Positions 1 to 64,000 of a DNA stretch of 64,000 nucleotides are shown one piece after another. The notes under the pieces were generated by a model. That model was not told where the DNA came from and did no database searches. It saw only the letters and a program-made list of their open reading frames with translations. Each line of letters begins with the position of its first letter. Position 1 is the first letter of the stretch. A program made the position numbers and the translations under genes. Origin of the DNA: a virus. Location: IMG/VR virus record IMGVR_UViG_3300036790_000419, positions 84,914-148,913 of that record; one strand, given 5' to 3'.

Positions 1-13
1 GCACTCGGCCGCG

Positions 14-340
14 GTGCTCGCTGCTTCCGGGCACGGCAACGCCTCGGCCGCCAAGGCGCTGATCCGCAAGCGGGCCAGGGAGCTGGGGGTGGACGTGAAC
101 ACGCTGCCCGGGTTCGGGGGGTCCGGCAAGGAGAACGACAAGGCCGCCGCGTCGATGGTGGCCCTGGCCAAGCAGGCGGGCGGCGGGGTCGCGATGCACC
201 ACGCGCCGATGACCGGCACCCACAGCCACGCGCACGCGGTCGGCGCGACGCACGAGCACGACCACCAGCACTTCGGCGACAACAACCACAGCGGCGGCCC
301 GCTGCACCGTCCGGGCTCCGAGCCGCGAAGGGACTGGTAA
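14..340 (+). CDS. hypothetical protein (probably 5'-truncated by window edge), His-rich C-terminus
   Basis: GC3-rich ORF ending TAA; THSHAHAVGATHEHDHQH tract. Confidence 0.6.
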   Translation: MLAASGHGNASAAKALIRKRARELGVDVNTLPGFGGSGKENDKAAASMVALAKQAGGGVAMHHAPMTGTHSHAHAVGATHEHDHQHFGDNNHSGGPLHRPGSEPRRDW

Positions 341-342
341 CC

Positions 343-525
343 GTGTTCGGCTGGCTGTCCTCGCTGTTCTTCGCCATCGCGTTCATCCTGTACGCGGCCA
401 AGGCCGGCACCTCGCTGCCCTGGACCCCGGAGGGCTTCACGATCCTCGGCCTGCTGTGCCTGGCCCTGCACGTGGCGTTCTGGTGGTACCCGGTCGGCCG
501 CCGCCCCGGGCCGCCGGTCGCGTGA
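343..525 (+). CDS. small two-TM membrane protein
   Basis: Two hydrophobic segments; stop overlaps terL start (GTGA). Confidence 0.7.
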   Translation: MFGWLSSLFFAIAFILYAAKAGTSLPWTPEGFTILGLLCLALHVAFWWYPVGRRPGPPVA

Positions 526-2489
526 CCGCCGCCGGCGCGGCTGCCGCGGCCCTGCTCGGGTCGTCCGGCGGCGCGGGCACGTCCGCTACCGGGCCCGGCA
601 TCTTCGAGGAGGAGCCGGTCCCGCTTGACGTCTTCGTCCGGGACCGGGCCTACCTGGCCAACCCGCCGCTGAGCGAGGTCCAGTACGAGGCGGTCCGGCA
701 CGCTGAGCGGGTCTACTACCTGCCGACCTACGAGCTGCTGGCGGCCAGCGCCGACAAGGAGGTGAGGAACTACTGGTCGCAGCCGACGCGCATGGTCAAC
801 TTCCTGGAGCTGGAGTGGGGGAAGGGCGGGGGCAAGGACCACACCTGCCGGATGATCGCCATGCGGGTCTGCTACCTGCTGCTGTGCCTGAAGTCCCCGC
901 AGGATTACTACCAGATGCCCGAGCAGGATTCGATTCACGTCCTGAATGTCGCATCATCTTCGAAGCAGGCCCAGCGCGCGTTCTTCGCCCCCATGCGCCG
1001 CGCGGTGCAGCGGCCGGGCTGCTGGTTCCAGCGCAAGGCCGGCATCGACATCATCGACGCCGCCGCCCGCCAGCAGCGCGGCGCCCGCGGGGAGCGCACC
1101 GTCACGCTGCTGGACACCATCCGGTTCGAGCACAACATCGAGGCTGTCTCCGGCCACTCCGACGCCGACAGCCAGGAGGGGCTCAACCTCATCCTCGGCA
1201 TCGCCGACGAGATCGACGCGTTCCGCTCGGCCGCGGAGCTGGCTCGCAACGCCTCGGCCAAGCAGCGCGAGTCGTCCTCCTCGGCCGAGGCGATCCTCGA
1301 CATGATCCGGACCAGTGCCACCACCCGGTTCCCGGAGACCTTCAAGAACGTGCACATCTCCTACCCGCGCTACCTGGGCAGCACCATCCAGCAACTGGTC
1401 GCCAAGGGCAAGGCTGACAACGAGGCGCGCGGTGAGCGGAGCCGCTACTACGTGTCCGGCCCGCTGGCTACCTGGGAGGCCAATCCCCGCATCAGCGGGA
1501 AAGAGGCGTTCGCGGAGGACTACGAGAAGGACCCGGCGCTGGCCGAGGCGAAGTACGAGTGCAAGCCGCGCCGCGCGATTAACCCGTACTTCGCCAACGA
1601 GGAGGCCATCCGCGACTGCCTGGTGGAGTACGCCCAGCCGCCGGTGAGCGTGGCCTACGTGCGCGAGGGCGCGACCTGGAGGCCGCTCTACACCTTCAGC
1701 CCCGGGTTCTTCCCGGTCAAGGGTGCCTTGTACGCCATGCACGCTGACCTGGCGGCCACCGGCGACCGGGCCGGCGTGACGATGGCGCACGTCAAGCGCT
1801 GGCAGGACCACGCCCTTGTCGGCTACGACGAGGAAGGCCTGGAGATCAAGGTCCAGGAGCGCCGCCCGGTGGTGAAAGCCGACTTCACCATCAGCTACGA
1901 GGCGGACGCCGGCGCGAGGCCGCCGATGGAGATCCAGATTCGCTGGGCGAGGATGTTGTGCCTTGAGCTGCGCCGGATGGGATTTCCGGTAGTTTTCTTC
2001 TCATTCGATCAGTGGCAGTCAAAAGACTCCATGCAGATCCTGGAATCGCACGGAATAGAGACTGACCGGTTCTCCACCGACGTGTCCGAGGAGGGCTGGC
2101 GGACGCTGCGGGACGTCATGTACGAGGGCCGCCTGGAGATGCCCGCGCGCGAGCTGACCGTCATCGAGCTGCTCGGGCTGTCGCGGCTGCCGAACGGCAA
2201 GATCGACCACCTGGGTGACAGCTCCAAGGACGAGGCCGACTCCCTGGCCGGCGCGGTTTCCGGCGCGCTGAGGACCGGCGGCCAGGAGGACGCGAGCGGC
2301 AAGCGCGCCTACCCCGGCCAGGCCTCGTTCTACGGCCCGGCCGCTGAGATCCCCTCCCCGGCTGGAATGCCCGCGGCGATGTCAGTGCTCGGCCCGGATA
2401 ACTTCATGCCGGCGGACCGCCCCGGCATGGAGTACGGCAGCAGCTACCTGGACGACTGGGGCTCGGCCAGCGGGGACTACCAGCAGTAA
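522..2489 (+). CDS. terL: terminase large subunit
   Basis: Walker A-like WGKGGGKD, Walker B ILGIADEID, RNase H-like MHADLA and KIDH..SKDEADS; GTG at 522 coupled to upstream stop. Confidence 0.9.
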   Translation: MTAAGAAAAALLGSSGGAGTSATGPGIFEEEPVPLDVFVRDRAYLANPPLSEVQYEAVRHAERVYYLPTYELLAASADKEVRNYWSQPTRMVNFLELEWGKGGGKDHTCRMIAMRVCYLLLCLKSPQDYYQMPEQDSIHVLNVASSSKQAQRAFFAPMRRAVQRPGCWFQRKAGIDIIDAAARQQRGARGERTVTLLDTIRFEHNIEAVSGHSDADSQEGLNLILGIADEIDAFRSAAELARNASAKQRESSSSAEAILDMIRTSATTRFPETFKNVHISYPRYLGSTIQQLVAKGKADNEARGERSRYYVSGPLATWEANPRISGKEAFAEDYEKDPALAEAKYECKPRRAINPYFANEEAIRDCLVEYAQPPVSVAYVREGATWRPLYTFSPGFFPVKGALYAMHADLAATGDRAGVTMAHVKRWQDHALVGYDEEGLEIKVQERRPVVKADFTISYEADAGARPPMEIQIRWARMLCLELRRMGFPVVFFSFDQWQSKDSMQILESHGIETDRFSTDVSEEGWRTLRDVMYEGRLEMPARELTVIELLGLSRLPNGKIDHLGDSSKDEADSLAGAVSGALRTGGQEDASGKRAYPGQASFYGPAAEIPSPAGMPAAMSVLGPDNFMPADRPGMEYGSSYLDDWGSASGDYQQ

Positions 2490-2660
2490 GAAAGGGAGGC
2501 TGGCCCGCGGGCCAGCCTCCCTCGCTTCGCCATCTGCCCATGCCCGCCCGTGCGACCGGAAAGGCACTTCCAGTGTGCAGCCTCCGGAGGCCGTTGTCGC
2601 CCGCGCGAACGATTCCGAACGAAGGAAAACGCCCGCGTACGGAACTGGTAGGTTCCGGTC

Positions 2661-2864
2661 GTGCCGTGGTTCCGCCGCAAGCCGTTCCGGCTCCTGTGCC
2701 CGTACTGCGGCAGCTGCTTCTTCTGGGCCCGGGTCAGCCTGGCACGCAAGGGGTACGACCGGCCCCCGGCCATCACCTCGCTGCGCTATGACCTGACGTG
2801 TGACGATTGCGGCTTCGTGGCCGATTACCAGGATTTCATTGACCAGCACCGGGGCTGGCTGTGA
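2661..2864 (+). CDS. small Zn-ribbon protein
   Basis: CPYC...CDDC; coupled to the next gene. Confidence 0.6.
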   Translation: MPWFRRKPFRLLCPYCGSCFFWARVSLARKGYDRPPAITSLRYDLTCDDCGFVADYQDFIDQHRGWL

Positions 2865-3142
2865 GTATCCCGTTCGAGGCACTGGTTGAGTACGCGGCCG
2901 GCCTTGCCGAGGAGGACATGGAGGAGGGCCTGGACCAGCTCGCGGCGCGGGCCGGGACCGTGCCCGGGCGGCTGGCCGACGCGATGGTCGCGGCCAGGCT
3001 GGTGCGGCTGAACCCGGCGGAGGTCCGCGCGTCCGTGCACCCGGCGGTCCGCAGGGCGGTGGAGGCCGACCGGGGCGGGGTGGCTAGCGGCGCCGCGGCC
3101 AGCCTCTTTACCCAGCCAGAAATTCCCCTGGATTTAGCTTGA
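2861..3142 (+). CDS. hypothetical protein
   Basis: GC3-rich ORF, GTGA overlap. Confidence 0.6.
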   Translation: MSIPFEALVEYAAGLAEEDMEEGLDQLAARAGTVPGRLADAMVAARLVRLNPAEVRASVHPAVRRAVEADRGGVASGAAASLFTQPEIPLDLA

Positions 3143-3167
3143 CACCAGTCAAGCAGGGTAGTAACGT
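3139..3167 (+). promoter_or_regulatory. housekeeping-sigma promoter upstream of the tRNA array
   Basis: TTGACA-17nt-TAACGT; -35 lies inside palindrome CTTGAC-ACCA-GTCAAG (3138-3153). Confidence 0.75.
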
Positions 3168-3173
3168 AGTAGC

Positions 3174-3426
3174 TACCCGGGATGCGACCCAACCAGCCGC
3201 ACCCGGGGTTCACCGCAAAGAACTGGCGCGGGTTAGGCCCGCTCCGCTACCGTAAGGATCATGATGTCAAGGTCATCGAGTAAGCAGTGGCAGCGAGGGC
3301 ACGAGCCCTTCGCAGCCGCCGTGCTGCCCGAAGACAACTGCATCCCGGCGAACAAGGCGGTCGTTGTGTAGCGGCCAACCTGCACCAGCAGACCGCCTCG
3401 GGAGAAGCCTCCTGAAGGCGGTTTTT
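3174..3426 (+). ncRNA. structured leader RNA (Ms1-like candidate) ending in an intrinsic terminator
   Basis: Closing helix CCGGGATGC(3177-85)/GCATCCCGG(3340-48), internal hairpins, terminator hairpin 3392-3422 plus T-run. Confidence 0.5.
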
Positions 3427-3444
3427 AGTTGGACAACTCAACAT

Positions 3445-3517
3445 AGGGACGTAGTTCAGCGGCCAGAACGGCAGCTTCCAACACTGCGCGCCGGGGGTTC
3501 GAGTCCTCCCGTCCCTG
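3445..3517 (+). tRNA. tRNA-Trp(CCA)
   Basis: Cloverleaf; loop TT-CCA-AC. Confidence 0.85.
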
Positions 3518-3815
3518 CGACCGTCAGCAACGGCGAGAGCCCGCGCAGGCGCATGTCAATGCAGCTTGAGAACTCCACAGCGTGAGCATCAGCGGCGGGC
3601 GCCATCCCGTCGCACATGACTGGCAGCCGGGTGCGCTCACACCGTGCCCGGCTGCCGATCAACGCCCGGTTCACGGCATGCCGTGACGATGGGCAAGCAC
3701 CGTGCCGTCCGCCGGCCTCCGGGCTCGCGTTCCACCGTAGGGGTGTGCGGCCTGGCTCCGGCCAGGTGGCGGCGGTACTTGGTGTCAAGAGTTTTTGCAC
3801 GATATGCAAAGCAAT

Positions 3816-3888
3816 GGGGCCTTAGCTCAGCTGGTAGAGCATCTGCTCGGCAGACAGAAGGTCGGGGGTTCGATCCCCCCAGGCTCCA
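3816..3888 (+). tRNA. tRNA-Ala(GGC), C33
   Basis: G3:U70; loop TC-GGC-AG. Confidence 0.85.
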
Positions 3889-3890
3889 CA

Positions 3891-3961
3891 GCGGCGGGTT
3901 GCCGGTTCGAATCCGGTCCGGTCCACGCATGGGCTGGTAGCTCAAATGGACAGAGTGTCGC
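3891..3961 (+). ncRNA. circularly permuted tRNA-like RNA 1
   Basis: Order: GCGGC, variable loop, T-arm (TTCGAAT), acceptor 3' strand, loop, acceptor 5' strand, D-arm, GTCGC. Confidence 0.75.
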
Positions 3962-3965
3962 ATCT

Positions 3966-4038
3966 GGGGACGTAGCTCAGCTGGTAGAGCAGCCGCCTCG
4001 CAAGCGGCGTGTCGCGGGTTCGATTCCCGCCTTCTCCA
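3966..4038 (+). tRNA. tRNA-Ala(CGC)
   Basis: G3:U70; loop CT-CGC-AA. Confidence 0.9.
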
Positions 4039-4194
4039 CTTAGGGCACTACTGCCGCGCGTCGGCCGGCGCAAGGCGAGAGAGGGCAGCTGACCTCTCTG
4101 GTGCCTTACCGTTCACCCGTGCGGTAAAACCGGGGACCAGCGGAGCCGAATGTCCGGGGCACCGGGCTGAGGGTGGGGTAAGCCTCCGCAACAT

Positions 4195-4272
4195 CGGGGT
4201 GTGGCGCAGCTTGGCTAGCGCGCTACGTTCGGGACGTAGAGGTCGTGAGTTCAAATCTCACCACTCCGACCA
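4195..4272 (+). tRNA. tRNA-Pro(CGG)
   Basis: Cloverleaf, encoded CCA. Confidence 0.92.
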
Positions 4273-4332
4273 GGATCTCAATGGCTCAAGTGAGGCGGCA
4301 GTAAAGGGCCACGCCCTGCCGGAGATCCGTAA

Positions 4333-4404
4333 CGGGATGTAGTTCAGTGGAAGAGCGCCTGGTTTGGGACCAGGATGTCGCGGGTTCGAGCCCTGCCATC
4401 CCGA
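4333..4404 (+). tRNA. tRNA-Pro(TGG)
   Basis: Loop TT-TGG-GA. Confidence 0.9.
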
Positions 4405-4406
4405 CT

Positions 4407-4476
4407 GCTGGTCAGAGCCGCGTGGCGTGCGGGCCCTTAGCGGGGCACTCAGGGTTCGAGTCCCTGCCTGGTCAGC
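4407..4476 (+). ncRNA. tRNA-like RNA with truncated anticodon loop
   Basis: Canonical T-arm CAGGG-TTCGAGT-CCCTG, D-like arm, anticodon arm GCCC-TTAGCG-GGGC. Confidence 0.55.
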
Positions 4477-4553
4477 CGCTCCGGTAATAGGGACGCCAGC
4501 AGCGGACGCGCGCTGGCGGTCGGTGAAACCCCGTTGCGAATCCGGAGCACCCT

Positions 4554-4626
4554 GGGGCCTTAGCTCAGATGGCAGAGCGCCCGGTTGAAACCCGGAAGGT
4601 CGGAGTCTCGGAATCTCCAGGTCCCG
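4554..4626 (+). tRNA. tRNA-Phe(GAA), aberrant T-loop
   Basis: Loop TT-GAA-AC; T-loop CTCGGAA lacks TTC. Confidence 0.75.
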
Positions 4627-4640
4627 CGCAGTAACACAAT

Positions 4641-4713
4641 GGGGATGTGGCCGAACGGTTACAGGCACTTGCCTTCCAAGCAAGCTACGCGGGTTCGACC
4701 CCCGTCATCCCCT
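4641..4713 (+). tRNA. tRNA-Gly(TCC)
   Basis: Loop CT-TCC-AA, U73. Confidence 0.9.
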
Positions 4714-4841
4714 CTGGTACGGGCCGGACTCATACTCCGGTTGCGTGCAAGTAACCGGTCCGCGGCTGTCGGGCTGCGGACCGGGAGCGCCTGGGCTGCC
4801 CGGAGGGGCCGACACCCTCTCCGGGGGCACCAGTACTCAAT

Positions 4842-4913
4842 GCGCCGCGAGCATGTACGGCTATGCAGCGGACTCTTAATCCACGGAACGGGGTTCAAGT
4901 CCCTGGCGGCGCA
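4842..4913 (+). tRNA. tRNA-Lys(CTT)
   Basis: Loop CT-CTT-AA. Confidence 0.8.
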
Positions 4914-4957
4914 CTTCACCTGGCTTCGCCGATTTTCGGCAGAGTTCGGTGTTATTC

Positions 4958-5032
4958 GGGCGAGTAGAGCAACCTGGCAGACCCTCCGCTCCCAAAAAGC
5001 GGGATGTGCGGGTTCGAATCCCGCCTCGCCCA
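4958..5032 (+). tRNA. tRNA-Leu(CAA), C33, short variable loop
   Basis: CCGCT-CC-CAA-AA-AGCGG; 5-nt variable region. Confidence 0.75.
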
Positions 5033-5136
5033 CGCCGGCTGGCAAGGCCGTCCTGCGAATCCTTGCCCGGCCTCTCCTGTGGGGAGAGCAAAGGCCGTTA
5101 CAGGAGGGGGAGAAAAGGCCCCTCCCGTCAATTCAG

Positions 5137-5209
5137 TGGGGTATGGCGCAATTGGCAGCGCAGGTGCGTCTGGTGCACAAGGTTCTAGGTTCGAGTCCTG
5201 GTACCCCAG
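5137..5209 (+). tRNA. tRNA-Gln(CTG)
   Basis: U1-A72; loop GT-CTG-GT. Confidence 0.85.
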
Positions 5210-5212
5210 CGA

Positions 5213-5285
5213 GCTGGAGAATGCGGGTTCGAATCCTGCCCGGCGAGAGAGATCTCGCCGGTGGCTTAATCGGCAAAGCGCCAGC
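5213..5285 (+). ncRNA. circularly permuted tRNA-like RNA 2
   Basis: GCTGG, AGAAT, T-arm GCGGG-TTCGAAT-CCTGC, 9-bp acceptor helix capped by GAGA, D-arm GCTT/AAGC, CCAGC. Confidence 0.8.
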
Positions 5286-5321
5286 AACCCCGGGCACGGA
5301 CGGTATCCCGGCCCGGGGCCC

Positions 5322-5395
5322 GCCCTTGTAGCTCATCTGGCAAGAGCGCCCGCCCCGTAAGCGGAAGGTCCCGCGTTCGACTCGCGGCAAGGGCT
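5322..5395 (+). tRNA. tRNA-Thr(CGT), C33
   Basis: Loop CC-CGT-AA. Confidence 0.85.
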
Positions 5396-5506
5396 CGTAG
5401 TGTCCCGCCGAAGGCGTCACAGGCCCTCATGCCGGCTCCGTTCCAGGTGCCGTGCGGGGTTCGAGTTCTGCTCGTTTCTCCCTCGATCGCGCGTCGCGAT
5501 CATTAT

Positions 5507-5580
5507 GCCCGGATAGCTCAGACGGCGAGAGCGTATCCCCGGTACGGATGAGGCCCCGAGTTCGATTCTCGGTCCGGGCT
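5507..5580 (+). tRNA. tRNA-Thr(GGT), C33
   Basis: Loop CC-GGT-AC. Confidence 0.85.
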
Positions 5581-5591
5581 CGCAAGTTCAC

Positions 5592-5665
5592 GCGGATGTA
5601 GCTCAGTTGGTTAGAGCGTGACGTTGCCAACGTCAAGGTCGCCGGTTCGAGTCCGGTTATCCGCT
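5592..5665 (+). tRNA. tRNA-Gly(GCC)
   Basis: Loop TT-GCC-AA. Confidence 0.92.
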
Positions 5666-5666
5666 C

Positions 5667-5749
5667 GGGTGAGTGGCGTAATGGCAGCCGCGCACGGTTC
5701 AGGCCCGTGTGTCCGCAAGGACGTGAGGGTTCAAGTCCCTCCTCGCCTA
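5667..5749 (+). tRNA. tRNA-Leu(CAG)
   Basis: Long variable arm; loop TT-CAG-GC. Confidence 0.9.
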
Positions 5750-5859
5750 CTTCGAGGTTGTCCACCGTGGCCGCGGGCCGCTGCGCCTGCCGTGCGAGAG
5801 CACGGGTTCCAGGACGGCGGTTAGTTTCCCTGCTAGCGGGAGCGAACGGTGACCTACAC

Positions 5860-5943
5860 GGACGCGTGGCTCAGTGGCTACAGCAGCGCCCTGCTAAGGC
5901 GTACAGGGGTAACCCTGCGGAGGTTCGAGTCCTCCCGCGTCCG
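5860..5943 (+). tRNA. tRNA-Ser(GCT)
   Basis: Long variable arm; G73. Confidence 0.9.
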
Positions 5944-6028
5944 CTTCTGCGCCGGATACCAGCCGAGTCCGTCAGGTGGTGACGCAGGCGCAGTGCCCGT
6001 GGGGGACGGCAACCCGCGACGGGCGCCC

Positions 6029-6116
6029 GGAAGCGTAAGTCGAGCCGGCCTACCGACAGCGGTCCCGAAAACCGTGAGGGGTAACTCCCGTGTGGGTTCG
6101 AGTCCCACCGCTTCCT
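6029..6116 (+). tRNA. tRNA-Ser(CGA), C33
   Basis: Long variable arm; loop CC-CGA-AA. Confidence 0.8.
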
Positions 6117-6283
6117 CCGCACATGATTGAGGCGGCACCCACGGGCCGCTTGCGGGTACCGCCTCAATGTGTAATCAGCCAGGCTGGTGATCCAGTCCAG
6201 AAGGAAGGAACCACGTGCCTTTACGAGCAGCCTAGTTTACTGCTCGCGTTCGCAAGCATACGCACAGTCACAGTGATTGTCGA

Positions 6284-6360
6284 GGGCGGGTAGCTCAGCA
6301 GGTTGGAGCACTTCCCTGATAAGGAAGAGGCCGCTGGTTCGATCCCAGCCTCGCCCACCA
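6284..6360 (+). tRNA. tRNA-Ile(GAT)
   Basis: Cloverleaf, encoded CCA. Confidence 0.92.
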
Positions 6361-6361
6361 C

Positions 6362-6436
6362 GGCGGTATAGCTCAGCCGGTGAGAGCGCCCCGCTCATAA
6401 CGGGAGAGGCCGGGGGTTCGAGCCCCTCTACCGCTA
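6362..6436 (+). tRNA. tRNA-Met(CAT) (elongator Met or Ile2)
   Basis: Loop CT-CAT-AA. Confidence 0.85.
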
Positions 6437-6437
6437 C

Positions 6438-6511
6438 GGGCCGCTAGCTCAACTGCGCAGAGCGGCTGACCTTTAATCAGCGGGTTCGGGGTTCGAGTCC
6501 CCGGCGGCCCA
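6438..6511 (+). tRNA. tRNA-Lys(TTT), C33
   Basis: Loop CC-TTT-AA; D-loop lacks GG. Confidence 0.8.
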
Positions 6512-6519
6512 CTAGCCTG

Positions 6520-6675
6520 GTGCGCGTGAGGAACCTCGCGCTCCGGGCAGCTGAGCGCCTGCACGTCATCTTCGACGCCGTCCCGGTTTACGAGGACGAG
6601 CGGTGGTACAGGTACGGAGACTGGGGCTGCCGGGCGTCCAACTGGGTGCGCCGGCAGCGGAACAAGCGCCGGTAG
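6520..6675 (+). CDS. 51-aa basic protein inside the tRNA array
   Basis: VRVRNLALRAAERLHVIFDAVPVYEDERWYRYGDWGC...KRR; GC3-rich; stop lies inside the next tRNA. Confidence 0.5.
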   Translation: MRVRNLALRAAERLHVIFDAVPVYEDERWYRYGDWGCRASNWVRRQRNKRR

Positions 6676-6742
6676 CTCAGTCGGACAGAGCAGGCGGCTT
6701 CTAACCGCCAGGCCGCGGGTTCGAGCCCCGCCTGGCGCACCA
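6666..6742 (+). tRNA. tRNA-Arg(TCT)
   Basis: Loop CT-TCT-AA; encoded CCA. Confidence 0.9.
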
Positions 6743-6745
6743 CAC

Positions 6746-6818
6746 GGTCCTGTCGTCTAGCGGCCCAGGATGCCTGATTCTCGATCAGGTCGCGCGAGTT
6801 CGAATCTCGCCAGGACCA
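6746..6818 (+). tRNA. tRNA-Glu(CTC)
   Basis: Loop TT-CTC-GA. Confidence 0.9.
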
Positions 6819-6912
6819 CGCAGAGCCTGCTACGCGGGAGACGGCCATTGCCAAAGCAGGTACTCTGAGGTCCGCGCCGGGAGCTGGCTGAAATCCGCTC
6901 GGCAGGACGCAA

Positions 6913-6986
6913 GCCCCTCTCGACTAGCGGTCCAGGTCGCCTGCCTTTCAAGCAGGATGACACCGGTTCGAATCCGGTGGGGGGAA
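6913..6986 (+). tRNA. tRNA-Glu(TTC)
   Basis: Loop CT-TTC-AA. Confidence 0.85.
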
Positions 6987-7017
6987 CGAGGGCCTCCGGG
7001 GTAACCTGGGGGCGCGA

Positions 7018-7095
7018 CGCGGAGTAGGGGAGTTCGGTTGTCCCCGCGGCGCTTTCATAACGCCGAGATCGCGGGTCCGAATCCCGCCTCCGCCA
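7018..7095 (+). tRNA. initiator-like tRNA (CAT) with 9-nt anticodon loop
   Basis: C1:C72 mismatch; CGGCG-CTTTCATAA-CGCCG. Confidence 0.7.
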
Positions 7096-7186
7096 CGAGG
7101 CCCGGCACTGGCGGCCGGCGAAAGCCCCGGGGAATACGTGGCTGGCCCTGCTGGATAAGGGCTAAACAGCCGGGGGCCTCAGTCGA

Positions 7187-7259
7187 TCCGGCGTAGCTCA
7201 ATCGGCAGAGCAGCGTCCCGTTAAGGCGAGGGTTCCCAGTTCGAGTCTGGGCGCCGGAG
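7187..7259 (+). tRNA. tRNA-Asn(GTT), C33
   Basis: Loop CC-GTT-AA. Confidence 0.85.
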
Positions 7260-7364
7260 CGCGTCAGTCTGGGATACGAGGGGCAGCAGCCCTGCCGCGG
7301 CCCGCGCGGCGGTCGCCGAAGCGGGACGAGTGCCGGGGCTCCCCAGTCAGCCGCCGGCACACAT

Positions 7365-7440
7365 GGTCTTGTAGGGGAGCCTGGCCGTCCCCGCCGCCCC
7401 GTCAAGGCGAAGATCGCGGGTTCGAATCCCGCCAGGACCG
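7365..7440 (+). tRNA. tRNA-Asp(GTC), C33
   Basis: Loop CC-GTC-AA; G73. Confidence 0.85.
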
Positions 7441-7464
7441 CTTTCTCACCCGGGGCCGGGGCGT

Positions 7465-7599
7465 TTAGACACCGGAGCGCTTGCGCCGCTCGCCCAGCTC
7501 GGTCCGCCCGAGCCGGTACAGGGCGCGGTAGCCGCCGAGCCTCAGCCCGATCCAGATGCCGGAGCCGAAGGCGATGACCAGGAGGATGAAAATGCCCAC
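7465..7599 (-). CDS. 44-aa single-TM peptide antisense to the tRNA array
   Basis: MGIFILLVIAFGSGIWIGLRLGGYRALYRLGRTELGERRKRSGV; GC3-rich. Confidence 0.6.
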   Translation of the reverse strand: MGIFILLVIAFGSGIWIGLRLGGYRALYRLGRTELGERRKRSGV

Positions 7600-7641
7600 G
7601 TGATTAAACGGTACCTGGTTCTTTACCAGTGTCTAGGCACT

Positions 7642-7716
7642 GCCCCTGTAGCTCAACGGGAGAGCGCCGTCTCGACAAGGCGGAGGGAGGTGGTCCGACA
7701 CCACCTAGGGGCACCA
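7642..7716 (+). tRNA. tRNA-Val(GAC), C33
   Basis: Loop TC-GAC-AA; encoded CCA. Confidence 0.8.
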
Positions 7717-7717
7717 T

Positions 7718-7791
7718 GCACTAGTAGCTCAGCGGACAAGAGCAGCGGCCTACGGAGCCGCGTGGCGGGGGTTCGAGTCCCTCCTAGTGCA
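7718..7791 (+). tRNA. tRNA-Arg(ACG)
   Basis: Loop CT-ACG-GA. Confidence 0.9.
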
Positions 7792-7802
7792 CGCGAGTAC
7801 AA

Positions 7803-7874
7803 GGGCGCATAGCTCAGCGGAAGAGCGCTCGGTTCACACCCGAGAGGCCGGCGGTTCGATCCCTTCTGCGCCCA
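7803..7874 (+). tRNA. tRNA-Val(CAC)
   Basis: Loop TT-CAC-AC. Confidence 0.9.
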
Positions 7875-7875
7875 C

Positions 7876-7950
7876 GGTCGGTATAGCTCAACGGCAGAGC
7901 GCTGGACTGTGGCTCCAGACATACGAGTTCGATTCTCGTTACCAACCCCA
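7876..7950 (+). tRNA. tRNA-His(GTG)
   Basis: G-1/C73; encoded CCA. Confidence 0.9.
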
Positions 7951-7951
7951 T

Positions 7952-8035
7952 GGCGGAGTGACCCGAGATGGCAAGGGGGCCGGCTGTAAACCGGCTGCGC
8001 GAGCATGGCAGGTTCGAGCCCTGCGTCCGTCACCA
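7952..8035 (+). tRNA. tRNA-Tyr(GTA)
   Basis: Long variable arm; encoded CCA. Confidence 0.9.
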
Positions 8036-8036
8036 A

Positions 8037-8110
8037 GGTCTCATAGCTCAGTGGAACAGAGCACCCGCCTCCGGAGCGGGGGGCCGGCGGTTCGAGTCCG
8101 TCTGAGACCA
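8037..8110 (+). tRNA. tRNA-Arg(CCG)
   Basis: Loop CT-CCG-GA. Confidence 0.9.
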
Positions 8111-8198
8111 CGACTGAGTTCACCGCCGTGACCTGGCAGCGGGTAGCGGTGGGCCAGTAAAGCGGGGCGTGCTGCCGGCTACGCCTGCCCCGTCCAAT

Positions 8199-8274
8199 GG
8201 CGGTATGGCCGAGTGGTACAGGCGCACGCCTGCAAAACGTGCTTACCCGGGTCCGATTCCCGGTGCCGCCTCCA
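8199..8274 (+). tRNA. tRNA-Cys(GCA)
   Basis: U73; encoded CCA. Confidence 0.9.
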
Positions 8275-8275
8275 G

Positions 8276-8348
8276 GACCCTGTAGCTCAGCGGACAGAGC
8301 TGCTTCCCCCTAAGGAGCGAGTCGCTGGTTCGAGTCCAGCCAGGGCCG
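8276..8348 (+). tRNA. tRNA-Arg(CCT), C33
   Basis: Loop CC-CCT-AA. Confidence 0.85.
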
Positions 8349-8481
8349 CCTTCGGTGCTCACGCTGTGGCAGCCTGGAGACGGGAGACCGGGTACGGGCT
8401 CGGCTTCGCGGGTCTGAGATCGTTTCCGGTCTCCCGTCACACCAGGGTACATGCACATCACTGCGTTACGCTGGCCCTATT

Positions 8482-8518
8482 ACTCCCTGTTGTCCTCTTG
8501 AGGCTGACAGGGGTTTTT
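8482..8518 (+). terminator. intrinsic terminator closing the tRNA operon
   Basis: CCCTGTTG..CCTC/GAGG..TGACAGGG hairpin plus T-run. Confidence 0.7.
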
Positions 8519-8629
8519 GCGTTCCGGTCACGTTTTGAGGGAAACAGTTCCGCCGGCCGGCGGGGTGCGACATAGTGGACTGTTTCCCCGTGACAAGCAC
8601 AGGGGGCCTATGAGTGAGGGGTTTTACCT

Positions 8630-9565
8630 ATGAAGCTCAGCAGGCGGCTTGCTGCCGTCATTGCGGTACCTGCCCTGGCGCTGGGGACCGGGCTGGCCGC
8701 GGCCGGCACCGCGCACGCCGCGCCAGGTGTCACCCAGCCCGCTGTGACCGACACCTGGGGTTTCGCCGGCGACGAGGCCGCGGCTAACTCCGGGACCAAT
8801 TTCACCCACTTCTCCGCCCTGGTCGGCGCGGGCACGCAGTACAGCGCGGCCAACCCGGCGCTGCCGTCTGTCGGCAGCGTGCTGAACGGCGCGGGCTCCG
8901 CCTGGCACCCGGTACCGCTGAGCGGCTCGCTGGGCAGGGCGCTGGCCTCGGTTGAGGCTGCGGGCCTGCAGTTCGGCGCGCACGGCAGCGAGACCGCCTC
9001 GCTGGGCGTGCTGCGGGCTGGCAGCCGCAATGACGTGGTGGCCGTCATCACCGGCCACGGCAGCCTTTCCTACGCGGTGCTGGCCTCCTACCCGGTGGCG
9101 GACACCGTCGGCCTGGACCTGCTGCACGACGGCAGATCGGCCTACACGTTCCGTGGCCGGCACATCCAGGCTGGCGCGGTGGCGTTCAGCACCGAGGACG
9201 TCCGCGCCGGCATCAGCTCGGTGAAGACGATCGACAGCTCGCACGTCAGCGGCGGCGTCATCAGCGGCGGCTTCCACACCGCCCTGGGCGGCATCCTGTC
9301 CGGTGCCCGCGCGGCGCAGGGCGGCGTCAGCGCGTTCGCCTCTGACCCGGTGCCCGACACCGCCGGCGGCATCGTGGTCCGGCTGGCGCACCTGCACCTG
9401 GACGCCAACGCCACCGCGGGCGAGACCTTCTCCGAGGGCTTCCAGTCCGGCGCGGCCTGGGCGGTCATCCCGTACGCGGCCTCGGTGAGCAACCGCACCG
9501 TCGCGGAGTCCACCGTCTTCGCCTCCGACCACATCTCGGTCGCGGAGCTGAGCACGCAGCACTAG
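8630..9565 (+). CDS. secreted protein of unknown function
   Basis: Signal peptide MKLSRRLAAVIAVPALALG...AHA; SD GAGGGG; palindromic hairpin 9583-9616 after the stop. Confidence 0.75.
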   Translation: MKLSRRLAAVIAVPALALGTGLAAAGTAHAAPGVTQPAVTDTWGFAGDEAAANSGTNFTHFSALVGAGTQYSAANPALPSVGSVLNGAGSAWHPVPLSGSLGRALASVEAAGLQFGAHGSETASLGVLRAGSRNDVVAVITGHGSLSYAVLASYPVADTVGLDLLHDGRSAYTFRGRHIQAGAVAFSTEDVRAGISSVKTIDSSHVSGGVISGGFHTALGGILSGARAAQGGVSAFASDPVPDTAGGIVVRLAHLHLDANATAGETFSEGFQSGAAWAVIPYAASVSNRTVAESTVFASDHISVAELSTQH

Positions 9566-9637
9566 CCAGCCCTGTCTCACGCGGGCAGCCCCGGGCGACG
9601 TCGCCCGGGGCTGCCTGTGCTTCCCGATTAACCGGGC

Positions 9638-9937
9638 ATGCACCTCACGGGAATGTGGCACGAGTTCATGGCCGCCGCCGGCAATGCCCCGGGCGCGCAG
9701 AAGGGTGACGTCATCGTCACCCTGATGGACCCGGTCGGCGGGGTCGGCGAGGTCACGGTCCCCAGCAGTGACGTGACCATCGCGGCCGAGGCCGGCAACC
9801 TGATCGGCGTGCAGCTCAAGATGCCGGACGGGCGCCGCCTGTTCGTGTCCGCAGCCAACCTGGCCGGCATGATCGACGCGCCGCGCGAGGAGGCCCGGGA
9901 GGACAAGCCGGCCCGGGCGCGGCAGCCTGGCAGGTAG
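9638..9937 (+). CDS. hypothetical protein
   Basis: GC3-rich; CCGATTA 7 nt upstream. Confidence 0.7.
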   Translation: MHLTGMWHEFMAAAGNAPGAQKGDVIVTLMDPVGGVGEVTVPSSDVTIAAEAGNLIGVQLKMPDGRRLFVSAANLAGMIDAPREEAREDKPARARQPGR

Positions 9938-9953
9938 CCCCGATTAAGGGGGC

Positions 9954-11552
9954 ATGACTACACCGGGCGGCGGGCAGGGCTCCTACAGCTCCAGCGTGCA
10001 GCCGCCTGGTGGCCTCGGGGTTAGCAGTCAGGGCTACGGCCAGGAGGGCTACGTCCTGCAGGACGAGCAGACGCTTGTCCAGCCGCCCGACGAAGCTCTC
10101 AATTTTGCCACCGGCGTCCCGTACTTCCTCCCCTTCGCCACCCCGTACCGGGACTCGTGGGAGGTCTTCCGCGACGACCCGGTCAGCATCCGCCAGCTGG
10201 TCACCATGCGCCGCCGCGACGGCCAGGCCAGGGCGCTGTACCGGCTGCTGACCAAGCCGCTGCTGAGCGCGATGAAGAACGCCGACGTGGTGCCCGCCGA
10301 CGGGGTGACCGGCGGGGTGGAGGAGGCCCGGTTCTGCAAGGACCTGCTGTTCGCGCCGCGGGCGCAGGGCGGCATGTCTCAGTCGTTTGACAAATTCGTC
10401 AAGCAGATGCTGCTCGCGCTGTTCAACGGGTTCAGCGCCTGGGAGATGGTCTACTGGGTCCCCAAGACCGGGCCGAACAAGGGCAAGTGGACGCTGCGCA
10501 AGATGGACTGGCGCCCTTCGGAGACCCTCACCTTCCTGCTTGACGGCCAGGGCGAGTTCAACGGCTTCCGGCAGCGCACGTTCTTCCAGGGCCGGACGAT
10601 CGACGTCAAGATCGCGAAAGAGACCGCGCTGTACTACGCGCACGAGGAAGCCGAGCGGCCGTTCTACGGCGTGTCCATGTTCGAGAGCGCCTTCTACCAC
10701 TACGACAAGAAGGAGAAGCTCTACTACATCGCTCACCTGGCGGCGCAGCGGGCCGCGGTGGGCCTGCGGGTGGGCACGATGGTGCCGAATGCCCCGGCTG
10801 AGGACAAGAACAACTTCATCCGGGCGCTGGCCCAGCTCGGGCTCGCGCAGTACATCGCGCTGCCCACCGCCGACTGGACGGTGCAGACCCTCAACGAGTC
10901 AGCCAGCCGGTTCGACTTCCTGGGGCTGATCAACCACCACAACAGCCAGATGTCCAAGAGCGTTCTCGCCCAGTGGTTCGACAACGAGCAGGGAGGCGGC
11001 CAGGGGGACAGCACGCTGGTCGACTTCGGCAAGCAGGACGACGTCACCTACTTCCTGATGCTGGAGGGCATCCTGGAGGAGATGGCCGGGATCATCACCG
11101 ACCACATCTTCCCGCGCTTCGTCGACTGGAACTTCGGCTCCGGCAAGTACCCGCAGTTCAAGTGGGGCCCGCTGACCGAGGAGGCCAAGGCCGCCATCCA
11201 GGACACGTTCGACAAGCTGGCCACCGCCGGCCAGCAGGCCAACGTCACGCCGGAGTTCATGCTCGACCTGGAGCAGCGGATGGCCGTCGACTTCGGGTTC
11301 GACATCGACTACGACAAGATCAAGGCGGACCGCGAGAAGCAGCAGAAGCAGATGGCCGCCCAGCAGAAGCAGATGGCCGCCCAGGCCCAGCAGCAGGCGC
11401 AGAACCCGGTCCAGGCCGGGAAGGGCGGGTCCCCCCAGCAGCCGGTGGTGCACATCAAGGTCCCGGTCGGCTCCCAGACTTCCGCCACCGGCACGTCGGC
11501 CTCCGGCGGCAGCGCGGTCGGCCAGCGCAGCGGGAACGGGCTAGACAGGTGA
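9954..11552 (+). CDS. portal protein (Mu gp29/DUF935-like)
   Basis: Position and size; ALFNGFSAWEMVY, ERPFYGVSMFESA, INHHNSQMSKSVLAQ motifs. Confidence 0.85.
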   Translation: MTTPGGGQGSYSSSVQPPGGLGVSSQGYGQEGYVLQDEQTLVQPPDEALNFATGVPYFLPFATPYRDSWEVFRDDPVSIRQLVTMRRRDGQARALYRLLTKPLLSAMKNADVVPADGVTGGVEEARFCKDLLFAPRAQGGMSQSFDKFVKQMLLALFNGFSAWEMVYWVPKTGPNKGKWTLRKMDWRPSETLTFLLDGQGEFNGFRQRTFFQGRTIDVKIAKETALYYAHEEAERPFYGVSMFESAFYHYDKKEKLYYIAHLAAQRAAVGLRVGTMVPNAPAEDKNNFIRALAQLGLAQYIALPTADWTVQTLNESASRFDFLGLINHHNSQMSKSVLAQWFDNEQGGGQGDSTLVDFGKQDDVTYFLMLEGILEEMAGIITDHIFPRFVDWNFGSGKYPQFKWGPLTEEAKAAIQDTFDKLATAGQQANVTPEFMLDLEQRMAVDFGFDIDYDKIKADREKQQKQMAAQQKQMAAQAQQQAQNPVQAGKGGSPQQPVVHIKVPVGSQTSATGTSASGGSAVGQRSGNGLDR

Positions 11553-11851
11553 GCGCGCACGAGGCCATGGCGGCGCTCGCCCGCGACCTGGTCGAGGAGC
11601 TGGCGGCCGGGCGGGCACTGGAGCTGGCCGCTCAGGCCCAGGGGCCGGGGGCGCCCCCGGCCGCGCCCTTGCCCCCGGTACCGCCCGCGAAGACCGGGGC
11701 CGGGGCCGTGTACCCGCAGCTCGGCAGCGCGCTGCTGGTCCCGCCCGGCGATACCATCTCCGGCCTTGCCTACGCGCACCTGCAGCCGCCTCAGCCGCCT
11801 GGTGCCCCGGGCGGCCAGCCGGGCGCGCGGCCTCCGATTGCCGGTCAGTGA
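11549..11851 (+). CDS. Pro-rich hypothetical protein
   Basis: GTGA overlaps at both ends. Confidence 0.55.
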   Translation: MSAHEAMAALARDLVEELAAGRALELAAQAQGPGAPPAAPLPPVPPAKTGAGAVYPQLGSALLVPPGDTISGLAYAHLQPPQPPGAPGGQPGARPPIAGQ

Positions 11852-12306
11852 CCGACGACCGTCTGATGCGCCAGCAGGCCCCGTATCCCGAAGCCCTCGC
11901 TTACCTGGTGGAGCGCCTTGAGTACCGGCCAGGCTGGGAGTTCCGCCTTGCGGACGCCGACCGGGGCCAGGGTAGCGCGGGCCTCACCCTGACCATCACG
12001 ACACGGGGGTACGACAGCAGGCACCCTGACCGGGGTGAGAACTACCGGGTGGACCACTACATGCTGGTGCCGCCGGCCGCCTACGACCTCCGGTCGTGGC
12101 AGCACTGGCTATTTGAGCAGCTGCTCCTCGTTGAGCGGCACGAGGCCATGGAGTTCTTCGCCGTTCACGACTCGCCGGGCAGCGAGCACCTGGTGCGCCC
12201 GCTGTCCCCGAGTCACGGGCCGGGTAACGATCCTTACCTTGTCCGTGAGGTCGGTACTGATGTTGACCAGCGCACCAGCTTTCGCGGCGTCCTGAACCCG
12301 GGGTAG
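11848..12306 (+). CDS. hypothetical protein
   Basis: GC3-rich; CCGATTG 7 nt upstream. Confidence 0.7.
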   Translation: MTDDRLMRQQAPYPEALAYLVERLEYRPGWEFRLADADRGQGSAGLTLTITTRGYDSRHPDRGENYRVDHYMLVPPAAYDLRSWQHWLFEQLLLVERHEAMEFFAVHDSPGSEHLVRPLSPSHGPGNDPYLVREVGTDVDQRTSFRGVLNPG

Positions 12307-13313
12307 TGGCGGACCCCGGGCAGCAGGCCGCGGCAGCCGTGCGCCAGTCGGCGGCGGGGGCGGCCGGGTACCTCGCGTTGGTCACCCGCAGCAACCCGCT
12401 CGGCTCGGCCGACGACCTGCTGCGCCGCCCCGACACTGACGCGGTCCTGCGGCAGGCACTGGACGAGGCGCGCTCGGCGGCGGGTGAACTAGTCCGCCAG
12501 GCCTGGGACGACTCGGGCGCCGTGAGCGGCGACGACGAGACACTGAACGACCTGCTGGACGACATCGGCAAGATCTTCGGTGAACTAGCCCGCCTGCGCG
12601 GCCTTGTCCGGCACGCCCACGCCTCGGTCCCGCCGCGCGTCTTTATCCGCGGCGTGCACTCCCCGGGCGAGCACCCGTCCCAGAGAGCCGCCGAGGAGCG
12701 CGCGGACGCCGTGCGGGACGCTCTCCTCGGCTGGGGCCGCCAGGCTGCCCTGAGGGCCCGCATGGCCGCGCACGCAGCCGCTGGCGCCGGCGCGTCGGCT
12801 GCGGTTCTCGCCGGCGGCCTGGCCCGCGAGGCCGCCGGCGAGAAGCTGCGCAAGCGGTGGCGGGCGCACGCCGAGAGCCCGTCGTGCTGCTACTGGTGCC
12901 GGAAGCTGAACGGGGTGACGATTGGCCTGCGCGAGTCGTTCGCCCCGTACCTGGGAGGCCCGGTGGCGATGCCGCAGTCCCGCGAGCGGCGCGTGGCCAC
13001 GCGAGCGGGGGCCGCGCGGTACGGCCTGCCGGCGGGCTCTAGGATCGTCTACACGCACCCGCCGCGCCCGTACCACGGTAAGCTTCAGGGACCGTTGCTC
13101 CACCCCTTCTGCAGGTGCTGGCTGGAAATCGTACGTACTGGCGATTCCGTCAGGGTGCCTGTGGACGGCGGCCCGGCACCGGAGAAGTTCATGTCCGCGG
13201 ACGACATCCGGGACATGCCCGAAGACGGCTACCAGGCTGACCTCGCGTTCCTGCGGGCGGCCGTCCACGAGCTGGACCAGGTACTGAAGAGACTGGCTGA
13301 GGGTGGTGGCTGA
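12306..13313 (+). CDS. MuF-like minor head protein
   Basis: SCCYWCRKLNG ... PLLHPFCRC motif; follows the portal. Confidence 0.75.
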   Translation: MADPGQQAAAAVRQSAAGAAGYLALVTRSNPLGSADDLLRRPDTDAVLRQALDEARSAAGELVRQAWDDSGAVSGDDETLNDLLDDIGKIFGELARLRGLVRHAHASVPPRVFIRGVHSPGEHPSQRAAEERADAVRDALLGWGRQAALRARMAAHAAAGAGASAAVLAGGLAREAAGEKLRKRWRAHAESPSCCYWCRKLNGVTIGLRESFAPYLGGPVAMPQSRERRVATRAGAARYGLPAGSRIVYTHPPRPYHGKLQGPLLHPFCRCWLEIVRTGDSVRVPVDGGPAPEKFMSADDIRDMPEDGYQADLAFLRAAVHELDQVLKRLAEGGG

Positions 13314-13539
13314 CAAGACGCGCCAGTGGTTCGCGGACAGTACCGTTTCCTACGCGCTGGGCGTGCTCGCACTGTTCGAGTACGCGAGGGCACACGGGGT
13401 GAAGTACGTTTTCGGGCCGCTGGACACGCACTCGATGACCGACGGGGGACTCACCGTCTCCGGTGCCGAGCACGACCTGGACCAGGCCGCCGCCGTGCTC
13501 GCCGGGGTTCCCGGGCTGGTGGAGTACGAGCCCGATTAG
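13303..13539 (+). CDS. hypothetical protein
   Basis: Coupled GC3-rich ORF. Confidence 0.6.
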   Translation: MVADKTRQWFADSTVSYALGVLALFEYARAHGVKYVFGPLDTHSMTDGGLTVSGAEHDLDQAAAVLAGVPGLVEYEPD

Positions 13540-13689
13540 CTGTCCGTGGACAGCGAGTGGGCGATCCGGGACGACGGGGAGTGGGCGGTCAGGGAAGAGC
13601 CGCCGCCGGAAGACGAAAGCAGCTCCCGGGCCGGCGATGACCCGGGAGCTGCTAGCGCTGACGGTACTGCGGCCCCTGACGCTGGCGAG

Positions 13690-13893
13690 TTACGAGCCGA
13701 GCTTGTCGAACTCACCCTTGTTCACGCCACCGAGGAAGGCGTGCCACTCATCCGGAGTGAAGCGGAGCACCGCCCCGTCCCGGTCACGGCTGTTGCGGAC
13801 GCCCACTACCCCGTTGCCGAGGTCCGCCGCTTCCACGCAGTTGCCGTTCGCGAAGCTCAGGGAACTCTTGACCCATTCAGGATCGGGTGCCAT
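13690..13893 (-). CDS. DUF397 (BldB-like) protein
   Basis: WVKSSLSFANGNCVEAA..VGVRNSRD..LRFTPDEWHAFLGGV signature; SD AGGAG. Confidence 0.85.
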   Translation of the reverse strand: MAPDPEWVKSSLSFANGNCVEAADLGNGVVGVRNSRDRDGAVLRFTPDEWHAFLGGVNKGEFDKLGS

Positions 13894-13973
13894 ACACATT
13901 CTCCTGCCGTAGCTACCGAAAGTTGCAGCAGAGCCCATCTTGCCTGCTAACTAGACTCAAGTCAAGAGGAAGC

Positions 13974-14189
13974 ATGATCGCCAAGTCCCGCGAGGGCATA
14001 CCGGCCGAAGCAGCCGAGATCGCTGACCGCCTGGAAGCGGCCGGGCTGGACGACGCGGCGGCCAGCGTGCGCCGGGCCGCGCGGGTGGCGAGGACCGATC
14101 CCGCGCTGGCGGAGTCCATCCTGCGCGAGGCGGCCGATGACCTCATGGCCCGCAGTCCCGCCTACAGCCACCGGCGCAAAACCCCGTAG
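13974..14189 (+). CDS. small helical hypothetical protein
   Basis: SD GAGGA then ATG. Confidence 0.55.
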   Translation: MIAKSREGIPAEAAEIADRLEAAGLDDAAASVRRAARVARTDPALAESILREAADDLMARSPAYSHRRKTP

Positions 14190-14204
14190 TCCGATAACAG
14201 GGGC

Positions 14205-15320
14205 ATGCTCGATGACCTGCGCTGCATCATCCCGTCGCCTTCGGAGCAGACGTTTTCTCCTGTCGATGACGTGCCTGTAGCGCTGGCACGCACCAGGCGG
14301 GTGACCGGCAGGCTCTTTGAGAAGCACATCCTCAACATGGGCGACCTGATCCACCCCAAGACCGGGGAGAAGATCCGGGTCGACGACGCCTTCGTGGCGT
14401 CGCTGCAGGACAACTTCACCCGGGGCGTGTGCGACATCGTGCAGGTCCCGCTGGCCAACGACCAGAACCAGCACGTGGAGAACCCGGGCGCCAACCTGGG
14501 CGAGGTCGTCGGCATCAGCGCGCGCGGCAAGAAGGTGTACGCGCTGCTCGACGCGCGCCAGGACGCGGAGAAGTTCGGCAAGACCTACCTGGGCGCCTCA
14601 GCGTTCCTGAGCACGAACTACACCGACAGCGCGACCGGCAAGAAGGCAGGCCCCACCCTGCTGCACGTGGCGGTCACCAACCGGCCCTACGTGACCGGCC
14701 TGGACGACTACAAGGAAGTCCTGGCCGCGTCGGCCGATAGCACAGGCGAAGTTGTCGTCCTGACTCCCGCGCCGCCGGAGGAAACCGTGCCGCTTACCAG
14801 GGAAGAGCTGCTCGCCGCTCTGAAGAACGAGCACGGCATCGACGTGGCCGCGCTGCAGGCCGCTGCCCCGCCCGCGCCGGACACCGCCGCGCTGACCGCC
14901 TCCGTCGTGCAGGCGCTCAAGGACGCCGGCATGGTGGGCCTGAGCGCTGATCCCGGCCAGGTGAGCCTGTCCGACGTCACCGCCGCGGTGGTCGAGCTGG
15001 CCGGCAGCAACAAGGGCCTGCGCAGCGAGGTGGACGGGCTGAAGCTGGCCGCCGCCGCGACCGAGGTGGACGGCTACATCGGCGCCGGCCGGCTGCTGCC
15101 GAAGACGCGCGAGACCGCCATCGAGATGGCACTGTCCAACCGTGCCGGGCTGGACTCGATCCTCGCTCCCGAGGACAAGCCCTACGTCGCCCTCGGCGTG
15201 CAGAAGGGCGTCTCCGGCCCGGACGGCGAGCAGCGCCAGGAGCAGGACGTCGATGCTGAGCTGGCGCGGCTGGCCGCGGAGCACAAGGAGTTCTTCACTC
15301 CGGACGGCACCCGGAACTGA
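14205..15320 (+). CDS. Mu gpI-like capsid maturation protease with C-terminal scaffold
   Basis: LLHVAVTNRPYVTGL motif; coiled-coil C-terminal half. Confidence 0.8.
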   Translation: MLDDLRCIIPSPSEQTFSPVDDVPVALARTRRVTGRLFEKHILNMGDLIHPKTGEKIRVDDAFVASLQDNFTRGVCDIVQVPLANDQNQHVENPGANLGEVVGISARGKKVYALLDARQDAEKFGKTYLGASAFLSTNYTDSATGKKAGPTLLHVAVTNRPYVTGLDDYKEVLAASADSTGEVVVLTPAPPEETVPLTREELLAALKNEHGIDVAALQAAAPPAPDTAALTASVVQALKDAGMVGLSADPGQVSLSDVTAAVVELAGSNKGLRSEVDGLKLAAAATEVDGYIGAGRLLPKTRETAIEMALSNRAGLDSILAPEDKPYVALGVQKGVSGPDGEQRQEQDVDAELARLAAEHKEFFTPDGTRN

Positions 15321-15348
15321 CCGGGTTTAGCGACGAGGAGCGCGGCAG

Positions 15349-16038
15349 ATGCCATCCAACGACAGCTTCGAGTTCGACTACCCGCCGGGTTACGTCAAGC
15401 CGACGCACGAGTACGGCCAGTCGTACGGCGACGAGTTCCACGCTGAGGCGGTTCAGGAACTCCTGCTGTCCTATGCCGGCTTCACCCAGCGGGGCGTCAC
15501 CCTGGCGGCCGGGCAGGGCGTGCTGCCGACTGGCTGCATCATCGCCCGGCACGTCGCCTCCGGCCGGTACTTCTCCTACCAGGCGGGCGCCACCGACGGG
15601 CGGCAGGTCCCGGTCGGCGTGCTGCGCGACTCCCGTGACACCGGCGGCCCCGGCGCGGCGAGCCTGTCCGCCTTCAACGCCGGCACCAACGGCGTGAACC
15701 CGGACGGCATCACGCTGGTCGGCGGCGCGGTCGTCTTCCCGGCGAGCCCGGGCGGCAAGGTGGCGACCGACGCGCTCGGCAACATGGTGGTGCGCGGCAT
15801 CCTCAACGGCAACGTGGTCTCCGGCACCGACACGACCAACATCATCAACGGGCGCGGCCTCGGCTCCGGGGTCGGCCAGTCGATGGTGCTGCTCGGCGCG
15901 CGGTACGTGCCCTACGGCGGCGCGGTCTCCGGTGCCTCCCTCGGTGCCCCGTTCCCCGGCGGCCCGATGGACGGCGTGCCGCCGAGCAACGCGGGCGTGG
16001 TGCCGACCGGCGTCGGGGTCTCGGCGTTTATTTTCTGA
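15349..16038 (+). CDS. head decoration protein (lambda gpD-like)
   Basis: GVTLAAGQGVLPTGCII..PVGVL; lies between protease and capsid. Confidence 0.65.
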   Translation: MPSNDSFEFDYPPGYVKPTHEYGQSYGDEFHAEAVQELLLSYAGFTQRGVTLAAGQGVLPTGCIIARHVASGRYFSYQAGATDGRQVPVGVLRDSRDTGGPGAASLSAFNAGTNGVNPDGITLVGGAVVFPASPGGKVATDALGNMVVRGILNGNVVSGTDTTNIINGRGLGSGVGQSMVLLGARYVPYGGAVSGASLGAPFPGGPMDGVPPSNAGVVPTGVGVSAFIF

Positions 16039-16364
16039 TGGCTGACGGGCTGCTGTGGGCCTACAGCGGGCCTGCGCTCACGCAGGCGAAGAGCCCGCTC
16101 AACTCACCGTGGTTCGCGCTAGGGGGGCCACAGCTTTCTGCCAACAGCATCAGCCAGGCCCTGCTCTCATGGGCTGCGGCCGGGGGCACCACCACGGTGA
16201 CCGTGCAGGGCAGCTTTGACGGGGTGAACGTGGACGCGGACCTCACCTACACGGTGACGACAGGTACGCCGTTCAGCATCATTACCCCGTACTTCCGAGT
16301 GAACGTGGCACAGACCGTGGCAGATGCGACCAAGACCAAACTGGTTCTCGTTGGAAGGTCCTGA
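16038..16364 (+). CDS. hypothetical protein, possibly virion-associated
   Basis: TGATG coupling; beta-rich. Confidence 0.6.
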   Translation: MADGLLWAYSGPALTQAKSPLNSPWFALGGPQLSANSISQALLSWAAAGGTTTVTVQGSFDGVNVDADLTYTVTTGTPFSIITPYFRVNVAQTVADATKTKLVLVGRS

Positions 16365-16367
16365 CCG

Positions 16368-16685
16368 GTGATTTACGCGCAAGTAATTAGCATTCCTGCG
16401 AGTTCGGTCGTCGAGGTCTTCACGGAGATGGGTATCGACCCTCTCCGCTGCGAAGTCATTGTTCAGTTCGAGAGCCCGGTCGTTACCGGGATCGTGCTGT
16501 TTCTCGCGCAGGACGCTGCCGGAACCAATGTCGGGCCAGCGCTTGACACGGAGGCCGTGGGCAGCGGGGGGGCTGCGCTCCCGCTGGCTACCTCCCGTTT
16601 CTGCACGGATAAGGACCCGGTGTACCTCCAGAACACGCACAGCTCCGCAATTAACGTGGCAGTCGCGCTCACTGACCACCCCTAA
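16368..16685 (+). CDS. hypothetical protein
   Basis: ORF with lower GC3. Confidence 0.55.
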   Translation: MIYAQVISIPASSVVEVFTEMGIDPLRCEVIVQFESPVVTGIVLFLAQDAAGTNVGPALDTEAVGSGGAALPLATSRFCTDKDPVYLQNTHSSAINVAVALTDHP

Positions 16686-16704
16686 CCCCGCCGATAGCCC
16701 GGTC

Positions 16705-17046
16705 GTGTGGGTTCCGTGGAGGACTCTTCAGGTCGTGCTCCAGAAGATGGAGGCACGGCTCGACCAGCGGCTGTCACAGCTTGACAGCAGACTAGGAGCT
16801 GTAATGGCATCGCAGGATGACATCGACGCGGCAGTCACGCAGATCAACACCACGCTGGGCGACCTGCAGGCGCAGTCGACGGCCATCGGCACGGACGTGA
16901 CCGCCATCCAGGCCGCGCTCGCGGCCCTCCCGGCGGACGTGGACACCTCGGCCCTCAACGCCGCGGTGGCCTCGCTCGCGCAGAACCAGGCGAGCCTGGA
17001 CACCTCGGTCGGCGGCCTGTCCGCCGTGGTGCCGCCTGTCTCCTGA
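16705..17046 (+). CDS. coiled-coil hypothetical protein
   Basis: CCGATAG 7 nt before GTG; heptad pattern; alternative start 16804. Confidence 0.65.
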   Translation: MWVPWRTLQVVLQKMEARLDQRLSQLDSRLGAVMASQDDIDAAVTQINTTLGDLQAQSTAIGTDVTAIQAALAALPADVDTSALNAAVASLAQNQASLDTSVGGLSAVVPPVS

Positions 17047-17075
17047 GATTGACGGTTGCGCAGTACACCGCCAGT

Positions 17076-17113
17076 GCCAGCCCCCGGACCCACCCTCCGG
17101 GGGCCGGCTTTTT
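17076..17113 (+). terminator. intrinsic terminator
   Basis: GCCAGCCCCCGGA/TCCGGGGGCCGGC plus T5. Confidence 0.75.
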
Positions 17114-17132
17114 GCTATAGCCCTGTTCTGCG

Positions 17133-17948
17133 CTAGGGCTCTGTTCGAACTGTCGGCCGGGCTTTTCGCGACCGAGGTACCTGTGTCCGGACTGGCCAAG
17201 CATGCCAGGGCTGCGGGCAGGCGTCGTTTCTGTGGCGCTCGATGTAGTCGGCTGCGGCCCGGAGCCAGTCCGGGTTGTCGTCGAACAGCCCGATCCCCTG
17301 GTTGTGCCGGTGGCACAGCAGGTCCCGGAGATGATCAGTAGCGTGGTCGTGGTCGACCGGCAGGCCCCAGTTCCCTTCTCGCCAGTTCTGCGTAGGGGGA
17401 GGTGACGGCGGTTCCCCGCAGATCGCGCAGCGGTTGCCCTGGGCCGCGACCATCTCCTGGTACTGCTCGGGCGTGACCCCGTAACGACGGAAGCGCTCAC
17501 TGAGCCGCCATGGTGCGTTTATCTCCCGGCAGCTTCTTGAGCAGTACGCCTGATTTCCTTTACCGTGGCTGTTTCCTTTAACGACGAATTCGCGGGAGAG
17601 CAGGTGCCGTCCGTCCTCATCACGTTCGGGTAGCTCACAGCGTGGGTTGGCGCACACGAGTGTGAAGTCTGGGCGGCCAGGGCAGTCTGCTCCGCAGGTC
17701 TTGCTGTCTGCCCTGGACGGCTGATACGTGCGCTGGCATTTCTCGCACTGCCGTGGTCCGGGCTTCAGGTCTTCGAACATGCCCGCGCTGTCTCGGGTCC
17801 CTCCGCGTTTCCTGTTTGAGAGGGTCATCGCGCAGTTCCGGCCGGTTGAAGGCGGGCATGCCTCTTGCTTCCTGCGTACTGGTGTGAACTCTGCTTGGCA
17901 GATCACGCAGTTTCTGGGTTGAGCCCCAGCTAGTCGTCCCTGTGCCAT
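17133..17948 (-). CDS. endonuclease VII-family (homing-type) nuclease with N-terminal Zn fingers
   Basis: YGVTPEQY..QGNRCAICG..VDHDH..LLCHRHNQGIGLFDD. Confidence 0.85.
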   Translation of the reverse strand: MAQGRLAGAQPRNCVICQAEFTPVRRKQEACPPSTGRNCAMTLSNRKRGGTRDSAGMFEDLKPGPRQCEKCQRTYQPSRADSKTCGADCPGRPDFTLVCANPRCELPERDEDGRHLLSREFVVKGNSHGKGNQAYCSRSCREINAPWRLSERFRRYGVTPEQYQEMVAAQGNRCAICGEPPSPPPTQNWREGNWGLPVDHDHATDHLRDLLCHRHNQGIGLFDDNPDWLRAAADYIERHRNDACPQPWHAWPVRTQVPRSRKARPTVRTEP

Positions 17949-18079
17949 GGTTCTTCTCCCCGCCGATTAGACACGCGTAAAGGCCAGCCATGTGGCCCGG
18001 TGATTCGGGCGGCGCAGGCCGGGCACCCGCAGGTGTCGCTGCTACAGACATTTATTAGTCTACACCAGCTCACTAAGGG

Positions 18080-19288
18080 GTGGTCGAGATTCCTGACATA
18101 AGTCTACTCGAACCGGTAGTGCTACGCGGAGTAGTCGAGAAGTTCGTGACTCCGGAGACCCTGCTGCTGCTGAACAGGCTCGACCAGACCCCCTGGCCTT
18201 TCCCCAGCGCCACCTGGGACGTGGTGAAGGGCAGCCGCGCGGTCGCCAAGCCGAACGTGCCCAACAGCGAGGCGCACATCATCTCCCGGCTCGGCCGCAG
18301 CCAGGAGTCCGCGAGCTTCATCTACCTGCGCGAGAAGAAGGTCTTCGAGCCGACCACGCTGCACTGGCTGAGGACGCCGGGCGAGATCGCCCGCATCAAC
18401 GCCGAGCAGGCGGTGCTGCGCGAGATCAACGACCTCAACCAGCGGTTCGACAACTTCGCGGAGTGGAGCTGCTGGCAGGCCCTGGGCGGGGCGATCCAGT
18501 ACAACTACGCGGACATCCAGGCGACGGTCGACTACAAGTTCCCGTCGAGCCACTTCGTAACGCCCGCCGTGCCGTGGGTCACCAACACCGCGCTGGGCTA
18601 CTACACCACCGGCGGCACGTCGGTGAACAGCGGGGCGCCGGGCAGCGCGGCAACGCTCGGCCAGGCCAACACGAACCTGAACACCGGCGGTGCCGGCGGC
18701 ATCACCTACGCCACCCCGGTCGGCATCATCGAGGACGTCCGGTCCTGGAAGAGGCTGCTGCAGGTGCACGGCCGGGTGCCCGCCAAGGAGACCTTCGGTA
18801 CCTCGGTCACCATGGCGGGCCTGATGGAGGCCTGGGTGAGTGCCACGCAGGCCTCCACCGTGTCCATCCCGGCGACCATGCTGTCCGACCGGATGAAGGA
18901 CGAGTACTACTCGACCGGCATCATGACCGGCTTCATGGGCTTGACCTGGACCACGGTGGAGCAGGTCTTCGAGTCTGACCTCGGCAACCTGACGTTCTTC
19001 GTCCCGGACGGCCAGCTCTACATCGGGAACTACACCGACCAGCGGCCGGTGGAGATCCTGGTGGGCCCGACGGCCGATGACGAGGCGCCCCAGGGCTTCA
19101 CCGGCAAGTACGCGAAGACCTGGAAGGAGAAGGACCCGTCGGCCAGGCAGTACCTCCTGGAATGGCACCTCCTGCCGATCGTGACCAGGCCGGAGCAGAT
19201 GCTGGTGGCCACCAACGTCATCTCGGCCGGCGAGGACAACGCCGCGCCCGCGGGCTACTACAACGGCGGCGCCGGGTCGGTCGACTAA
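18080..19288 (+). CDS. major capsid protein (lambda gpE-like, HK97 fold)
   Basis: Size and position; AEWSCWQAL, VDYKFPSSH, KYAKTWKEKDPS..LPIV; true start may be ATT 18089. Confidence 0.85.
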   Translation: MVEIPDISLLEPVVLRGVVEKFVTPETLLLLNRLDQTPWPFPSATWDVVKGSRAVAKPNVPNSEAHIISRLGRSQESASFIYLREKKVFEPTTLHWLRTPGEIARINAEQAVLREINDLNQRFDNFAEWSCWQALGGAIQYNYADIQATVDYKFPSSHFVTPAVPWVTNTALGYYTTGGTSVNSGAPGSAATLGQANTNLNTGGAGGITYATPVGIIEDVRSWKRLLQVHGRVPAKETFGTSVTMAGLMEAWVSATQASTVSIPATMLSDRMKDEYYSTGIMTGFMGLTWTTVEQVFESDLGNLTFFVPDGQLYIGNYTDQRPVEILVGPTADDEAPQGFTGKYAKTWKEKDPSARQYLLEWHLLPIVTRPEQMLVATNVISAGEDNAAPAGYYNGGAGSVD

Positions 19289-19320
19289 GCTGAGGCCAGC
19301 TCTGCCCTAGAGCTGCGGTT

Positions 19321-19360
19321 GCGGAGAGCCCCCGGTAGTAGACGGCCGGGGGCTCTCCGC
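19321..19360 (+). terminator. hairpin after the capsid gene
   Basis: GCGGAGAGCCCCCGG/CCGGGGGCTCTCCGC inverted repeat. Confidence 0.55.
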
Positions 19361-19650
19361 GCCCGGGCGTAGTAGTTACCGTGCCGCGGCACGGGCCCTC
19401 CTCCCCGGACCCGGCACCGGGAATGAGGGAGGGGCGGAGGCAAACTGCTGGCCCGGAACGAGACACGCCGGCCCCGGCCGACGGCGAGGATCTCCGGGCA
19501 GAGCCGCTAGCCGTCCCTCCCGATTTCCGGGTATGCTCCGTGACTGCTAAGGGGATTCACCGTCAGGGCCGCCTTGCCCGCTAAGCCCTGGCCTCGAAGG
19601 GGCCCGGCCCGCAACCGGGCCCCTCTCGTGTTTCCGCCGATTGCCCTCGC

Positions 19651-20361
19651 ATGGCAGGACTGAGCGGCGAGCAGGCCGTTATCGACGTGGTGGCCCTCTC
19701 CGAGCGGCTGTGCCCCAGCACCTCCAACGAAACCGCCGCAAGACTGGAACTGCCGCCCGAGGTTCCAGCGGAAATTGGGCCCTCCTGCGCGCTCGGGCAC
19801 CCCAACGCGCCCGGCATGCGGTTCTGCGGCGCGTGCGGGCTGCCGGTCGGCGCGTCCATCCCGGTGCGCGGCGAGCCCCAGCGGCCCAAGCCGGCCGGCC
19901 AGCTGACCCCGGCGGAGAAAGCGGAGCGCGAGCGGCAGCACGCTGAGGCCGTGGCCGCCGCCGCGCGGTTCGAGAACCAGCCCCAGCGGTTCGTGCCGGC
20001 TGAGGGCGAGGCCGTGCTCATCCACTTCGTGGCCGACGGGCTGACCGCGTTCGGCCAGGTCTGGTACCGCGGGCAGGAGCTGCAGATCGGCCCGGATCAC
20101 CCGCGCTGGGCCGAGGCCCTGGGGTGGATCACCCTTAACCGCTTCCAGCAGGCCAGTCGCTGGGGTGAGCAGAAGTTCGACTTCGGCCCCTGGCCCGGCC
20201 GCCGCCACGTCGATGCCCTGGGCAGCTTCGAGCAGCTGACCGGCACCGACCCTCAGGGCAACAAGGTGGCCATCACCGGGCCGACCGAGCAGCAACTGCG
20301 CGACGCGGACGCGGCGGAGCGCAGGCGCGGCCGGGCGGTGCCCGCCCCGGCGTTCGGGTAA
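19651..20361 (+). CDS. Zn-ribbon-containing hypothetical protein
   Basis: CALGHPN..FCGACG; CCGATTG 7 nt upstream. Confidence 0.7.
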   Translation: MAGLSGEQAVIDVVALSERLCPSTSNETAARLELPPEVPAEIGPSCALGHPNAPGMRFCGACGLPVGASIPVRGEPQRPKPAGQLTPAEKAERERQHAEAVAAAARFENQPQRFVPAEGEAVLIHFVADGLTAFGQVWYRGQELQIGPDHPRWAEALGWITLNRFQQASRWGEQKFDFGPWPGRRHVDALGSFEQLTGTDPQGNKVAITGPTEQQLRDADAAERRRGRAVPAPAFG

Positions 20362-20366
20362 CCGCC

Positions 20367-21902
20367 GTGGCGCTGCCGGGCGGCCTGGCCACGGTCGAGG
20401 TCACCGGGCTGAACCTGCTGTCGCTGGACGGCACGCCGCTGTCCGGCACCGTAATCTTCAGCGTTGACGGGCCGGTCGCCGCTCCGGCGGTCAGCGCGCT
20501 GCTGGAGGGCTCGGCCGCGGCGGAAGTGCAGGACGGGGTGATGGAGCCGCTGGTCATCCCGGCTACCGACTGCGTCTCCCCCGGCTTCTCCTACACGGTC
20601 ACGCAGCGGCTGACCACCCCGGACGGGCCGGGCGGCAACCCGGTGCCGTCCGCCGGGGTGGCCATCCCGTCGAGCCTGGGCCCGTCGGTCGACCTGTCGT
20701 CCCTGGTGCCGTCGGCTCCTGTCCCCCCGCCGTCGGCATTCGGCACGGCCAACACCTGGGCGCAGACCCAGGCCTTTGAGGGCTCCCCGCCCCTGCTCGT
20801 GCCTGAGGGCGCAGCGGACGGCTACGTGTGGACCTCGGACGCTGACGGGGGCGGCAGCTGGCAGCCGGCCGGCGGTGGCGTCCCCGGCTCCGGCACGGTC
20901 ACCTCGGTCAGCGTCGCGAGCGCCAACGGGTTCGCCGGCACGGTCGCCAACCCGGGCACCGTGCCGCAGCTCACGCTCAAGACCACGGTCACGGGGCTGC
21001 TGAAGGGCAGCAGCGCCGCCGGCGCGGTCGCCGCCGCGGCCGCGGGTACCGACTACCTCGCGCCGGGCGGCTCGGGCGCGGCCCTGACGGGCATCACCGC
21101 CGCGCAGGCCGGCGCGGACGCCGCCGGCGCTGCCGCCAGTGCCCAGGCGGCCAGCCTGCAGAAGTCCGCCAGCCTGGGCGACGTCGCCTCGCCCGCCACG
21201 GCCAGGGCTAACCTGGGCCTCGGGTCGGCGGCGGTCCAGTCGTCCGCCGCATTCGACGCGGCGGGCGCCGCGTCGGCCGTCGAGGCCCTGGCGCTGCTCA
21301 TCGCGAGCAACCTGTCAGACCTGCAGTCGGCGGCGACCGCTCGCTCCAACCTGGGGCTCGGCACCGCTGCCACCCAGGCGTCGGGCGCGTTCGACGCGGC
21401 AGGCGCGGCGGCTTCGGCGCAGTCAGCGGCCGAGGCTTTCGCGTCCGGGCTGCAGCCGTCCTCAGGCAGCCCGCTGGCGGTCACTGACGGCGGCACCGGC
21501 CTGTCGGCTGCGTCGCTGGCCGTGCTGCTCGCCAGCCTGCTCGCGGCCGGCGGCGGGGCGATGGGCGCGGGCCTCGCGCCGAAGGTCGTCTCGCTGTCCC
21601 AGTCGGGCGGGTCGGTCGCCGTTGACGCGAGCGCCGGCAACGCGCTCAACCTGACGCTCACCGCTTCCGGCTGGACGATAGCCAACCCGTCCGGCCCCGC
21701 CGACGCGGAGGTGATCCGCTTCCGGATCACGCAGGGCGCCGGCGGCTCGTTCACCGTGGCGTGGGGCAGCGCCTACGACTTCGGGTCTGGCAGTGCCCCG
21801 ACGCTGAGCACCGCCGCCGGCAAGGTCGACATCATCGCCTTCGAGTACGTCAGCTCCAACAGCAAGTGGTGCTGCCTTAACAACGGGGGCCTGGATTACT
21901 GA
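20367..21902 (+). CDS. fibre-like structural protein (head/collar fibre)
   Basis: Ala/Gly/Ser-rich; two (N/S)L(S/G)D..S.ATAR.NLGLG fibre repeats. Confidence 0.7.
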   Translation: MALPGGLATVEVTGLNLLSLDGTPLSGTVIFSVDGPVAAPAVSALLEGSAAAEVQDGVMEPLVIPATDCVSPGFSYTVTQRLTTPDGPGGNPVPSAGVAIPSSLGPSVDLSSLVPSAPVPPPSAFGTANTWAQTQAFEGSPPLLVPEGAADGYVWTSDADGGGSWQPAGGGVPGSGTVTSVSVASANGFAGTVANPGTVPQLTLKTTVTGLLKGSSAAGAVAAAAAGTDYLAPGGSGAALTGITAAQAGADAAGAAASAQAASLQKSASLGDVASPATARANLGLGSAAVQSSAAFDAAGAASAVEALALLIASNLSDLQSAATARSNLGLGTAATQASGAFDAAGAAASAQSAAEAFASGLQPSSGSPLAVTDGGTGLSAASLAVLLASLLAAGGGAMGAGLAPKVVSLSQSGGSVAVDASAGNALNLTLTASGWTIANPSGPADAEVIRFRITQGAGGSFTVAWGSAYDFGSGSAPTLSTAAGKVDIIAFEYVSSNSKWCCLNNGGLDY

Positions 21903-22591
21903 TGGCTGTCAGCTTCCCCGCGACTGCCAGCGACGTCACTGTCGTGCAGGGGCTGGCGACCATGGCCGGAGCGCCGCCGGCGAACACGGCCGACGGGGAC
22001 GTGCTGGTCGCGGTCGCCTCCACCCGCACCGGGGCCGTTACCCCGCCGGCCGGGTGGACGAGCGTGGCGCCCCTGTTCGGGGTGGACGGCGGCGCGGTCG
22101 TCCACGTGCTGCCCGTGCCTGCCACGGGGTCGCTGCCCGGGAGCTGGACATGGTCGGCGGGTTCGGCCCGGTCGTCGCTGATCATCGCCCGGGTGGCCGG
22201 CGCGTCGCTGGCCAGCCCGGTGTCACAGGCGGGGACGCCGGGCTCGGGCGGGACCGACAGCCCGAACGGGCTGCCGCTGGTGCTGCCCGGCGTCACCGCG
22301 GGCGGCGGCGTGCTCGCGTTCGTGTTCACCTACTTCACCGCCACCGCCCCGCCGACGGCGTACGTGCCGGGGATGACGCAACTGGCGGTCGCGACCACCG
22401 CCGGATCCAACAGGTCGGGTACCGGCCTGTGGGGGATGACCGCCACCGGGGCAACCGGCGACGTCACCTGCGCGGACACCTCCACCTGGGCGTCCGGCGC
22501 GGCGACAGGCCAGTCGGGCGTGCTGGTCGGCATCGCCGCCGCCTCCGCGCCGGCCGCTCCCTCCGGCCTGCTCATGACCGGGATCATCTGA
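21902..22591 (+). CDS. beta-rich fibre-associated protein
   Basis: TGATG coupled; DGDVLVAVAS..PAGWT. Confidence 0.6.
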   Translation: MAVSFPATASDVTVVQGLATMAGAPPANTADGDVLVAVASTRTGAVTPPAGWTSVAPLFGVDGGAVVHVLPVPATGSLPGSWTWSAGSARSSLIIARVAGASLASPVSQAGTPGSGGTDSPNGLPLVLPGVTAGGGVLAFVFTYFTATAPPTAYVPGMTQLAVATTAGSNRSGTGLWGMTATGATGDVTCADTSTWASGAATGQSGVLVGIAAASAPAAPSGLLMTGII

Positions 22592-22629
22592 CTGTCCGAT
22601 TAGCGGTGCATGGCGTTCGCGAGGCTGCC

Positions 22630-23208
22630 GTGACCTGGCCGGTGCCGACCGTCACGGAGCTGGCCGAGTACACCGGCCGGCCGGTAACCGGCTACACCAG
22701 CTACGTCAATTCGGCGCTGCTGCAGTCCGCGATGATGTTCACCGTCCTGGCTGAGCTGGGCGCGGACGACTACGGGGGCATGCGACCGGACTTCCAGGCC
22801 CTGGCGAACATGGGCATCATGGCGATGGGGGACTACCTGTACCTGCGCTGGCCGTACGCGCAGGCCCTGGCGAGCCCGATGCAGAGCGAGACGATCGGCT
22901 CCTACTCCTACTCCAAGCCGGTCGAGCAGATGGCCCGCAACGCGCAGGCCATCGAGGTGACCTCGGAGAAGACCGGGGTTGACATGTTCGACCTGGCGGT
23001 ACGCCGCCTGGCCCGGCGGCGCTCGATGAACGGCGTGTTCTTCGGGCAGATCACAGGCTTCGAAAAGCGCGCCCGCGAAGACCTGGCGTACGTCAAGTGG
23101 GATCCTGACGAGGAGCGCATGGTGCTGGTCGGGCCGGCGGATAGAGATCAAATTGATTTCCAGTTCTTCAGCATCAGCTCCGAGTCCTTCCCCGGCGATC
23201 CTGCGTAG
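22630..23208 (+). CDS. head-tail adaptor
   Basis: PTVTELAEY..QSETIGSYSYSK motif; position. Confidence 0.75.
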   Translation: MTWPVPTVTELAEYTGRPVTGYTSYVNSALLQSAMMFTVLAELGADDYGGMRPDFQALANMGIMAMGDYLYLRWPYAQALASPMQSETIGSYSYSKPVEQMARNAQAIEVTSEKTGVDMFDLAVRRLARRRSMNGVFFGQITGFEKRAREDLAYVKWDPDEERMVLVGPADRDQIDFQFFSISSESFPGDPA

Positions 23209-23228
23209 ATGTCATATACACTGACGCT

Positions 23229-24011
23229 ATGCCTAGTGGAAGACCGCCAACTATTCACCTGACACCTGGCCAGCGCATTGGCCGGGGTGTCGTCATCGAT
23301 CCGGAAATCCGGCTAGCTCGCACGGCTGCGATGCCGAAAGGGCGGCGCGGCGCGAGACTCCAGTGCGATTGCGGCACGGTCTACGAGGCCGACATAGGCA
23401 GTCTGGTGGAGCGCAAGGGCCGGATCAACACCACGTCCTGCGGCTGCGTGCAGCGGGAAACCTCAGCCCGTATCGGGCGGCAGACCGTGCTGTACGCACA
23501 GACGGCCCGCTGGCAAGCTCGCGGGCTGGATGGCCTTTGTGCTGCGCGGAAGTCGGACTACCAGCGCTGGTCGAACATGATGGCACGCTGTTATAACCCG
23601 GAGTACCCGAGGTACCCGGATTGGGGCGGCCGGGGCATCCGGGTCTGCGAGCGCTGGCACGACTTCCGCTTGTTCCTGGAGGACATCGACCGGCTGCTTG
23701 GCCCTTGTCCGGACGGTTACACACTGGACCGGACCGACAACAACAGCGGTTACGCACCAGGCAAGGTCCGGTGGGCTTCCTACTCAACGCAGAACCGGAA
23801 CCGGCGCAAGAACAAGGGCGCAACCTCTCAGTACCGGGGGGTTAGCTGGGATACGAGCCGACGTAGGTGGCAAGCCAAGATTCAGGTAGCTGGCCGTACC
23901 GTATCGCTGGGCCGGTTCACTGATGAAGAAGACGCGCACAAGGCATACCTGGCAGCAGTGCGCGGCCTGCCTGGCGATCCGGGCTTAGCACGTAGTACGG
24001 GGCATGAGTGA
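23229..24011 (+). CDS. HNH-AP2 homing endonuclease
   Basis: CDCG..SCGC, WGGRGIRVCERW, TLDRTDN..YAPGKVRWA, AP2 SQYRGVSW..WQAKI..LGRF. Confidence 0.9.
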   Translation: MPSGRPPTIHLTPGQRIGRGVVIDPEIRLARTAAMPKGRRGARLQCDCGTVYEADIGSLVERKGRINTTSCGCVQRETSARIGRQTVLYAQTARWQARGLDGLCAARKSDYQRWSNMMARCYNPEYPRYPDWGGRGIRVCERWHDFRLFLEDIDRLLGPCPDGYTLDRTDNNSGYAPGKVRWASYSTQNRNRRKNKGATSQYRGVSWDTSRRRWQAKIQVAGRTVSLGRFTDEEDAHKAYLAAVRGLPGDPGLARSTGHE

Positions 24012-24249
24012 TTCACTGAGTGCTGAGAACGACGCCCTGGCCGCCGCGCTGCTATGGCTGAAGGACGCCCCGCAAGATGACCGGCTGTACGAGGCCGAGT
24101 TCGGCCGGTTCGCGAACAGCTCGGGCTGCTGGTGGTACCTGAAGCTGGTCACCGAGGTGCGCAACGGCGAGGTCCTGGCGAGCCCGGAGGACGACGAGAA
24201 GAAGTACCTGGCGGTCATCGAAGCCTGGCGCAAGGCCTACCAAGCATGA
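24004..24249 (+). CDS. hypothetical protein
   Basis: Coupled GC3-rich ORF. Confidence 0.6.
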   Translation: MSDSLSAENDALAAALLWLKDAPQDDRLYEAEFGRFANSSGCWWYLKLVTEVRNGEVLASPEDDEKKYLAVIEAWRKAYQA

Positions 24250-24692
24250 CCGAGCCGCGCCGCCGCCTGCTGGTCACCGGCTCACAGGACTGGGATGACG
24301 CGGTTACCGTCCGGCGGGTGCTGAAGGCCGTGTGGATGTACGACCCGGAGACGCTGCTGGTGTCCGGGGCCTGCCCGCGCGGCGCTGACCTGATCTGCGA
24401 GGCGTACTGGGGCATGTTTCTGCACGGCGACGCCGAGCGGCACCCGGCGGACTGGTACCCGGGCGGGAAGTACGACGGCACGGCCGGCATCCGGCGGAAC
24501 CAGGCGATGGCAGACCTGGGCGCATGGGGCTGCGTAGCCTTCGGGCTGCCCTGCGAGCGCGTGACGTGCAGGGGCAGGCAGCCCGACCCTGGCTGGCCGT
24601 TCCACGTAACGCACGGGACGGGGGGCTGCGCGCGCTACGCTGAGGCTCGCGGCATCCCGGTGAAAAGGTACGTGCCGATCCTGGCGGCATGA
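24246..24692 (+). CDS. SLOG-superfamily (DUF2493/YspA-like) protein
   Basis: LLVTGSQDW..VSGACPRGAD..HPADW..AGIRRNQAM. Confidence 0.8.
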   Translation: MTEPRRRLLVTGSQDWDDAVTVRRVLKAVWMYDPETLLVSGACPRGADLICEAYWGMFLHGDAERHPADWYPGGKYDGTAGIRRNQAMADLGAWGCVAFGLPCERVTCRGRQPDPGWPFHVTHGTGGCARYAEARGIPVKRYVPILAA

Positions 24693-24808
24693 GCGGGCTT
24701 TGGCAGTACTTCGGCCCTTCAGGCTGGTGGTCGCAGTGGTACTGGCCCGAGGGCGTGCACGGCTGCGTCTACAACTTCTTTCACGGGAACGGGTGGCAGG
24801 TGACGTGA
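24689..24808 (+). CDS. 39-aa Trp-rich peptide
   Basis: ATGA and TGATG overlaps at its two ends. Confidence 0.5.
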   Translation: MSGLWQYFGPSGWWSQWYWPEGVHGCVYNFFHGNGWQVT

Positions 24809-24948
24809 TGGTGCACCGCGGTATCCCTGAGCACGGTCCCTGGTGGAAGCTCGGCCGCGACCTGCTGTTCCTCATCATCGCCGCAGGCATCTTCGCCGCG
24901 CTGTTCATCCTCCTGAGCCTGGCCCTGCGCGGTACGGTCAACTGGTGA
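24808..24948 (+). CDS. small membrane protein
   Basis: Single TM helix; coupled on both sides. Confidence 0.6.
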   Translation: MVHRGIPEHGPWWKLGRDLLFLIIAAGIFAALFILLSLALRGTVNW

Positions 24949-25214
24949 GTATCCCGTTCGACGCGGGCACCCGCCAGCGGGCGGCCCGGCTAGCCATTTA
25001 CCTCTACTACCCGGACGGCTCATCGGCGGTGGCGGAGGGCACGGACCTGACGGTCGACTCCGAGTTCGACTACGGCGGGCGGGTGACCGACATCCAGGCG
25101 GCACCGGAGCTGACGTCCCGGCTGACCCCGGCCATGCGCCTGCGCATCTACCCGGCACAGCCCGGCCGGGCCACGCTGCGGGTGACGAAGCGCCCTCCGA
25201 TTAGCGAGACGTGA
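24945..25214 (+). CDS. hypothetical protein
   Basis: GTGA overlaps. Confidence 0.6.
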   Translation: MSIPFDAGTRQRAARLAIYLYYPDGSSAVAEGTDLTVDSEFDYGGRVTDIQAAPELTSRLTPAMRLRIYPAQPGRATLRVTKRPPISET

Positions 25215-25705
25215 CCACGCCGCAGCCTTACCAGCCTTTCGCGCCTGGCCAGGGCCTGCGGATGTTCTATTCCTCGGTCTGCCAGGTGCTGCGCCTCAAC
25301 CCCTCGCTCAGTGCGGGCGGCGGCATGTCATTCACCTGGGACCTGGTGAGCGACGTGGTGGACCACTACCTGAACGAGCCAGGCCTGCTGCAGTGCCGCC
25401 TTGACCTGACGTTCCTGCGCCCGGGCAAGGACCAGCCTGCCCCCGTCGTGGCCGGCCGCGCCCCGGACCGGACGGGCGTCTGCTACTTTGACCCCGCGCC
25501 CGACGCCAACGGCGCGTCGCTGGTCAAGGCGGGGGACCGGCTGCAGTGCGTGAGCGGCCCCGTCTTCGGGACATTTGAAATCAGGTTGATTCCAGATGTT
25601 GCACAAGGCTTGACCGGTGCACATCACATCGAAGTCCAAGTAGTGGAAGTCTCGCAGATGCTCAAGCCCGGCACATCGCCAACGCCGTTCGGCACTCCGG
25701 AGTGA
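25211..25705 (+). CDS. head-tail stopper/closure protein
   Basis: Position; VKAGDRL..HHIEVQV. Confidence 0.65.
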   Translation: MTTPQPYQPFAPGQGLRMFYSSVCQVLRLNPSLSAGGGMSFTWDLVSDVVDHYLNEPGLLQCRLDLTFLRPGKDQPAPVVAGRAPDRTGVCYFDPAPDANGASLVKAGDRLQCVSGPVFGTFEIRLIPDVAQGLTGAHHIEVQVVEVSQMLKPGTSPTPFGTPE

Positions 25706-25708
25706 GCC

Positions 25709-26137
25709 GTGGCTGAGTACTTCGCGGTCTACCTGGACGGCGCGGGCGGGGAGCTGGACCGCCTGGCGCGCGGCCCGGACGCCCGCACCATCGCCGCGAT
25801 GGAGGCGGCACTGCTGGAGGGCTACGCCATTACCGAGGGGCGCGTGCACGTCATCACCGGCGGCCTGCTGGAGTCCGGCCACCCGCAGTCGAGCTTCGAC
25901 AGGTACACCTGGTCCGGGGAGATCGACTTCGCGCGGGACCCCGGCATCTTCGAGCTGGCGCGCGGCGACGCCCCGACGGAGCACCACCCCGCGCCCGCGG
26001 GCCATTATTTCTTTGGCCCGGGCGGTCACGAGTTCGAGTCCGGCGTACGGCAGGCGTTCTGGGACTGGGTGACCGGCTACAAGGGCGGCAAGGCTCCCTC
26101 GGGCGGGCTGCCGTGGAAGTCCGGCGGCGACGATTAG
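25709..26137 (+). CDS. neck/tail-completion protein (HK97 gp10-like)
   Basis: Position; VHVITGGLLESG. Confidence 0.6.
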   Translation: MAEYFAVYLDGAGGELDRLARGPDARTIAAMEAALLEGYAITEGRVHVITGGLLESGHPQSSFDRYTWSGEIDFARDPGIFELARGDAPTEHHPAPAGHYFFGPGGHEFESGVRQAFWDWVTGYKGGKAPSGGLPWKSGGDD

Positions 26138-26144
26138 CGCCGGC

Positions 26145-26324
26145 ATGGACAGTGATTCGACCGCGCACGCCGAGATCCGCGAGCTGGTCAGCCTGGAGGA
26201 GGCGGACGCCTTCGTGCTCGGCTGGAAAGAGCGCGTCTTCTACGAGCTGGACCAGATGCGGAAGCAGATGCCCTACGCGGACACGCTTGAGCTGCGCCTG
26301 ACCAGCACGAGGCGGCCCGATTAA
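26145..26324 (+). CDS. 59-aa hypothetical protein
   Basis: MDSDSTAHAEIRELVSLEEA..; GC3-rich; below the ORF-track length cut-off. Confidence 0.6.
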   Translation: MDSDSTAHAEIRELVSLEEADAFVLGWKERVFYELDQMRKQMPYADTLELRLTSTRRPD

Positions 26325-26330
26325 CCCGGC

Positions 26331-26852
26331 GTGGACGACGTAGCGACCGGGAGCGTCAAGTACCTGACCGGGTTCAGCGACGTCACCTCGCTGCTCGGCT
26401 CCTACCCGCCGACCGACCCGCCCGGCTTCGCGAACAAGCCGTGGCTGTTCAGCGACATGAACCAGGGCGTGCTCAAGGTCATGGAGGGCACCTCGGCCGC
26501 GGCCATCGTGTGCGCCGACTTCGGCGGCTGGGAGGTGCCGGTGCCCGGCTCCAGTGCCCGGTACCGGCGGCTGCGCACGGACATCTGGATCGACCCGCAG
26601 CGCGACGCGGGCCAGAACGTGACGGAGTCCTCCTCCGTCACCGCCAACCGGGGCATGGCGGTGTTCAACGCGGTCCAGCGCCGCCTCCACCGGCTCGACC
26701 CTGACGCGGTGCTCTGGGGCGACCTGTGCACCGTGGGCTGCCAGCTGCTCACCGAGCCTGTCTTCCAGCCGGTGACCGACGGCGATTACCTGCTGCGCGG
26801 TACTGCCTACTTTGGGGTGGAGTACAGCGGCTGGACGGATGCGACCGAATAG
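26331..26852 (+). CDS. tail terminator (putative)
   Basis: Position and size; RLRTDIWID. Confidence 0.6.
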   Translation: MDDVATGSVKYLTGFSDVTSLLGSYPPTDPPGFANKPWLFSDMNQGVLKVMEGTSAAAIVCADFGGWEVPVPGSSARYRRLRTDIWIDPQRDAGQNVTESSSVTANRGMAVFNAVQRRLHRLDPDAVLWGDLCTVGCQLLTEPVFQPVTDGDYLLRGTAYFGVEYSGWTDATE

Positions 26853-26924
26853 TTACCCGCAGCCGCGTCATTACCGCCGGCGCGGCGCGTGAAGTCATCG
26901 CGAGCGTAAGGGGGAGAGCCTGAA

Positions 26925-28145
26925 GTGCCAGCTGACCGGCCGTTGAAGATCTTGATTAAGTCGCCGTTCTCTGAATACAGCGGCTACGGCCGGGACGGCT
27001 ACGGCCTCGCCCGCGCACTGCACCACTGGGGCTGCGACGTCTACCTGCAGCCGACCTGGCTGGACGTCCCGGTGCCGCGCGACCTGCTGCCACTGTTCGC
27101 CAAGGAGCTGCGTGCCCCGTTCGACCTGCTCATCAACCACTGGGACCCGTCGCACCTGTTCATCACCCCCGAGGCCCGCCAGTGCGCCCGGGTAGCGGTG
27201 GCCTGGACCATGTGGGAGTTCGCCGGCGGCCCCGGCAAGGGCGGCAAGGGCGTGTCCGGGCTGGTGCCGCACTGCGAGCAGCGGTCCAAGCTGCGCGCCT
27301 CGCTGCGCTGGTTCGACCTGGTGCTGGGCTACGACCAGGTGAGCCTGGACGCGCTGGAGCCTTACATTCCGGCGAGGGTGCACCGCGGCATCCTGCAGGG
27401 CGGCTACGACGCGGGCGAGTGGAAGCGGGCTGAGCGGGACTGGTTCAGCGAGCGGTTCGGCTTCATCATGCACGGCGCGCTCAACGACCGGAAGTGCCCG
27501 TGGACGGCGATCGAGGCGTTCCAGCAGCTGAAGTTCGAGAAAGGCGCGGACTTCGAGGGCGCGACGCTGGCGCTGCACACTAACGCCCCCGGCAAGCTGT
27601 TCCCCGAGTTGAACGAGCCGTTCAGGAACACCAAGATCCGGGTGTTCGTAGAGGCGTTCGACCGGCCCACGCTAGATGACTTCTACGCGGCCGGGCACTG
27701 CCTGCTCGCCCCGTCCCGCGGCGAGGGCAAGAACCTGCCGGCGCTGGAGTTCCAGACGACCGGCGGCGTGGTGGCGGCCACCAACTTCGGCGGTCACACG
27801 CAGTGGCTGAACGGCGACTACGCCTATCCGCTGGACTACGCCCTGACTCCCACTTTCCCGGATAAGCCCTGGGCTGCGCACGACGCCCGGGTGAGCGTGG
27901 GGCACCTGAAGGAGGTCATCTGGCACATCTACACCCACCGGGCCGAGGCCAGGGAGAAGGGGAACCTGGCCGCGCGGCTCATCCCGCAGATGTGCGACTG
28001 GTCAGTGGTCACGGAGAACCTGTTCCGGCGCATCGGCGACCAGGTGGCCGGCCCCGGGCCCGAGGTGGCTGCCCAGGCGTTCGCCTGCCGGCGCGAGCCT
28101 GAGCCGGGCCCGTCGGCCGCGCTGCCCGGCTGGCACCAGCCGTGA
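26925..28145 (+). CDS. GT-B (GT4-like) glycosyltransferase
   Basis: YSGYG; CLLAPSRGEGKNLPALEF..VAATNFGG. Confidence 0.85.
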   Translation: MPADRPLKILIKSPFSEYSGYGRDGYGLARALHHWGCDVYLQPTWLDVPVPRDLLPLFAKELRAPFDLLINHWDPSHLFITPEARQCARVAVAWTMWEFAGGPGKGGKGVSGLVPHCEQRSKLRASLRWFDLVLGYDQVSLDALEPYIPARVHRGILQGGYDAGEWKRAERDWFSERFGFIMHGALNDRKCPWTAIEAFQQLKFEKGADFEGATLALHTNAPGKLFPELNEPFRNTKIRVFVEAFDRPTLDDFYAAGHCLLAPSRGEGKNLPALEFQTTGGVVAATNFGGHTQWLNGDYAYPLDYALTPTFPDKPWAAHDARVSVGHLKEVIWHIYTHRAEAREKGNLAARLIPQMCDWSVVTENLFRRIGDQVAGPGPEVAAQAFACRREPEPGPSAALPGWHQP

Positions 28146-28405
28146 CCGTGGAAGAGGTCGAGATCCGCTGCCCGGTGCCGCAGCCGCTTCCCGGGGGAGA
28201 GTGCAAACCGGGGAAGCTGCTGATGAAGCTGCTGGTATCCGGCCGGCCGCCCTCGTTCGTGCACCCCGACAACCTCATCGAGCTGGCCTGCGACGACTGC
28301 CGGGCGCAACTGCGCAGGCGGGGGGTCCGCGTGAGGCGCGTGCTGCACCGGTTTGACCTCAGCGGCTCGCTGGTTGAGACACTGACTGACGGCCAGGTGA
28401 TATAG
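28142..28405 (+). CDS. Mu Com-like Zn-ribbon protein
   Basis: IRCP..CKPGKLL..IELACDDC. Confidence 0.55.
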   Translation: MTVEEVEIRCPVPQPLPGGECKPGKLLMKLLVSGRPPSFVHPDNLIELACDDCRAQLRRRGVRVRRVLHRFDLSGSLVETLTDGQVI

Positions 28406-28429
28406 CGGTAACCTCGCCGCGGAGGCGAT

Positions 28430-28900
28430 TTGATGAACAGGAGCGCGCGCGGGCTGCGGGTCATCCCGACCGAGGCCGCTGAGCTGGCCAGCCACATGGC
28501 GGCGATCGAGGACCACGAGGTGGAGTGCCGCGCCGGGCACCACGGCTTCGAGCTGGACACCTGGAAGATCAGCGACCCGCTGCCTGCCTCGGTGTACGCC
28601 CGCCCGGCCAAGGACGGCTGCTACGAGCTGGTCAGCCCCTGCGACAACTGCGGGGCGAAGCTCATCATCACCACCGGCCCGGGCGGCAGCCTGGACGGCG
28701 CGCTGCCGCGCCGCATCGACTACGACGGAACCTGGTACCACCTGCCCTCGCACCTGCCCCGGGGCAAGCGGGCGTTCCGGCGCGAGAAGTTCAAGCGGGG
28801 CCAGCCCAAGATCCAGGCCCGCATCCGCTCAGCCGCGCTGACAGAGGAGGCCGGGGCGTACAGGCCCGTGCCGGCGGTCACGTTCCGGGGTACCCGCTAG
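28430..28900 (+). CDS. Zn-binding hypothetical protein
   Basis: ECRAGHH..CDNCG; SD GGAGG. Confidence 0.65.
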   Translation: MMNRSARGLRVIPTEAAELASHMAAIEDHEVECRAGHHGFELDTWKISDPLPASVYARPAKDGCYELVSPCDNCGAKLIITTGPGGSLDGALPRRIDYDGTWYHLPSHLPRGKRAFRREKFKRGQPKIQARIRSAALTEEAGAYRPVPAVTFRGTR

Positions 28901-29164
28901 TTGGGCGGGATGAAGTTCACCCCGGCCGGGGTACACCGCGAGCCCCAGGGCGTGAAGCGGCCGGCTGAGTGGTACGTCGTCTGGCTGGGCCGGCCGCACG
29001 CCGAGGGCAGCGTCATCATCGGCCGGACCAGGCGGCTGCGGCGGCACCTGTGGCACCGCTGCTTCCCTGAGTCGGGCGGCGCGTGCCGCGACGTCAAGGG
29101 CCACACGGCGGGCGTCGAGTGGCTGCTGGAGATGTACCGGGCGGCCGTCCCGGCGCCCGATTAA
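28901..29164 (+). CDS. hypothetical protein
   Basis: GC3-rich ORF. Confidence 0.5.
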   Translation: MGGMKFTPAGVHREPQGVKRPAEWYVVWLGRPHAEGSVIIGRTRRLRRHLWHRCFPESGGACRDVKGHTAGVEWLLEMYRAAVPAPD

Positions 29165-29170
29165 GCGGGC

Positions 29171-29755
29171 GTGCACCGTGCTCCCCCCGCTGGCTGGCCC
29201 GCTCCTGTCGTGATGGCTCAGCCGCGGCCCGGGGACTTCTGCTGCGTTCCCGTCAGCGGCCCGGTCGGCTTCAGCATCACCGTCGGGCAGTGGCTGGACG
29301 GCGACGCCTTCCAGTTCTACGACCACGCCGAGGTCTACGTGGGCAGGGCCGACAAGGCGGGCCCGTACGGCTACACGGTCAGCACCTACCCCAGCGGGGG
29401 CGGCAAGCGCGCGCTGCCCTGCCCGCCGGCGAGGCTGCCGGGCTCCCTGTGGTCCAGCGGCCTGATCGACCTCACCGGCACCCAGCGGGTCGGCATCACC
29501 GGGTGGGCGCTCGCGCACCAGGGCACCGGTTACTCGTTCGCCGACTACGGCGCGCTGTTCCTGCGCATGATGCGCGTGCCGGCCCCGGGCCTGCGCGAGT
29601 ACATCGCGAGCACGAGGCACCAGATCTGCTCGCAGTACACCGACGCGGCCTACCTGGCCAACGGCGTGCACCTGTTCGACGACGGGCGCTGGGAGGGCTA
29701 TGTAAAGCCAGGTGACCTGGCACGGGTGCTGCAGGCCCGGATCCGGGTCGTCTAG
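29171..29755 (+). CDS. permuted papain-like NlpC/P60 amidase (YaeF/YiiX-like)
   Basis: PGD..DHAEVY..GYSF..ICSQY..KPGDL (His precedes Cys). Confidence 0.75.
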   Translation: MHRAPPAGWPAPVVMAQPRPGDFCCVPVSGPVGFSITVGQWLDGDAFQFYDHAEVYVGRADKAGPYGYTVSTYPSGGGKRALPCPPARLPGSLWSSGLIDLTGTQRVGITGWALAHQGTGYSFADYGALFLRMMRVPAPGLREYIASTRHQICSQYTDAAYLANGVHLFDDGRWEGYVKPGDLARVLQARIRVV

Positions 29756-29913
29756 CGGTTCCCCTGCGGCCTTCGTGATCTTGGTGTTACCGTCACCTGG
29801 TCCGCACCTGACCGCCAGCATGCCCGGTGGCCGGGCGCCCCGCGCCCCCCTGACCCCGGGGTGCCCGCCGGAGGGAGCCGGCACGGCGCTCACCGCCTGG
29901 CCGGGAGACACCT

Positions 29914-30594
29914 ATGCACGCACGCCTAGCGTCCCTTCTTCCGCCTGTCGCCTTGTCCGTCGCCGTCGCCGCGGCAGCACCCCTGGTCCCGCACCAGGCC
30001 GCAGTCGTCCCGGAGCCCGCCGTTGACGAGGCTCACGTTCAGCACGCCACCCTGGCCGTTCCCGCCGCGCACGTGCGCCGGGCGGCCCCGGGCACCTATA
30101 CCGTCCGTGCCGGCGACACCCTGTCCGCCATCGCCGGCAGCCTCTGCGGCGACCCGGGCGACTACCTTGCCCTGGCCTACAACAACCAGGTCGCCAACCC
30201 TGACCTCATCTACGCCGGGCAGGTGTTCAGGGCGGCCTGCCAGGCTGCCGCGCAGGCCGTCGCCGGCCGGTACGCCCTGCCGCCTAGTTCGCCGCCCGCG
30301 CGCCGTTACACGGCCCCCGCCGCGCGGGCGACGGAGACCCTCGGGGCAGGCACCTACCACGGTGACAGCGGCATGCAGGCGTGCATCATCGCCCGCGAGT
30401 CCGGCGGTAACAGCCAGGTGACGAACTCATCGGGCCACTACGGCCTTTACCAGTTCAGCGAGCAGACCTGGGCCGCGCACGGCGGCAACCCAGCCGACTT
30501 CGGTCACGCTTCTATCGCGGAGCAGAACCAGGTGTACGCGCAGACAGTGCATGACGACGGGTACTCAGACTGGAGCCAGTACGACGGCTGCTAG
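29914..30594 (+). CDS. secreted LysM plus Rpf-like lytic transglycosylase
   Basis: Signal peptide; YTVRAGDTLSAIA LysM; CIIARESGGN..YGLYQFSEQTW..EQ. Confidence 0.85.
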   Translation: MHARLASLLPPVALSVAVAAAAPLVPHQAAVVPEPAVDEAHVQHATLAVPAAHVRRAAPGTYTVRAGDTLSAIAGSLCGDPGDYLALAYNNQVANPDLIYAGQVFRAACQAAAQAVAGRYALPPSSPPARRYTAPAARATETLGAGTYHGDSGMQACIIARESGGNSQVTNSSGHYGLYQFSEQTWAAHGGNPADFGHASIAEQNQVYAQTVHDDGYSDWSQYDGC

Positions 30595-30667
30595 CCGGCC
30601 TTTTCCTGACCCGATTAAGAGGGCGTCCCGGACTTCCCGGGACGCCCTTCGTCGTGCAGGAGGCGGC

Positions 30668-31465
30668 ATGCCGCGGCAGGCAGGCAAGTACGGACGTCTC
30701 CGGCCCGACCCGGGCCGGCCCAGGCTGATCCTGGAGAAGTACCTGGACCCGCGGGCCCCGCTGCAGCTGGCCGGCCTGCCCGCGGTCCCGCTGACCGAGG
30801 ACGTGGACCGGGCCAGCGAGGTGACCAGCTGGCCCATGTACCTGAACGACCAGCTCGGGGACTGCACCATCGCCGCCGTCGGGCACATGTACGGCGCCTG
30901 GACCCGCTACGCGGGCCGCACCGAGGCGCTGTTCGCCGACGGCCAGGTGCAGTCGGTGTACTCGCGGGTCGGCGGCTACGTGCCCGGCCAGCCCGACACC
31001 GACCAGGGATGCGTCATGCAGGACGTGCTGGCCGACCAGAAGTCCGTCGGCATGACCGACGCCGACGGCCGGGTGCACAAGGTCGCGGGCTACGCGGCGC
31101 TGGGCAACCCGCACGACGCCATGCTGCTCGGCCAGGTGCTGGAGGTGTTCGGCTCGGTCTACGTCGGCATCGAGGTCCAGCAGGAGATGGAGACCGAGTT
31201 CGCGCAGGGCAAGCCCTGGAGCTGGAAGGCCGGCTCGGAGGTCATCGGCGGGCACGCGATCTGCCTGCAGCGCCGCCTGGGCAAGGGCGCCGCCCCGTAC
31301 GAGTACGTCACCTGGGGCGCGCTGCAGCCGGCCACCAAGAAGTTCCAGGCCGACGCCGTCGAGGAGGCCTGGGCGGTGGTCACCGAGGACTGGCTGAACG
31401 ACCAGAGCGTCACCGCCGAGGGCCTGGACCTGGACCAGCTGCTCGCCGACATGAGGCACGTCTGA
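30668..31465 (+). CDS. papain-like cysteine peptidase
   Basis: NDQLGDCTIAAVGH..GGHAI..VTWG; SD AGGAGG. Confidence 0.7.
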   Translation: MPRQAGKYGRLRPDPGRPRLILEKYLDPRAPLQLAGLPAVPLTEDVDRASEVTSWPMYLNDQLGDCTIAAVGHMYGAWTRYAGRTEALFADGQVQSVYSRVGGYVPGQPDTDQGCVMQDVLADQKSVGMTDADGRVHKVAGYAALGNPHDAMLLGQVLEVFGSVYVGIEVQQEMETEFAQGKPWSWKAGSEVIGGHAICLQRRLGKGAAPYEYVTWGALQPATKKFQADAVEEAWAVVTEDWLNDQSVTAEGLDLDQLLADMRHV

Positions 31466-31468
31466 GCC

Positions 31469-31999
31469 GTGAACGGGGCCGCGCTCGCCCTGGTCCTGAG
31501 CGTCGCGGGGGCATTCCTCGGCGGCGTCGGGACCTTCCTGGGCTACCTGTACGCGCGCTCGCGCAACGCCCGGGACGACGTGAAGGCGGAGACCCGGGCG
31601 CAGGCGGAGGCCAAGGCCGAGCGCGAGGTCACGCACGCCCTCGCGCAGTCAGCCCACGACCTGGCCACCTCGGCGAGGGCGGAGACCCGCGGGCTGCGCT
31701 CGGAGATGACCGCGCAGGACTCCCGGGTCTCCATCCTCGAATCGAAGATGGAGGTCTTCTGGCGGAATGTGGCATTCGACGTGAGCAAGATCCTGCACAG
31801 CCCGCACCCCGGGTGGGAGAACCTGGACGCACTGCTGGAGAAATTCCGGGACGAGGCCATCACGGCCACGGAGATGGCTGACCTGGAAACCCAGCTGCGG
31901 GACATGGTGGAAGGCCGGTGGACCCCGGCCGAGGTGACGCGCGCGGACCAGGTGGCGGCCTCGCTGCTGCTGCGCGCGATCGAGCAGACGAGGGTGTGA
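31469..31999 (+). CDS. membrane-anchored coiled-coil protein (lysis-associated?)
   Basis: N-terminal TM then coiled coil. Confidence 0.65.
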   Translation: MNGAALALVLSVAGAFLGGVGTFLGYLYARSRNARDDVKAETRAQAEAKAEREVTHALAQSAHDLATSARAETRGLRSEMTAQDSRVSILESKMEVFWRNVAFDVSKILHSPHPGWENLDALLEKFRDEAITATEMADLETQLRDMVEGRWTPAEVTRADQVAASLLLRAIEQTRV

Positions 32000-32002
32000 A
32001 GG

Positions 32003-32365
32003 ATGTCGGAGGCTGCCTCGCACAACCTGCAGCGGACCGTTGACGAGATCACCGGGTACCGCAAGCGCACCCGGAAGCTGGTCATCGGGCTCATCGCCGT
32101 CACGGTCGTCGCTGTCGTGCTGGCCGTGGCGGCGGTCTACCTCTACATCCGCCAGCACGACAGCAACGTGGGCAACTGCGTGGCGGGCAACCAGACCCGG
32201 ATCCAGCAGGAGCAGCTGTGGAACACGCTGTTCACCCTGGCGTCCAAGAACACCAGCGGCACGCCGCCGACCGCCAAGACGGTGCAACTGACAAAAGAGT
32301 TCCTGGGCGACGTGAAGAAGACTTACGCGCCGGTGGACTGCGGCGCGCGCTACCCGTTCTGGTGA
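32003..32365 (+). CDS. membrane protein (lysis-associated?)
   Basis: One TM, two Cys. Confidence 0.65.
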   Translation: MSEAASHNLQRTVDEITGYRKRTRKLVIGLIAVTVVAVVLAVAAVYLYIRQHDSNVGNCVAGNQTRIQQEQLWNTLFTLASKNTSGTPPTAKTVQLTKEFLGDVKKTYAPVDCGARYPFW

Positions 32366-32425
32366 GCTTCCGGCCTCGCCGATTAGACGTGCGAAGACCA
32401 CGGGCTACCGGGAGGTCGCGCGACC

Positions 32426-33088
32426 ATGCCTACCGCCAGCAACACTTTCGCGGGCACGCCGTTTGAGGGTTTCTCCCTCTCGCACGCGGCCATCCTCAAC
32501 GGCAGCACCGGCGCTGAGGGCGCGACCGTTTACGGTGTCCGCAACGGCACCATCAGCACGGACCAGGGCAACTTTGAGAACACTGGTGACGACGTAGTTC
32601 TCAGTGAACATTTTTGGATCAACTTTGCGAATGTGACCATTGAGGAGGGCTACATCCCCTTCTCGACGATCGCGTACATCACCGGCACGCAGGTCACCAG
32701 CTCGGGCGCGGCGGGCGCGGACTACTACGCCATCCCGCTGTGGACCCTGGCCTCCATGAACCAGGTCACCCAGCCGCTGGCCATCCGCGTGCCGTCCAAG
32801 GACGCCGGCGGACAGATCCGGACGCTGGACTTCATCCTGTACCGCGTGCAGTTCCAGCCGTTCAACTTCACGGGCCCCAGTTACAAAACTGGCCTGAGCT
32901 GCAGCATCGCGGGCCGCGCGCTGTTCTCCACCGTCAACGAGATCGGCACCGCGCTGCCCTCCGCCTACGGTGGCACCTCCGGCTCGGCCGGCAACGCCAT
33001 CGGCCGCCTGGTGTCCCTGCCCGGCACCGAGACCGGCGCGTTCGTACCCGAGCCGTTCCAGAGCACTGGCTCCGGGGGCATTGTCTAG
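32426..33088 (+). CDS. major tail protein
   Basis: Size, SD GGAGG, position before chaperones and tape measure. Confidence 0.75.
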   Translation: MPTASNTFAGTPFEGFSLSHAAILNGSTGAEGATVYGVRNGTISTDQGNFENTGDDVVLSEHFWINFANVTIEEGYIPFSTIAYITGTQVTSSGAAGADYYAIPLWTLASMNQVTQPLAIRVPSKDAGGQIRTLDFILYRVQFQPFNFTGPSYKTGLSCSIAGRALFSTVNEIGTALPSAYGGTSGSAGNAIGRLVSLPGTETGAFVPEPFQSTGSGGIV

Positions 33089-33089
33089 C

Positions 33090-33758
33090 GTGGGCCATGA
33101 CATCGTGGTGTCTTCGCTGGACGCCAATAAGGGCTACGCTCCGTATCCGGATACGCTCAGTACTTTTTCCACGGCTTCCGTGTCTGCTGATGCAGGAGAC
33201 CTCCTGATCTTTTGGATAGCTTCGACGTCAGGCGGCGGTAACTCGTCCAGTATCTCGGGTATTTCCGGGCTGACCTGGGAGAAGCAGGCTGCGCGGTCGT
33301 CTGATCCTGGGGGCCAGAGCCTTCTAGAATGCTGGACCGCCGCTGTCCCTTCTGGTGGTGTGTCCGGGTCGTTGACCGTGGAGTTCGCTGTCGGGACGAG
33401 CCAGTACAACTACGACCTGGATGTGGCCGAGCATGTGTGTTACCTCGTACCCGTAGTCGCCGGTAACGTCCAGACGGCTAGCGAAAACGGGAATCCCTCT
33501 TCGCTTACGTTCGACACTGCCGCAGACGTCGAGAACTTGTTCCTGTTCGGTTGCATGATCGAGTCCAACTCCGGTCAGACGCCTGAAGAGAGCCCGGCCT
33601 GGTCTGTTGTGGCCGATGTTTACCAAGTAGGTTCTTACACTCTTGGGCTGGAGACACAATTGTCGCCGGATGCCACTGATACCACGGCGTCTTCTTCGTG
33701 GTCTACGAATCCGGGCGACCGATGGGCCGGCATCGGCCTTGAGCTGGCGGCATGCTGA
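33090..33758 (+). CDS. beta-sandwich protein with atypical (lower GC) composition
   Basis: AGDLLIFWIA..LTWEK; start uncertain. Confidence 0.6.
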   Translation: MGHDIVVSSLDANKGYAPYPDTLSTFSTASVSADAGDLLIFWIASTSGGGNSSSISGISGLTWEKQAARSSDPGGQSLLECWTAAVPSGGVSGSLTVEFAVGTSQYNYDLDVAEHVCYLVPVVAGNVQTASENGNPSSLTFDTAADVENLFLFGCMIESNSGQTPEESPAWSVVADVYQVGSYTLGLETQLSPDATDTTASSSWSTNPGDRWAGIGLELAAC

Positions 33759-33785
33759 ATGCGTGCAGATAGGGCGGGGCTGTAA

Positions 33786-34016
33786 GTGGCGGGCAAGCAC
33801 CGCAAGAAGACCCGTGATGAGGTAGCAGCGGACGACCTTCTGGAAGTTGAGCCTCAGCCGGGCATCGCAGCCATGGCCCAAGGGTTGCCGGAGGCCGGGG
33901 TTAGCCCGGCTGAGGAGTCACCAGAGCAGCCGGACAACCTGGCCACCGGCGGCGAGGCCCTGGAAGAGCAGCAGCAGAACCCGGACCTGGACGACACCTC
34001 CGGGGCGCACCCGTAG
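33786..34016 (+). CDS. acidic hypothetical protein
   Basis: ORF. Confidence 0.5.
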   Translation: MAGKHRKKTRDEVAADDLLEVEPQPGIAAMAQGLPEAGVSPAEESPEQPDNLATGGEALEEQQQNPDLDDTSGAHP

Positions 34017-34066
34017 CCTGCGCCGATTGTCCCGGCATCTGATCCCGAGAGGCCCAGGAGGCCCGC

Positions 34067-34678
34067 ATGCCGGATGACAGCGAATTGGATCGTATCGATC
34101 CACAGCCGGAGACCTGCAAGCTGTCGACCGGCTTCGAGGTCGACATCGTGCGGATGCGCACCCGCCAGTTCTTCCGCCTGCTGCGCGTGCTCACCCACGG
34201 GGCCGGCCCGGCGCTCACCCAGGCCGGGCTCGACTTCTCGGCCGGGGCGGAAGAGTTCGGCCAGAAGCTGCTGATGCTGGTGGTCATGTCCATCCCCGAC
34301 GCCGAGCAGGAGGCGATCGGCTTCCTCGCCTCCATGTGCCGTCCGGCGGGGGTCGTGGACAAGCCGGCCAGCCAGCTCACCAAGCAGGAGAACGAGGCCA
34401 ACCAGGTCCTGTGGGACCGGTACGGCACCGAGCTGCACAACCCGGACCTGGAAGACACCCTTGACCTGATTGAGGTCATCGTCCGCCAGGAGGCCCCGGA
34501 GCTGCAGGCCCTGGGAAAAAAGCTGCAGCGGACACTGGAGGTGTTCCGCAAGACGGGCCAGGACAAGCAGCCGCCGGAGCCGGAGCCGGGCCCGCAGGAG
34601 ATCAACTTGCCGGCGCGTTCGCGGCGGCGTTCGACGGCCTCAGCCATGAGTACGGATGGACCGACGAGTACGTCCTAG
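34067..34678 (+). CDS. tail assembly chaperone (gpG-like)
   Basis: Position; slippery G-GGA-AAA at 34513-34519. Confidence 0.8.
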   Translation: MPDDSELDRIDPQPETCKLSTGFEVDIVRMRTRQFFRLLRVLTHGAGPALTQAGLDFSAGAEEFGQKLLMLVVMSIPDAEQEAIGFLASMCRPAGVVDKPASQLTKQENEANQVLWDRYGTELHNPDLEDTLDLIEVIVRQEAPELQALGKKLQRTLEVFRKTGQDKQPPEPEPGPQEINLPARSRRRSTASAMSTDGPTSTS

Positions 34679-35076
34679 ACCTCCCGGTCTGCCGGCTGAG
34701 GCAGTGCCTGGAGGCCGCGGGGGCGCGACGCCGGCGGGAGCAGCTGGCACGGCTGCGGCTGGCCGAGTGGCAGGTGAAGACAGTGTGCCAGTTCATCGGC
34801 GCGCAGGCCGCGATCGACACGTCCAAGACCGGCGGGCGCAACCCGCTGGTGGAGATGGCCGCCTCCATTGACATCTTCGGCGACAAGTCGCCCGAGGAGC
34901 AGGAGCTGGACCGCATCCGCGGCCCGAAGGTCGCTGACTCGGTCGAAGACGACCCGCGGTTCGGCAAGGTGGCCGCTGACCCGGATGCCGGGATCGAGGC
35001 CAGCAACTCGGCCGGCTCGTACGAGGCGTTCATGACGCTCATGGGCGGCCCGCCGCCTGTCCCGGGAAGGGGGTGA
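34513..35076 (+). CDS. -1 frameshift extension of the tail chaperone (gpGT)
   Basis: -1 frame open from the slippery site to 35076: HEYGWTDEYVLDLPVCRLRQ. Confidence 0.8.
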   Translation, partial: GKKAAADTGGVPQDGPGQAAAGAGAGPAGDQLAGAFAAAFDGLSHEYGWTDEYVLDLPVCRLRQCLEAAGARRRREQLARLRLAEWQVKTVCQFIGAQAAIDTSKTGGRNPLVEMAASIDIFGDKSPEEQELDRIRGPKVADSVEDDPRFGKVAADPDAGIEASNSAGSYEAFMTLMGGPPPVPGRG

Positions 35077-35085
35077 CGCCCCGCC

Positions 35086-38000
35086 ATGGCTTACGAAGGT
35101 CCGTCTTACTGGTACGTGATCTACAAGGCCGTGGGTTTACCCAGGTGACTTCAGCGACCTGATGCGGGACGCGGCCGAGGCCAAGGCCGCGCTGCAGGGC
35201 ATGTCCGACGCGGTCAAGGCGGAAACCGCCGCTGAGGTGACCGGCTCTACGCAAGCCGCCACCGCGCGCCAGAAAGACATCGTCTCCATCCAGCAGGAGA
35301 CGCAGGCCCTGTCCCAGCTGGCCAACTCCGCCAAGCAGACCAACGTTCAGCTGCTCTACGGCGGCCGGAACGACATGACCCAGCACCTGAGCGACATGGC
35401 CCAGGAGCTGAATTACACCACGCTGCTCAACCGCCAGAAGTGGCTCGGGTTCTCCAGCGTGCAGCAGGCCATGTCGTACCGCCAGCAGATGTACAACCTG
35501 GCACTTCTCGAAAACAAGGCCCACTTTGCCGGGTACCTGACGGCCGACCAGTACCTGGGCTTCCTGCAGCGGGAGACCGCGCAGACCGCCGCGCTGTCCG
35601 CCGCCATCCGCGACCGCACCGCCGCCATCGGGTCCGAGACGGCGATGCTGCTCGCGCACACCAACGCCCTGCAGGGCACCAGTCAGACGGCGGGCAGCCT
35701 CGGCGAGGGGCTGACCGCGGTCGGTGCCTACAACGCGGCGCTGGTCGGGCTGCCGGACACGGTGACCACCAAGGCCGTGCTGGACGACAGCCAGGCGATG
35801 GCGCAGCTCGCCGCCTACCGGGCGGCGCTGACCGGGCTCCCGCACGCCGAGCGGATGGACATCGTGTCGGCGGCCACGCGCGCGGGAGGGGTCCCGCTCA
35901 CCCCGCAGCGCGCCGCGGCGCCGGTCGCCGCGCACCCGGGCATCGACTACGCGTCGGTCAACCGCATGCTGTCGCAGGCGGCCAGCCAGGCCCGCCCGGC
36001 CGCGAGCGCGCCACTGGCCCTCGGCGCCGCCGGGCAGTCCGGTGACGCCTTGTCGGCTGCCTCCGGCGAGGCCAGCGCGCTCGCGGCGTCGGTGTCGGCA
36101 CTGAGCGACAAGGCCGCTGTCTCCGCCGACGCGATCCGCAAGTTCCAGGACTCGCTCATGCTCGCCGCGGTGGACGCCCGCGCGCTGGAGCAGGGGCTGG
36201 GCCGCCTGACCGCCGCCGAGCAACTGCTCAGCGAGGCCAGCGGCAAGTTCGGCAGCGCCCAGGTGGGGCGCAGCAACCGGCGCAGGCAGCTCAGCCCGCA
36301 GGAGAGCCAGCAGGGTATCGCGGACGTCGCCGGGCTGCAGGACATCACCGGGGCGCTGCGCGGCGGGGAGATGTCCAATGCGCCGCGCGGCTACCCGCTG
36401 CCCGCGCCCGGCATGCGGATTGTCCCGCCCGCGCAGGGGGGCGGGGAGCAGGACCTGTGGGGCGCGCTCAGCAAGTACATGCAGCCGGCCAAGGCGGCAG
36501 CGCAGGTCAGCGTCGAGGGCGGCGAGCAGTCCGAGGCCGTGCTGGACAAGATCGCCGTCCAGATGCAGTGGCTGGACAAGGAGGACGCCCGGCCGCGCCT
36601 GGACCTGGAGGGCGGCCAGCAGGCCGTTACCGAGGCGGACCTGCTGGCCCGCGAGCTGGCCGAGCTGGACACGCGGTCGCGGCTGAACGTCGGCATCGGC
36701 TTCGAGGAGGTCGAGCAGGCCCGCCTGGAGACGGAGGCACTGGGCGAGGACCTGGCCGGCCTGCCCCGGGAAGTGGACACCGTGCTGGTGGTCGAGTCCA
36801 GCGGCGCGACGCGCGAAGTCCGCGACTACACCCGCGACATCCAGGACATCGAGCGCGAAGTGGGCACCCGCGCCGACTTCGAGGACGCTGACGCCGAGAA
36901 CGGCCTGTCGCGGTACCTGACGGCGCTCATCGAGGCGGTGCAGCACAAGTACGAGTTCTACGCCAGCTTCGATGACACCGCCGCCAAGGAGGAGCTGAGC
37001 GGCTGGATCCGGGAACTGGAGGAGGCCCGGGCGCAGGAGAACCGCATCACCGCCGGCATGGGCGGTGCCTCCGGCGGCGGGGGCGGGGGCGGGCCGCCAG
37101 CGGGAGCAGCCGGCGCGGGCGACGCGCCAGACCCGGGTGACGCCCGGGCGTGGGAGGAAATCGCCAAGGCGATGCGCGACGCGGACCAGTCCGCGATCGA
37201 CGCCAACCGCGCCCTGTACGACGTCAAGGCCGGGCTCGGCGGGATGGCCGACCCCGCCGCCAAGGCTGCCTCCGCGCTGAAGGCCGAGGGCGACGCCGCC
37301 GTCTACATGGGCTGGCGCATCGGGCTGCTGCGCACGCAGGTCCAGCTCTGGTCGGGCGTCTTCGGGGACACCAAGCTCATCGGCGAGGTGGCCCTGTGGC
37401 ACATCCTGCTGGACAGCGTCGTGGAGGTGCTGGCCCTGTGGGTGCCCGCCCTGGCGACCGCCGCGGCCGGGCTCATCGCGTTCGGCGCGGCCGGCTACCA
37501 GTCTTTTAAAGAGATAACCCAGCAGTGGATGACCCTGAGCACGGTCGGCACCGCGCTCAACACGACGATCCCGCCGCTGACTGACAGCTTCGCCAAGCTG
37601 CAGGCCGCGGTCCGGCCGCAGGTTTACGAGCTGCTCGGCGACTACCTGACCGCAGCGGGCGACAAGACCGGCGTCCTCGGCCAGCTCATCAACGAGACTG
37701 GCAGCTACCTCGACAAGTTCGCCGCCAAGGTCGTCGTCGCCATGCAGTCCGGCGGGACCGGGCTGCAGGACTTCCTGTCGGCCGGCGCGAAGGACCTCGC
37801 GCTCATCGGCCAGGGGTTCGCATCCCTGGGCGTCATCGTCGTCAAGTTCATCCAGGCCACGGCCATCACGCACATCGCCGAGGACCTGGCCGCGGTCGGC
37901 GACCTCATCCTCAGGGTCGCCGCCGACGTCGTGTCGATCGTGCCGACGCCGGTCCTGGCCCTCGTGCTGGCCCTGCACGGCGTCATCCTGTGGGGCGGCC

Positions 38001-41000
38001 TGGCGGCCGATGCCGTGGGCAAGGTGGTCATCGGCGTGGCCGGGCTGGCCGGCAAGCTGCCCGCCCTCAGCGCCGGGGCGGAGGCCGTAGCCCGCGCGCT
38101 GGGCGCGACCAACACCCAGCTGGTCAGTATCGCCAGGAGCAGCACCGAGGTCAGTGCCGTCTCCGACATGATGGGGGCGAAGGCCAGCGAGGAGGAGCTG
38201 GCCCAGCTCGCGATCTCCATCAAGGCCACCGGGCAGAGCGTCGAGGAGTTCGTGGCCTCGGCCGGCACCACCTCAGCGGCGCGGCTTGAGAGGTTCAGCA
38301 CCGGGCTGGACGACGCGGGCAAGAAGTCCGTCGCCCTGGGCATCGCCGCCGGCGCGAGCGACACCCAGCTGGCCGGGATGGCCACCCGGCTGGGCGGCAC
38401 CGCTGAGGAAGCGGGCGCGCTGGCCATCGAGGGCGGCGCGGCGGCCGAGGCGGTCGGCGCGGGCGGGGGCGGGCTGCTGGCCGCGCTCGGCAACCTTGTC
38501 CCGGTGCTGGGCAACGCCTACGTCGACCTCGGCCTGCTCGCTGCCGCCCTGGTCGGCCTCGGGGTGTACCTGGGGACCCGGGCCGACCAGACTAAGCAGT
38601 TCACCGACGCCATGGGGCAGGCCGTCGAGAAGGCGTCGCTGCTCACGGTGATTTCCACCACGGTCGGCAACCTGGCCGAGGTCACCACCACCCTCAACAA
38701 GGCCCAGGCCACCGGCGTCGGCAACGCCAGCGAGCTGGCCGCCTCCCAGTCCGACCTGTCCGGCAAGCTCCAGGAGGAGCTGACCCACGTCGGCGACGTG
38801 TCCAAGGCCTACGGGACGAACTTCGTCGGCTCACTGGCACTGATGAACGCCGCCGGCGTCACCACCAACCAGCTGTTCACCACCCAGGCAGGCGTCTGGG
38901 CCGTGGCGATGCAGCAGGTCAAGGGCCTCATCTCCGGCTACCAGGCCATGGGCCAGCAGATGGGGGCGGTCGGCGAGGACCTCAACGCGCTGAACCTGCA
39001 GAACTCGGCGCAGGCCGCGTCGATGGACAAGCTCAACCAGGCCTACGACGCGTGGACCAAGACCGTCGGCCAGGGCCCGAGCGCGTTCATCTCCATGGCC
39101 CAGGGCTTCGCCACCTTCCAGAAGGACGCGGCAGCGGCCGGGGCCTCGATGTCCGGCCTGAGCGCCACCAGCCTCACCCTGCAGAGCGACTTCCAGGCCA
39201 GCTACGGCGATGTCGAGTCCCTGTTCGACGCGTTCCGCAACGACCAGGCGCTCACCGGCACCGGTGACTTCACGTCCTTCGTCAAGGACGCCGTCGCCCA
39301 GCTGATTCCCATGGCGGGCGGGTCCAAGGAGGCCGCGGCCCAGATCTCGGCGCTGGCCCAGGAGGCCGGCGGCCCGGCCACGACCAGCATCAAGACCCTG
39401 CAGCAGTGGGTCGGCAACATCACTGACCCGCTGCAGAAGATGTACGACGCGACCAACAGCGAGTCGGACGCCGCCTCCAACCTGAGCCAGGACGCCGCCC
39501 GGCTGACTAACACGCTGCAGCAGCAGCTCAACCCCGCCATGGCGAGCGCCATCTTCAACGCGCACGGCGGCCAGGGGGTCTTCAACGCGTTCGCTGACGC
39601 GCTGGCTAAGTCCGGCCCGTCCAGCGCGGCCACCGTGACAGCGGCACACAACGTGGCCGCCGAGCTGCTGGCGGTGTCCGGCACCAGTGCGAGCGCCAAA
39701 GCCAGTTTCGTCGGCTTCGGCGAAGCGATGGGGCTGAGCACCAAGAAGGCCAACGCGCTGTGGGCTCAGGTCACCGCGCTCCCGAAGAACGTCACGACCA
39801 CCTACGAGCTGGACGCCACCGAGGCGCTCAAGAAGGCGGCCAAGCTCCAGGCCGAGCTACCGGGACTTACCGGGAAGAAAAAGCTTGAGGTCGAGGCACA
39901 GATCAAGGACCTGAAGCTGCAGGCCCTGCAGGACAAGCTCAAGGCGGCCAAGGGCGACGTCTCCGACCTCGACAACGCGAGCCTGAGCAAGCTGCGCGGC
40001 GAGCTGGCGAAGACGGCCAGCTCCACAGCGAACCTGGTCAAGCCGGGCGAGACCGACACGATTCTCAAGTCGTTCAAGGACGGCACGTTCTACGAGGCGA
40101 CGTTCCTCGCCTTCATCCCCCAGGTGCAGCGCGGCCTGGAGGTCATGAACCACGCGATCGGCCAGTTCTTCGTTCACGACATCCCGGAGGCACTCGGCGT
40201 CACCGGCCACGCCTTCGAGGCGGCGTGGGACGGGATGGTCAACTGGTTCACCCAGTCGGTGCCGCACGCGCTGGAAGCCGCCTGGGACACGGTCTCCGGC
40301 TTCTTTGACCGGGCGTTCACGCACGACATCCCCGAGGCCTGGGACCGGGCCTGGAACGACCTGGTCTCCCCGGTGACCCACGCGTTCGACTCGGTGAAAA
40401 CCTGGGTCTCCTCCAATTTCGACAACTGGTGGAAGACTCACGGCAGCGCCGTCGAGGCAGTCTGGAACGCGGTCTGGGGGCAGGTCCGCGGTGACGCCCT
40501 CGCCGCGTGGCACTTCATCGAGTCCGACGCGACTACCGCCTGGCACGTCGTCACCGCCCTGTTCACCAGCGGGCCCGCCAAGCAGCTCTGGAGCGGGTTC
40601 GCCAGTGCCGGCAAGGACGTCTGGAACGGGTTCACCGGGGCTGCCCGGGCCGCCTGGGGCCTGGCGGTCGCCGGCGCCAAGGGCGCGCTGAGCAACATCG
40701 AGGCCGTCTTCAAGGCCGGCTGGGCCGTCGTCGCCGCGCTCGGCAAGTCCGCCTGGGACCTGCTTTCGAATTTCATCGTTGCCGACGTGAAATCCGCCGC
40801 AGCCGTGGTCGAGGCCGTCTTCAAGGTGGCCTGGGCCGTGGTGGAGGCCGCGGGCAAGATCATCTGGGACACCCTGGTCCTGGTAATCAACGAGTTCCTG
40901 GACATCGTCACCGGCCACTGGCAGACCGCGTGGAAAGACCTGCAGGCCTACGCCGTTCAGGTGTGGAACGCGATCAGGACCGCCGGCATCCAGGTGTGGA

Positions 41001-43687
41001 ACGCGCTTTCGAGTGCGGCCACCCAGGTCTGGAACAACATCTGGAACGCGGTCAAGACCTCGGCCACCCAGGTCTGGAACGCGCTGCGCACCGGCGGCCA
41101 GCAGGCGTGGTCCGCGATCTGGCACTCGCTGGACGCCACGGTCATCCAGCCGATGCAGCGGTTTTTCACCGGCACCGTCCCCGGCTGGTGGAACTCGCTG
41201 GCAGGCAAGTGGAAGTCCATGTGGTCGAGCGCGTGGACCACCTTCAACAGCGACATCCTGAGCCCGATCGAGAAGTTCTTCACCTCAACGCTGCCGACCG
41301 CGATGGAGAACTCCCTCAAGGGCGGCATCAACCACGTCATCGACGACATCAACAAGGTCATCGGCTTCATCAACGCCGTGACCTCGGTGGTGGGCGTCCA
41401 CATCGGCACCATCTCCCACCTGGCGTCGGGCGGCGCGGTGCGGATGGCCGCGGGCTCGGTGCCGGGCACCGGCGACGAGGACGGCACGCACATCATCGCC
41501 ATGGGCGGCGAGTACATGCTGCGCAAGCCCGCCCGGATGGCGCTGCAGCAGGAGTACGGGCCAGGCTTCCTGGACCGCCTGAACCAGGCGGACAGCTGGC
41601 TGGGCGCCGGCTCGCGCGGCAACGCGGCGTCGCAGCGCCGCCCCGGCGGCGGCCGGTACGCCAGTGGCGGCGGGATCCTCGGTGACATCGGCAACTGGGT
41701 CGGCGACGCGGCCAGCGCCGTGGCGGGGGCGGCCACCGACGTCTGGCACGGGATCAGCGACGCGGCCGGCGAGGTGGCCAAGTTCGGCGAGAAGGCCGTC
41801 TTCAACGCGATGTGGACCGTCTCCGGCGCCCCGGCGGAAAAGGCCATGGAGGCACTCGGCACCCCTGGCGACATGGGCGCGTCCTGGCTGCAGCAGGTCC
41901 ACAACGGCGTCGAAACCTGGATGACCGCCCAGACCTCGAAGGCCGCGGCCCAGGCCGGCGGCCCGGCCGGCGGCGCGACCGGCAGCGACATGGCCAACGG
42001 CCGGGAGCTGTACAACTACCTGCTGAGGAACCTGTTCGGCGGGAACAAGATAGCGGCGGCCGGGGCAGCTGCTAGCATCTGGGGCGAAAGTTCCTGGAAC
42101 CCGTTCGCGCAGGGTACCGGGGGCCGCGGCCTGATCGGCTGGACCCCGCCGAGCACCATCAGCGACGCCGACTTCAAGGGCGGCATGGCCACCCAGCTGC
42201 CGGCCATCCTGCGGTTCGTGACCTCCAGCGGGGACGCCGGCGTCATCGCGGAGATGTTCCAGGCTGGCAGCGTGCTGCAGGCGGCCAACGAGTGGGGGGT
42301 GGGCGTCGAGCGGTTCGGCATCAACGACGTGCACCCGGAGGGCGTCGCGCTGGCGTCCTCGTTCATGGCGGGCGGCGGGCCGGTGGCGGACGCGATCCGG
42401 TCGGTGACCTCCAACCTCAGCAACCAGGAGGCGATGGCAGTCAGCTCCTGGCTGCTGACCAGGATGAACCCGGCCGGGTCTGACACCGCGCACGGGGCGT
42501 ACGGCGCGTGGCTGCTGCCGCTGGCCAGGAACAAGGGCCTCACCCAGGCGCAGGCGCAGAACCCGCTGACCGAGGCACGCCTGGTGGCCCCTGTCTACGC
42601 CAAGGCGGTTCTCGGGTCCACCCCGGCCGCCTGGAAGGCGACCCCCGCGCAGGCGGCGGAGAAGGCCTACGCGGCGGCGAGCCAGTCCCTGGGCGTCCGC
42701 TGGGCCACCCCGGCCGCCGGCACCCTGGCGGCGGCCTGGAACGCCGTCTCCCAGGCACTCGGCCCGGCCGTGCCGCAGACCACCGCGGGCACCAGCTCCG
42801 CAAGCACCGCGGCCTACCAGGCCGCCGCCGCGCAGTTGTACCCCGACTGGGAGGGCGCGCTCGGCCCGTGGCACAGCCTGTACGCGCTAAAGCAGCCCAA
42901 GGGCACCCCGGCCGCGGACTGGGCGACGTGGCTGGCGCAGCGCGCCGTCGTGCAGAACCGGGTGGGCACCGCCAGCAGCTACATCGCGCCGCTGTTCACC
43001 GACCTGAAGGCCAACCCGCAGGAGCTGACGGCGGCCACGTGGTCGAACGCCGACTCCTCGGTCCGGCGCTGGCAGGCGGCGATGGACGTGGCCGGCTGGG
43101 CGAAGTCCAAGGAGGCCCAGTACTACAGCCCGGTCCAGTCGAACCTGGCGAAGCTGGAGCCGGAGATCATCGCGGCGGCCAACGCGTGGCACCAGGTGTG
43201 GGGCACCACGCACACCCCGGCCCCGGGGGACGGGTCCTCCGGGGGAGGCGGCGGGGGAACAGGGACCACCGGGCCGGGCTCCGGGCCGGGCGGCGGCGCC
43301 GGGCCCACCGTCATCGACCTCGCCCCGCTCATCACCGGCGGCCCGAAGGTGACCAACGCCGGCGACTACGGCTTCACCGTCGCCACCGGGGGCGGCGTCC
43401 CGGCGCTCGGCAGCGTGGCGGGGATGTTCAGCGGCGGCATGGGCATGGCGGCCGGCGGGGTGGTGCCTAACCTGTTCGTGCCGGGCCTGTCGGCTAACCT
43501 GTCGCGCCAGCTGACGGCCGCCACCTCGGGCCAGCTGCCGCGCACCCTGTCGGACGCGGCCGGCAACCGGGTGGGCCTGCACGTAGATCAGTTGAATATT
43601 TCGAATCCTGTTGGCCAGACCACTGAAGAATCGATAATTCGAACGAGCAACCGGCTGGCGTTCCTCGGGGGGCGCGGAATGATATGA
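35086..43687 (+). CDS. tape measure protein with lysozyme-like domain; frame discontinuity near 35134-35143
   Basis: 2841-aa ORF from 35162; W-periodic helical repeats; IWGESSWNP..GRGLIGWT domain; SD-led ATG 35086 lies in a different frame. Confidence 0.9.
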
Positions 43688-43707
43688 GCGGGGCGTAGCA
43701 GGAAGGC

Positions 43708-44220
43708 ATGGCACCTCCTCGCATACCCGTAGAAGTCCGCTTTTGGCGGAACGTCGAACGGCGCAGCTTCGCGGAGTGCTGACCCTGGCTGCTGACCACG
43801 GATAAGCGCGGTCGTGGTGTTTTTGGGCTTCATGCTGGCGAGCTTGAGGCTTTGCATACAGGCACTTACCTACCTGCGAGGGTGGCATACCGCCTCTTGT
43901 GGGGCCGTTGGCCTGACCCGCAGGCTCTCCATGGGTGTGACAACCCGCCGTGCTGCAACGCAGAGAACCCAGAGCACATCCACGAGGGAACACAGTTGCA
44001 GAACATGCAGGAGATGAACAGCCGGGGTCGTCATGCACATGGCTACTCCCTGAGCGCCCGTGCTGGTGAGCGACACCCGCTAGCGAGGCTCACGCAGGAG
44101 CAGGCAGATGAGATGCGACAGCTTGCCGGGGGCGTTAGCCGGAAGGACTTGGCCGTCATGTTCAACATCTCCCTGTCTCAGGTGGGCATGGTCTTGCGGG
44201 GCGAGTCGTACCGGCGATTA
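43708..44220 (+). pseudogene. HNH homing endonuclease with in-frame TGA
   Basis: RFWRNV..EC*PW..LHGCDNPPCCN..H..GT..N plus C-terminal HTH; TGA at 43780; frame stays open to 44466, end approximate. Confidence 0.75.
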
Positions 44221-44227
44221 GCCGTGT

Positions 44228-45088
44228 ATGCCCCAGGCTCCTGTTGCCGCGTTCTCCCCCAACGAGCTGTGGTTTTGGAACGGAATGCCACTGAATCAAC
44301 CGTTTTGGAACATCGCTACCTTCGGCGGCTCGCGGTTCGGCCTGCCCACATTGCGCGGCCAGGACTACCAGGTGCCCTACCGGGCCGGGCAGAGCTGGCG
44401 GGCGAAGTACCCCGACGAGCGCACCGTCACGCTCACCATGTGGACCGACAGCCAGATGTCGGGTAACCAGTCCTACCCCGCGTCTGACCCGCGCCGCGCG
44501 TTCAACGACAACTGGCAGGCGTTGCGGCAGGCGTTCTGGACCCGGGGCGTGCAGGGCAGCGTGCAAGGCCAGCTCACCCGCAACTGGTTCCTGACGGTGG
44601 GCGGCACGCCGGTCATGGTGCAGTCCACCGCCATGGCCGAGATCGCCGGCAGCATGGATCCGACGATGAACGGCCGCCTGAGCGCTGCGTTTTCCGTGGA
44701 CCTGCTCCTTGCGGACCCGTATTTCGCAGGGGGCCAGGTTACGCAGGCCGTAACAGGCAGCGGCACTGTCGTCAACCCCGGCGAGGGGGTGGCAGGGGAG
44801 AACTTCGCCAGTGCGGTCAACAGCTTCACTGTGGCCATCTCCGCAGCCTGCACGGTCACCAATTCCACAGCTGGGGTGTCGTTCACTCACAACGGGTCCG
44901 GGGTGGTGTCCTGGCCAGTCACCGTGGACGTACTGCGTGCCACGGCCGCGGACCACGCGGGAAACAACGTGATCGGCGGCTTGAGCCACACTGGTGCCCG
45001 GATGTTCATGGCTTTGCTTAACGGGTCGAACACGATCCTGGTCTCCGCTGGCACAGCGACGCTGGCTTACAACCCCCCGTATGTCTGA
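44228..45088 (+). CDS. distal tail (Dit-like) protein
   Basis: First structural gene after the tape measure; LLADPYF..LLNGSNTI. Confidence 0.75.
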   Translation: MPQAPVAAFSPNELWFWNGMPLNQPFWNIATFGGSRFGLPTLRGQDYQVPYRAGQSWRAKYPDERTVTLTMWTDSQMSGNQSYPASDPRRAFNDNWQALRQAFWTRGVQGSVQGQLTRNWFLTVGGTPVMVQSTAMAEIAGSMDPTMNGRLSAAFSVDLLLADPYFAGGQVTQAVTGSGTVVNPGEGVAGENFASAVNSFTVAISAACTVTNSTAGVSFTHNGSGVVSWPVTVDVLRATAADHAGNNVIGGLSHTGARMFMALLNGSNTILVSAGTATLAYNPPYV

Positions 45089-45182
45089 TGCTGCTGAAGA
45101 CGAGGCCGCTCGCGGTCGCCGCTTAACGCTTGCCGATTACGCCCCCAGAGTCCCAACGAGGATCGAGGGGGTGTAACGCAGC

Positions 45183-46097
45183 GTGGTGCAGTGGAGGTAC
45201 TACAGTAACACGGCTGTTCAGGACACCCTGGCTTCGGCTGTTAACACCTCGGTCACCTCGCTTGTCACCGGCTCCGGTGCCCCGCAGGGCTACCCGGTCA
45301 GCTTCCCGTTCACCTTGTCGCTGGAGCCGGGCACCGCTAACTTCGAGCTGGTCTCCGCCACCGCCGGCGCGGGCACCAGTGCCAGCCCGTGGACCGTGAC
45401 GCGCGGCTACGACGGAACCCTGGCCAGGGCTCACGCCGCCGGGTCCGTCCTCGTGCACTCCTGGAGCGCGGGCGACCTCACCGAGGCGGCGGAGCACTAC
45501 GCGATGGGCTCCGGCTCGGGGGTGCACGGCCTGCCCGCCTCAGCGTGGGCGGGCAACGCGGCGGTCACCGTCAACGAGGTCACGCTGGCGAACTCGACCA
45601 CCAACGTGGTGAGCTGGTCGGGCATCCCGGCCACTTACCAGCACCTGCTTATCCTGGTGCAGGCCCGGCTGACCGAGACCACCGCGCTGGCCGACGACGT
45701 CACGCTGACGTTCAACGGCGATACCGGCGCGCACTACTCCAGCCTCACCGTGTCGGCGACCAACACCTCCGGCTCGCTGGTCGGCCCGGCCGCGGCCACC
45801 GCCTTCGCCACGGCGAACATCCCGGCCTTCCGGGTGGCCGCCAGCCAGGCCGGGGCCCCGGCCAACGCGGGCAGCGGCTTCGCGTGGATCCCGAACTACG
45901 CCTCGGCCGCCTTCAACAAGAACGTCCTCGCCATGTCCGGAGCCGGCAACGGCACCTCCGCCATGGTCGACGGGCGGCTGCGCTGGGGCTTCTGGAACCC
46001 GTCCTCGCAGGCGGCGGTGACCGCCGTGTCGCTGACCGCCCCGGCCGGGTCCAACTTCCTGACTGGCAGCCAGTTCGCGCTGTACGGGGTGGGCTGA
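45183..46097 (+). CDS. minor tail protein
   Basis: WTVTRGYDGT..HAAG; GIPATYQHL..GSQFALYG. Confidence 0.7.
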   Translation: MVQWRYYSNTAVQDTLASAVNTSVTSLVTGSGAPQGYPVSFPFTLSLEPGTANFELVSATAGAGTSASPWTVTRGYDGTLARAHAAGSVLVHSWSAGDLTEAAEHYAMGSGSGVHGLPASAWAGNAAVTVNEVTLANSTTNVVSWSGIPATYQHLLILVQARLTETTALADDVTLTFNGDTGAHYSSLTVSATNTSGSLVGPAAATAFATANIPAFRVAASQAGAPANAGSGFAWIPNYASAAFNKNVLAMSGAGNGTSAMVDGRLRWGFWNPSSQAAVTAVSLTAPAGSNFLTGSQFALYGVG

Positions 46098-46327
46098 TGG
46101 CGACTGAGCGGATCGTCGACCTGGAGAACCAGCGCTACGCGGACCGCGAGTACGAGGGGCTGGTTCCCGAGAGCGCCGCTGCTGCTGAGGAAGCCAGCCG
46201 CGAGCGGCAGGCCCTGGCCCTGGCCCGGCTGCGCAAGCGGGTGCGCGAGCCCGCCAGCCCGAGGACCTTCCTGACTCTCTCCGACCTGACTGACCTGCTT
46301 ATCGTGCTGGGAGTGGACGACTGGTGA
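46097..46327 (+). CDS. small tail-associated protein
   Basis: TGATG coupled. Confidence 0.55.
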   Translation: MATERIVDLENQRYADREYEGLVPESAAAAEEASRERQALALARLRKRVREPASPRTFLTLSDLTDLLIVLGVDDW

Positions 46328-46479
46328 GCGAAACCGTGACCGTGACCGATTACGACGAGTACCGGGTGAGCGAGGGCCTGGAGCTGGGCTTGCGCGGCAC
46401 CAGGTTCGTCCCGTACCCGGCAACCCCCGGGCCACGCCCGCGTCCCGAGAATGCCGAGGGGCCACATGACGTCCGGTGA
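46324..46479 (+). CDS. 51-aa hypothetical protein
   Basis: GTGA coupled. Confidence 0.4.
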   Translation: MSETVTVTDYDEYRVSEGLELGLRGTRFVPYPATPGPRPRPENAEGPHDVR

Positions 46480-47155
46480 TTTTGCAGGAGCAGCTGAGCA
46501 GCTTCGCGTCGGGGCCAGTATCCCGCTAGGCGAGTTCGTCCGCGTGCGCACCTCACTCAACGTGAAGCGGTGGGACGCTGACCAGACCGAGTGGGCCCTC
46601 CGCAAGCTCGACCGTGACACGCTGGGCCTGCTCAAGGCGGGCCGGGACGTCACCATCTCTGCGGAGACGTTCGCCCGTCTCGGGGTGGCCCCGTACTCCG
46701 AGACGCAGGACGACGACTGCAACCTGGTGACGCAGGCCGGCTGGGTGGCTATCCTCGGCTCGGTTGCCGGCACGTCGATCGCCACCAAGTTCAGCGCGAC
46801 CGCCGGGCGCGTCGGGGCTGGCACCGTTAGCACCACTGCCACCTACGCCGATGCGCACCTGGGCGGGGACGGCAACTCGACCACCGCTTGGTACAAGCTG
46901 GTCTCCGGAGCCCCCGCCATCTCCACTGGCTCCTCGCCACCCACCCTGGCCTTCGCCGCGACGTTCGGCACGTCGGCGGGTAACTTCGCGTGGGCCGAGT
47001 TCGGCACCGACAACGGGACGGCCGACTCTAACACGGTCTCCGGCGTGTTCCTGAACCACGGCATCAGCGCGCAGGGCACCAAGGTCAGCGGCCAGACCTG
47101 GACCGCGACAGAGACCCTGACGTTCGGCTTTGCGCCACTAGTGGACATTAGTTAG
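46466..47155 (+). CDS. minor tail protein
   Basis: NLVTQAGW..ATFGTSAGNFAWAEFG. Confidence 0.7.
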   Translation: MTSGDFAGAAEQLRVGASIPLGEFVRVRTSLNVKRWDADQTEWALRKLDRDTLGLLKAGRDVTISAETFARLGVAPYSETQDDDCNLVTQAGWVAILGSVAGTSIATKFSATAGRVGAGTVSTTATYADAHLGGDGNSTTAWYKLVSGAPAISTGSSPPTLAFAATFGTSAGNFAWAEFGTDNGTADSNTVSGVFLNHGISAQGTKVSGQTWTATETLTFGFAPLVDIS

Positions 47156-47215
47156 CTGCCTTTAGGAGACCTCACATGATCATCGCTATAAATTTGAGAA
47201 AGGAGTTCCTGAAAG

Positions 47216-47629
47216 ATGAATTTTCCGTTCATTGGTGCCGCAAGCGGCGTTGAAGGAGTTCTAATCCCTGGGGGCATTCCGGGTTACAAGATCTCTCTTC
47301 GCGGGTTGCAAGTTACGGTGCAGTCAGCCCCGGTCGTTTCGGGGCCAGCCACGTTGGCCCTTAGTCAGCTCGCTACTGTCGACAACAAGCAGGGGCGGGG
47401 CCCTAACGGGAGTTTCGTTCTTACGTTCTTGCCGTCTACCACAAAAGCCCTCTACTTCTCGTATGAGTTCCCCGAAGGCTGCGTAGAGACCATTGGGTTT
47501 CCTGTTGAGGACATCCAAGGGCCGCCCGGTCAGCCATACAGCATCACCTGGGCAGTAACGCCTTCCGGGACAGACGACCTCAATGTAGATCTCGCCTACT
47601 GGGGGCAGTTTGTGCCCATCTCGGGATAA
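47216..47629 (+). CDS. low-GC inserted hypothetical protein
   Basis: AT-rich leader, SD AAGGAG, atypical codon usage. Confidence 0.6.
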   Translation: MNFPFIGAASGVEGVLIPGGIPGYKISLRGLQVTVQSAPVVSGPATLALSQLATVDNKQGRGPNGSFVLTFLPSTTKALYFSYEFPEGCVETIGFPVEDIQGPPGQPYSITWAVTPSGTDDLNVDLAYWGQFVPISG

Positions 47630-47702
47630 TTGTTCCGGCTAGGCGCAAACCGTCGTCGCAATTGCCCGAAAGTCCGGCAGGAGGTGAGGCGGTGATGTCC
47701 CG

Positions 47703-50700
47703 GTGAGCTTCAGCGCCATCGGTTCGCCCATCTCCCCGACCGTTACCAGTAAGACGTTCACAATAGTCCCGGGTGCCGCCGGCGATTTCATCTTGTTCAG
47801 CGTTGTCTGCACGTCGACTGTCGCTGACTGGGCCACGGCACTGACCAGCGCGGCAGGCCAGGTCACGTGGACGGCATTGGGTTCGCACTTCGCAGGTAGC
47901 GCGGGCATCAACGACGTTACCGTAGCGGTCTTCCTCGGGAAGGTCGTTACTGCCGCCTCCCACGTGGTCACCGTCACCACCAATGCTGGCTCGCCGTCCT
48001 TGCGCGTCGCCGGGCAGGAGTTCTCTAACACCGCCGGGTTCAGCGTGGTCACCCTGGACGCGTCGGGCACCATCGACGTGGCCTCCAGCGGCAAGTTTCC
48101 GGCGGTTACCCCGCTACAGGGCGCAGGTGACCTGTACTGGTCGTTTGTCTACGACAACGGAACCGGCGTCGTCGGCTCCACGTCGGGTTACACCTACCAT
48201 GTCGACGGCAACGGCAACATTCAGTGCTACAACCTGAGTTGCGCTAACGCCACGCAGCAGCCGAATATCGGCGACACTACCGACGGCACCACGGGCATTG
48301 CCGTCATGCTCTACGAGGCCAGCACCAGCACCCCGGTTTCGGTGGCGGACACCGCTGCCGCGAGTGACAAGACCGCAGTCAGCGCCACCTTTCCGCTAGG
48401 TGACACCGCCGCTGCGGCCGACAAGCTGGCAGTTGCCGTCGCCGTCCCGCTGACCGATACCGCTGCGGCTGCCGAGTCCCTGGCATCCGGCAGCCCCGTT
48501 GCCCTCTCTGATACCGCTGCTGCGGCCGACTCCTTGCAAGTCAGCGTCACGGTTCTGCTAGCCGACACCGCTGCGGCAGCCGACGCGTCGGCCAACATTA
48601 CGCCGACCCCGGCGGACGCCGCCGCCGCGGCCGACAAGCTGACGGTCGGCGGTGCCCTCGGCCTTTCGGACACCGCCGCTGCTGCTGACAGGCTGACGGT
48701 CAGTGCCGCTGTCCCGCTGCACGACACCGCGGCTGCTGCCGACGCCCGCACAGTGCCGTCCGTCACCGTTGCCCTGGGAGACACCGCCGCCGCACGGGAT
48801 GATCTCGGGGCGGTAGGGCCGGGCACCGGCCCTACCGGCTTCGGGTCCGCGCTGCCGAGCGCCGTCCTCAGTGCCTACTCCCCGCCCGGCTACCCGGGCG
48901 GCCCGTCGGGTGCGGGGTCCATCGCCCCGTCAGCGCTCGGCAACGGCTGGGAGGTCGAGGTCCGCGACGGCGGCGACTACGCCACGCTGCTCGCCGTCAT
49001 CCCCGGGTCGATGCTGCTGAACTGGCAGTTCGCCCGGATGCTGAACGACATCGGCTCAGGCACGGTGGTGCTCAGCCAGGACGACCCGTGGTGGGCGGAG
49101 GTGACGCTGCCCGGCGGCCTGCCGTCGGAGACCCTGCTTGACGACGAGTGCCTGTGGCAGGTGTGGAAAGACGGCGTGTGCCGGATGGAGTTCCTCGGCG
49201 AGACCATCACCGAGCAGCTGGCGGACACCAGCGAGCAGCGCCAGGTGACGGTCACCGGGCCGGGCACCGTCACCACGCTGAAGTGGGCCATGGTCGCCCC
49301 GCAGGGCTTCCCGGACATCGTGCTCAAGCTGGACGGGCTGCTTGACGCCTTCGACGAGGTGGACGGCGCGGGCGACCCGGTGCTGGACACCAACATCTGG
49401 ACCACGGCCTCACCCGCCAGCGACGTCTACATCACGCCCATCGCGGTCATCTACAACTACCCGACCGGGGCCGGCTACGCGCTGTCCACGCTGTACCCGT
49501 CGGGCTCGCTCACCCTGTCGGCCACGCCGGGGGCCACGTACCTGGGAGCCAGCCCGTACGACGCCACCGACACCCTCATCAGCGCCGAGATCTCGCCTGT
49601 CGGGGTGAGCAGCAGCTCCACCGACGCCACCGACGCGGCCAGCTACGGCACCGGGCTCGACGGCAGCGAGCTGACCCAGTTCTACATCCAGAGCAACTAC
49701 GACGACCGCGACTACGCGATGATCGGCTTGTCCGCGACAGCCTTCTACGCGCAGCTCGGGTCAGGCGGGCAGGTGCAGACTAAGGTCCTGCCCGCTTACG
49801 ACAGCCAGAGCCACGGCAACTGGATGATCACCGAGCAGGCCGGCAGCGGGGGCGGGGCGGGCACCTTCTACTTCTGGACCTCGCCCGACGGCCAGCAGTG
49901 GACCCAGCAGTGGACGACCGTGCACAGCTGGGACGCCACCAACGTGACGTTCTTCGTCACCGCCGCCTACTCCGCGGCGGGGTCTCAGGCCGTCCAGTTG
50001 TCCAACCTGAACTCCAACGTCACCACGCCGAGCTACCAGGGCTCGATCTACCTGGGCGAGCCGATGATGGGCGTCTGGTTCGACCAGTTCACCCGGGCCC
50101 AGGAGCGCGGCACCATCCCGTTCGTCACCACCACCGCCAGCCCCGCGGCCGACAGCTACGGCCGGGCGTGGGGCGATGTGGAGAACGTGCAGGCGGTCAA
50201 CGGCACCGACCTGTACTCGTTCCTGCAGGGTGCCACCGCGCTGGTGGACGCCGACTACGTGATGGACCCCGGCTTCCAGCTGCGCATCGGCATCCCGGTA
50301 GCCGGGCAGGTCACCCTCGGCGTGGACCGCTCGGGCTACATCATCTTCCGCGACGGCTACGACGTGCAGGCCAGGCAGCGGGTGCGGGCGCGCGACCAGA
50401 TCGCCACCCTCATCGGCGGGGAGAACAGCGACGGGCACGAGATCTCGGCCGAGAGCCCGTCGTTCATCGCCGAGTGGGGGCAGCGCGAGGCCTGGTTCCA
50501 GACCTCCGCCCAGGTCGACCCGGTCTCAATGGCCTACGCCACCGCCTCCAGCCTGGCGGAGAACGAAACCGAGGTCGTCTCCTGGACGTTTAACCTGCTG
50601 CCCAACGTGCCGGGCAAGACGGTGTTCGACGACTTTGACGTGGGCGACTGGGTGGGCCTGGAGCGCCCTGACTTCTCCGCGGTTGACATCGTGCGGGTGG

Positions 50701-53027
50701 TCGGCATCGCGGTCTCCGCCGACAGCGCCGGCGCGGAGACGCACGAGCTGACCTTCCAGAGCTACGTCCAGTGGCTCGCCGAGCAGCTCACCTACCTGGC
50801 CAACAAGCTGGGCGGCGCGTTCGTCAACACGCTCGGCACCACGCCGGTGGCGCCCTCCAAGTACGGCACCGGGCAGGTGCCCACCTACTTCACCCCGGCC
50901 GCCACGCTGTCCGGGCTCGCCGACGTGGCCTCCACGGCGGGCTCGGCCCAGTCGACCTCGCCGCTGGTCTACAACCCGGCCACCGGCCAGTACCAGCACG
51001 CGGGCACCACCGACCCGGTGACCGGGCAGGTAATCCCGGTCACCGTGCAGACGCCGAGCGGGTCTGCCACGCTGTCGGACACCTCCGTGCTGGTGAACAC
51101 GGGCAACGGGTCGACGCTCATCGGCCTGCAGGGCGACGGCACGGTGACCACGGTGGACGGCGGCGGCACCGCGCCGGCGGTCCCCGACGCCCCGGCCGTG
51201 GCGGGCATCGTGCAGGGCCTGGTGGTGGCCTGGGACGGGCTGCTGGGCGGAGCGGCCCCGCTGTCCAACTTCTTCCACGTGACCGCCTACGTCGGCACTA
51301 CCAGCTCGTTCACCCCGAGCGGGTCCAACCAGGCGGGCACGCTGGCCGCGGCCGGGGCGCTGACCGTCGGGAACCTGACCGCCGGGGCTACCTACTACGT
51401 CAAGCTGGCGGCGGTCAGCACTTCCGGCGCGGCCTCGGCGGCCACCTCCGCCGTCTCGGCGGTGGCCGCGGCGGTGCCCACCTCGCTGCTGACCGGGCAG
51501 CTCCCGGCCAGCCTCATCGGCAACAGCGCCGGCAACGCGCTCAACCCGAACCCGTTCTTCAACGGCGGGGACCTGACCGGGTGGTTCGTCACCAACGGCA
51601 CGGTGTCGGCGACCGCGCCGCCGTCCGGTGCCCCGGGGAACGCCCAGTTCGCCGCCCGGGTCGTCTCCACCTCGGCGAACTGCCTGCTGGCCGGCTCGAC
51701 CGCGCCGTTCCCGGTCACGGCCGGGCAGCCGTACGCGATGACAGCCTGGGCCTACAACCCGGGCGGCTCGGCCGTGAACGTGGCGATCGGCTTCAACTGG
51801 GCGTCCGGCACCGCGACGGTGAGCGTCTCGCCCGGCACCTGGGTACCGCTGACCACCGTGCAGACCTGCCCGCCCGGGGTGACCAGCGCCTACCAGGTCA
51901 TCGGGCCGACAGCCTCCGGGGTAACCGTCTACGTGCTCGGGGCGGTCGCCGCCGGGCAGGTGCCCGGCCAGCTGCTGGTGGCCAACTCGGTGGCCGCCGC
52001 GCAGATCGCGGCGAACACCATCACGGCAGCCCAGCTCGCCGCCAATACCATTACCGCCGGGCAGATCGCGGCGAACACCATTACCGCCGGGCAGATCGCC
52101 GCCAGTACCATCACGGCAGCCCAGATCGCCGCGGCGACCATCACCGCCACCCAGATCCTCGCCGGGACCATCACCGCCACCCAGATCCAGGCGGGTACCA
52201 TCACCGTCGCGAAGCTGGCTGCCGGCATCATCATCGCCGGGGCGGTCAACGGCACGACCATCACCGGCGCGCAGATCGTGGCCGACGGGTCGTCCGGCGA
52301 GATCCTCATCTACAGCGGCACCCCGGCCAGCGGCAACCTGGTCGGCAGCTGGTCAGCCAATGCCGGCAGCGACGGCTTCAGCAACGGGTACGACGCCGGC
52401 CTGTGGATCTACGACAGCGGCGGCAACTCGATCGGCCTGGTGCCCGGCGGGTCCGGCGCGGCCAGCCAGCTGGCACTGAGCACCGGCAGCGGGACCCCGA
52501 TGCCGCCGGGCGGCTGCGCGGCACTGTACGGCGCGGGCTCCGGCGCGGTGCAGGCGGTCGACGGCACCGACGGCCAGGCGTACGGCACGCAGCGCCGGTC
52601 GCTGGTGACCGGCAGCACGCAGCTCATCAGCTCCGGCACGCCGGCCTACTGGATAACCTCCCCGGTATCCGGCGGCAGCGGCAGCGGGCGCAGCTACCGG
52701 GTGCACGGCCAGGCGATCGTCAAGGCACTCGGCAGTACCGGGGTCATGAGCTTCTACTTCAACGGCCCGGCCGGCGCTGGCGGCAACGTCATCTTTACCT
52801 TCTACAGCGGAGCTGTACTCAACACGACCGGCCCGCAGAACATCGGTGTCGCTAACCAGCCGGCGTCGTTCAACCCCATGGTCAACGGCCAGTTCTACAC
52901 GGTCAGCTTTGACGGGGTAATCACCATCCCGGCCGGCGTCAGCGGCGCGATGGGCATCCAGGCAGCTACCACGGGCAGCAACTTCGACATCGCCGCCAAC
53001 TCGTTCATGGAGGTCATGCCAGTTTAG
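47703..53027 (+). CDS. large tail-tip/host-specificity protein (1774 aa)
   Basis: Repeat stalks, central tail-tip-like region, FN3-like and CBM-like (NPNPFFNGGDLTGW) segments. Confidence 0.8.
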   Translation: MSFSAIGSPISPTVTSKTFTIVPGAAGDFILFSVVCTSTVADWATALTSAAGQVTWTALGSHFAGSAGINDVTVAVFLGKVVTAASHVVTVTTNAGSPSLRVAGQEFSNTAGFSVVTLDASGTIDVASSGKFPAVTPLQGAGDLYWSFVYDNGTGVVGSTSGYTYHVDGNGNIQCYNLSCANATQQPNIGDTTDGTTGIAVMLYEASTSTPVSVADTAAASDKTAVSATFPLGDTAAAADKLAVAVAVPLTDTAAAAESLASGSPVALSDTAAAADSLQVSVTVLLADTAAAADASANITPTPADAAAAADKLTVGGALGLSDTAAAADRLTVSAAVPLHDTAAAADARTVPSVTVALGDTAAARDDLGAVGPGTGPTGFGSALPSAVLSAYSPPGYPGGPSGAGSIAPSALGNGWEVEVRDGGDYATLLAVIPGSMLLNWQFARMLNDIGSGTVVLSQDDPWWAEVTLPGGLPSETLLDDECLWQVWKDGVCRMEFLGETITEQLADTSEQRQVTVTGPGTVTTLKWAMVAPQGFPDIVLKLDGLLDAFDEVDGAGDPVLDTNIWTTASPASDVYITPIAVIYNYPTGAGYALSTLYPSGSLTLSATPGATYLGASPYDATDTLISAEISPVGVSSSSTDATDAASYGTGLDGSELTQFYIQSNYDDRDYAMIGLSATAFYAQLGSGGQVQTKVLPAYDSQSHGNWMITEQAGSGGGAGTFYFWTSPDGQQWTQQWTTVHSWDATNVTFFVTAAYSAAGSQAVQLSNLNSNVTTPSYQGSIYLGEPMMGVWFDQFTRAQERGTIPFVTTTASPAADSYGRAWGDVENVQAVNGTDLYSFLQGATALVDADYVMDPGFQLRIGIPVAGQVTLGVDRSGYIIFRDGYDVQARQRVRARDQIATLIGGENSDGHEISAESPSFIAEWGQREAWFQTSAQVDPVSMAYATASSLAENETEVVSWTFNLLPNVPGKTVFDDFDVGDWVGLERPDFSAVDIVRVVGIAVSADSAGAETHELTFQSYVQWLAEQLTYLANKLGGAFVNTLGTTPVAPSKYGTGQVPTYFTPAATLSGLADVASTAGSAQSTSPLVYNPATGQYQHAGTTDPVTGQVIPVTVQTPSGSATLSDTSVLVNTGNGSTLIGLQGDGTVTTVDGGGTAPAVPDAPAVAGIVQGLVVAWDGLLGGAAPLSNFFHVTAYVGTTSSFTPSGSNQAGTLAAAGALTVGNLTAGATYYVKLAAVSTSGAASAATSAVSAVAAAVPTSLLTGQLPASLIGNSAGNALNPNPFFNGGDLTGWFVTNGTVSATAPPSGAPGNAQFAARVVSTSANCLLAGSTAPFPVTAGQPYAMTAWAYNPGGSAVNVAIGFNWASGTATVSVSPGTWVPLTTVQTCPPGVTSAYQVIGPTASGVTVYVLGAVAAGQVPGQLLVANSVAAAQIAANTITAAQLAANTITAGQIAANTITAGQIAASTITAAQIAAATITATQILAGTITATQIQAGTITVAKLAAGIIIAGAVNGTTITGAQIVADGSSGEILIYSGTPASGNLVGSWSANAGSDGFSNGYDAGLWIYDSGGNSIGLVPGGSGAASQLALSTGSGTPMPPGGCAALYGAGSGAVQAVDGTDGQAYGTQRRSLVTGSTQLISSGTPAYWITSPVSGGSGSGRSYRVHGQAIVKALGSTGVMSFYFNGPAGAGGNVIFTFYSGAVLNTTGPQNIGVANQPASFNPMVNGQFYTVSFDGVITIPAGVSGAMGIQAATTGSNFDIAANSFMEVMPV
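48348..48800 (+). repeat. nine ~17-aa DTAAAAD coding repeats
   Basis: Visible in the translation. Confidence 0.8.
51985..52275 (+). repeat. 10-aa ITAxQIAANT coding repeats
   Basis: Visible in the translation. Confidence 0.8.
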
Positions 53028-53064
53028 GCACCACGCCCGTACGTGCCTGACCGATCAACCGGCC

Positions 53065-53394
53065 ATGTCCGTAGGAGCGCAGGCGAGCAAGGCAGTCCTT
53101 GACCAGAACCTCACCCAGCTGGCCCTGCAACTGCGCAGCGCCATGCAGCAGATCCAGAACGAGTGGACGTTCGTCAACAACGGCGCGGCCGGCTCGCCCG
53201 TCGAGGTGCTGACCGCGCTCGGCTACGACAACGCCAACAGCGACGCGCCGGGCGGCCAGTCGGACGCCAGCTACGCCAGCTACCTGCTGAACAACCTCAA
53301 CACGATGGCGGGGCTGTACTTCGGTACCGCGACGCAGGCCAGCCCGTTCGACTTCGCCAACGCCCTCGCGCCGCTGAGCGCCGCGCAGCCCTAG
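53065..53394 (+). CDS. hypothetical protein
   Basis: CCGATCA 7 nt upstream. Confidence 0.7.
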   Translation: MSVGAQASKAVLDQNLTQLALQLRSAMQQIQNEWTFVNNGAAGSPVEVLTALGYDNANSDAPGGQSDASYASYLLNNLNTMAGLYFGTATQASPFDFANALAPLSAAQP

Positions 53395-53397
53395 GCG

Positions 53398-54057
53398 CTA
53401 GGCCAGCGGTACCCCGGGGACCGCCGGCTGCGGCCCGGTCTGCGGCCTCCGGGGGCGCAGTGACGCCGCGCCCTCGCGCTCGGCCTGCTCCCAGGACCGC
53501 ACCTGGGCGGAGATGTTGGCCAGCCCGGCGGTCAGCCCGGCGCGCACCGAGTCCGCCAGCGACTGGTAGTAGGCGAGCTGGCGCTGGGCATCGACCGGCG
53601 CCTGGGCGGCGATGCGCGCGGCCTCCCGGCCGGCCTCGTCGACGGCCTCGCGGAGCATGCGCTCGCGCTGCGCGCGGCCGTCAGCCAGCATGCCCTCCCG
53701 CTGCCGCCGCCCGTTCTCCACCATGCTGCGGGCCTGGCCCTGCGCGTCGGTCATCAGCCGGTCCGCGCCCTCTTGCGCCCGGCGCAAGACGTGCACCGCC
53801 TGCTGCTCCACCGGGGGCGGGAGGTAGCTGCTGCCCGGCGCGGCGGCCAGCTCCCCGGAGAGGCGCCCGACCTCCTGCTCCAGTTCGTCGCGCTCGCTGC
53901 CGAGCGCGTCCAGCTCCGCGGCGACCCGGTTCATGAACCGGGTCACCTGCTCGGCGTTCAGTCCCCGGCTGAAGCCGGCCGAGGGGAAGACGGTCCCCCG
54001 GACCTCCGCGGAGGTCAGCCGCCCGGCCTCGCCGGCCAGCAGGCTTGAGTGCACCAT
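53398..54057 (-). CDS. DivIVA-domain coiled-coil protein
   Basis: LTSAEVRGTVF..SRGLNAEQVTRFMNRVA plus coiled coil. Confidence 0.8.
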   Translation of the reverse strand: MVHSSLLAGEAGRLTSAEVRGTVFPSAGFSRGLNAEQVTRFMNRVAAELDALGSERDELEQEVGRLSGELAAAPGSSYLPPPVEQQAVHVLRRAQEGADRLMTDAQGQARSMVENGRRQREGMLADGRAQRERMLREAVDEAGREAARIAAQAPVDAQRQLAYYQSLADSVRAGLTAGLANISAQVRSWEQAEREGAASLRPRRPQTGPQPAVPGVPLA

Positions 54058-54062
54058 GTCGC

Positions 54063-55190
54063 CTATCCCTCCCACCCGAAGTCCTCAGTGTGGACTTGCT
54101 CTCCGGGCATTCCCAGCGCCGTCAGGCGGCCTTTTGCCGCCCGCACCATCGGCGAGGAGCCGCAGACGTAGGCGTCCCGCTCGCGCCAGTCACCCTGGCC
54201 GGCCGCGACGTCCACGATGCTCCCGTGCCTCCCCGCGTAGCCCGGGGTCTCTCCCGGGTCAGCGGTTACCGCGTGCACGACTGTCAGCCAGTCGTGCTGA
54301 GCCGCCAGTTTCTCCAGCCGGTCAAGCTCGTACAGGTTCTCCGGGGCCCTCGCCCCGAAAAACAGGTTCACGGCCGGGGTCCGGGGCCAGGATGAGATCT
54401 CTTCGAGGATGGCCTGCAGCGGGGCGAGCCCGGTGGAGCCCGCGATGAGCAGGACGTCCCGGCCGGAGGAGGTGTCCAGCTTCAGGTTGCCGACCGGGGG
54501 CCCGAGCCGGAGCCGCGCGCCCGGCCCGGCGTGCAGGGCCAGGGCGGTGGACAGCATGCCGCCGTCCTCGACCTTGACGTGAAAGGTCAGCGCGCCGGAG
54601 TCGTCCGGCGCGTTGGCCGGGGAGTAGAACCGCCATACGCGCGGGGCGCGCTCGGGGAACTGGACCGCCACCGACTGCCCGGGCGCGTAGCTCATGGGCT
54701 GCGACAGCCGGGCGCGGATGACGGCGATGTCCGGGCCGCGCATCTCCCGCTCGGTGACCACCGCCTCCCACCACGGCGGGGAGTCCCCGGCGGCCTCAGC
54801 CCCGGACCGCATCACCTGGGCGATGAGCGCGTAGGCCGCGGCCCAGGTCTCCCGCACCTCCGGTGTCCAGGCTTCGCCGGCGAAGTGCGCCAGGGTGGCC
54901 AGCAGGGCCTGGCCTACCACGTCGTAGTGCTCCGGCTTCACGTCGAACTTGCGGTGGTCGCGGCCGAGCCCGGTCAGGAACCCGCTCAGCCTGTCCAGGT
55001 CGTCCACGTCGGTGACGATCCGCACCAGGGCCGCCAGCAGGCGGTCGCGCTGCGCCGTCATGGCCGGCGGGAACATGTCCGTCACCTCGGTCCCGCCCCG
55101 GTAGAACACCTCCGCGTAGAAGAACGCGGCCAGCTCCTCCGCCTGCGGGGCCACCAGGGCGAAGCTCTCCTTCAGCAGCTTGGTGTCCAG
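54063..55190 (-). CDS. flavohaemoglobin-like protein (globin plus FAD/NAD reductase)
   Basis: LGRDHRKFDVKPEHY globin; WRFYSPAN, IAGSTGLAP, AYVCGS; start uncertain. Confidence 0.88.
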   Translation of the reverse strand: MDTKLLKESFALVAPQAEELAAFFYAEVFYRGGTEVTDMFPPAMTAQRDRLLAALVRIVTDVDDLDRLSGFLTGLGRDHRKFDVKPEHYDVVGQALLATLAHFAGEAWTPEVRETWAAAYALIAQVMRSGAEAAGDSPPWWEAVVTEREMRGPDIAVIRARLSQPMSYAPGQSVAVQFPERAPRVWRFYSPANAPDDSGALTFHVKVEDGGMLSTALALHAGPGARLRLGPPVGNLKLDTSSGRDVLLIAGSTGLAPLQAILEEISSWPRTPAVNLFFGARAPENLYELDRLEKLAAQHDWLTVVHAVTADPGETPGYAGRHGSIVDVAAGQGDWRERDAYVCGSSPMVRAAKGRLTALGMPGEQVHTEDFGWEG

Positions 55191-55329
55191 GGCCGCTTCC
55201 CCCCTTAGTCCGGGTGTGTGATTCACACGCACAAGAGCGGAGCTTAACACCGCAATCCCTACTGGTCAGTTACTTGCCTGGATGCAAGCACATGTGCCCA
55301 GGGCCAGGTCAGGGGACGATTGCCCCGGC

Positions 55330-55959
55330 ATGACCCTGCTCCCTGACCGCGACGGCATCCGCTGGCACCCCCGCTCCGTCATCGAGAAGTACAGCAGCGA
55401 CCAGGTGCGGTGGGCGCGGCGGCGTGACCTCGCCGCGCCGCCGCGGTTGAACGGGGAGACCCTGCGGGGGCTGTTCCCTGAGCCGGAGGACGGGATAGTT
55501 GAAGACCAGGGCAACGGGGTGACCGCGGGCGGCACCGCCAACCTGGCGCTGGTGCTCACCGGCGCGGGCGGCCACCCGCTCGCGCCGGGCCGGGCGGTGT
55601 TCGGGGTGGGCAGCGACGCCACCGGGTTCAGCCGCGAGCACGTGCGCCTGGCGAATGCCGTGGGCGAGGAGCCGGGCCGGTCCTGGTACCGGCCGATGGA
55701 CGCCGGCTACCCGCGTGTCACCCGGACGGGGGCCGTCGAGGGGCAGGCCACGTTCGCTGAGGCCGAGGCCTGCTTCGCCTGGCACGAGTGGTGCTGGGGA
55801 ACCGGGCCGGGCGGGCCCGTGCCGCACCACTCGCTGCGCGGCTGCTACGGCGGCGAGCAGCCGGTGATGATGAACCGGCGAGCGCACCCTGCCGGGTACG
55901 GGGAGAAGCTCGCCGGGGTCGCGTGGGTGTTCCGGACGGAGGTGGCCATCGGAAACTGA
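55330..55959 (+). CDS. paralogue of minor tail protein 46466-47155
   Basis: Shared DQ..WA, N.VT..G, WY, ATF....FAW.E; ACGATTG 7 nt upstream. Confidence 0.7.
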   Translation: MTLLPDRDGIRWHPRSVIEKYSSDQVRWARRRDLAAPPRLNGETLRGLFPEPEDGIVEDQGNGVTAGGTANLALVLTGAGGHPLAPGRAVFGVGSDATGFSREHVRLANAVGEEPGRSWYRPMDAGYPRVTRTGAVEGQATFAEAEACFAWHEWCWGTGPGGPVPHHSLRGCYGGEQPVMMNRRAHPAGYGEKLAGVAWVFRTEVAIGN

Positions 55960-56329
55960 GGTGGCCATGAGGGCAGTGATTGCCCTATCCTTGGGTGAAG
56001 GCCCCCGTGTCAGTGGTGCAACTCCGGTTGTGTGCGCTGGTCTCACCACGGGGGCCTTTGCTATGCTCGCCAACGAGACCAGTGCACAGCACAACCAAAT
56101 GAACGCACCGCTGCCCTCTGCGGATGGGTGAGCCGCTTACTTATTTGATCTTGCGCTGGTGGAGAAGGCTTGGGGCACCTCTCCCCATGCGGACGGCACT
56201 GACCTGATGTCATGCCGGGGCACGGGCCCTCAACTCCTGAATTTCGAACACTTAACTTTTGTTCGAGTCCGGGGGTAGGGGGCGAGCCATGCCCCGGCAT
56301 GGCAATCAGCGCGAGGGCGGCGGGGCGGT

Positions 56330-56797
56330 ATGGGCGGGGCGGTTTACAACGCGTACCTGATGAGCGACGTGTGGCGCAGTAAGCGCCGCTGTCGGTTGGC
56401 GATCGACAGCGGCAGGTGCCAGGGCTGTGGCGTTATAAGCCGGCTTCATGTGCACCATCGCACGTATGAGCGCTTTGGCGGCCGGGAGCTGATGTCAGAC
56501 CTGGTTACGGTCTGTGAGAAGTGCCATGAGGCTATCCACAGGGCACACCGGGGTAAGAGCCGGCAGTCTCTTGACGCAGTAACAACGCGGGTGCTCGCGC
56601 GGCTTCACCGGGAGCGGCCTGGTCAGGTCAAGACCCGGTTGAAAAGAAAAGTCCGGGAGGCTCCTCGGAAGAAACAACACGTTGCGCCGGAGGCCACAGT
56701 GCCCTGGGAACGTGACTCGGACCCCACGTGGACGGCTAGGGCAGCTCACCGCACGGCCCTCACCCCCGCCGACGTACGTCGGCGGAACGGGCTTTGA
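56330..56797 (+). CDS. HNH endonuclease
   Basis: CQGCG..LHVHHRTY..DLVTVCEKCH. Confidence 0.85.
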   Translation: MGGAVYNAYLMSDVWRSKRRCRLAIDSGRCQGCGVISRLHVHHRTYERFGGRELMSDLVTVCEKCHEAIHRAHRGKSRQSLDAVTTRVLARLHRERPGQVKTRLKRKVREAPRKKQHVAPEATVPWERDSDPTWTARAAHRTALTPADVRRRNGL

Positions 56798-56816
56798 GCC
56801 TGGCATCCTTGACCTC

Positions 56817-57059
56817 ATGAAAACCTTGCGGGAGTGCCTGGAGTACAGGGACCGGCTGCTGCGCGCCGGCTACACGGTCGCCGGCTGCGGGGAGGTCCGG
56901 CTGGCCGAGGGCGCGGCGGGGGACCTGGGCGGCTGGTGGGCACGCCTCGGGGACGACGCCGAGACCCTGGCCGCCGTCATCTTCGTCCCGCTCGGCGCCG
57001 GGGCCTGGCAGGTGCTGCTGGCCGGCAGCAGGGTCCCGGCGGCGGTGGAGGCCCCTTGA
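56817..57059 (+). CDS. hypothetical protein
   Basis: GC3-rich ORF. Confidence 0.55.
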   Translation: MKTLRECLEYRDRLLRAGYTVAGCGEVRLAEGAAGDLGGWWARLGDDAETLAAVIFVPLGAGAWQVLLAGSRVPAAVEAP

Positions 57060-57069
57060 GGAGGTTCCG

Positions 57070-57276
57070 ATGCCGGGTTACGTTATAGCGGCTTCGCCGT
57101 CAGCGCCTTTCCCCGGCTGGTACCTGAAGAGCGTCGGGTCAGTGGACGCTTACTGGACGCCGGCACCGGCGGAAGCGATGCGGTTCACGTCTTCTGCCGC
57201 GGCGATGACTTACTGGGACTCTGTGCCGCCTGGCCTTGGCGCCTTTTTCCCGGTATCGGCGGAGGAAGCCCCTTGA
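57070..57276 (+). CDS. hypothetical protein
   Basis: SD GAGGAGG. Confidence 0.6.
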   Translation: MPGYVIAASPSAPFPGWYLKSVGSVDAYWTPAPAEAMRFTSSAAAMTYWDSVPPGLGAFFPVSAEEAP

Positions 57277-57464
57277 GGAGCAAGACCGTGGCCGTCACCT
57301 GGATGGACGACCGGACCGAGACGTACAAGACCCGCGGCTCCGTTGACGTGAACGAGGCTGAGCTGGTCATCACCAGCCCGGAGTTCGAGCGGGACCTGCC
57401 GGGCGGCAGCCGCACGCGCGTCCCGCTGGCCAACGTCCGCTTCTACGACATCACCCTGGACTGA
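57273..57464 (+). CDS. hypothetical protein
   Basis: Coupled; SD GGAGG. Confidence 0.6.
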   Translation: MRSKTVAVTWMDDRTETYKTRGSVDVNEAELVITSPEFERDLPGGSRTRVPLANVRFYDITLD

Positions 57465-57477
57465 CGTAGTAACAGTC

Positions 57478-57963
57478 ATGGGACGAGCAGCTTCAGGGAA
57501 GAGAACCCGCCGCGAGGTCGCCGAGGCGGCCGGCCTGCGGGCCTGGTACAACAGGCAGCTGGCCCGGCCGGAGGTGGCGGACGCTGAGTTGCAGGCCAGG
57601 CTGAAGGCTGACAACCCCGGCCAGCGCACCCGGCTGCGCCGGGCCGGCTGGACCCGGGCGGCGGAGGGGAACGACGGCATCGGCTGGTGGGCGCAGCCGC
57701 AGCGCGGCCAGAAGATGATCCACTCGGTCAGCCGCGAGGCCGACGGGCACCTGTGGGGGCACTTCTCCATGTCGCTGTACGGCGGCGAGCTGCCCGGCTG
57801 GTACGAGCTGCGCGACATGCAGTGGCTGCTGTACCCGGACCTGACGGGCATGCAGCTGGCGGTGCCGCAGGCCGCGCACGTCTCCATCGCCGAGGTGGCG
57901 CACATGTGGACGTGCCTGACCGCGGACCTGCTGCCGGCCTTCGGCCGGCTGGGCAGCATCTGA
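57478..57963 (+). CDS. hypothetical protein
   Basis: GC3-rich; HFSMS..LPGWYEL..HMW. Confidence 0.65.
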   Translation: MGRAASGKRTRREVAEAAGLRAWYNRQLARPEVADAELQARLKADNPGQRTRLRRAGWTRAAEGNDGIGWWAQPQRGQKMIHSVSREADGHLWGHFSMSLYGGELPGWYELRDMQWLLYPDLTGMQLAVPQAAHVSIAEVAHMWTCLTADLLPAFGRLGSI

Positions 57964-58125
57964 TGAGCGGGCACTGGCGGCTGCTCCCGTGACCCGGACG
58001 TGGTGGATCGGCCCCCGCGAGGTCGGGCGCTCGCTGGCCCGCTGGGGCCACTGCGTCGCCACGCTCTGGAACCCAGGGCACCTGGACGGGCGGTACCGGC
58101 TGTGACCCCGGTCCTGTGAAAATAA

Positions 58126-58162
58126 GAAGAGCCCGCACCAGCTCAGGGGGTGCGGGCTCTTC
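58126..58162. terminator. hairpin terminator between convergent genes
   Basis: GAAGAGCCCGCACC/GGTGCGGGCTCTTC. Confidence 0.7.
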
Positions 58163-58182
58163 GCGGCCTTGACGCTTACACC

Positions 58183-58929
58183 TTACGGCTCGATGTCCGC
58201 CTCGACGACCCGGTTCGGCGGGAGCACGAACTCGGTGTATTCCAGCAGGTCGTCCCCGTGCCGCCAGCCGCTGACCCCGGCGAGGACGTACGCGCCGCTC
58301 TCCAGCCCCAGGGCGGGCAGCTCGCGCCCGTCGTCCTTCGCCGCCCGGCATTCGAACGCGATGCCCCCGGCCAGCTCAGCCGGGTCGGTGCCGGACCGGG
58401 CCGCGATCAGGTGCCCGGCCCCGCGCGGGTCGGGCAGCGGGGCCGGCAGGGCCAGCTCGGGCACGCTGGGGAAGTACCGCGGGTGAACCCAGGTGACGCT
58501 CAGCCGCGACGGGCTGCCGTCGCGCAGCCGGGTGACCTCCTCGCGGCGGATGACCGGGTGGTCCGGCGGCCCGTCGGCTAGCCCGAACATCGGCACGATG
58601 TACCCGGGCGCGGTCACGGTGCCGGCGAAAGTGACGGTGACCACCTCCGAGGCCGGGCTGTCCCGCAGCCGCATGCGCTGCTGGGGGGACAGCGCGGCAC
58701 GGGGGGCGTCCACGTAGGTGCCGGAGGCGTCGGTCCGCACCAGGCGCTCGGCCAGGTGCAGGTGGGCGACCGCCTGCTGGGCCACGCCCTGGCTGACCCC
58801 CCACTCGTCGCGGATGGCGCGGACGGAGGGCAGCGGGTCGCCCTGCCGCAGCTCACCGCGCAAGATCATTTCCTTGTAGTGGGTGACGATCTGCTTCCAG
58901 AGCGGCTCGCTCCGCTGGGCCTGGGGCAC
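58183..58929 (-). CDS. GntR (HutC/UTRA) repressor, KorSA/TraR-like
   Basis: PLWKQI..GELRQGDPLPSVRAIRDEWGVS HTH plus UTRA-like domain; divergent from the tra operon. Confidence 0.85.
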   Translation of the reverse strand: MPQAQRSEPLWKQIVTHYKEMILRGELRQGDPLPSVRAIRDEWGVSQGVAQQAVAHLHLAERLVRTDASGTYVDAPRAALSPQQRMRLRDSPASEVVTVTFAGTVTAPGYIVPMFGLADGPPDHPVIRREEVTRLRDGSPSRLSVTWVHPRYFPSVPELALPAPLPDPRGAGHLIAARSGTDPAELAGGIAFECRAAKDDGRELPALGLESGAYVLAGVSGWRHGDDLLEYTEFVLPPNRVVEADIEP

Positions 58930-59005
58930 TGCGGCCTCCTGTTATTCGGTCAGTTCGCGTACGCCCCGATTTTACTTCGGCAAAGACCGGGGCCAGTGGA
59001 ACATC

Positions 59006-59034
59006 TTGCGAACGTGTACTGTTCACACTACAGT
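59006..59034 (+). promoter_or_regulatory. promoter of the xis-spd-traB operon
   Basis: TTGCGA-17nt-TACAGT, overlapped by ACTGT-N7-ACAGT dyad. Confidence 0.6.
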
Positions 59035-59083
59035 GAGCGGAACGAGGTGATTCCGCCGGAGATCTCAGAGAGGCGGAGGGGAG

Positions 59084-59347
59084 ATGCCGAAGAGCGCGCA
59101 AGAGGCAGGAGAGCAGCTGGTCCGGTGGACGGACGCCGCTCTCGAACTCGGCGTGTCCGTCGACACCCTGGAAGCGTGGTACGGCGACGGGATCGTGCCG
59201 CTGCGCCGTACCCCCGGCCTCCGCCTCACCTGGCGGTCCTGGCTGGACGCGGTGCTCGCGCCGAGCGAGCCGGGGACCGACGGGGACATCGCCAAGGTAA
59301 CCGCCGCCTGGTGGGCGGCGCGGGCAACGGCGGGGGTGGCGGCGTGA
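59084..59347 (+). CDS. Xis/MerR-like HTH protein
   Basis: DAALELGVSVDTLEAWYGDGIVP..RTPG. Confidence 0.7.
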   Translation: MPKSAQEAGEQLVRWTDAALELGVSVDTLEAWYGDGIVPLRRTPGLRLTWRSWLDAVLAPSEPGTDGDIAKVTAAWWAARATAGVAA

Positions 59348-60204
59348 TGTCCTCGTTCGGCGGTGTGATTAAGGCGGCGCGCGAGCGGGCCGACTCGCTG
59401 ACGGTCGGCACCGCCATGGGCGTGGTGGCGTTCTGCTCCGGCTTCATCAGCTTCACCCACATCAGCGCGCTGACCCAGTACCTGGGCGGGTCCTGGAAGG
59501 TCGCGCACCTGATGCCGTTCTGCGTGGACGGCCAGATCGTCATCGGCTCCGCGTACTTCATGTACGGGAAGAACTGGTGGTCCAAGTCGGCCGGGCTGCT
59601 GTTCGGCGTCATTCCCGGCATCGCCGAGTCGCTGATCGCCAACTGGGAGTCGGGCATCGCGCACGGGCTGTTCTCCGCGGGCTGGGACACCGTTCCCGCG
59701 CAGTCGTTCGCCTGCTCCATGATCCTGTTCGAGCGCTGGCTGCACCAGCGCCGGGCGGAAGGGCCGGCCTCGCGTCCGGCTCCCGTGACCGTCTCGCAGG
59801 CACTGGAGCCCGCCGCACCCGTGGCTCCTGAGGCCGGCCCGGCGCTGGTGCACCTGCACGCCGCGCCGGCGGGAGCGCCGTGGGGCCTGGCGGTCCCCGC
59901 GGCTGCTCCCGTGCCTGAGCCGGTGCCCGCGACCGCCGCGGCCTCGCTGCCGTTCCCGCTGCAGGTGGCCGGCCCGTCCATGCCGCTGGACAGCCGCCCG
60001 GCCCGGCCCCGCCGCCAGACGGCCACCACGTCCGTGAGCATCGACCGCAGGCCGCTGCCGGCGGAGGGCTCGGACGAGCTGCGCGCGCTGGTCAACAGCC
60101 TGAGCCGCAATGACCTGTACCGGCAGTACGAGGTCAGCAAGCACGGCGCGGACAAGCTCCGCGAGCAGTACCTGAACGAGGAAGTGGCCACCGATGTCGC
60201 CTGA
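59347..60204 (+). CDS. DUF2637 (Spd-type) membrane protein
   Basis: Four TM segments; SFTHISAL..AHLMPFCVDG; Pro/Ala linker; C-terminal HTH-like. Confidence 0.7.
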   Translation: MSSFGGVIKAARERADSLTVGTAMGVVAFCSGFISFTHISALTQYLGGSWKVAHLMPFCVDGQIVIGSAYFMYGKNWWSKSAGLLFGVIPGIAESLIANWESGIAHGLFSAGWDTVPAQSFACSMILFERWLHQRRAEGPASRPAPVTVSQALEPAAPVAPEAGPALVHLHAAPAGAPWGLAVPAAAPVPEPVPATAAASLPFPLQVAGPSMPLDSRPARPRRQTATTSVSIDRRPLPAEGSDELRALVNSLSRNDLYRQYEVSKHGADKLREQYLNEEVATDVA

Positions 60205-62263
60205 CAAGACCCCGAGCCTGCACCAGCAGGCACACCACGCGCGCAGCGAGCTGCTGGTGCGCGCCGTCCAGCTCGGCGTGCCGTGGGCCGTGTTCGCGCT
60301 GCTCACCATCTGCGGCAACGTGCTGCACCTGGTGTCCGCGCACGACCGCGCACTTGGCGAGTGGCTGCCGCTGACCGCGGGGCTGGCCATGGCGGCGGGC
60401 AGCGCTACCGTCGCCATTGACTGGCACCTGCGGCGCAACCGCACGTCGCGGGTCGGCCGGGTCATCGGGCCGGTCACCACCGGGGCCGCCACGGTGATGC
60501 TCACCGCGTTCCTGCTGGCCGGCTACAGCGTGCCGCTGGTGCTGCTGTGGCTGTTCGGCGGCATCGCCGGCTGCGCGGTGTGGGACCTGTGGTTCGCGCA
60601 CGCCCCGCGGCACGACCTGGGCACCGCGTTCGCGCTGTCCGCCGAGCGCGCGGGCCTCGGCCAGGTGCGGCTGTCCCCGGCCCGCGGGGGCACCGCCCCG
60701 GCCCTGCCGCAGCGCCCGGCCGCCCCCGGCCGCCCGGCCCCGCGCCAGCCGCTGTCGGCCCGGCTGCGGCCCTCGCGCGGGGCCCCGGCCCCCGGCCCGC
60801 AGCGCGGCACCATCTACTTCCCGCCCGGCGACGTGCCCGACGGGGAGCGCGCCGCCCGGGTGGAGAGCGCCAACCAGCTGCCGCCCGGCGCGCTGGTGCT
60901 GTCCCCCAACCCGGACAACAGCGCCGCCGCCGACTACGCCTACTCCGACCCGCGCACGCTGGACGCCCCGCAGCCGTGGCCCGGCCCGTCGGCGCCCGGC
61001 GCGGACATGAGCGTGCCGTTCCGCTACGGCCTCTACCAGACCGGCGAGGTGGTGCTGGTGCCCCGGCTGCCGCTGTTCCACACCCGCGGGATGGGCCAGA
61101 CCGGCAGCGCCAAGACCACCGGGTGGAGCTGGAACCAGCTGGGCGAGGGGGTGACCCGGCAGGACTACGCGGCGATGGTGCTGGACCCCTCCAAGGGCGA
61201 GCAGTTCTACGGGGCCTGGCGTCCCGCGCTGCACCGGTTCGAGACCGACGAGGAGAAGGGGCTGTACCTGCTGCGCGGCCTGCACCGGGCCCGCATCGCC
61301 CGGTGCAACTACCTGGGCCGCAAGCGGCTCATCAACTGGGAGCCGGGCTGCGGGCTGAGCTTCCTGGACGTGTTCATGGCCGAGGCTCCCGACATCATCC
61401 GGCTGCTGGAGACCGCCAGGACCCGGACGGCGAGCGCGGTCATGGCCCTGGAGACCTGGAACAGCGACGTCAAGAACGGCCGGTCCGCGGGCATCGCCTA
61501 CAACCTGGACCTGCAGCTCACCCTGGCCACCGAGATGCCGAGCGTCGCCCAGGGGCAGATGAGCCACCTGTGCCTGGGCGTGGAGGACCTGAAGCAGGCG
61601 GCGTTCGGCCTCTCCGCGCGGCAGAAGGCGGCGGGCTGCCGCCCGGAGCTGTGGGGCAAGCGGTACCCGGGCAAGGCGTACTGGGACGCGCCGACGGTGC
61701 CCGAGGAGTACGGCACCACCGCGATGCGGTTCTGGTACTGGGAGGGCGAGGCCCGCCAGGCGTTCGCCTACGCCGAGCAGTACGAGGCGGCCGGCCGGCC
61801 GCTCGACGACGTGACCGGCGAGGCGCTGGAGGCCGAGCCGGCCGCCCCGGCCAGTCACGCGCTGCCCGGCCCCGGCGGCACCCTGGCCGGCGCCCCGCCC
61901 CGCCCCGGCTGGCCGGCGGCCCTGCCGGGCAACGTCCGGCCGCTGTTCCGCGCGGAGCCGTCCGTGCCCGGCCGCGACGACGCGGCGGCCGAGGCCGAGG
62001 AGAAGGTCCGCGCGCACCTGGCCGGCCTGCTGGCCGCCGGCACCGCCGTGGTCGCGTTCGACGACCTGACCAAGCAGGGCCTGTGGGGCGGGGCCGGCGA
62101 CGGCCCCGGCGGCAAGACGGCCCGGTCCCGGTCGTGGGGCTACACCGCCATGGGGTCCATGTGCCACCTGGGGTACGCCGAGGCCCTGACGGGCGGGGGC
62201 CGCAAGCGGTGGAGGATCCTGCCGGAGGCCGCGCGCGGCGCGGCGGAGGGCGAGGAGGGCTAG
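60194..62263 (+). CDS. traB: TraB-like FtsK/SpoIIIE conjugative DNA translocase
   Basis: N-terminal TMs; GQTGSAKT Walker A; VLDPSKG; GRSAGI; C-terminal wHTH RSRSWGY. Confidence 0.8.
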   Translation: MSPDKTPSLHQQAHHARSELLVRAVQLGVPWAVFALLTICGNVLHLVSAHDRALGEWLPLTAGLAMAAGSATVAIDWHLRRNRTSRVGRVIGPVTTGAATVMLTAFLLAGYSVPLVLLWLFGGIAGCAVWDLWFAHAPRHDLGTAFALSAERAGLGQVRLSPARGGTAPALPQRPAAPGRPAPRQPLSARLRPSRGAPAPGPQRGTIYFPPGDVPDGERAARVESANQLPPGALVLSPNPDNSAAADYAYSDPRTLDAPQPWPGPSAPGADMSVPFRYGLYQTGEVVLVPRLPLFHTRGMGQTGSAKTTGWSWNQLGEGVTRQDYAAMVLDPSKGEQFYGAWRPALHRFETDEEKGLYLLRGLHRARIARCNYLGRKRLINWEPGCGLSFLDVFMAEAPDIIRLLETARTRTASAVMALETWNSDVKNGRSAGIAYNLDLQLTLATEMPSVAQGQMSHLCLGVEDLKQAAFGLSARQKAAGCRPELWGKRYPGKAYWDAPTVPEEYGTTAMRFWYWEGEARQAFAYAEQYEAAGRPLDDVTGEALEAEPAAPASHALPGPGGTLAGAPPRPGWPAALPGNVRPLFRAEPSVPGRDDAAAEAEEKVRAHLAGLLAAGTAVVAFDDLTKQGLWGGAGDGPGGKTARSRSWGYTAMGSMCHLGYAEALTGGGRKRWRILPEAARGAAEGEEG

Positions 62264-62481
62264 TGGGGCAGCGGGTGGCGGCAGTGGCCAGGATCGCGCG
62301 CGAGGGGGACGGCCGCGTGACCCTCGCGAGGGTCCAGGCGGACCCGGGCGTGCAGCGGCACGTCATGTCGCCCTCGCGCGTAACAGACATCATGGGCGAG
62401 CTGGAGGGGCACGGGCTGGTGCGGATGGTGTGCCGCCACCCGGTCCCCACGTGGCGGGTGACGGGGGAAGCATGCGGGTAA
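62263..62481 (+). CDS. stand-alone winged-helix protein
   Basis: SPSRVTDIMGELEGHGLV..WRV; coupled to traB. Confidence 0.6.
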   Translation: MGQRVAAVARIAREGDGRVTLARVQADPGVQRHVMSPSRVTDIMGELEGHGLVRMVCRHPVPTWRVTGEACG

Positions 62482-62889
62482 CCAGGATCGCCCGCGCCGT
62501 GTGCTCCGGGGACGGCGCGCGCCGTCCCGCAAGCGGGGTAAAGTCCGGTCGCCGCGACCCGGGCCCGCTTCCAGGGCCCGTTCCCGCCCCGCAAGCGGGG
62601 GGAAGTCCGGATACGCCGAAGGCCAAAACTAAGAAATCACCCTCAACACTGACAGTAACCGCCCGGGTACCCCCCCTGGCCGCCGGTGCCCCCGCGGCGG
62701 GCCCGGACAGCCCCGTAGCGGCCCTCAGGGGCCCGGCCAGGCCTCGCGGGCGCGCGAGGGCCCGCCGCGGCCCGCAGGGTGGCTCTCCGCGCCGCAAGCC
62801 CTCCGCCTGGCCGGGCCCTGGACCGGAGGATATCCTGGCCCTGAGCGGGCCCGTGAGCGCCCGCCAGGGACCTGGAGGTCACCGGAGCC

Positions 62890-63066
62890 ATGACGACCCG
62901 CACTCTCCGCGCCTGGGCCGTCCTGGGGGCCTTCGCGGCCGTGACCGCGGCCACTGCGGCGGGCACCAGGCTCGCCGAGGCGGCGGCCGGGATGCTGCTG
63001 GTCGCGCTCGCGCTGCTGCTGGTGAGCCTCGACGGCCTGCGCAAACGCGGCAGGACCCGCCGCTAG
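62890..63066 (+). CDS. 58-aa two-TM protein
   Basis: SD GGAG; two hydrophobic helices and a basic tail. Confidence 0.6.
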   Translation: MTTRTLRAWAVLGAFAAVTAATAAGTRLAEAAAGMLLVALALLLVSLDGLRKRGRTRR

Positions 63067-63380
63067 CCGCGTTTCCTGCGGAAAAACCCCCGGCCGGGCA
63101 TTATTTTCTTTCGGCTGGTCCCGGCTGGAAAAGGAAATCTTCCCGCTGGCTGCCGCGTCAGCCCGGCGGCCCTGCCTGTCAGGGTGATTGCGGACACCGG
63201 CCCGCGCCGCTGACAGAGATTACGCAGGCCAGGGCTCTGCGCCTAAACGGAGGCTTGTGCCTTTCAGGTGCCCTCCGCTCGCCGTTTCGCGGGTCTCCGC
63301 CCGGTAATTCCGGAGACCCGCCGCCGGGCGAAGTTAACTTTCCGCAGGTCAGCGAGATTCACCCTAAACGGAGGTTTGCC

Positions 63381-63863
63381 GTGGCCCTGGGCCGTAAGCC
63401 GGAACCGCGGCGCGAGGTCACCCCGCTGGCCATGTACCGCGCCGAGCGGGTCGAGGCCCGCCCGGAGGTGACCCCGCTGGAGCTGTACGGCGCGGTGGTC
63501 ACCGAGGACCTGTCCGGCATGTGGGTGTACGCGTTCGCCGACCACCCGGGCTCCCGGTGGTCGGACGGCAGGGTCTGGTACGCCGGGCAGACCGACCACC
63601 TGTGGTCACGGTGGCGCGACCACTACTACAGGTTCGGCGAGCGGTTCGCCGCGGCGGTCAAGTGGCGCATCCGGGTGGCCAACGAGGCCGAGGCCGACCT
63701 CATCGAGCTGGTGCTGATCCACTTCTACCAGCCCGAGTGCAACGACAAGGGGCGGCGCGCGGACCTGGAGGCGAAGGTCCGGGCCTGGGGCCGGGGCACC
63801 CGGCAGTACAAGCGCGGCGAGGGCTGGCCGGAGCGCCTTGACTCAGGTAAAGCAAGCAACTAG
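63381..63863 (+). CDS. GIY-YIG-like nuclease
   Basis: WVYAF..WYAGQT..SRWRDH..E..LI..PECN; SD GGAGG. Confidence 0.7.
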   Translation: MALGRKPEPRREVTPLAMYRAERVEARPEVTPLELYGAVVTEDLSGMWVYAFADHPGSRWSDGRVWYAGQTDHLWSRWRDHYYRFGERFAAAVKWRIRVANEAEADLIELVLIHFYQPECNDKGRRADLEAKVRAWGRGTRQYKRGEGWPERLDSGKASN

Positions 63864-63866
63864 ACT
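63838..63866 (+). promoter_or_regulatory. housekeeping-sigma promoter with two operator-like dyads
   Basis: TTGACT-17nt-TAGACT. Confidence 0.75.
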
Positions 63867-63896
63867 CGGGTTAAGCAACCAACCGAGGAGGACCCG

Positions 63897-64000
63897 ATGG
63901 CGGACAGGCTGAGGCCGAGTGCCGCGCGGCTGACCCCGGCCGCGCTGACTCTGCTGGCCAGGCAGAGCGCGTCCACCGCGCGCGCCGCGCGGTCGCAGGG
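63897..64000 (+). CDS. partial ORF running off the window
   Basis: SD GAGGAGG then ATG. Confidence 0.55.
   Translation, partial: MADRLRPSAARLTPAALTLLARQSASTARAARSQ

Follow-up and report, generated by a model that had tools for sequence, protein, structure and literature searches.

A plasmid-type TraR–TraA–TraB cassette in a sub-lineage of large, apparently lytic soil actinophages

TraB cassettes of Streptomyces-type plasmids push double-stranded DNA between hyphal cells. A cassette of this kind lies among the genes of a tailed phage, and we asked whether it belongs to the phage and what a phage might do with it. The window, the whole stretch of DNA that was analysed, is 64 kb long and forms the final part of a 148.9-kb IMG/VR virus record, whose ends overlap by 178 bp and whose completeness is 98% by CheckV. 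A first-pass annotation had proposed a Kor/TraR–TraB–Spd module carried by a phage-plasmid hybrid. The homology stands, with the same layout in pSN22, but the hybrid life style is not supported, as there are no par or int genes and the phage has its own replisome.

Gene content and homology of the cassette

Sequence comparison shows true homology between the cassette and the TraR–TraA–TraB transfer region of actinomycete plasmids. In pSN22 the layout is the same: a divergent GntR gene, one or more small genes, a TraB of ~670–690 aa and small membrane proteins; TraB/Tra with TraR/KorA of pSVH1 and pIJ101 are further systems of this kind. Unlike pSN22, the present module carries extra HTH_17-like and winged-helix genes and resides in a 149-kb tailed-phage genome that has no integrase gene. 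The proteins named in the first-pass annotation are all present, their assignments resting on evidence of different kinds (Table 1).

Table 1. Features of the cassette and its surroundings (positions in the window)
Feature	Position	Strand	Evidence
GntR-family repressor, TraR/KorA-like	58183..58929	-	Pfam GntR, E 3e-10
Candidate sigma70-type promoter, TTGCGA-17-TACAGT	59006..59034	+	sequence reading
Small DNA-binding protein, 87 aa, probably excisionase/MerR-like HTH_17	59084..59347	+	atlas clusters
DUF2637 membrane protein, 285 aa	59347..60204	+	Pfam DUF2637, 24.7 bits (cut-off 22.8; marginal membership)
TraB-like dsDNA translocase, 689 aa	60194..62263	+	NCBIfam plasmid_TraB, pSN22 TraB, FtsK motor fold
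Stand-alone winged-helix protein, 72 aa	62263..62481	+	atlas structure match
Two copies of a 27-nt element, 62 nt apart: mini-hairpin, then AAGTCCGG	62522..62610	.	sequence
Conserved non-coding block, ~270 nt, preceding the 58-aa gene	62610..62889	.	7-phage alignment
Two-hydrophobic-helix protein, 58 aa (Spd-like small membrane protein)	62890..63066	+	hydropathy
Conserved 160-aa protein	63381..63863	+	GC3 frame signal

The GntR protein, encoded divergently from the transfer operon, is 28% identical to pSN22 TraR (E 2e-10). It matches phrog_10724 across its entire length and is 44–78% identical among all relatives that cover the gene. The 87-aa protein, earlier called Xis-like, has no match in a Pfam search; a language-model atlas feature search places it, as a lead only, in HTH_17/excisionase–MerR clusters (score 0.95). 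It is 81–92% identical in the closer relatives, a stronger conservation than that of TraB, and the stop codon of its gene overlaps the start of the DUF2637 gene (TGATG). An alignment of five orthologues of the DUF2637 protein, together with hydropathy, outlines a conserved membrane domain at the N-terminus and a small, likewise conserved helical domain at the C-terminus, joined by a Pro-rich linker. The protein has no BLAST-level relatives in the plasmids and phages searched. It occupies a TraA/Spd-like position, where pSN22 instead has a 155-aa TraA without a Pfam match, and by analogy a Spd-like role is a candidate.

Downstream of traB, the start of the 72-aa gene overlaps the traB stop codon. 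Its product resembles MarR/ArsR/HTH_24 domains in an atlas structure comparison (TM 0.68–0.79) and is 50–66% identical in four relatives; it does not detectably resemble the C-terminus of TraB. The 58-aa protein with its two hydrophobic segments keeps its position in five relatives at 46–75% identity. The 160-aa protein, without a match in Pfam, NCBIfam, PHROGs or PADLOC, is always found 3' of the module (40–76% identity in seven relatives). The genes for the 87-aa HTH protein, the DUF2637 protein, TraB and the 72-aa winged-helix protein form a translationally coupled operon, after which the 58-aa gene comes, and the frames are intact and coupled in every module-carrying relative examined. Development-related genes, for example one for a DivIVA-like protein, adjoin the module.

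The TraB-like protein matches NCBIfam plasmid_TraB (NF041214; E 3.2e-48), but at 165 bits it scores far under the 800-bit equivalog cut-off, a difference from the TraBs of pSN22-type plasmids. It is 24% identical to pSN22 TraB over residues 63–546, a stretch that takes in both the membrane region and the motor (E 6e-23). The AF2 model (pLDDT 78) has an N-terminal helical membrane region with two to three strongly hydrophobic stretches by hydropathy, an FtsK-type motor (~residues 218–545), a disordered linker and a C-terminal winged helix. The top Foldseek match of the model in the PDB is an FtsK motor (E 2e-10), and the C-terminal domain matches at the top exclusively wHTH proteins, at weak E-values of 0.03–0.2.

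The Walker B motif had been correctly read as FMAEA, and the Ala at its first acidic position puts the predicted ATPase activity in doubt. This concern is softened by comparison with the functional pSN22 TraB, whose Walker B is likewise not of the Asp-Glu type but has Glu-Glu, and by the facts that the catalytic Glu is invariant and that the Ala, at the first acidic residue only, is confined to one sub-clade and common to all of it. K307, E397, R430 and Q441 are invariant across 26 sequences, and in three TraB homologues a LAGLIDADG intein sits exactly after the P-loop (Walker A) lysine. The dN/dS of traB is below 1 and fairly high (0.5–0.66), a ratio inflated because ~99% GC3 depresses dS. 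From the invariant catalytic residues, the P-loop inteins and the dN/dS below 1, TraB activity is likely kept.

Non-coding elements

The whole divergent intergenic region is near-identical in four relatives whose TraBs are just 42–74% identical. An ACTGT-N7-ACAGT dyad overlaps the –10 element of the candidate promoter, its second arm here reading ACAGT only with one spacer mismatch, and is a candidate TraR operator. The two copies of the 27-nt hairpin element are all that the 148.9-kb genome contains. The element is not conserved in the relatives, which have small ORFs there instead, and it is a candidate genome-specific cis site.

The block that follows is conserved at a mean column identity of 66% in seven phages, with invariant GCCGAAGGCCAAAC-like and CTGACAGTAACC-like boxes that are unique within the genome. 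It contains a 12-bp palindrome, (G/C)AGGATATCCTG, at 62826–62837; RNAalifold found no supporting covariation, and there was no Rfam match. We infer that the block is a candidate clt, operator or promoter. A clt with 8-bp direct repeats, as is typical for plasmid TraBs, was not identified, and against a role in transfer the block could simply be a promoter or operator. Promoter dyads shared between this region and the tRNA operon, proposed earlier as a sign of a single replicon, were not recovered: the best common stretches between 62481–63400 and the tRNA region are GC-rich runs of 11–16 nt (E at least 0.018), several of them inside tRNA genes.

Ownership by the phage and its life style

The single replicon itself is upheld on other grounds. 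The same gene order occurs in ten related loci, namely seven relatives of ~77–153 kb and three short metagenome contigs, and portals are 77–93% identical in all six relatives tested. G002, a 100% complete relative with terminal repeats, holds the module internally; its portal is 93% and its TraB 42% identical to those of the present phage. A contig of a separate assembly, likely of the source run, covers 50000–64000 from the tail genes to the module and continues for ~47 kb. In the TraB tree, one branch (SH-aLRT 100) divides 22 phage and metagenome sequences from 9 cellular and plasmid ones. Because of this synteny in independent assemblies, the bridging contig and the phage-specific TraB clade, we assign the module to the phage. 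The evidence supports its residence on the virion-gene replicon, as a long-standing part of the genome, and not on an adjacent AICE or host DNA.

Within the lineage the module is accessory, since it is missing from two complete relatives and from Microbacterium phage Magritte. The divergence of TraB far outpaces that of the virion genes, and its alleles are reshuffled from one relative to another and swapped relative to their neighbours. No close TraB copy was found in 185,579 species-representative genomes (best 43% over a 165-residue fragment, otherwise 26–40%). The best TraB match in the plasmid collection is 40%, with none for the DUF2637 protein, and tblastn found no TraB match in INPHARED phage records at E <= 1e-5. 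The nearest cellular TraBs all come from actinomycetes that grow as mycelia, Actinomadura and Streptosporangium among them, and we infer a mycelial host. The nearest plasmid-borne homologues, on the 145-kb plasmid of Thermobispora bispora ZC4 and on Nonomuraea plasmids, are 34–40% identical in the motor domain. The Thermobispora plasmid has the same order (GntR, three small genes, a 667-aa TraB-like gene), but unlike the present phage it has ParA and lacks a portal or major capsid homologue.

The phage encodes a DNA polymerase, clamp, clamp loader, DnaB and UvsX, and has 33 tRNAs; a replisome of this type is usual in large lytic phages. The earlier remark that no int or rep gene was visible extends to the whole genome for integrase: no tyrosine or serine recombinase, resolvase, ParA or ParB was found. 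A self-encoded replisome, together with the lack of int, par and resolvase genes, makes the phage look lytic. As described in papers that cite it, pZL12/phiZL12 is a 90-kb temperate plasmid-prophage of Streptomyces with ParA and ParB (PMC3583192, PMC4487206, PMC7157519), and its transfer requires one major tra gene and two neighbouring genes (PMC3583192); set against that description, the present phage lacks par and int genes and has a lytic-type replisome. Streptomyces phages such as Jaresh and AndoPrime have FtsK/SpoIIIE-like genes, annotated by the FtsK_SpoIIIE domain (PMC13587820). These are likewise phage-borne FtsK-superfamily ATPases in mycelial hosts, but they are too dissimilar to the present TraB for tblastn, and a TraR/DUF2637 cassette is not described for them.

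Possible roles of the cassette

Since the record is metagenomic, the module could in principle stem from a chimeric assembly or belong to host DNA or to a separate AICE nearby, but identical junctions in independent assemblies from different samples, the contig running 47 kb beyond the module, the uniform base composition and the lack of an integrase make this extremely improbable. Nor is the cassette at all likely to be a decaying relic of an old AICE or plasmid capture. The Walker B Ala and the fairly high dN/dS would fit such a relic, yet the coupled, intact frames, the invariant catalytic Lys, Glu, Arg and Gln, the spread of the Ala through a whole sub-clade, the inteins aimed at the P-loop and the effect of GC3 on the ratio speak against it. 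An element kept as a plasmid prophage and moving between mycelia both by TraB conjugation and in virions has pZL12 as its precedent; the cassette is a plasmid-type transfer unit, and the end overlap is compatible with a circle. We consider this unlikely, given a 98%-complete record without ParA, ParB or a recombinase, the full lytic-type replisome with its 33 tRNAs, and the distant matches among cellular genomes and plasmids; terminally redundant or permuted lytic phages also yield end overlaps.

Two further readings change the task of the motor. By analogy with FtsK/SpoIIIE-type chromosome pumping, the translocase might drive the phage genome through septa, of the sporulation or the vegetative kind, and so trap it in spores or protected compartments as a carrier state. 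An FtsK-type motor with a sequence-reading winged helix would suit this, as would the DivIVA-like and other development-related neighbours, but both the nearest homologues and the arrangement of the whole cassette belong to transfer systems and not to chromosome-segregation FtsK/SffA, and we give the idea only a small chance. The cassette could also serve conflict with other mobile DNA, through superinfection exclusion, by blocking or exploiting resident conjugative plasmids or AICEs, or by mobilising host DNA. Its accessory distribution, the swapped ATPase alleles and a TraB evolving far faster than structural genes (as in G002) point that way, whereas no PADLOC defence model matched above noise and the operon retains a complete plasmid transfer architecture including the repressor; this too we regard as doubtful.

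The explanation that we favour, and to which we give about an even chance, is that an actinomycete TraR–TraA–TraB transfer and spreading cassette has been domesticated in a sub-lineage of soil actinophages with genomes of ~150 kb and an apparently lytic life style. Plasmid traB is toxic, and TraR keeps it off; the GntR protein would hold the phage operon off in the same way. Once the operon is expressed during infection, membrane-anchored TraB would form a ring at septal cross-walls or where hyphae touch. Its winged helix would recognise the phage genome at a cis site, which probably lies within the conserved non-coding block 3' of the operon. TraB would then pump phage DNA, double-stranded and unpackaged, into adjoining hyphal compartments or hyphae. 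A Spd-like role as channel or helper may fall to the DUF2637 protein and the 58-aa membrane protein, and both small HTH proteins may act as DNA-binding accessories. The plasmid-phage pZL12 and Spd homologues on actinophages are known precedents. Since the phage carries a plasmid-type pump cassette, it may spread its DNA inside the mycelium without particles; if so, more mycelium would be infected per adsorption event, with no need for virions or receptors.

Residence of the cassette in a phage lineage

In Streptomyces-type plasmids, one FtsK-like pump, aided by a small number of other proteins, moves double-stranded DNA through hyphal walls. We found that every recognisable part of the pSN22 transfer unit has a counterpart in the phage cassette, in the same order: a repressor, small DNA-binding and membrane proteins, a membrane-anchored and sequence-reading FtsK-type pump, and further small membrane proteins. 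All of the genes named in the first-pass annotation are present at the positions tabulated below.

The IMG/VR virus record is a single contig of 148,913 bp, of which the window is the final 64,000 bases. Its CheckV completeness is 98%, and the 99.4% identity between its first and last 178 bases is compatible with either a circular assembly or terminal redundancy. Nearly all genes lie on the plus strand. The window contains 33 tRNA genes, and the virion and packaging genes expected of a phage-plasmid are present (terminase-like protein, Mu-type portal, head protease, major capsid protein and tail-fibre proteins). The left arm codes for a DNA polymerase, sliding clamp, clamp loader, DnaB-type helicase, UvsX-like recombinase and SNF2 helicase; a 987-aa radical-SAM protein is also encoded in the replication arm. 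Across the entire 148.9 kb, six-frame searches found no tyrosine integrase (Phage_integrase), Resolvase, ParA (AAA_31) or ParB_N, and control genomes responded; the plasmid-maintenance search comprised AAA_31 and ParB_N. The lack of an integrase noted in the first pass thus extends beyond the window to the entire record. By portal, the nearest cultured phage is Microbacterium phage Magritte (133 kb, 50% identity), and from its gene content the carrier genome looks like that of a large lytic phage.

Features of the cassette, its surroundings and related loci (window positions unless another reference is named)
Feature	Position	Strand	Match or content
DivIVA-like gene and flavohaemoglobin	53398-55250	-	globin + FAD + NAD domains in the flavohaemoglobin
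HNH endonuclease gene	56330-56797		
GntR-family gene	58183-58929	-	Pfam GntR, E 3e-10
Candidate promoter	59006-59034		TTGCGA-17-TACAGT, dyad overlying -10
87-aa ORF	59084-59347		no Pfam match; language-model search to HTH_17 (excisionase/MerR-like) clusters, score 0.95
DUF2637 protein	59347-60204		barely over Pfam cut-off
traB-like 689-aa ORF	60194-62263		NCBIfam plasmid_TraB (NF041214), E 3.2e-48; phrog_24831 match; no Pfam match
72-aa ORF	62263-62481		predicted MarR/ArsR-like winged helix
27-nt hairpin-containing repeats (two)	62522-62548, 62584-62610		no other copies in genome
Non-coding block, ~270 nt	62610-62889		invariant boxes
58-aa ORF	62890-63066		two hydrophobic segments
160-aa protein	63381-63863		constant follower of the module in relatives, 40-76% identity
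SNF2-family helicase gene	L007:4083-6875 (genome 44083-46875)		LAGLIDADG domain at residues about 300-355
Radical-SAM protein	L008:15000-17963 (genome 75000-77963)		Radical_SAM_N2 + Radical_SAM
NO synthase + flavohaemoglobin, relative L002	L002:2264-4797		
Portal gene, relative G003	G003:C1:148266-149875		three pieces, TAA inside

A protein search with TraB found about 60 metagenomic homologues (33-86% identity), of which many lie on contigs of 100-153 kb; in the IMG/VR scan, the single TraB protein gave no match and an alignment used as the query gave matches. Gene order is identical in every fetched context. A giant tail protein is followed by a variable minus-strand pair, p225, DUF7694 and the minus-strand GntR gene, and then by an 87-114-aa protein, DUF2637, TraB, small ORFs, a 58-60-aa protein, a ~160-aa protein and many small early genes. 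The variable pair is drawn from DivIVA-like, flavohaemoglobin, or NO synthase plus flavohaemoglobin genes; the present phage carries a DivIVA-like gene and a flavohaemoglobin between its tail genes and the module, and in one relative the same slot holds what amounts to a phage-borne NO-making and NO-detoxifying pair. The HNH gene is found at its position in this genome only, missing from all ten relatives compared, and is probably a recent homing-endonuclease insertion.

The portals of six TraB-bearing IMG/VR relatives are 77-93% identical to that of the present phage. (In the relative G003, the portal gene reads in three pieces, which may reflect an insertion, a frameshift or an assembly error.) The relative G002 (151,377 bp), rated 100% complete and bounded by direct terminal repeats, carries the module at about 109-111 kb. 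A Logan contig, which comes from a separate assembly of the likely source run and is not an independent sample, spans 50000-64000 with one difference and extends about 47 kb past the window end; most contig joints had sides of ~20 nt, came from unrelated GC-rich DNA and were disregarded. Identical short pieces are present in a second soil study, and among public runs no RNA run carrying the sequence was listed. In a quick IQ-TREE maximum-likelihood tree, which is unrooted and was midpoint-rooted for drawing only, one branch with SH-aLRT 100 splits 22 phage and metagenome TraBs from 9 cellular and plasmid TraBs. The nearest cellular TraBs among 185,579 species-representative genomes are 26-40% identical (43% over one short fragment), and their carriers are mostly mycelial genera (Actinomadura, Streptosporangium, Spirillospora, Herbidospora, Nonomuraea, Actinokineospora and Streptomyces) plus several MAGs. 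The best match among PLSDB plasmids is 40%, and searches of INPHARED phages by tblastn with TraB and by megablast with 57-64 kb gave none.

The shared context, the portals, the complete genome of G002, the bridging contig and the separate TraB clade together indicate that the module is an old, phage-resident lineage, and they uphold the earlier placement of the module on the phage replicon. Such a lineage contradicts both a recent AICE insertion and an assembly chimera. An AICE is further rejected because Phage_integrase and Resolvase are absent from the entire genome and phage genes flank the module in all relatives.

Within this lineage, comparison of genomes indicates that the module is accessory and mosaic. 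No TraB homologue occurs in Magritte or in two relatives rated 100% complete, G012 (143.5 kb) and G014 (141.7 kb), whose portals are 75-78% identical and in which positive controls responded; downstream of the common p225-like gene, G012 has no protein resembling the module or early genes of the present phage. Against the related locus L004, the GntR protein is 72% and the 87-aa protein 81% identical, but identity falls to 41% in the TraB motor. The pattern is reversed in L012 and L002, with 60-62% in the motor and only 42-45% in the 87-aa protein. Two allele types of TraB are found, Ala-Glu with GxxGSAKT and Glu-Glu with GxxG(S/T)GKT, and TraB alleles have evidently been swapped among related phages.

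The TraB protein and its partners

TraB scores 164.7 bits against NF041214, below the curated equivalog cut-off of 800, and by this measure is a clear homologue, not an equivalog, of the pSVH1/pSN22-type family. It aligns with the experimentally studied pSN22 TraB over residues 63-546 (24% identity, E 6e-23). An AlphaFold (AF2) model built with 26 homologues in the alignment (pLDDT 78) starts with a helical membrane region at the N-terminus; a motor domain follows, and then a disordered linker that leads to a C-terminal domain. Residues 9-140 form long helices in the model, and hydropathy places hydrophobic stretches in the same part. A PDB-sequence profile search found just weak FtsK/HerA matches, so that a fold search was needed; in Foldseek, FtsK motor structures ranked at the top (E 2e-10, target TM 0.61), followed by the TcpA coupling protein and EccC/EssC. 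The model thus points to a membrane anchor joined to an FtsK/HerA-type motor. Modelled separately (pLDDT 76), the last 105 residues adopt a helix-strand-helix-helix-strand-strand order, and all top PDB matches are winged-helix proteins, with weak E-values of 0.03-0.2; the C-terminus is hence predicted to be a winged-helix DNA-recognition domain. The predicted 72-aa winged-helix protein lacks similarity to this C-terminus, and no duplication is detectable.

The Walker B motif reads FMAEA, as the first-pass annotation had it. Both pSN22 TraB (FEEA) and cellular homologues have Glu ahead of the catalytic Glu, which makes EE, not DE, the family norm; an Ala at this position characterises an entire sub-clade among the phage proteins and is therefore a shared, stable feature and not a private lesion. 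The 26-homologue alignment shows no variation at Lys307 of Walker A, at Glu397 (second residue of Walker B), at Arg430 or at Gln441, and the last two fall where the sequence aligns with the RAAGIHL...ATQRP region of FtsK. Inteins usually occupy the most constrained sites of active enzymes. We found a LAGLIDADG intein of 363-369 aa in three homologues (P0018, P0024 and P0045), located exactly after the Walker A lysine (residue 307 in the TraB of the present phage); its first residue is Ala and its last residues are His-Asn, followed by Thr. The LAGLIDADG element in the SNF2 helicase of the present phage is probably another intein. Compared pairwise with three close relatives, TraB has a dN/dS of 0.53-0.66. 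The ratio is below 1, and the suppression of synonymous change by a GC3 of about 99% has probably inflated it.

The remaining genes resemble the helpers of plasmid systems to varying degrees. The GntR gene is a pSN22 TraR homologue, divergent from the operon and facing a conserved promoter and dyad region, an arrangement that fits a Kil-Kor pair with a TraR/Kor repressor; repression is predicted. For the 87-aa protein, the HTH_17 assignment is a lead. In the DUF2637 protein, a variable, Pro-rich linker joins a strongly conserved N-terminal membrane domain to a small, likewise conserved C-terminal helical domain. Spd proteins of the SpdB2 type are polytopic membrane proteins that are encoded with traB, bind DNA and form pores, and the DUF2637 protein, with its two conserved domains, is a putative counterpart; homology to any characterised Spd protein was not found, and tblastn against plasmids and INPHARED phages gave no match. 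Neither Pfam, NCBIfam, PHROGs nor PADLOC matched the 160-aa protein, and PADLOC returned no defence system, the sole exception being one marginal HTH match. Successive genes of the operon overlap: the 87-aa and DUF2637 genes meet in TGATG, the DUF2637 gene runs 11 nt into traB, and traB overlaps the 72-aa gene. Such overlaps constitute the translational coupling described for plasmid spd operons (PMC4447253).

Candidate control and loading sites

The region between the GntR gene and the operon is nearly identical in relatives whose TraBs are just 42-74% identical. It contains a promoter-like element whose dyad makes a repressor-controlled promoter plausible; in plasmids, traR-traB Kil-Kor pairs are under repressor control (PMC4447253). 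Downstream, no 8-bp direct-repeat array of the plasmid clt kind was found. The hairpin repeats and the CCTAAACGGAGG boxes, when sought in relatives, were not conserved as such. The non-coding block that follows is conserved in seven phages and holds a 12-bp palindrome around GGATATCC with no second copy in the genome. The block has no Rfam match and its RNAalifold covariation term is unfavourable, which makes a stretch of DNA bound by protein more likely than an RNA. The hairpin repeats and the block are candidates for a clt equivalent, and the block is an obvious candidate as the loading site. The promoter dyads that had been described as common to the post-module region and the tRNA operon did not turn up: stretches common to the two reach 11-16 nt at best, a length of marginal significance at 70% GC, and several of them fall inside tRNA genes. 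An 11-mer census of the region against the genome was uninformative.

Possible roles of the cassette

Phage spread in bacteria is ordinarily thought to require virions. In the simplest reading of the cassette, the TraB pump would move unpackaged phage double-stranded DNA across septal cross-walls or hyphal contacts, and pumping would bring more of the mycelium under infection; we regard this reading as evenly poised. More tentatively, and with somewhat less confidence, a lineage of large strictly lytic actinophages may have recast a plasmid conjugation pump as a means of viral movement from cell to cell, in which TraB, loaded at a phage cis site, would move naked genomes across septa and between hyphae. 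Plant-virus movement proteins would be its functional likeness. If so, one adsorption could take a whole mycelium, bypassing receptor-based resistance.

The first-pass annotation had proposed a phage-plasmid hybrid that spreads both as virions and by conjugation. The virion genes and the plasmid-type transfer cassette bear out part of that proposal, but ParA/ParB and lysogeny genes were not found in the record, and an extrachromosomal replicon of this kind was not found in host assemblies, where the best TraB match was the 43% fragment and others 26-40%, or in PLSDB (40%). Because maintenance and lysogeny genes are absent, we consider a conjugating phage-plasmid in the strict sense improbable. 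The 145-kb plasmid of Thermobispora bispora ZC4 (NZ_CP039125.1, 39-64 kb) has the same layout of GntR, three small genes and a TraB-like gene, adjoining thyX, a Dam methylase and ParA; it was rejected as a related phage-plasmid since it has no homologue of the portal or capsid of the present phage. As other rivals to movement through the mycelium, phage DNA may be directed into spores or compartments, or the module may serve in conflict, which its fast, mosaic evolution would suit; the absence of a PADLOC defence system counts against the latter. A relic and a chimera are further rivals; the invariant motor residues speak against the first, and the bridging contig and the conserved junctions against the second.

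Phage-borne tra functions are already known from the temperate plasmid-phage pZL12, for which an experimental precedent for transfer is reported (PMC3583192). FtsK-like genes occur in several Streptomyces phages (PMC13587820), and spread of phage DNA through the mycelium has been proposed for Spd homologues on actinophages (PMC4447253). New here are the setting (a ~150-kb lineage that has a replisome and tRNA set of its own but no plasmid or lysogeny genes), a phage-specific TraB clade bearing P-loop inteins, the shuffling of alleles inside a fixed cassette, and a candidate loading site in the form of a unique, conserved non-coding block. The cassette occurs in large, lytic-looking phages as a phage-specific set of genes that is conserved and targeted by inteins, and is not confined to the one known plasmid-phage. 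The spreading idea is directly testable, as the cassette is small, its catalytic residues are known and a candidate loading site adjoins it. Such a conserved cassette in lytic-looking phages suggests that virion-free mycelial spread may be a regular strategy in filamentous actinomycetes, and, if true, it would affect phage predation, plaque formation and resistance in antibiotic-producing soil bacteria.
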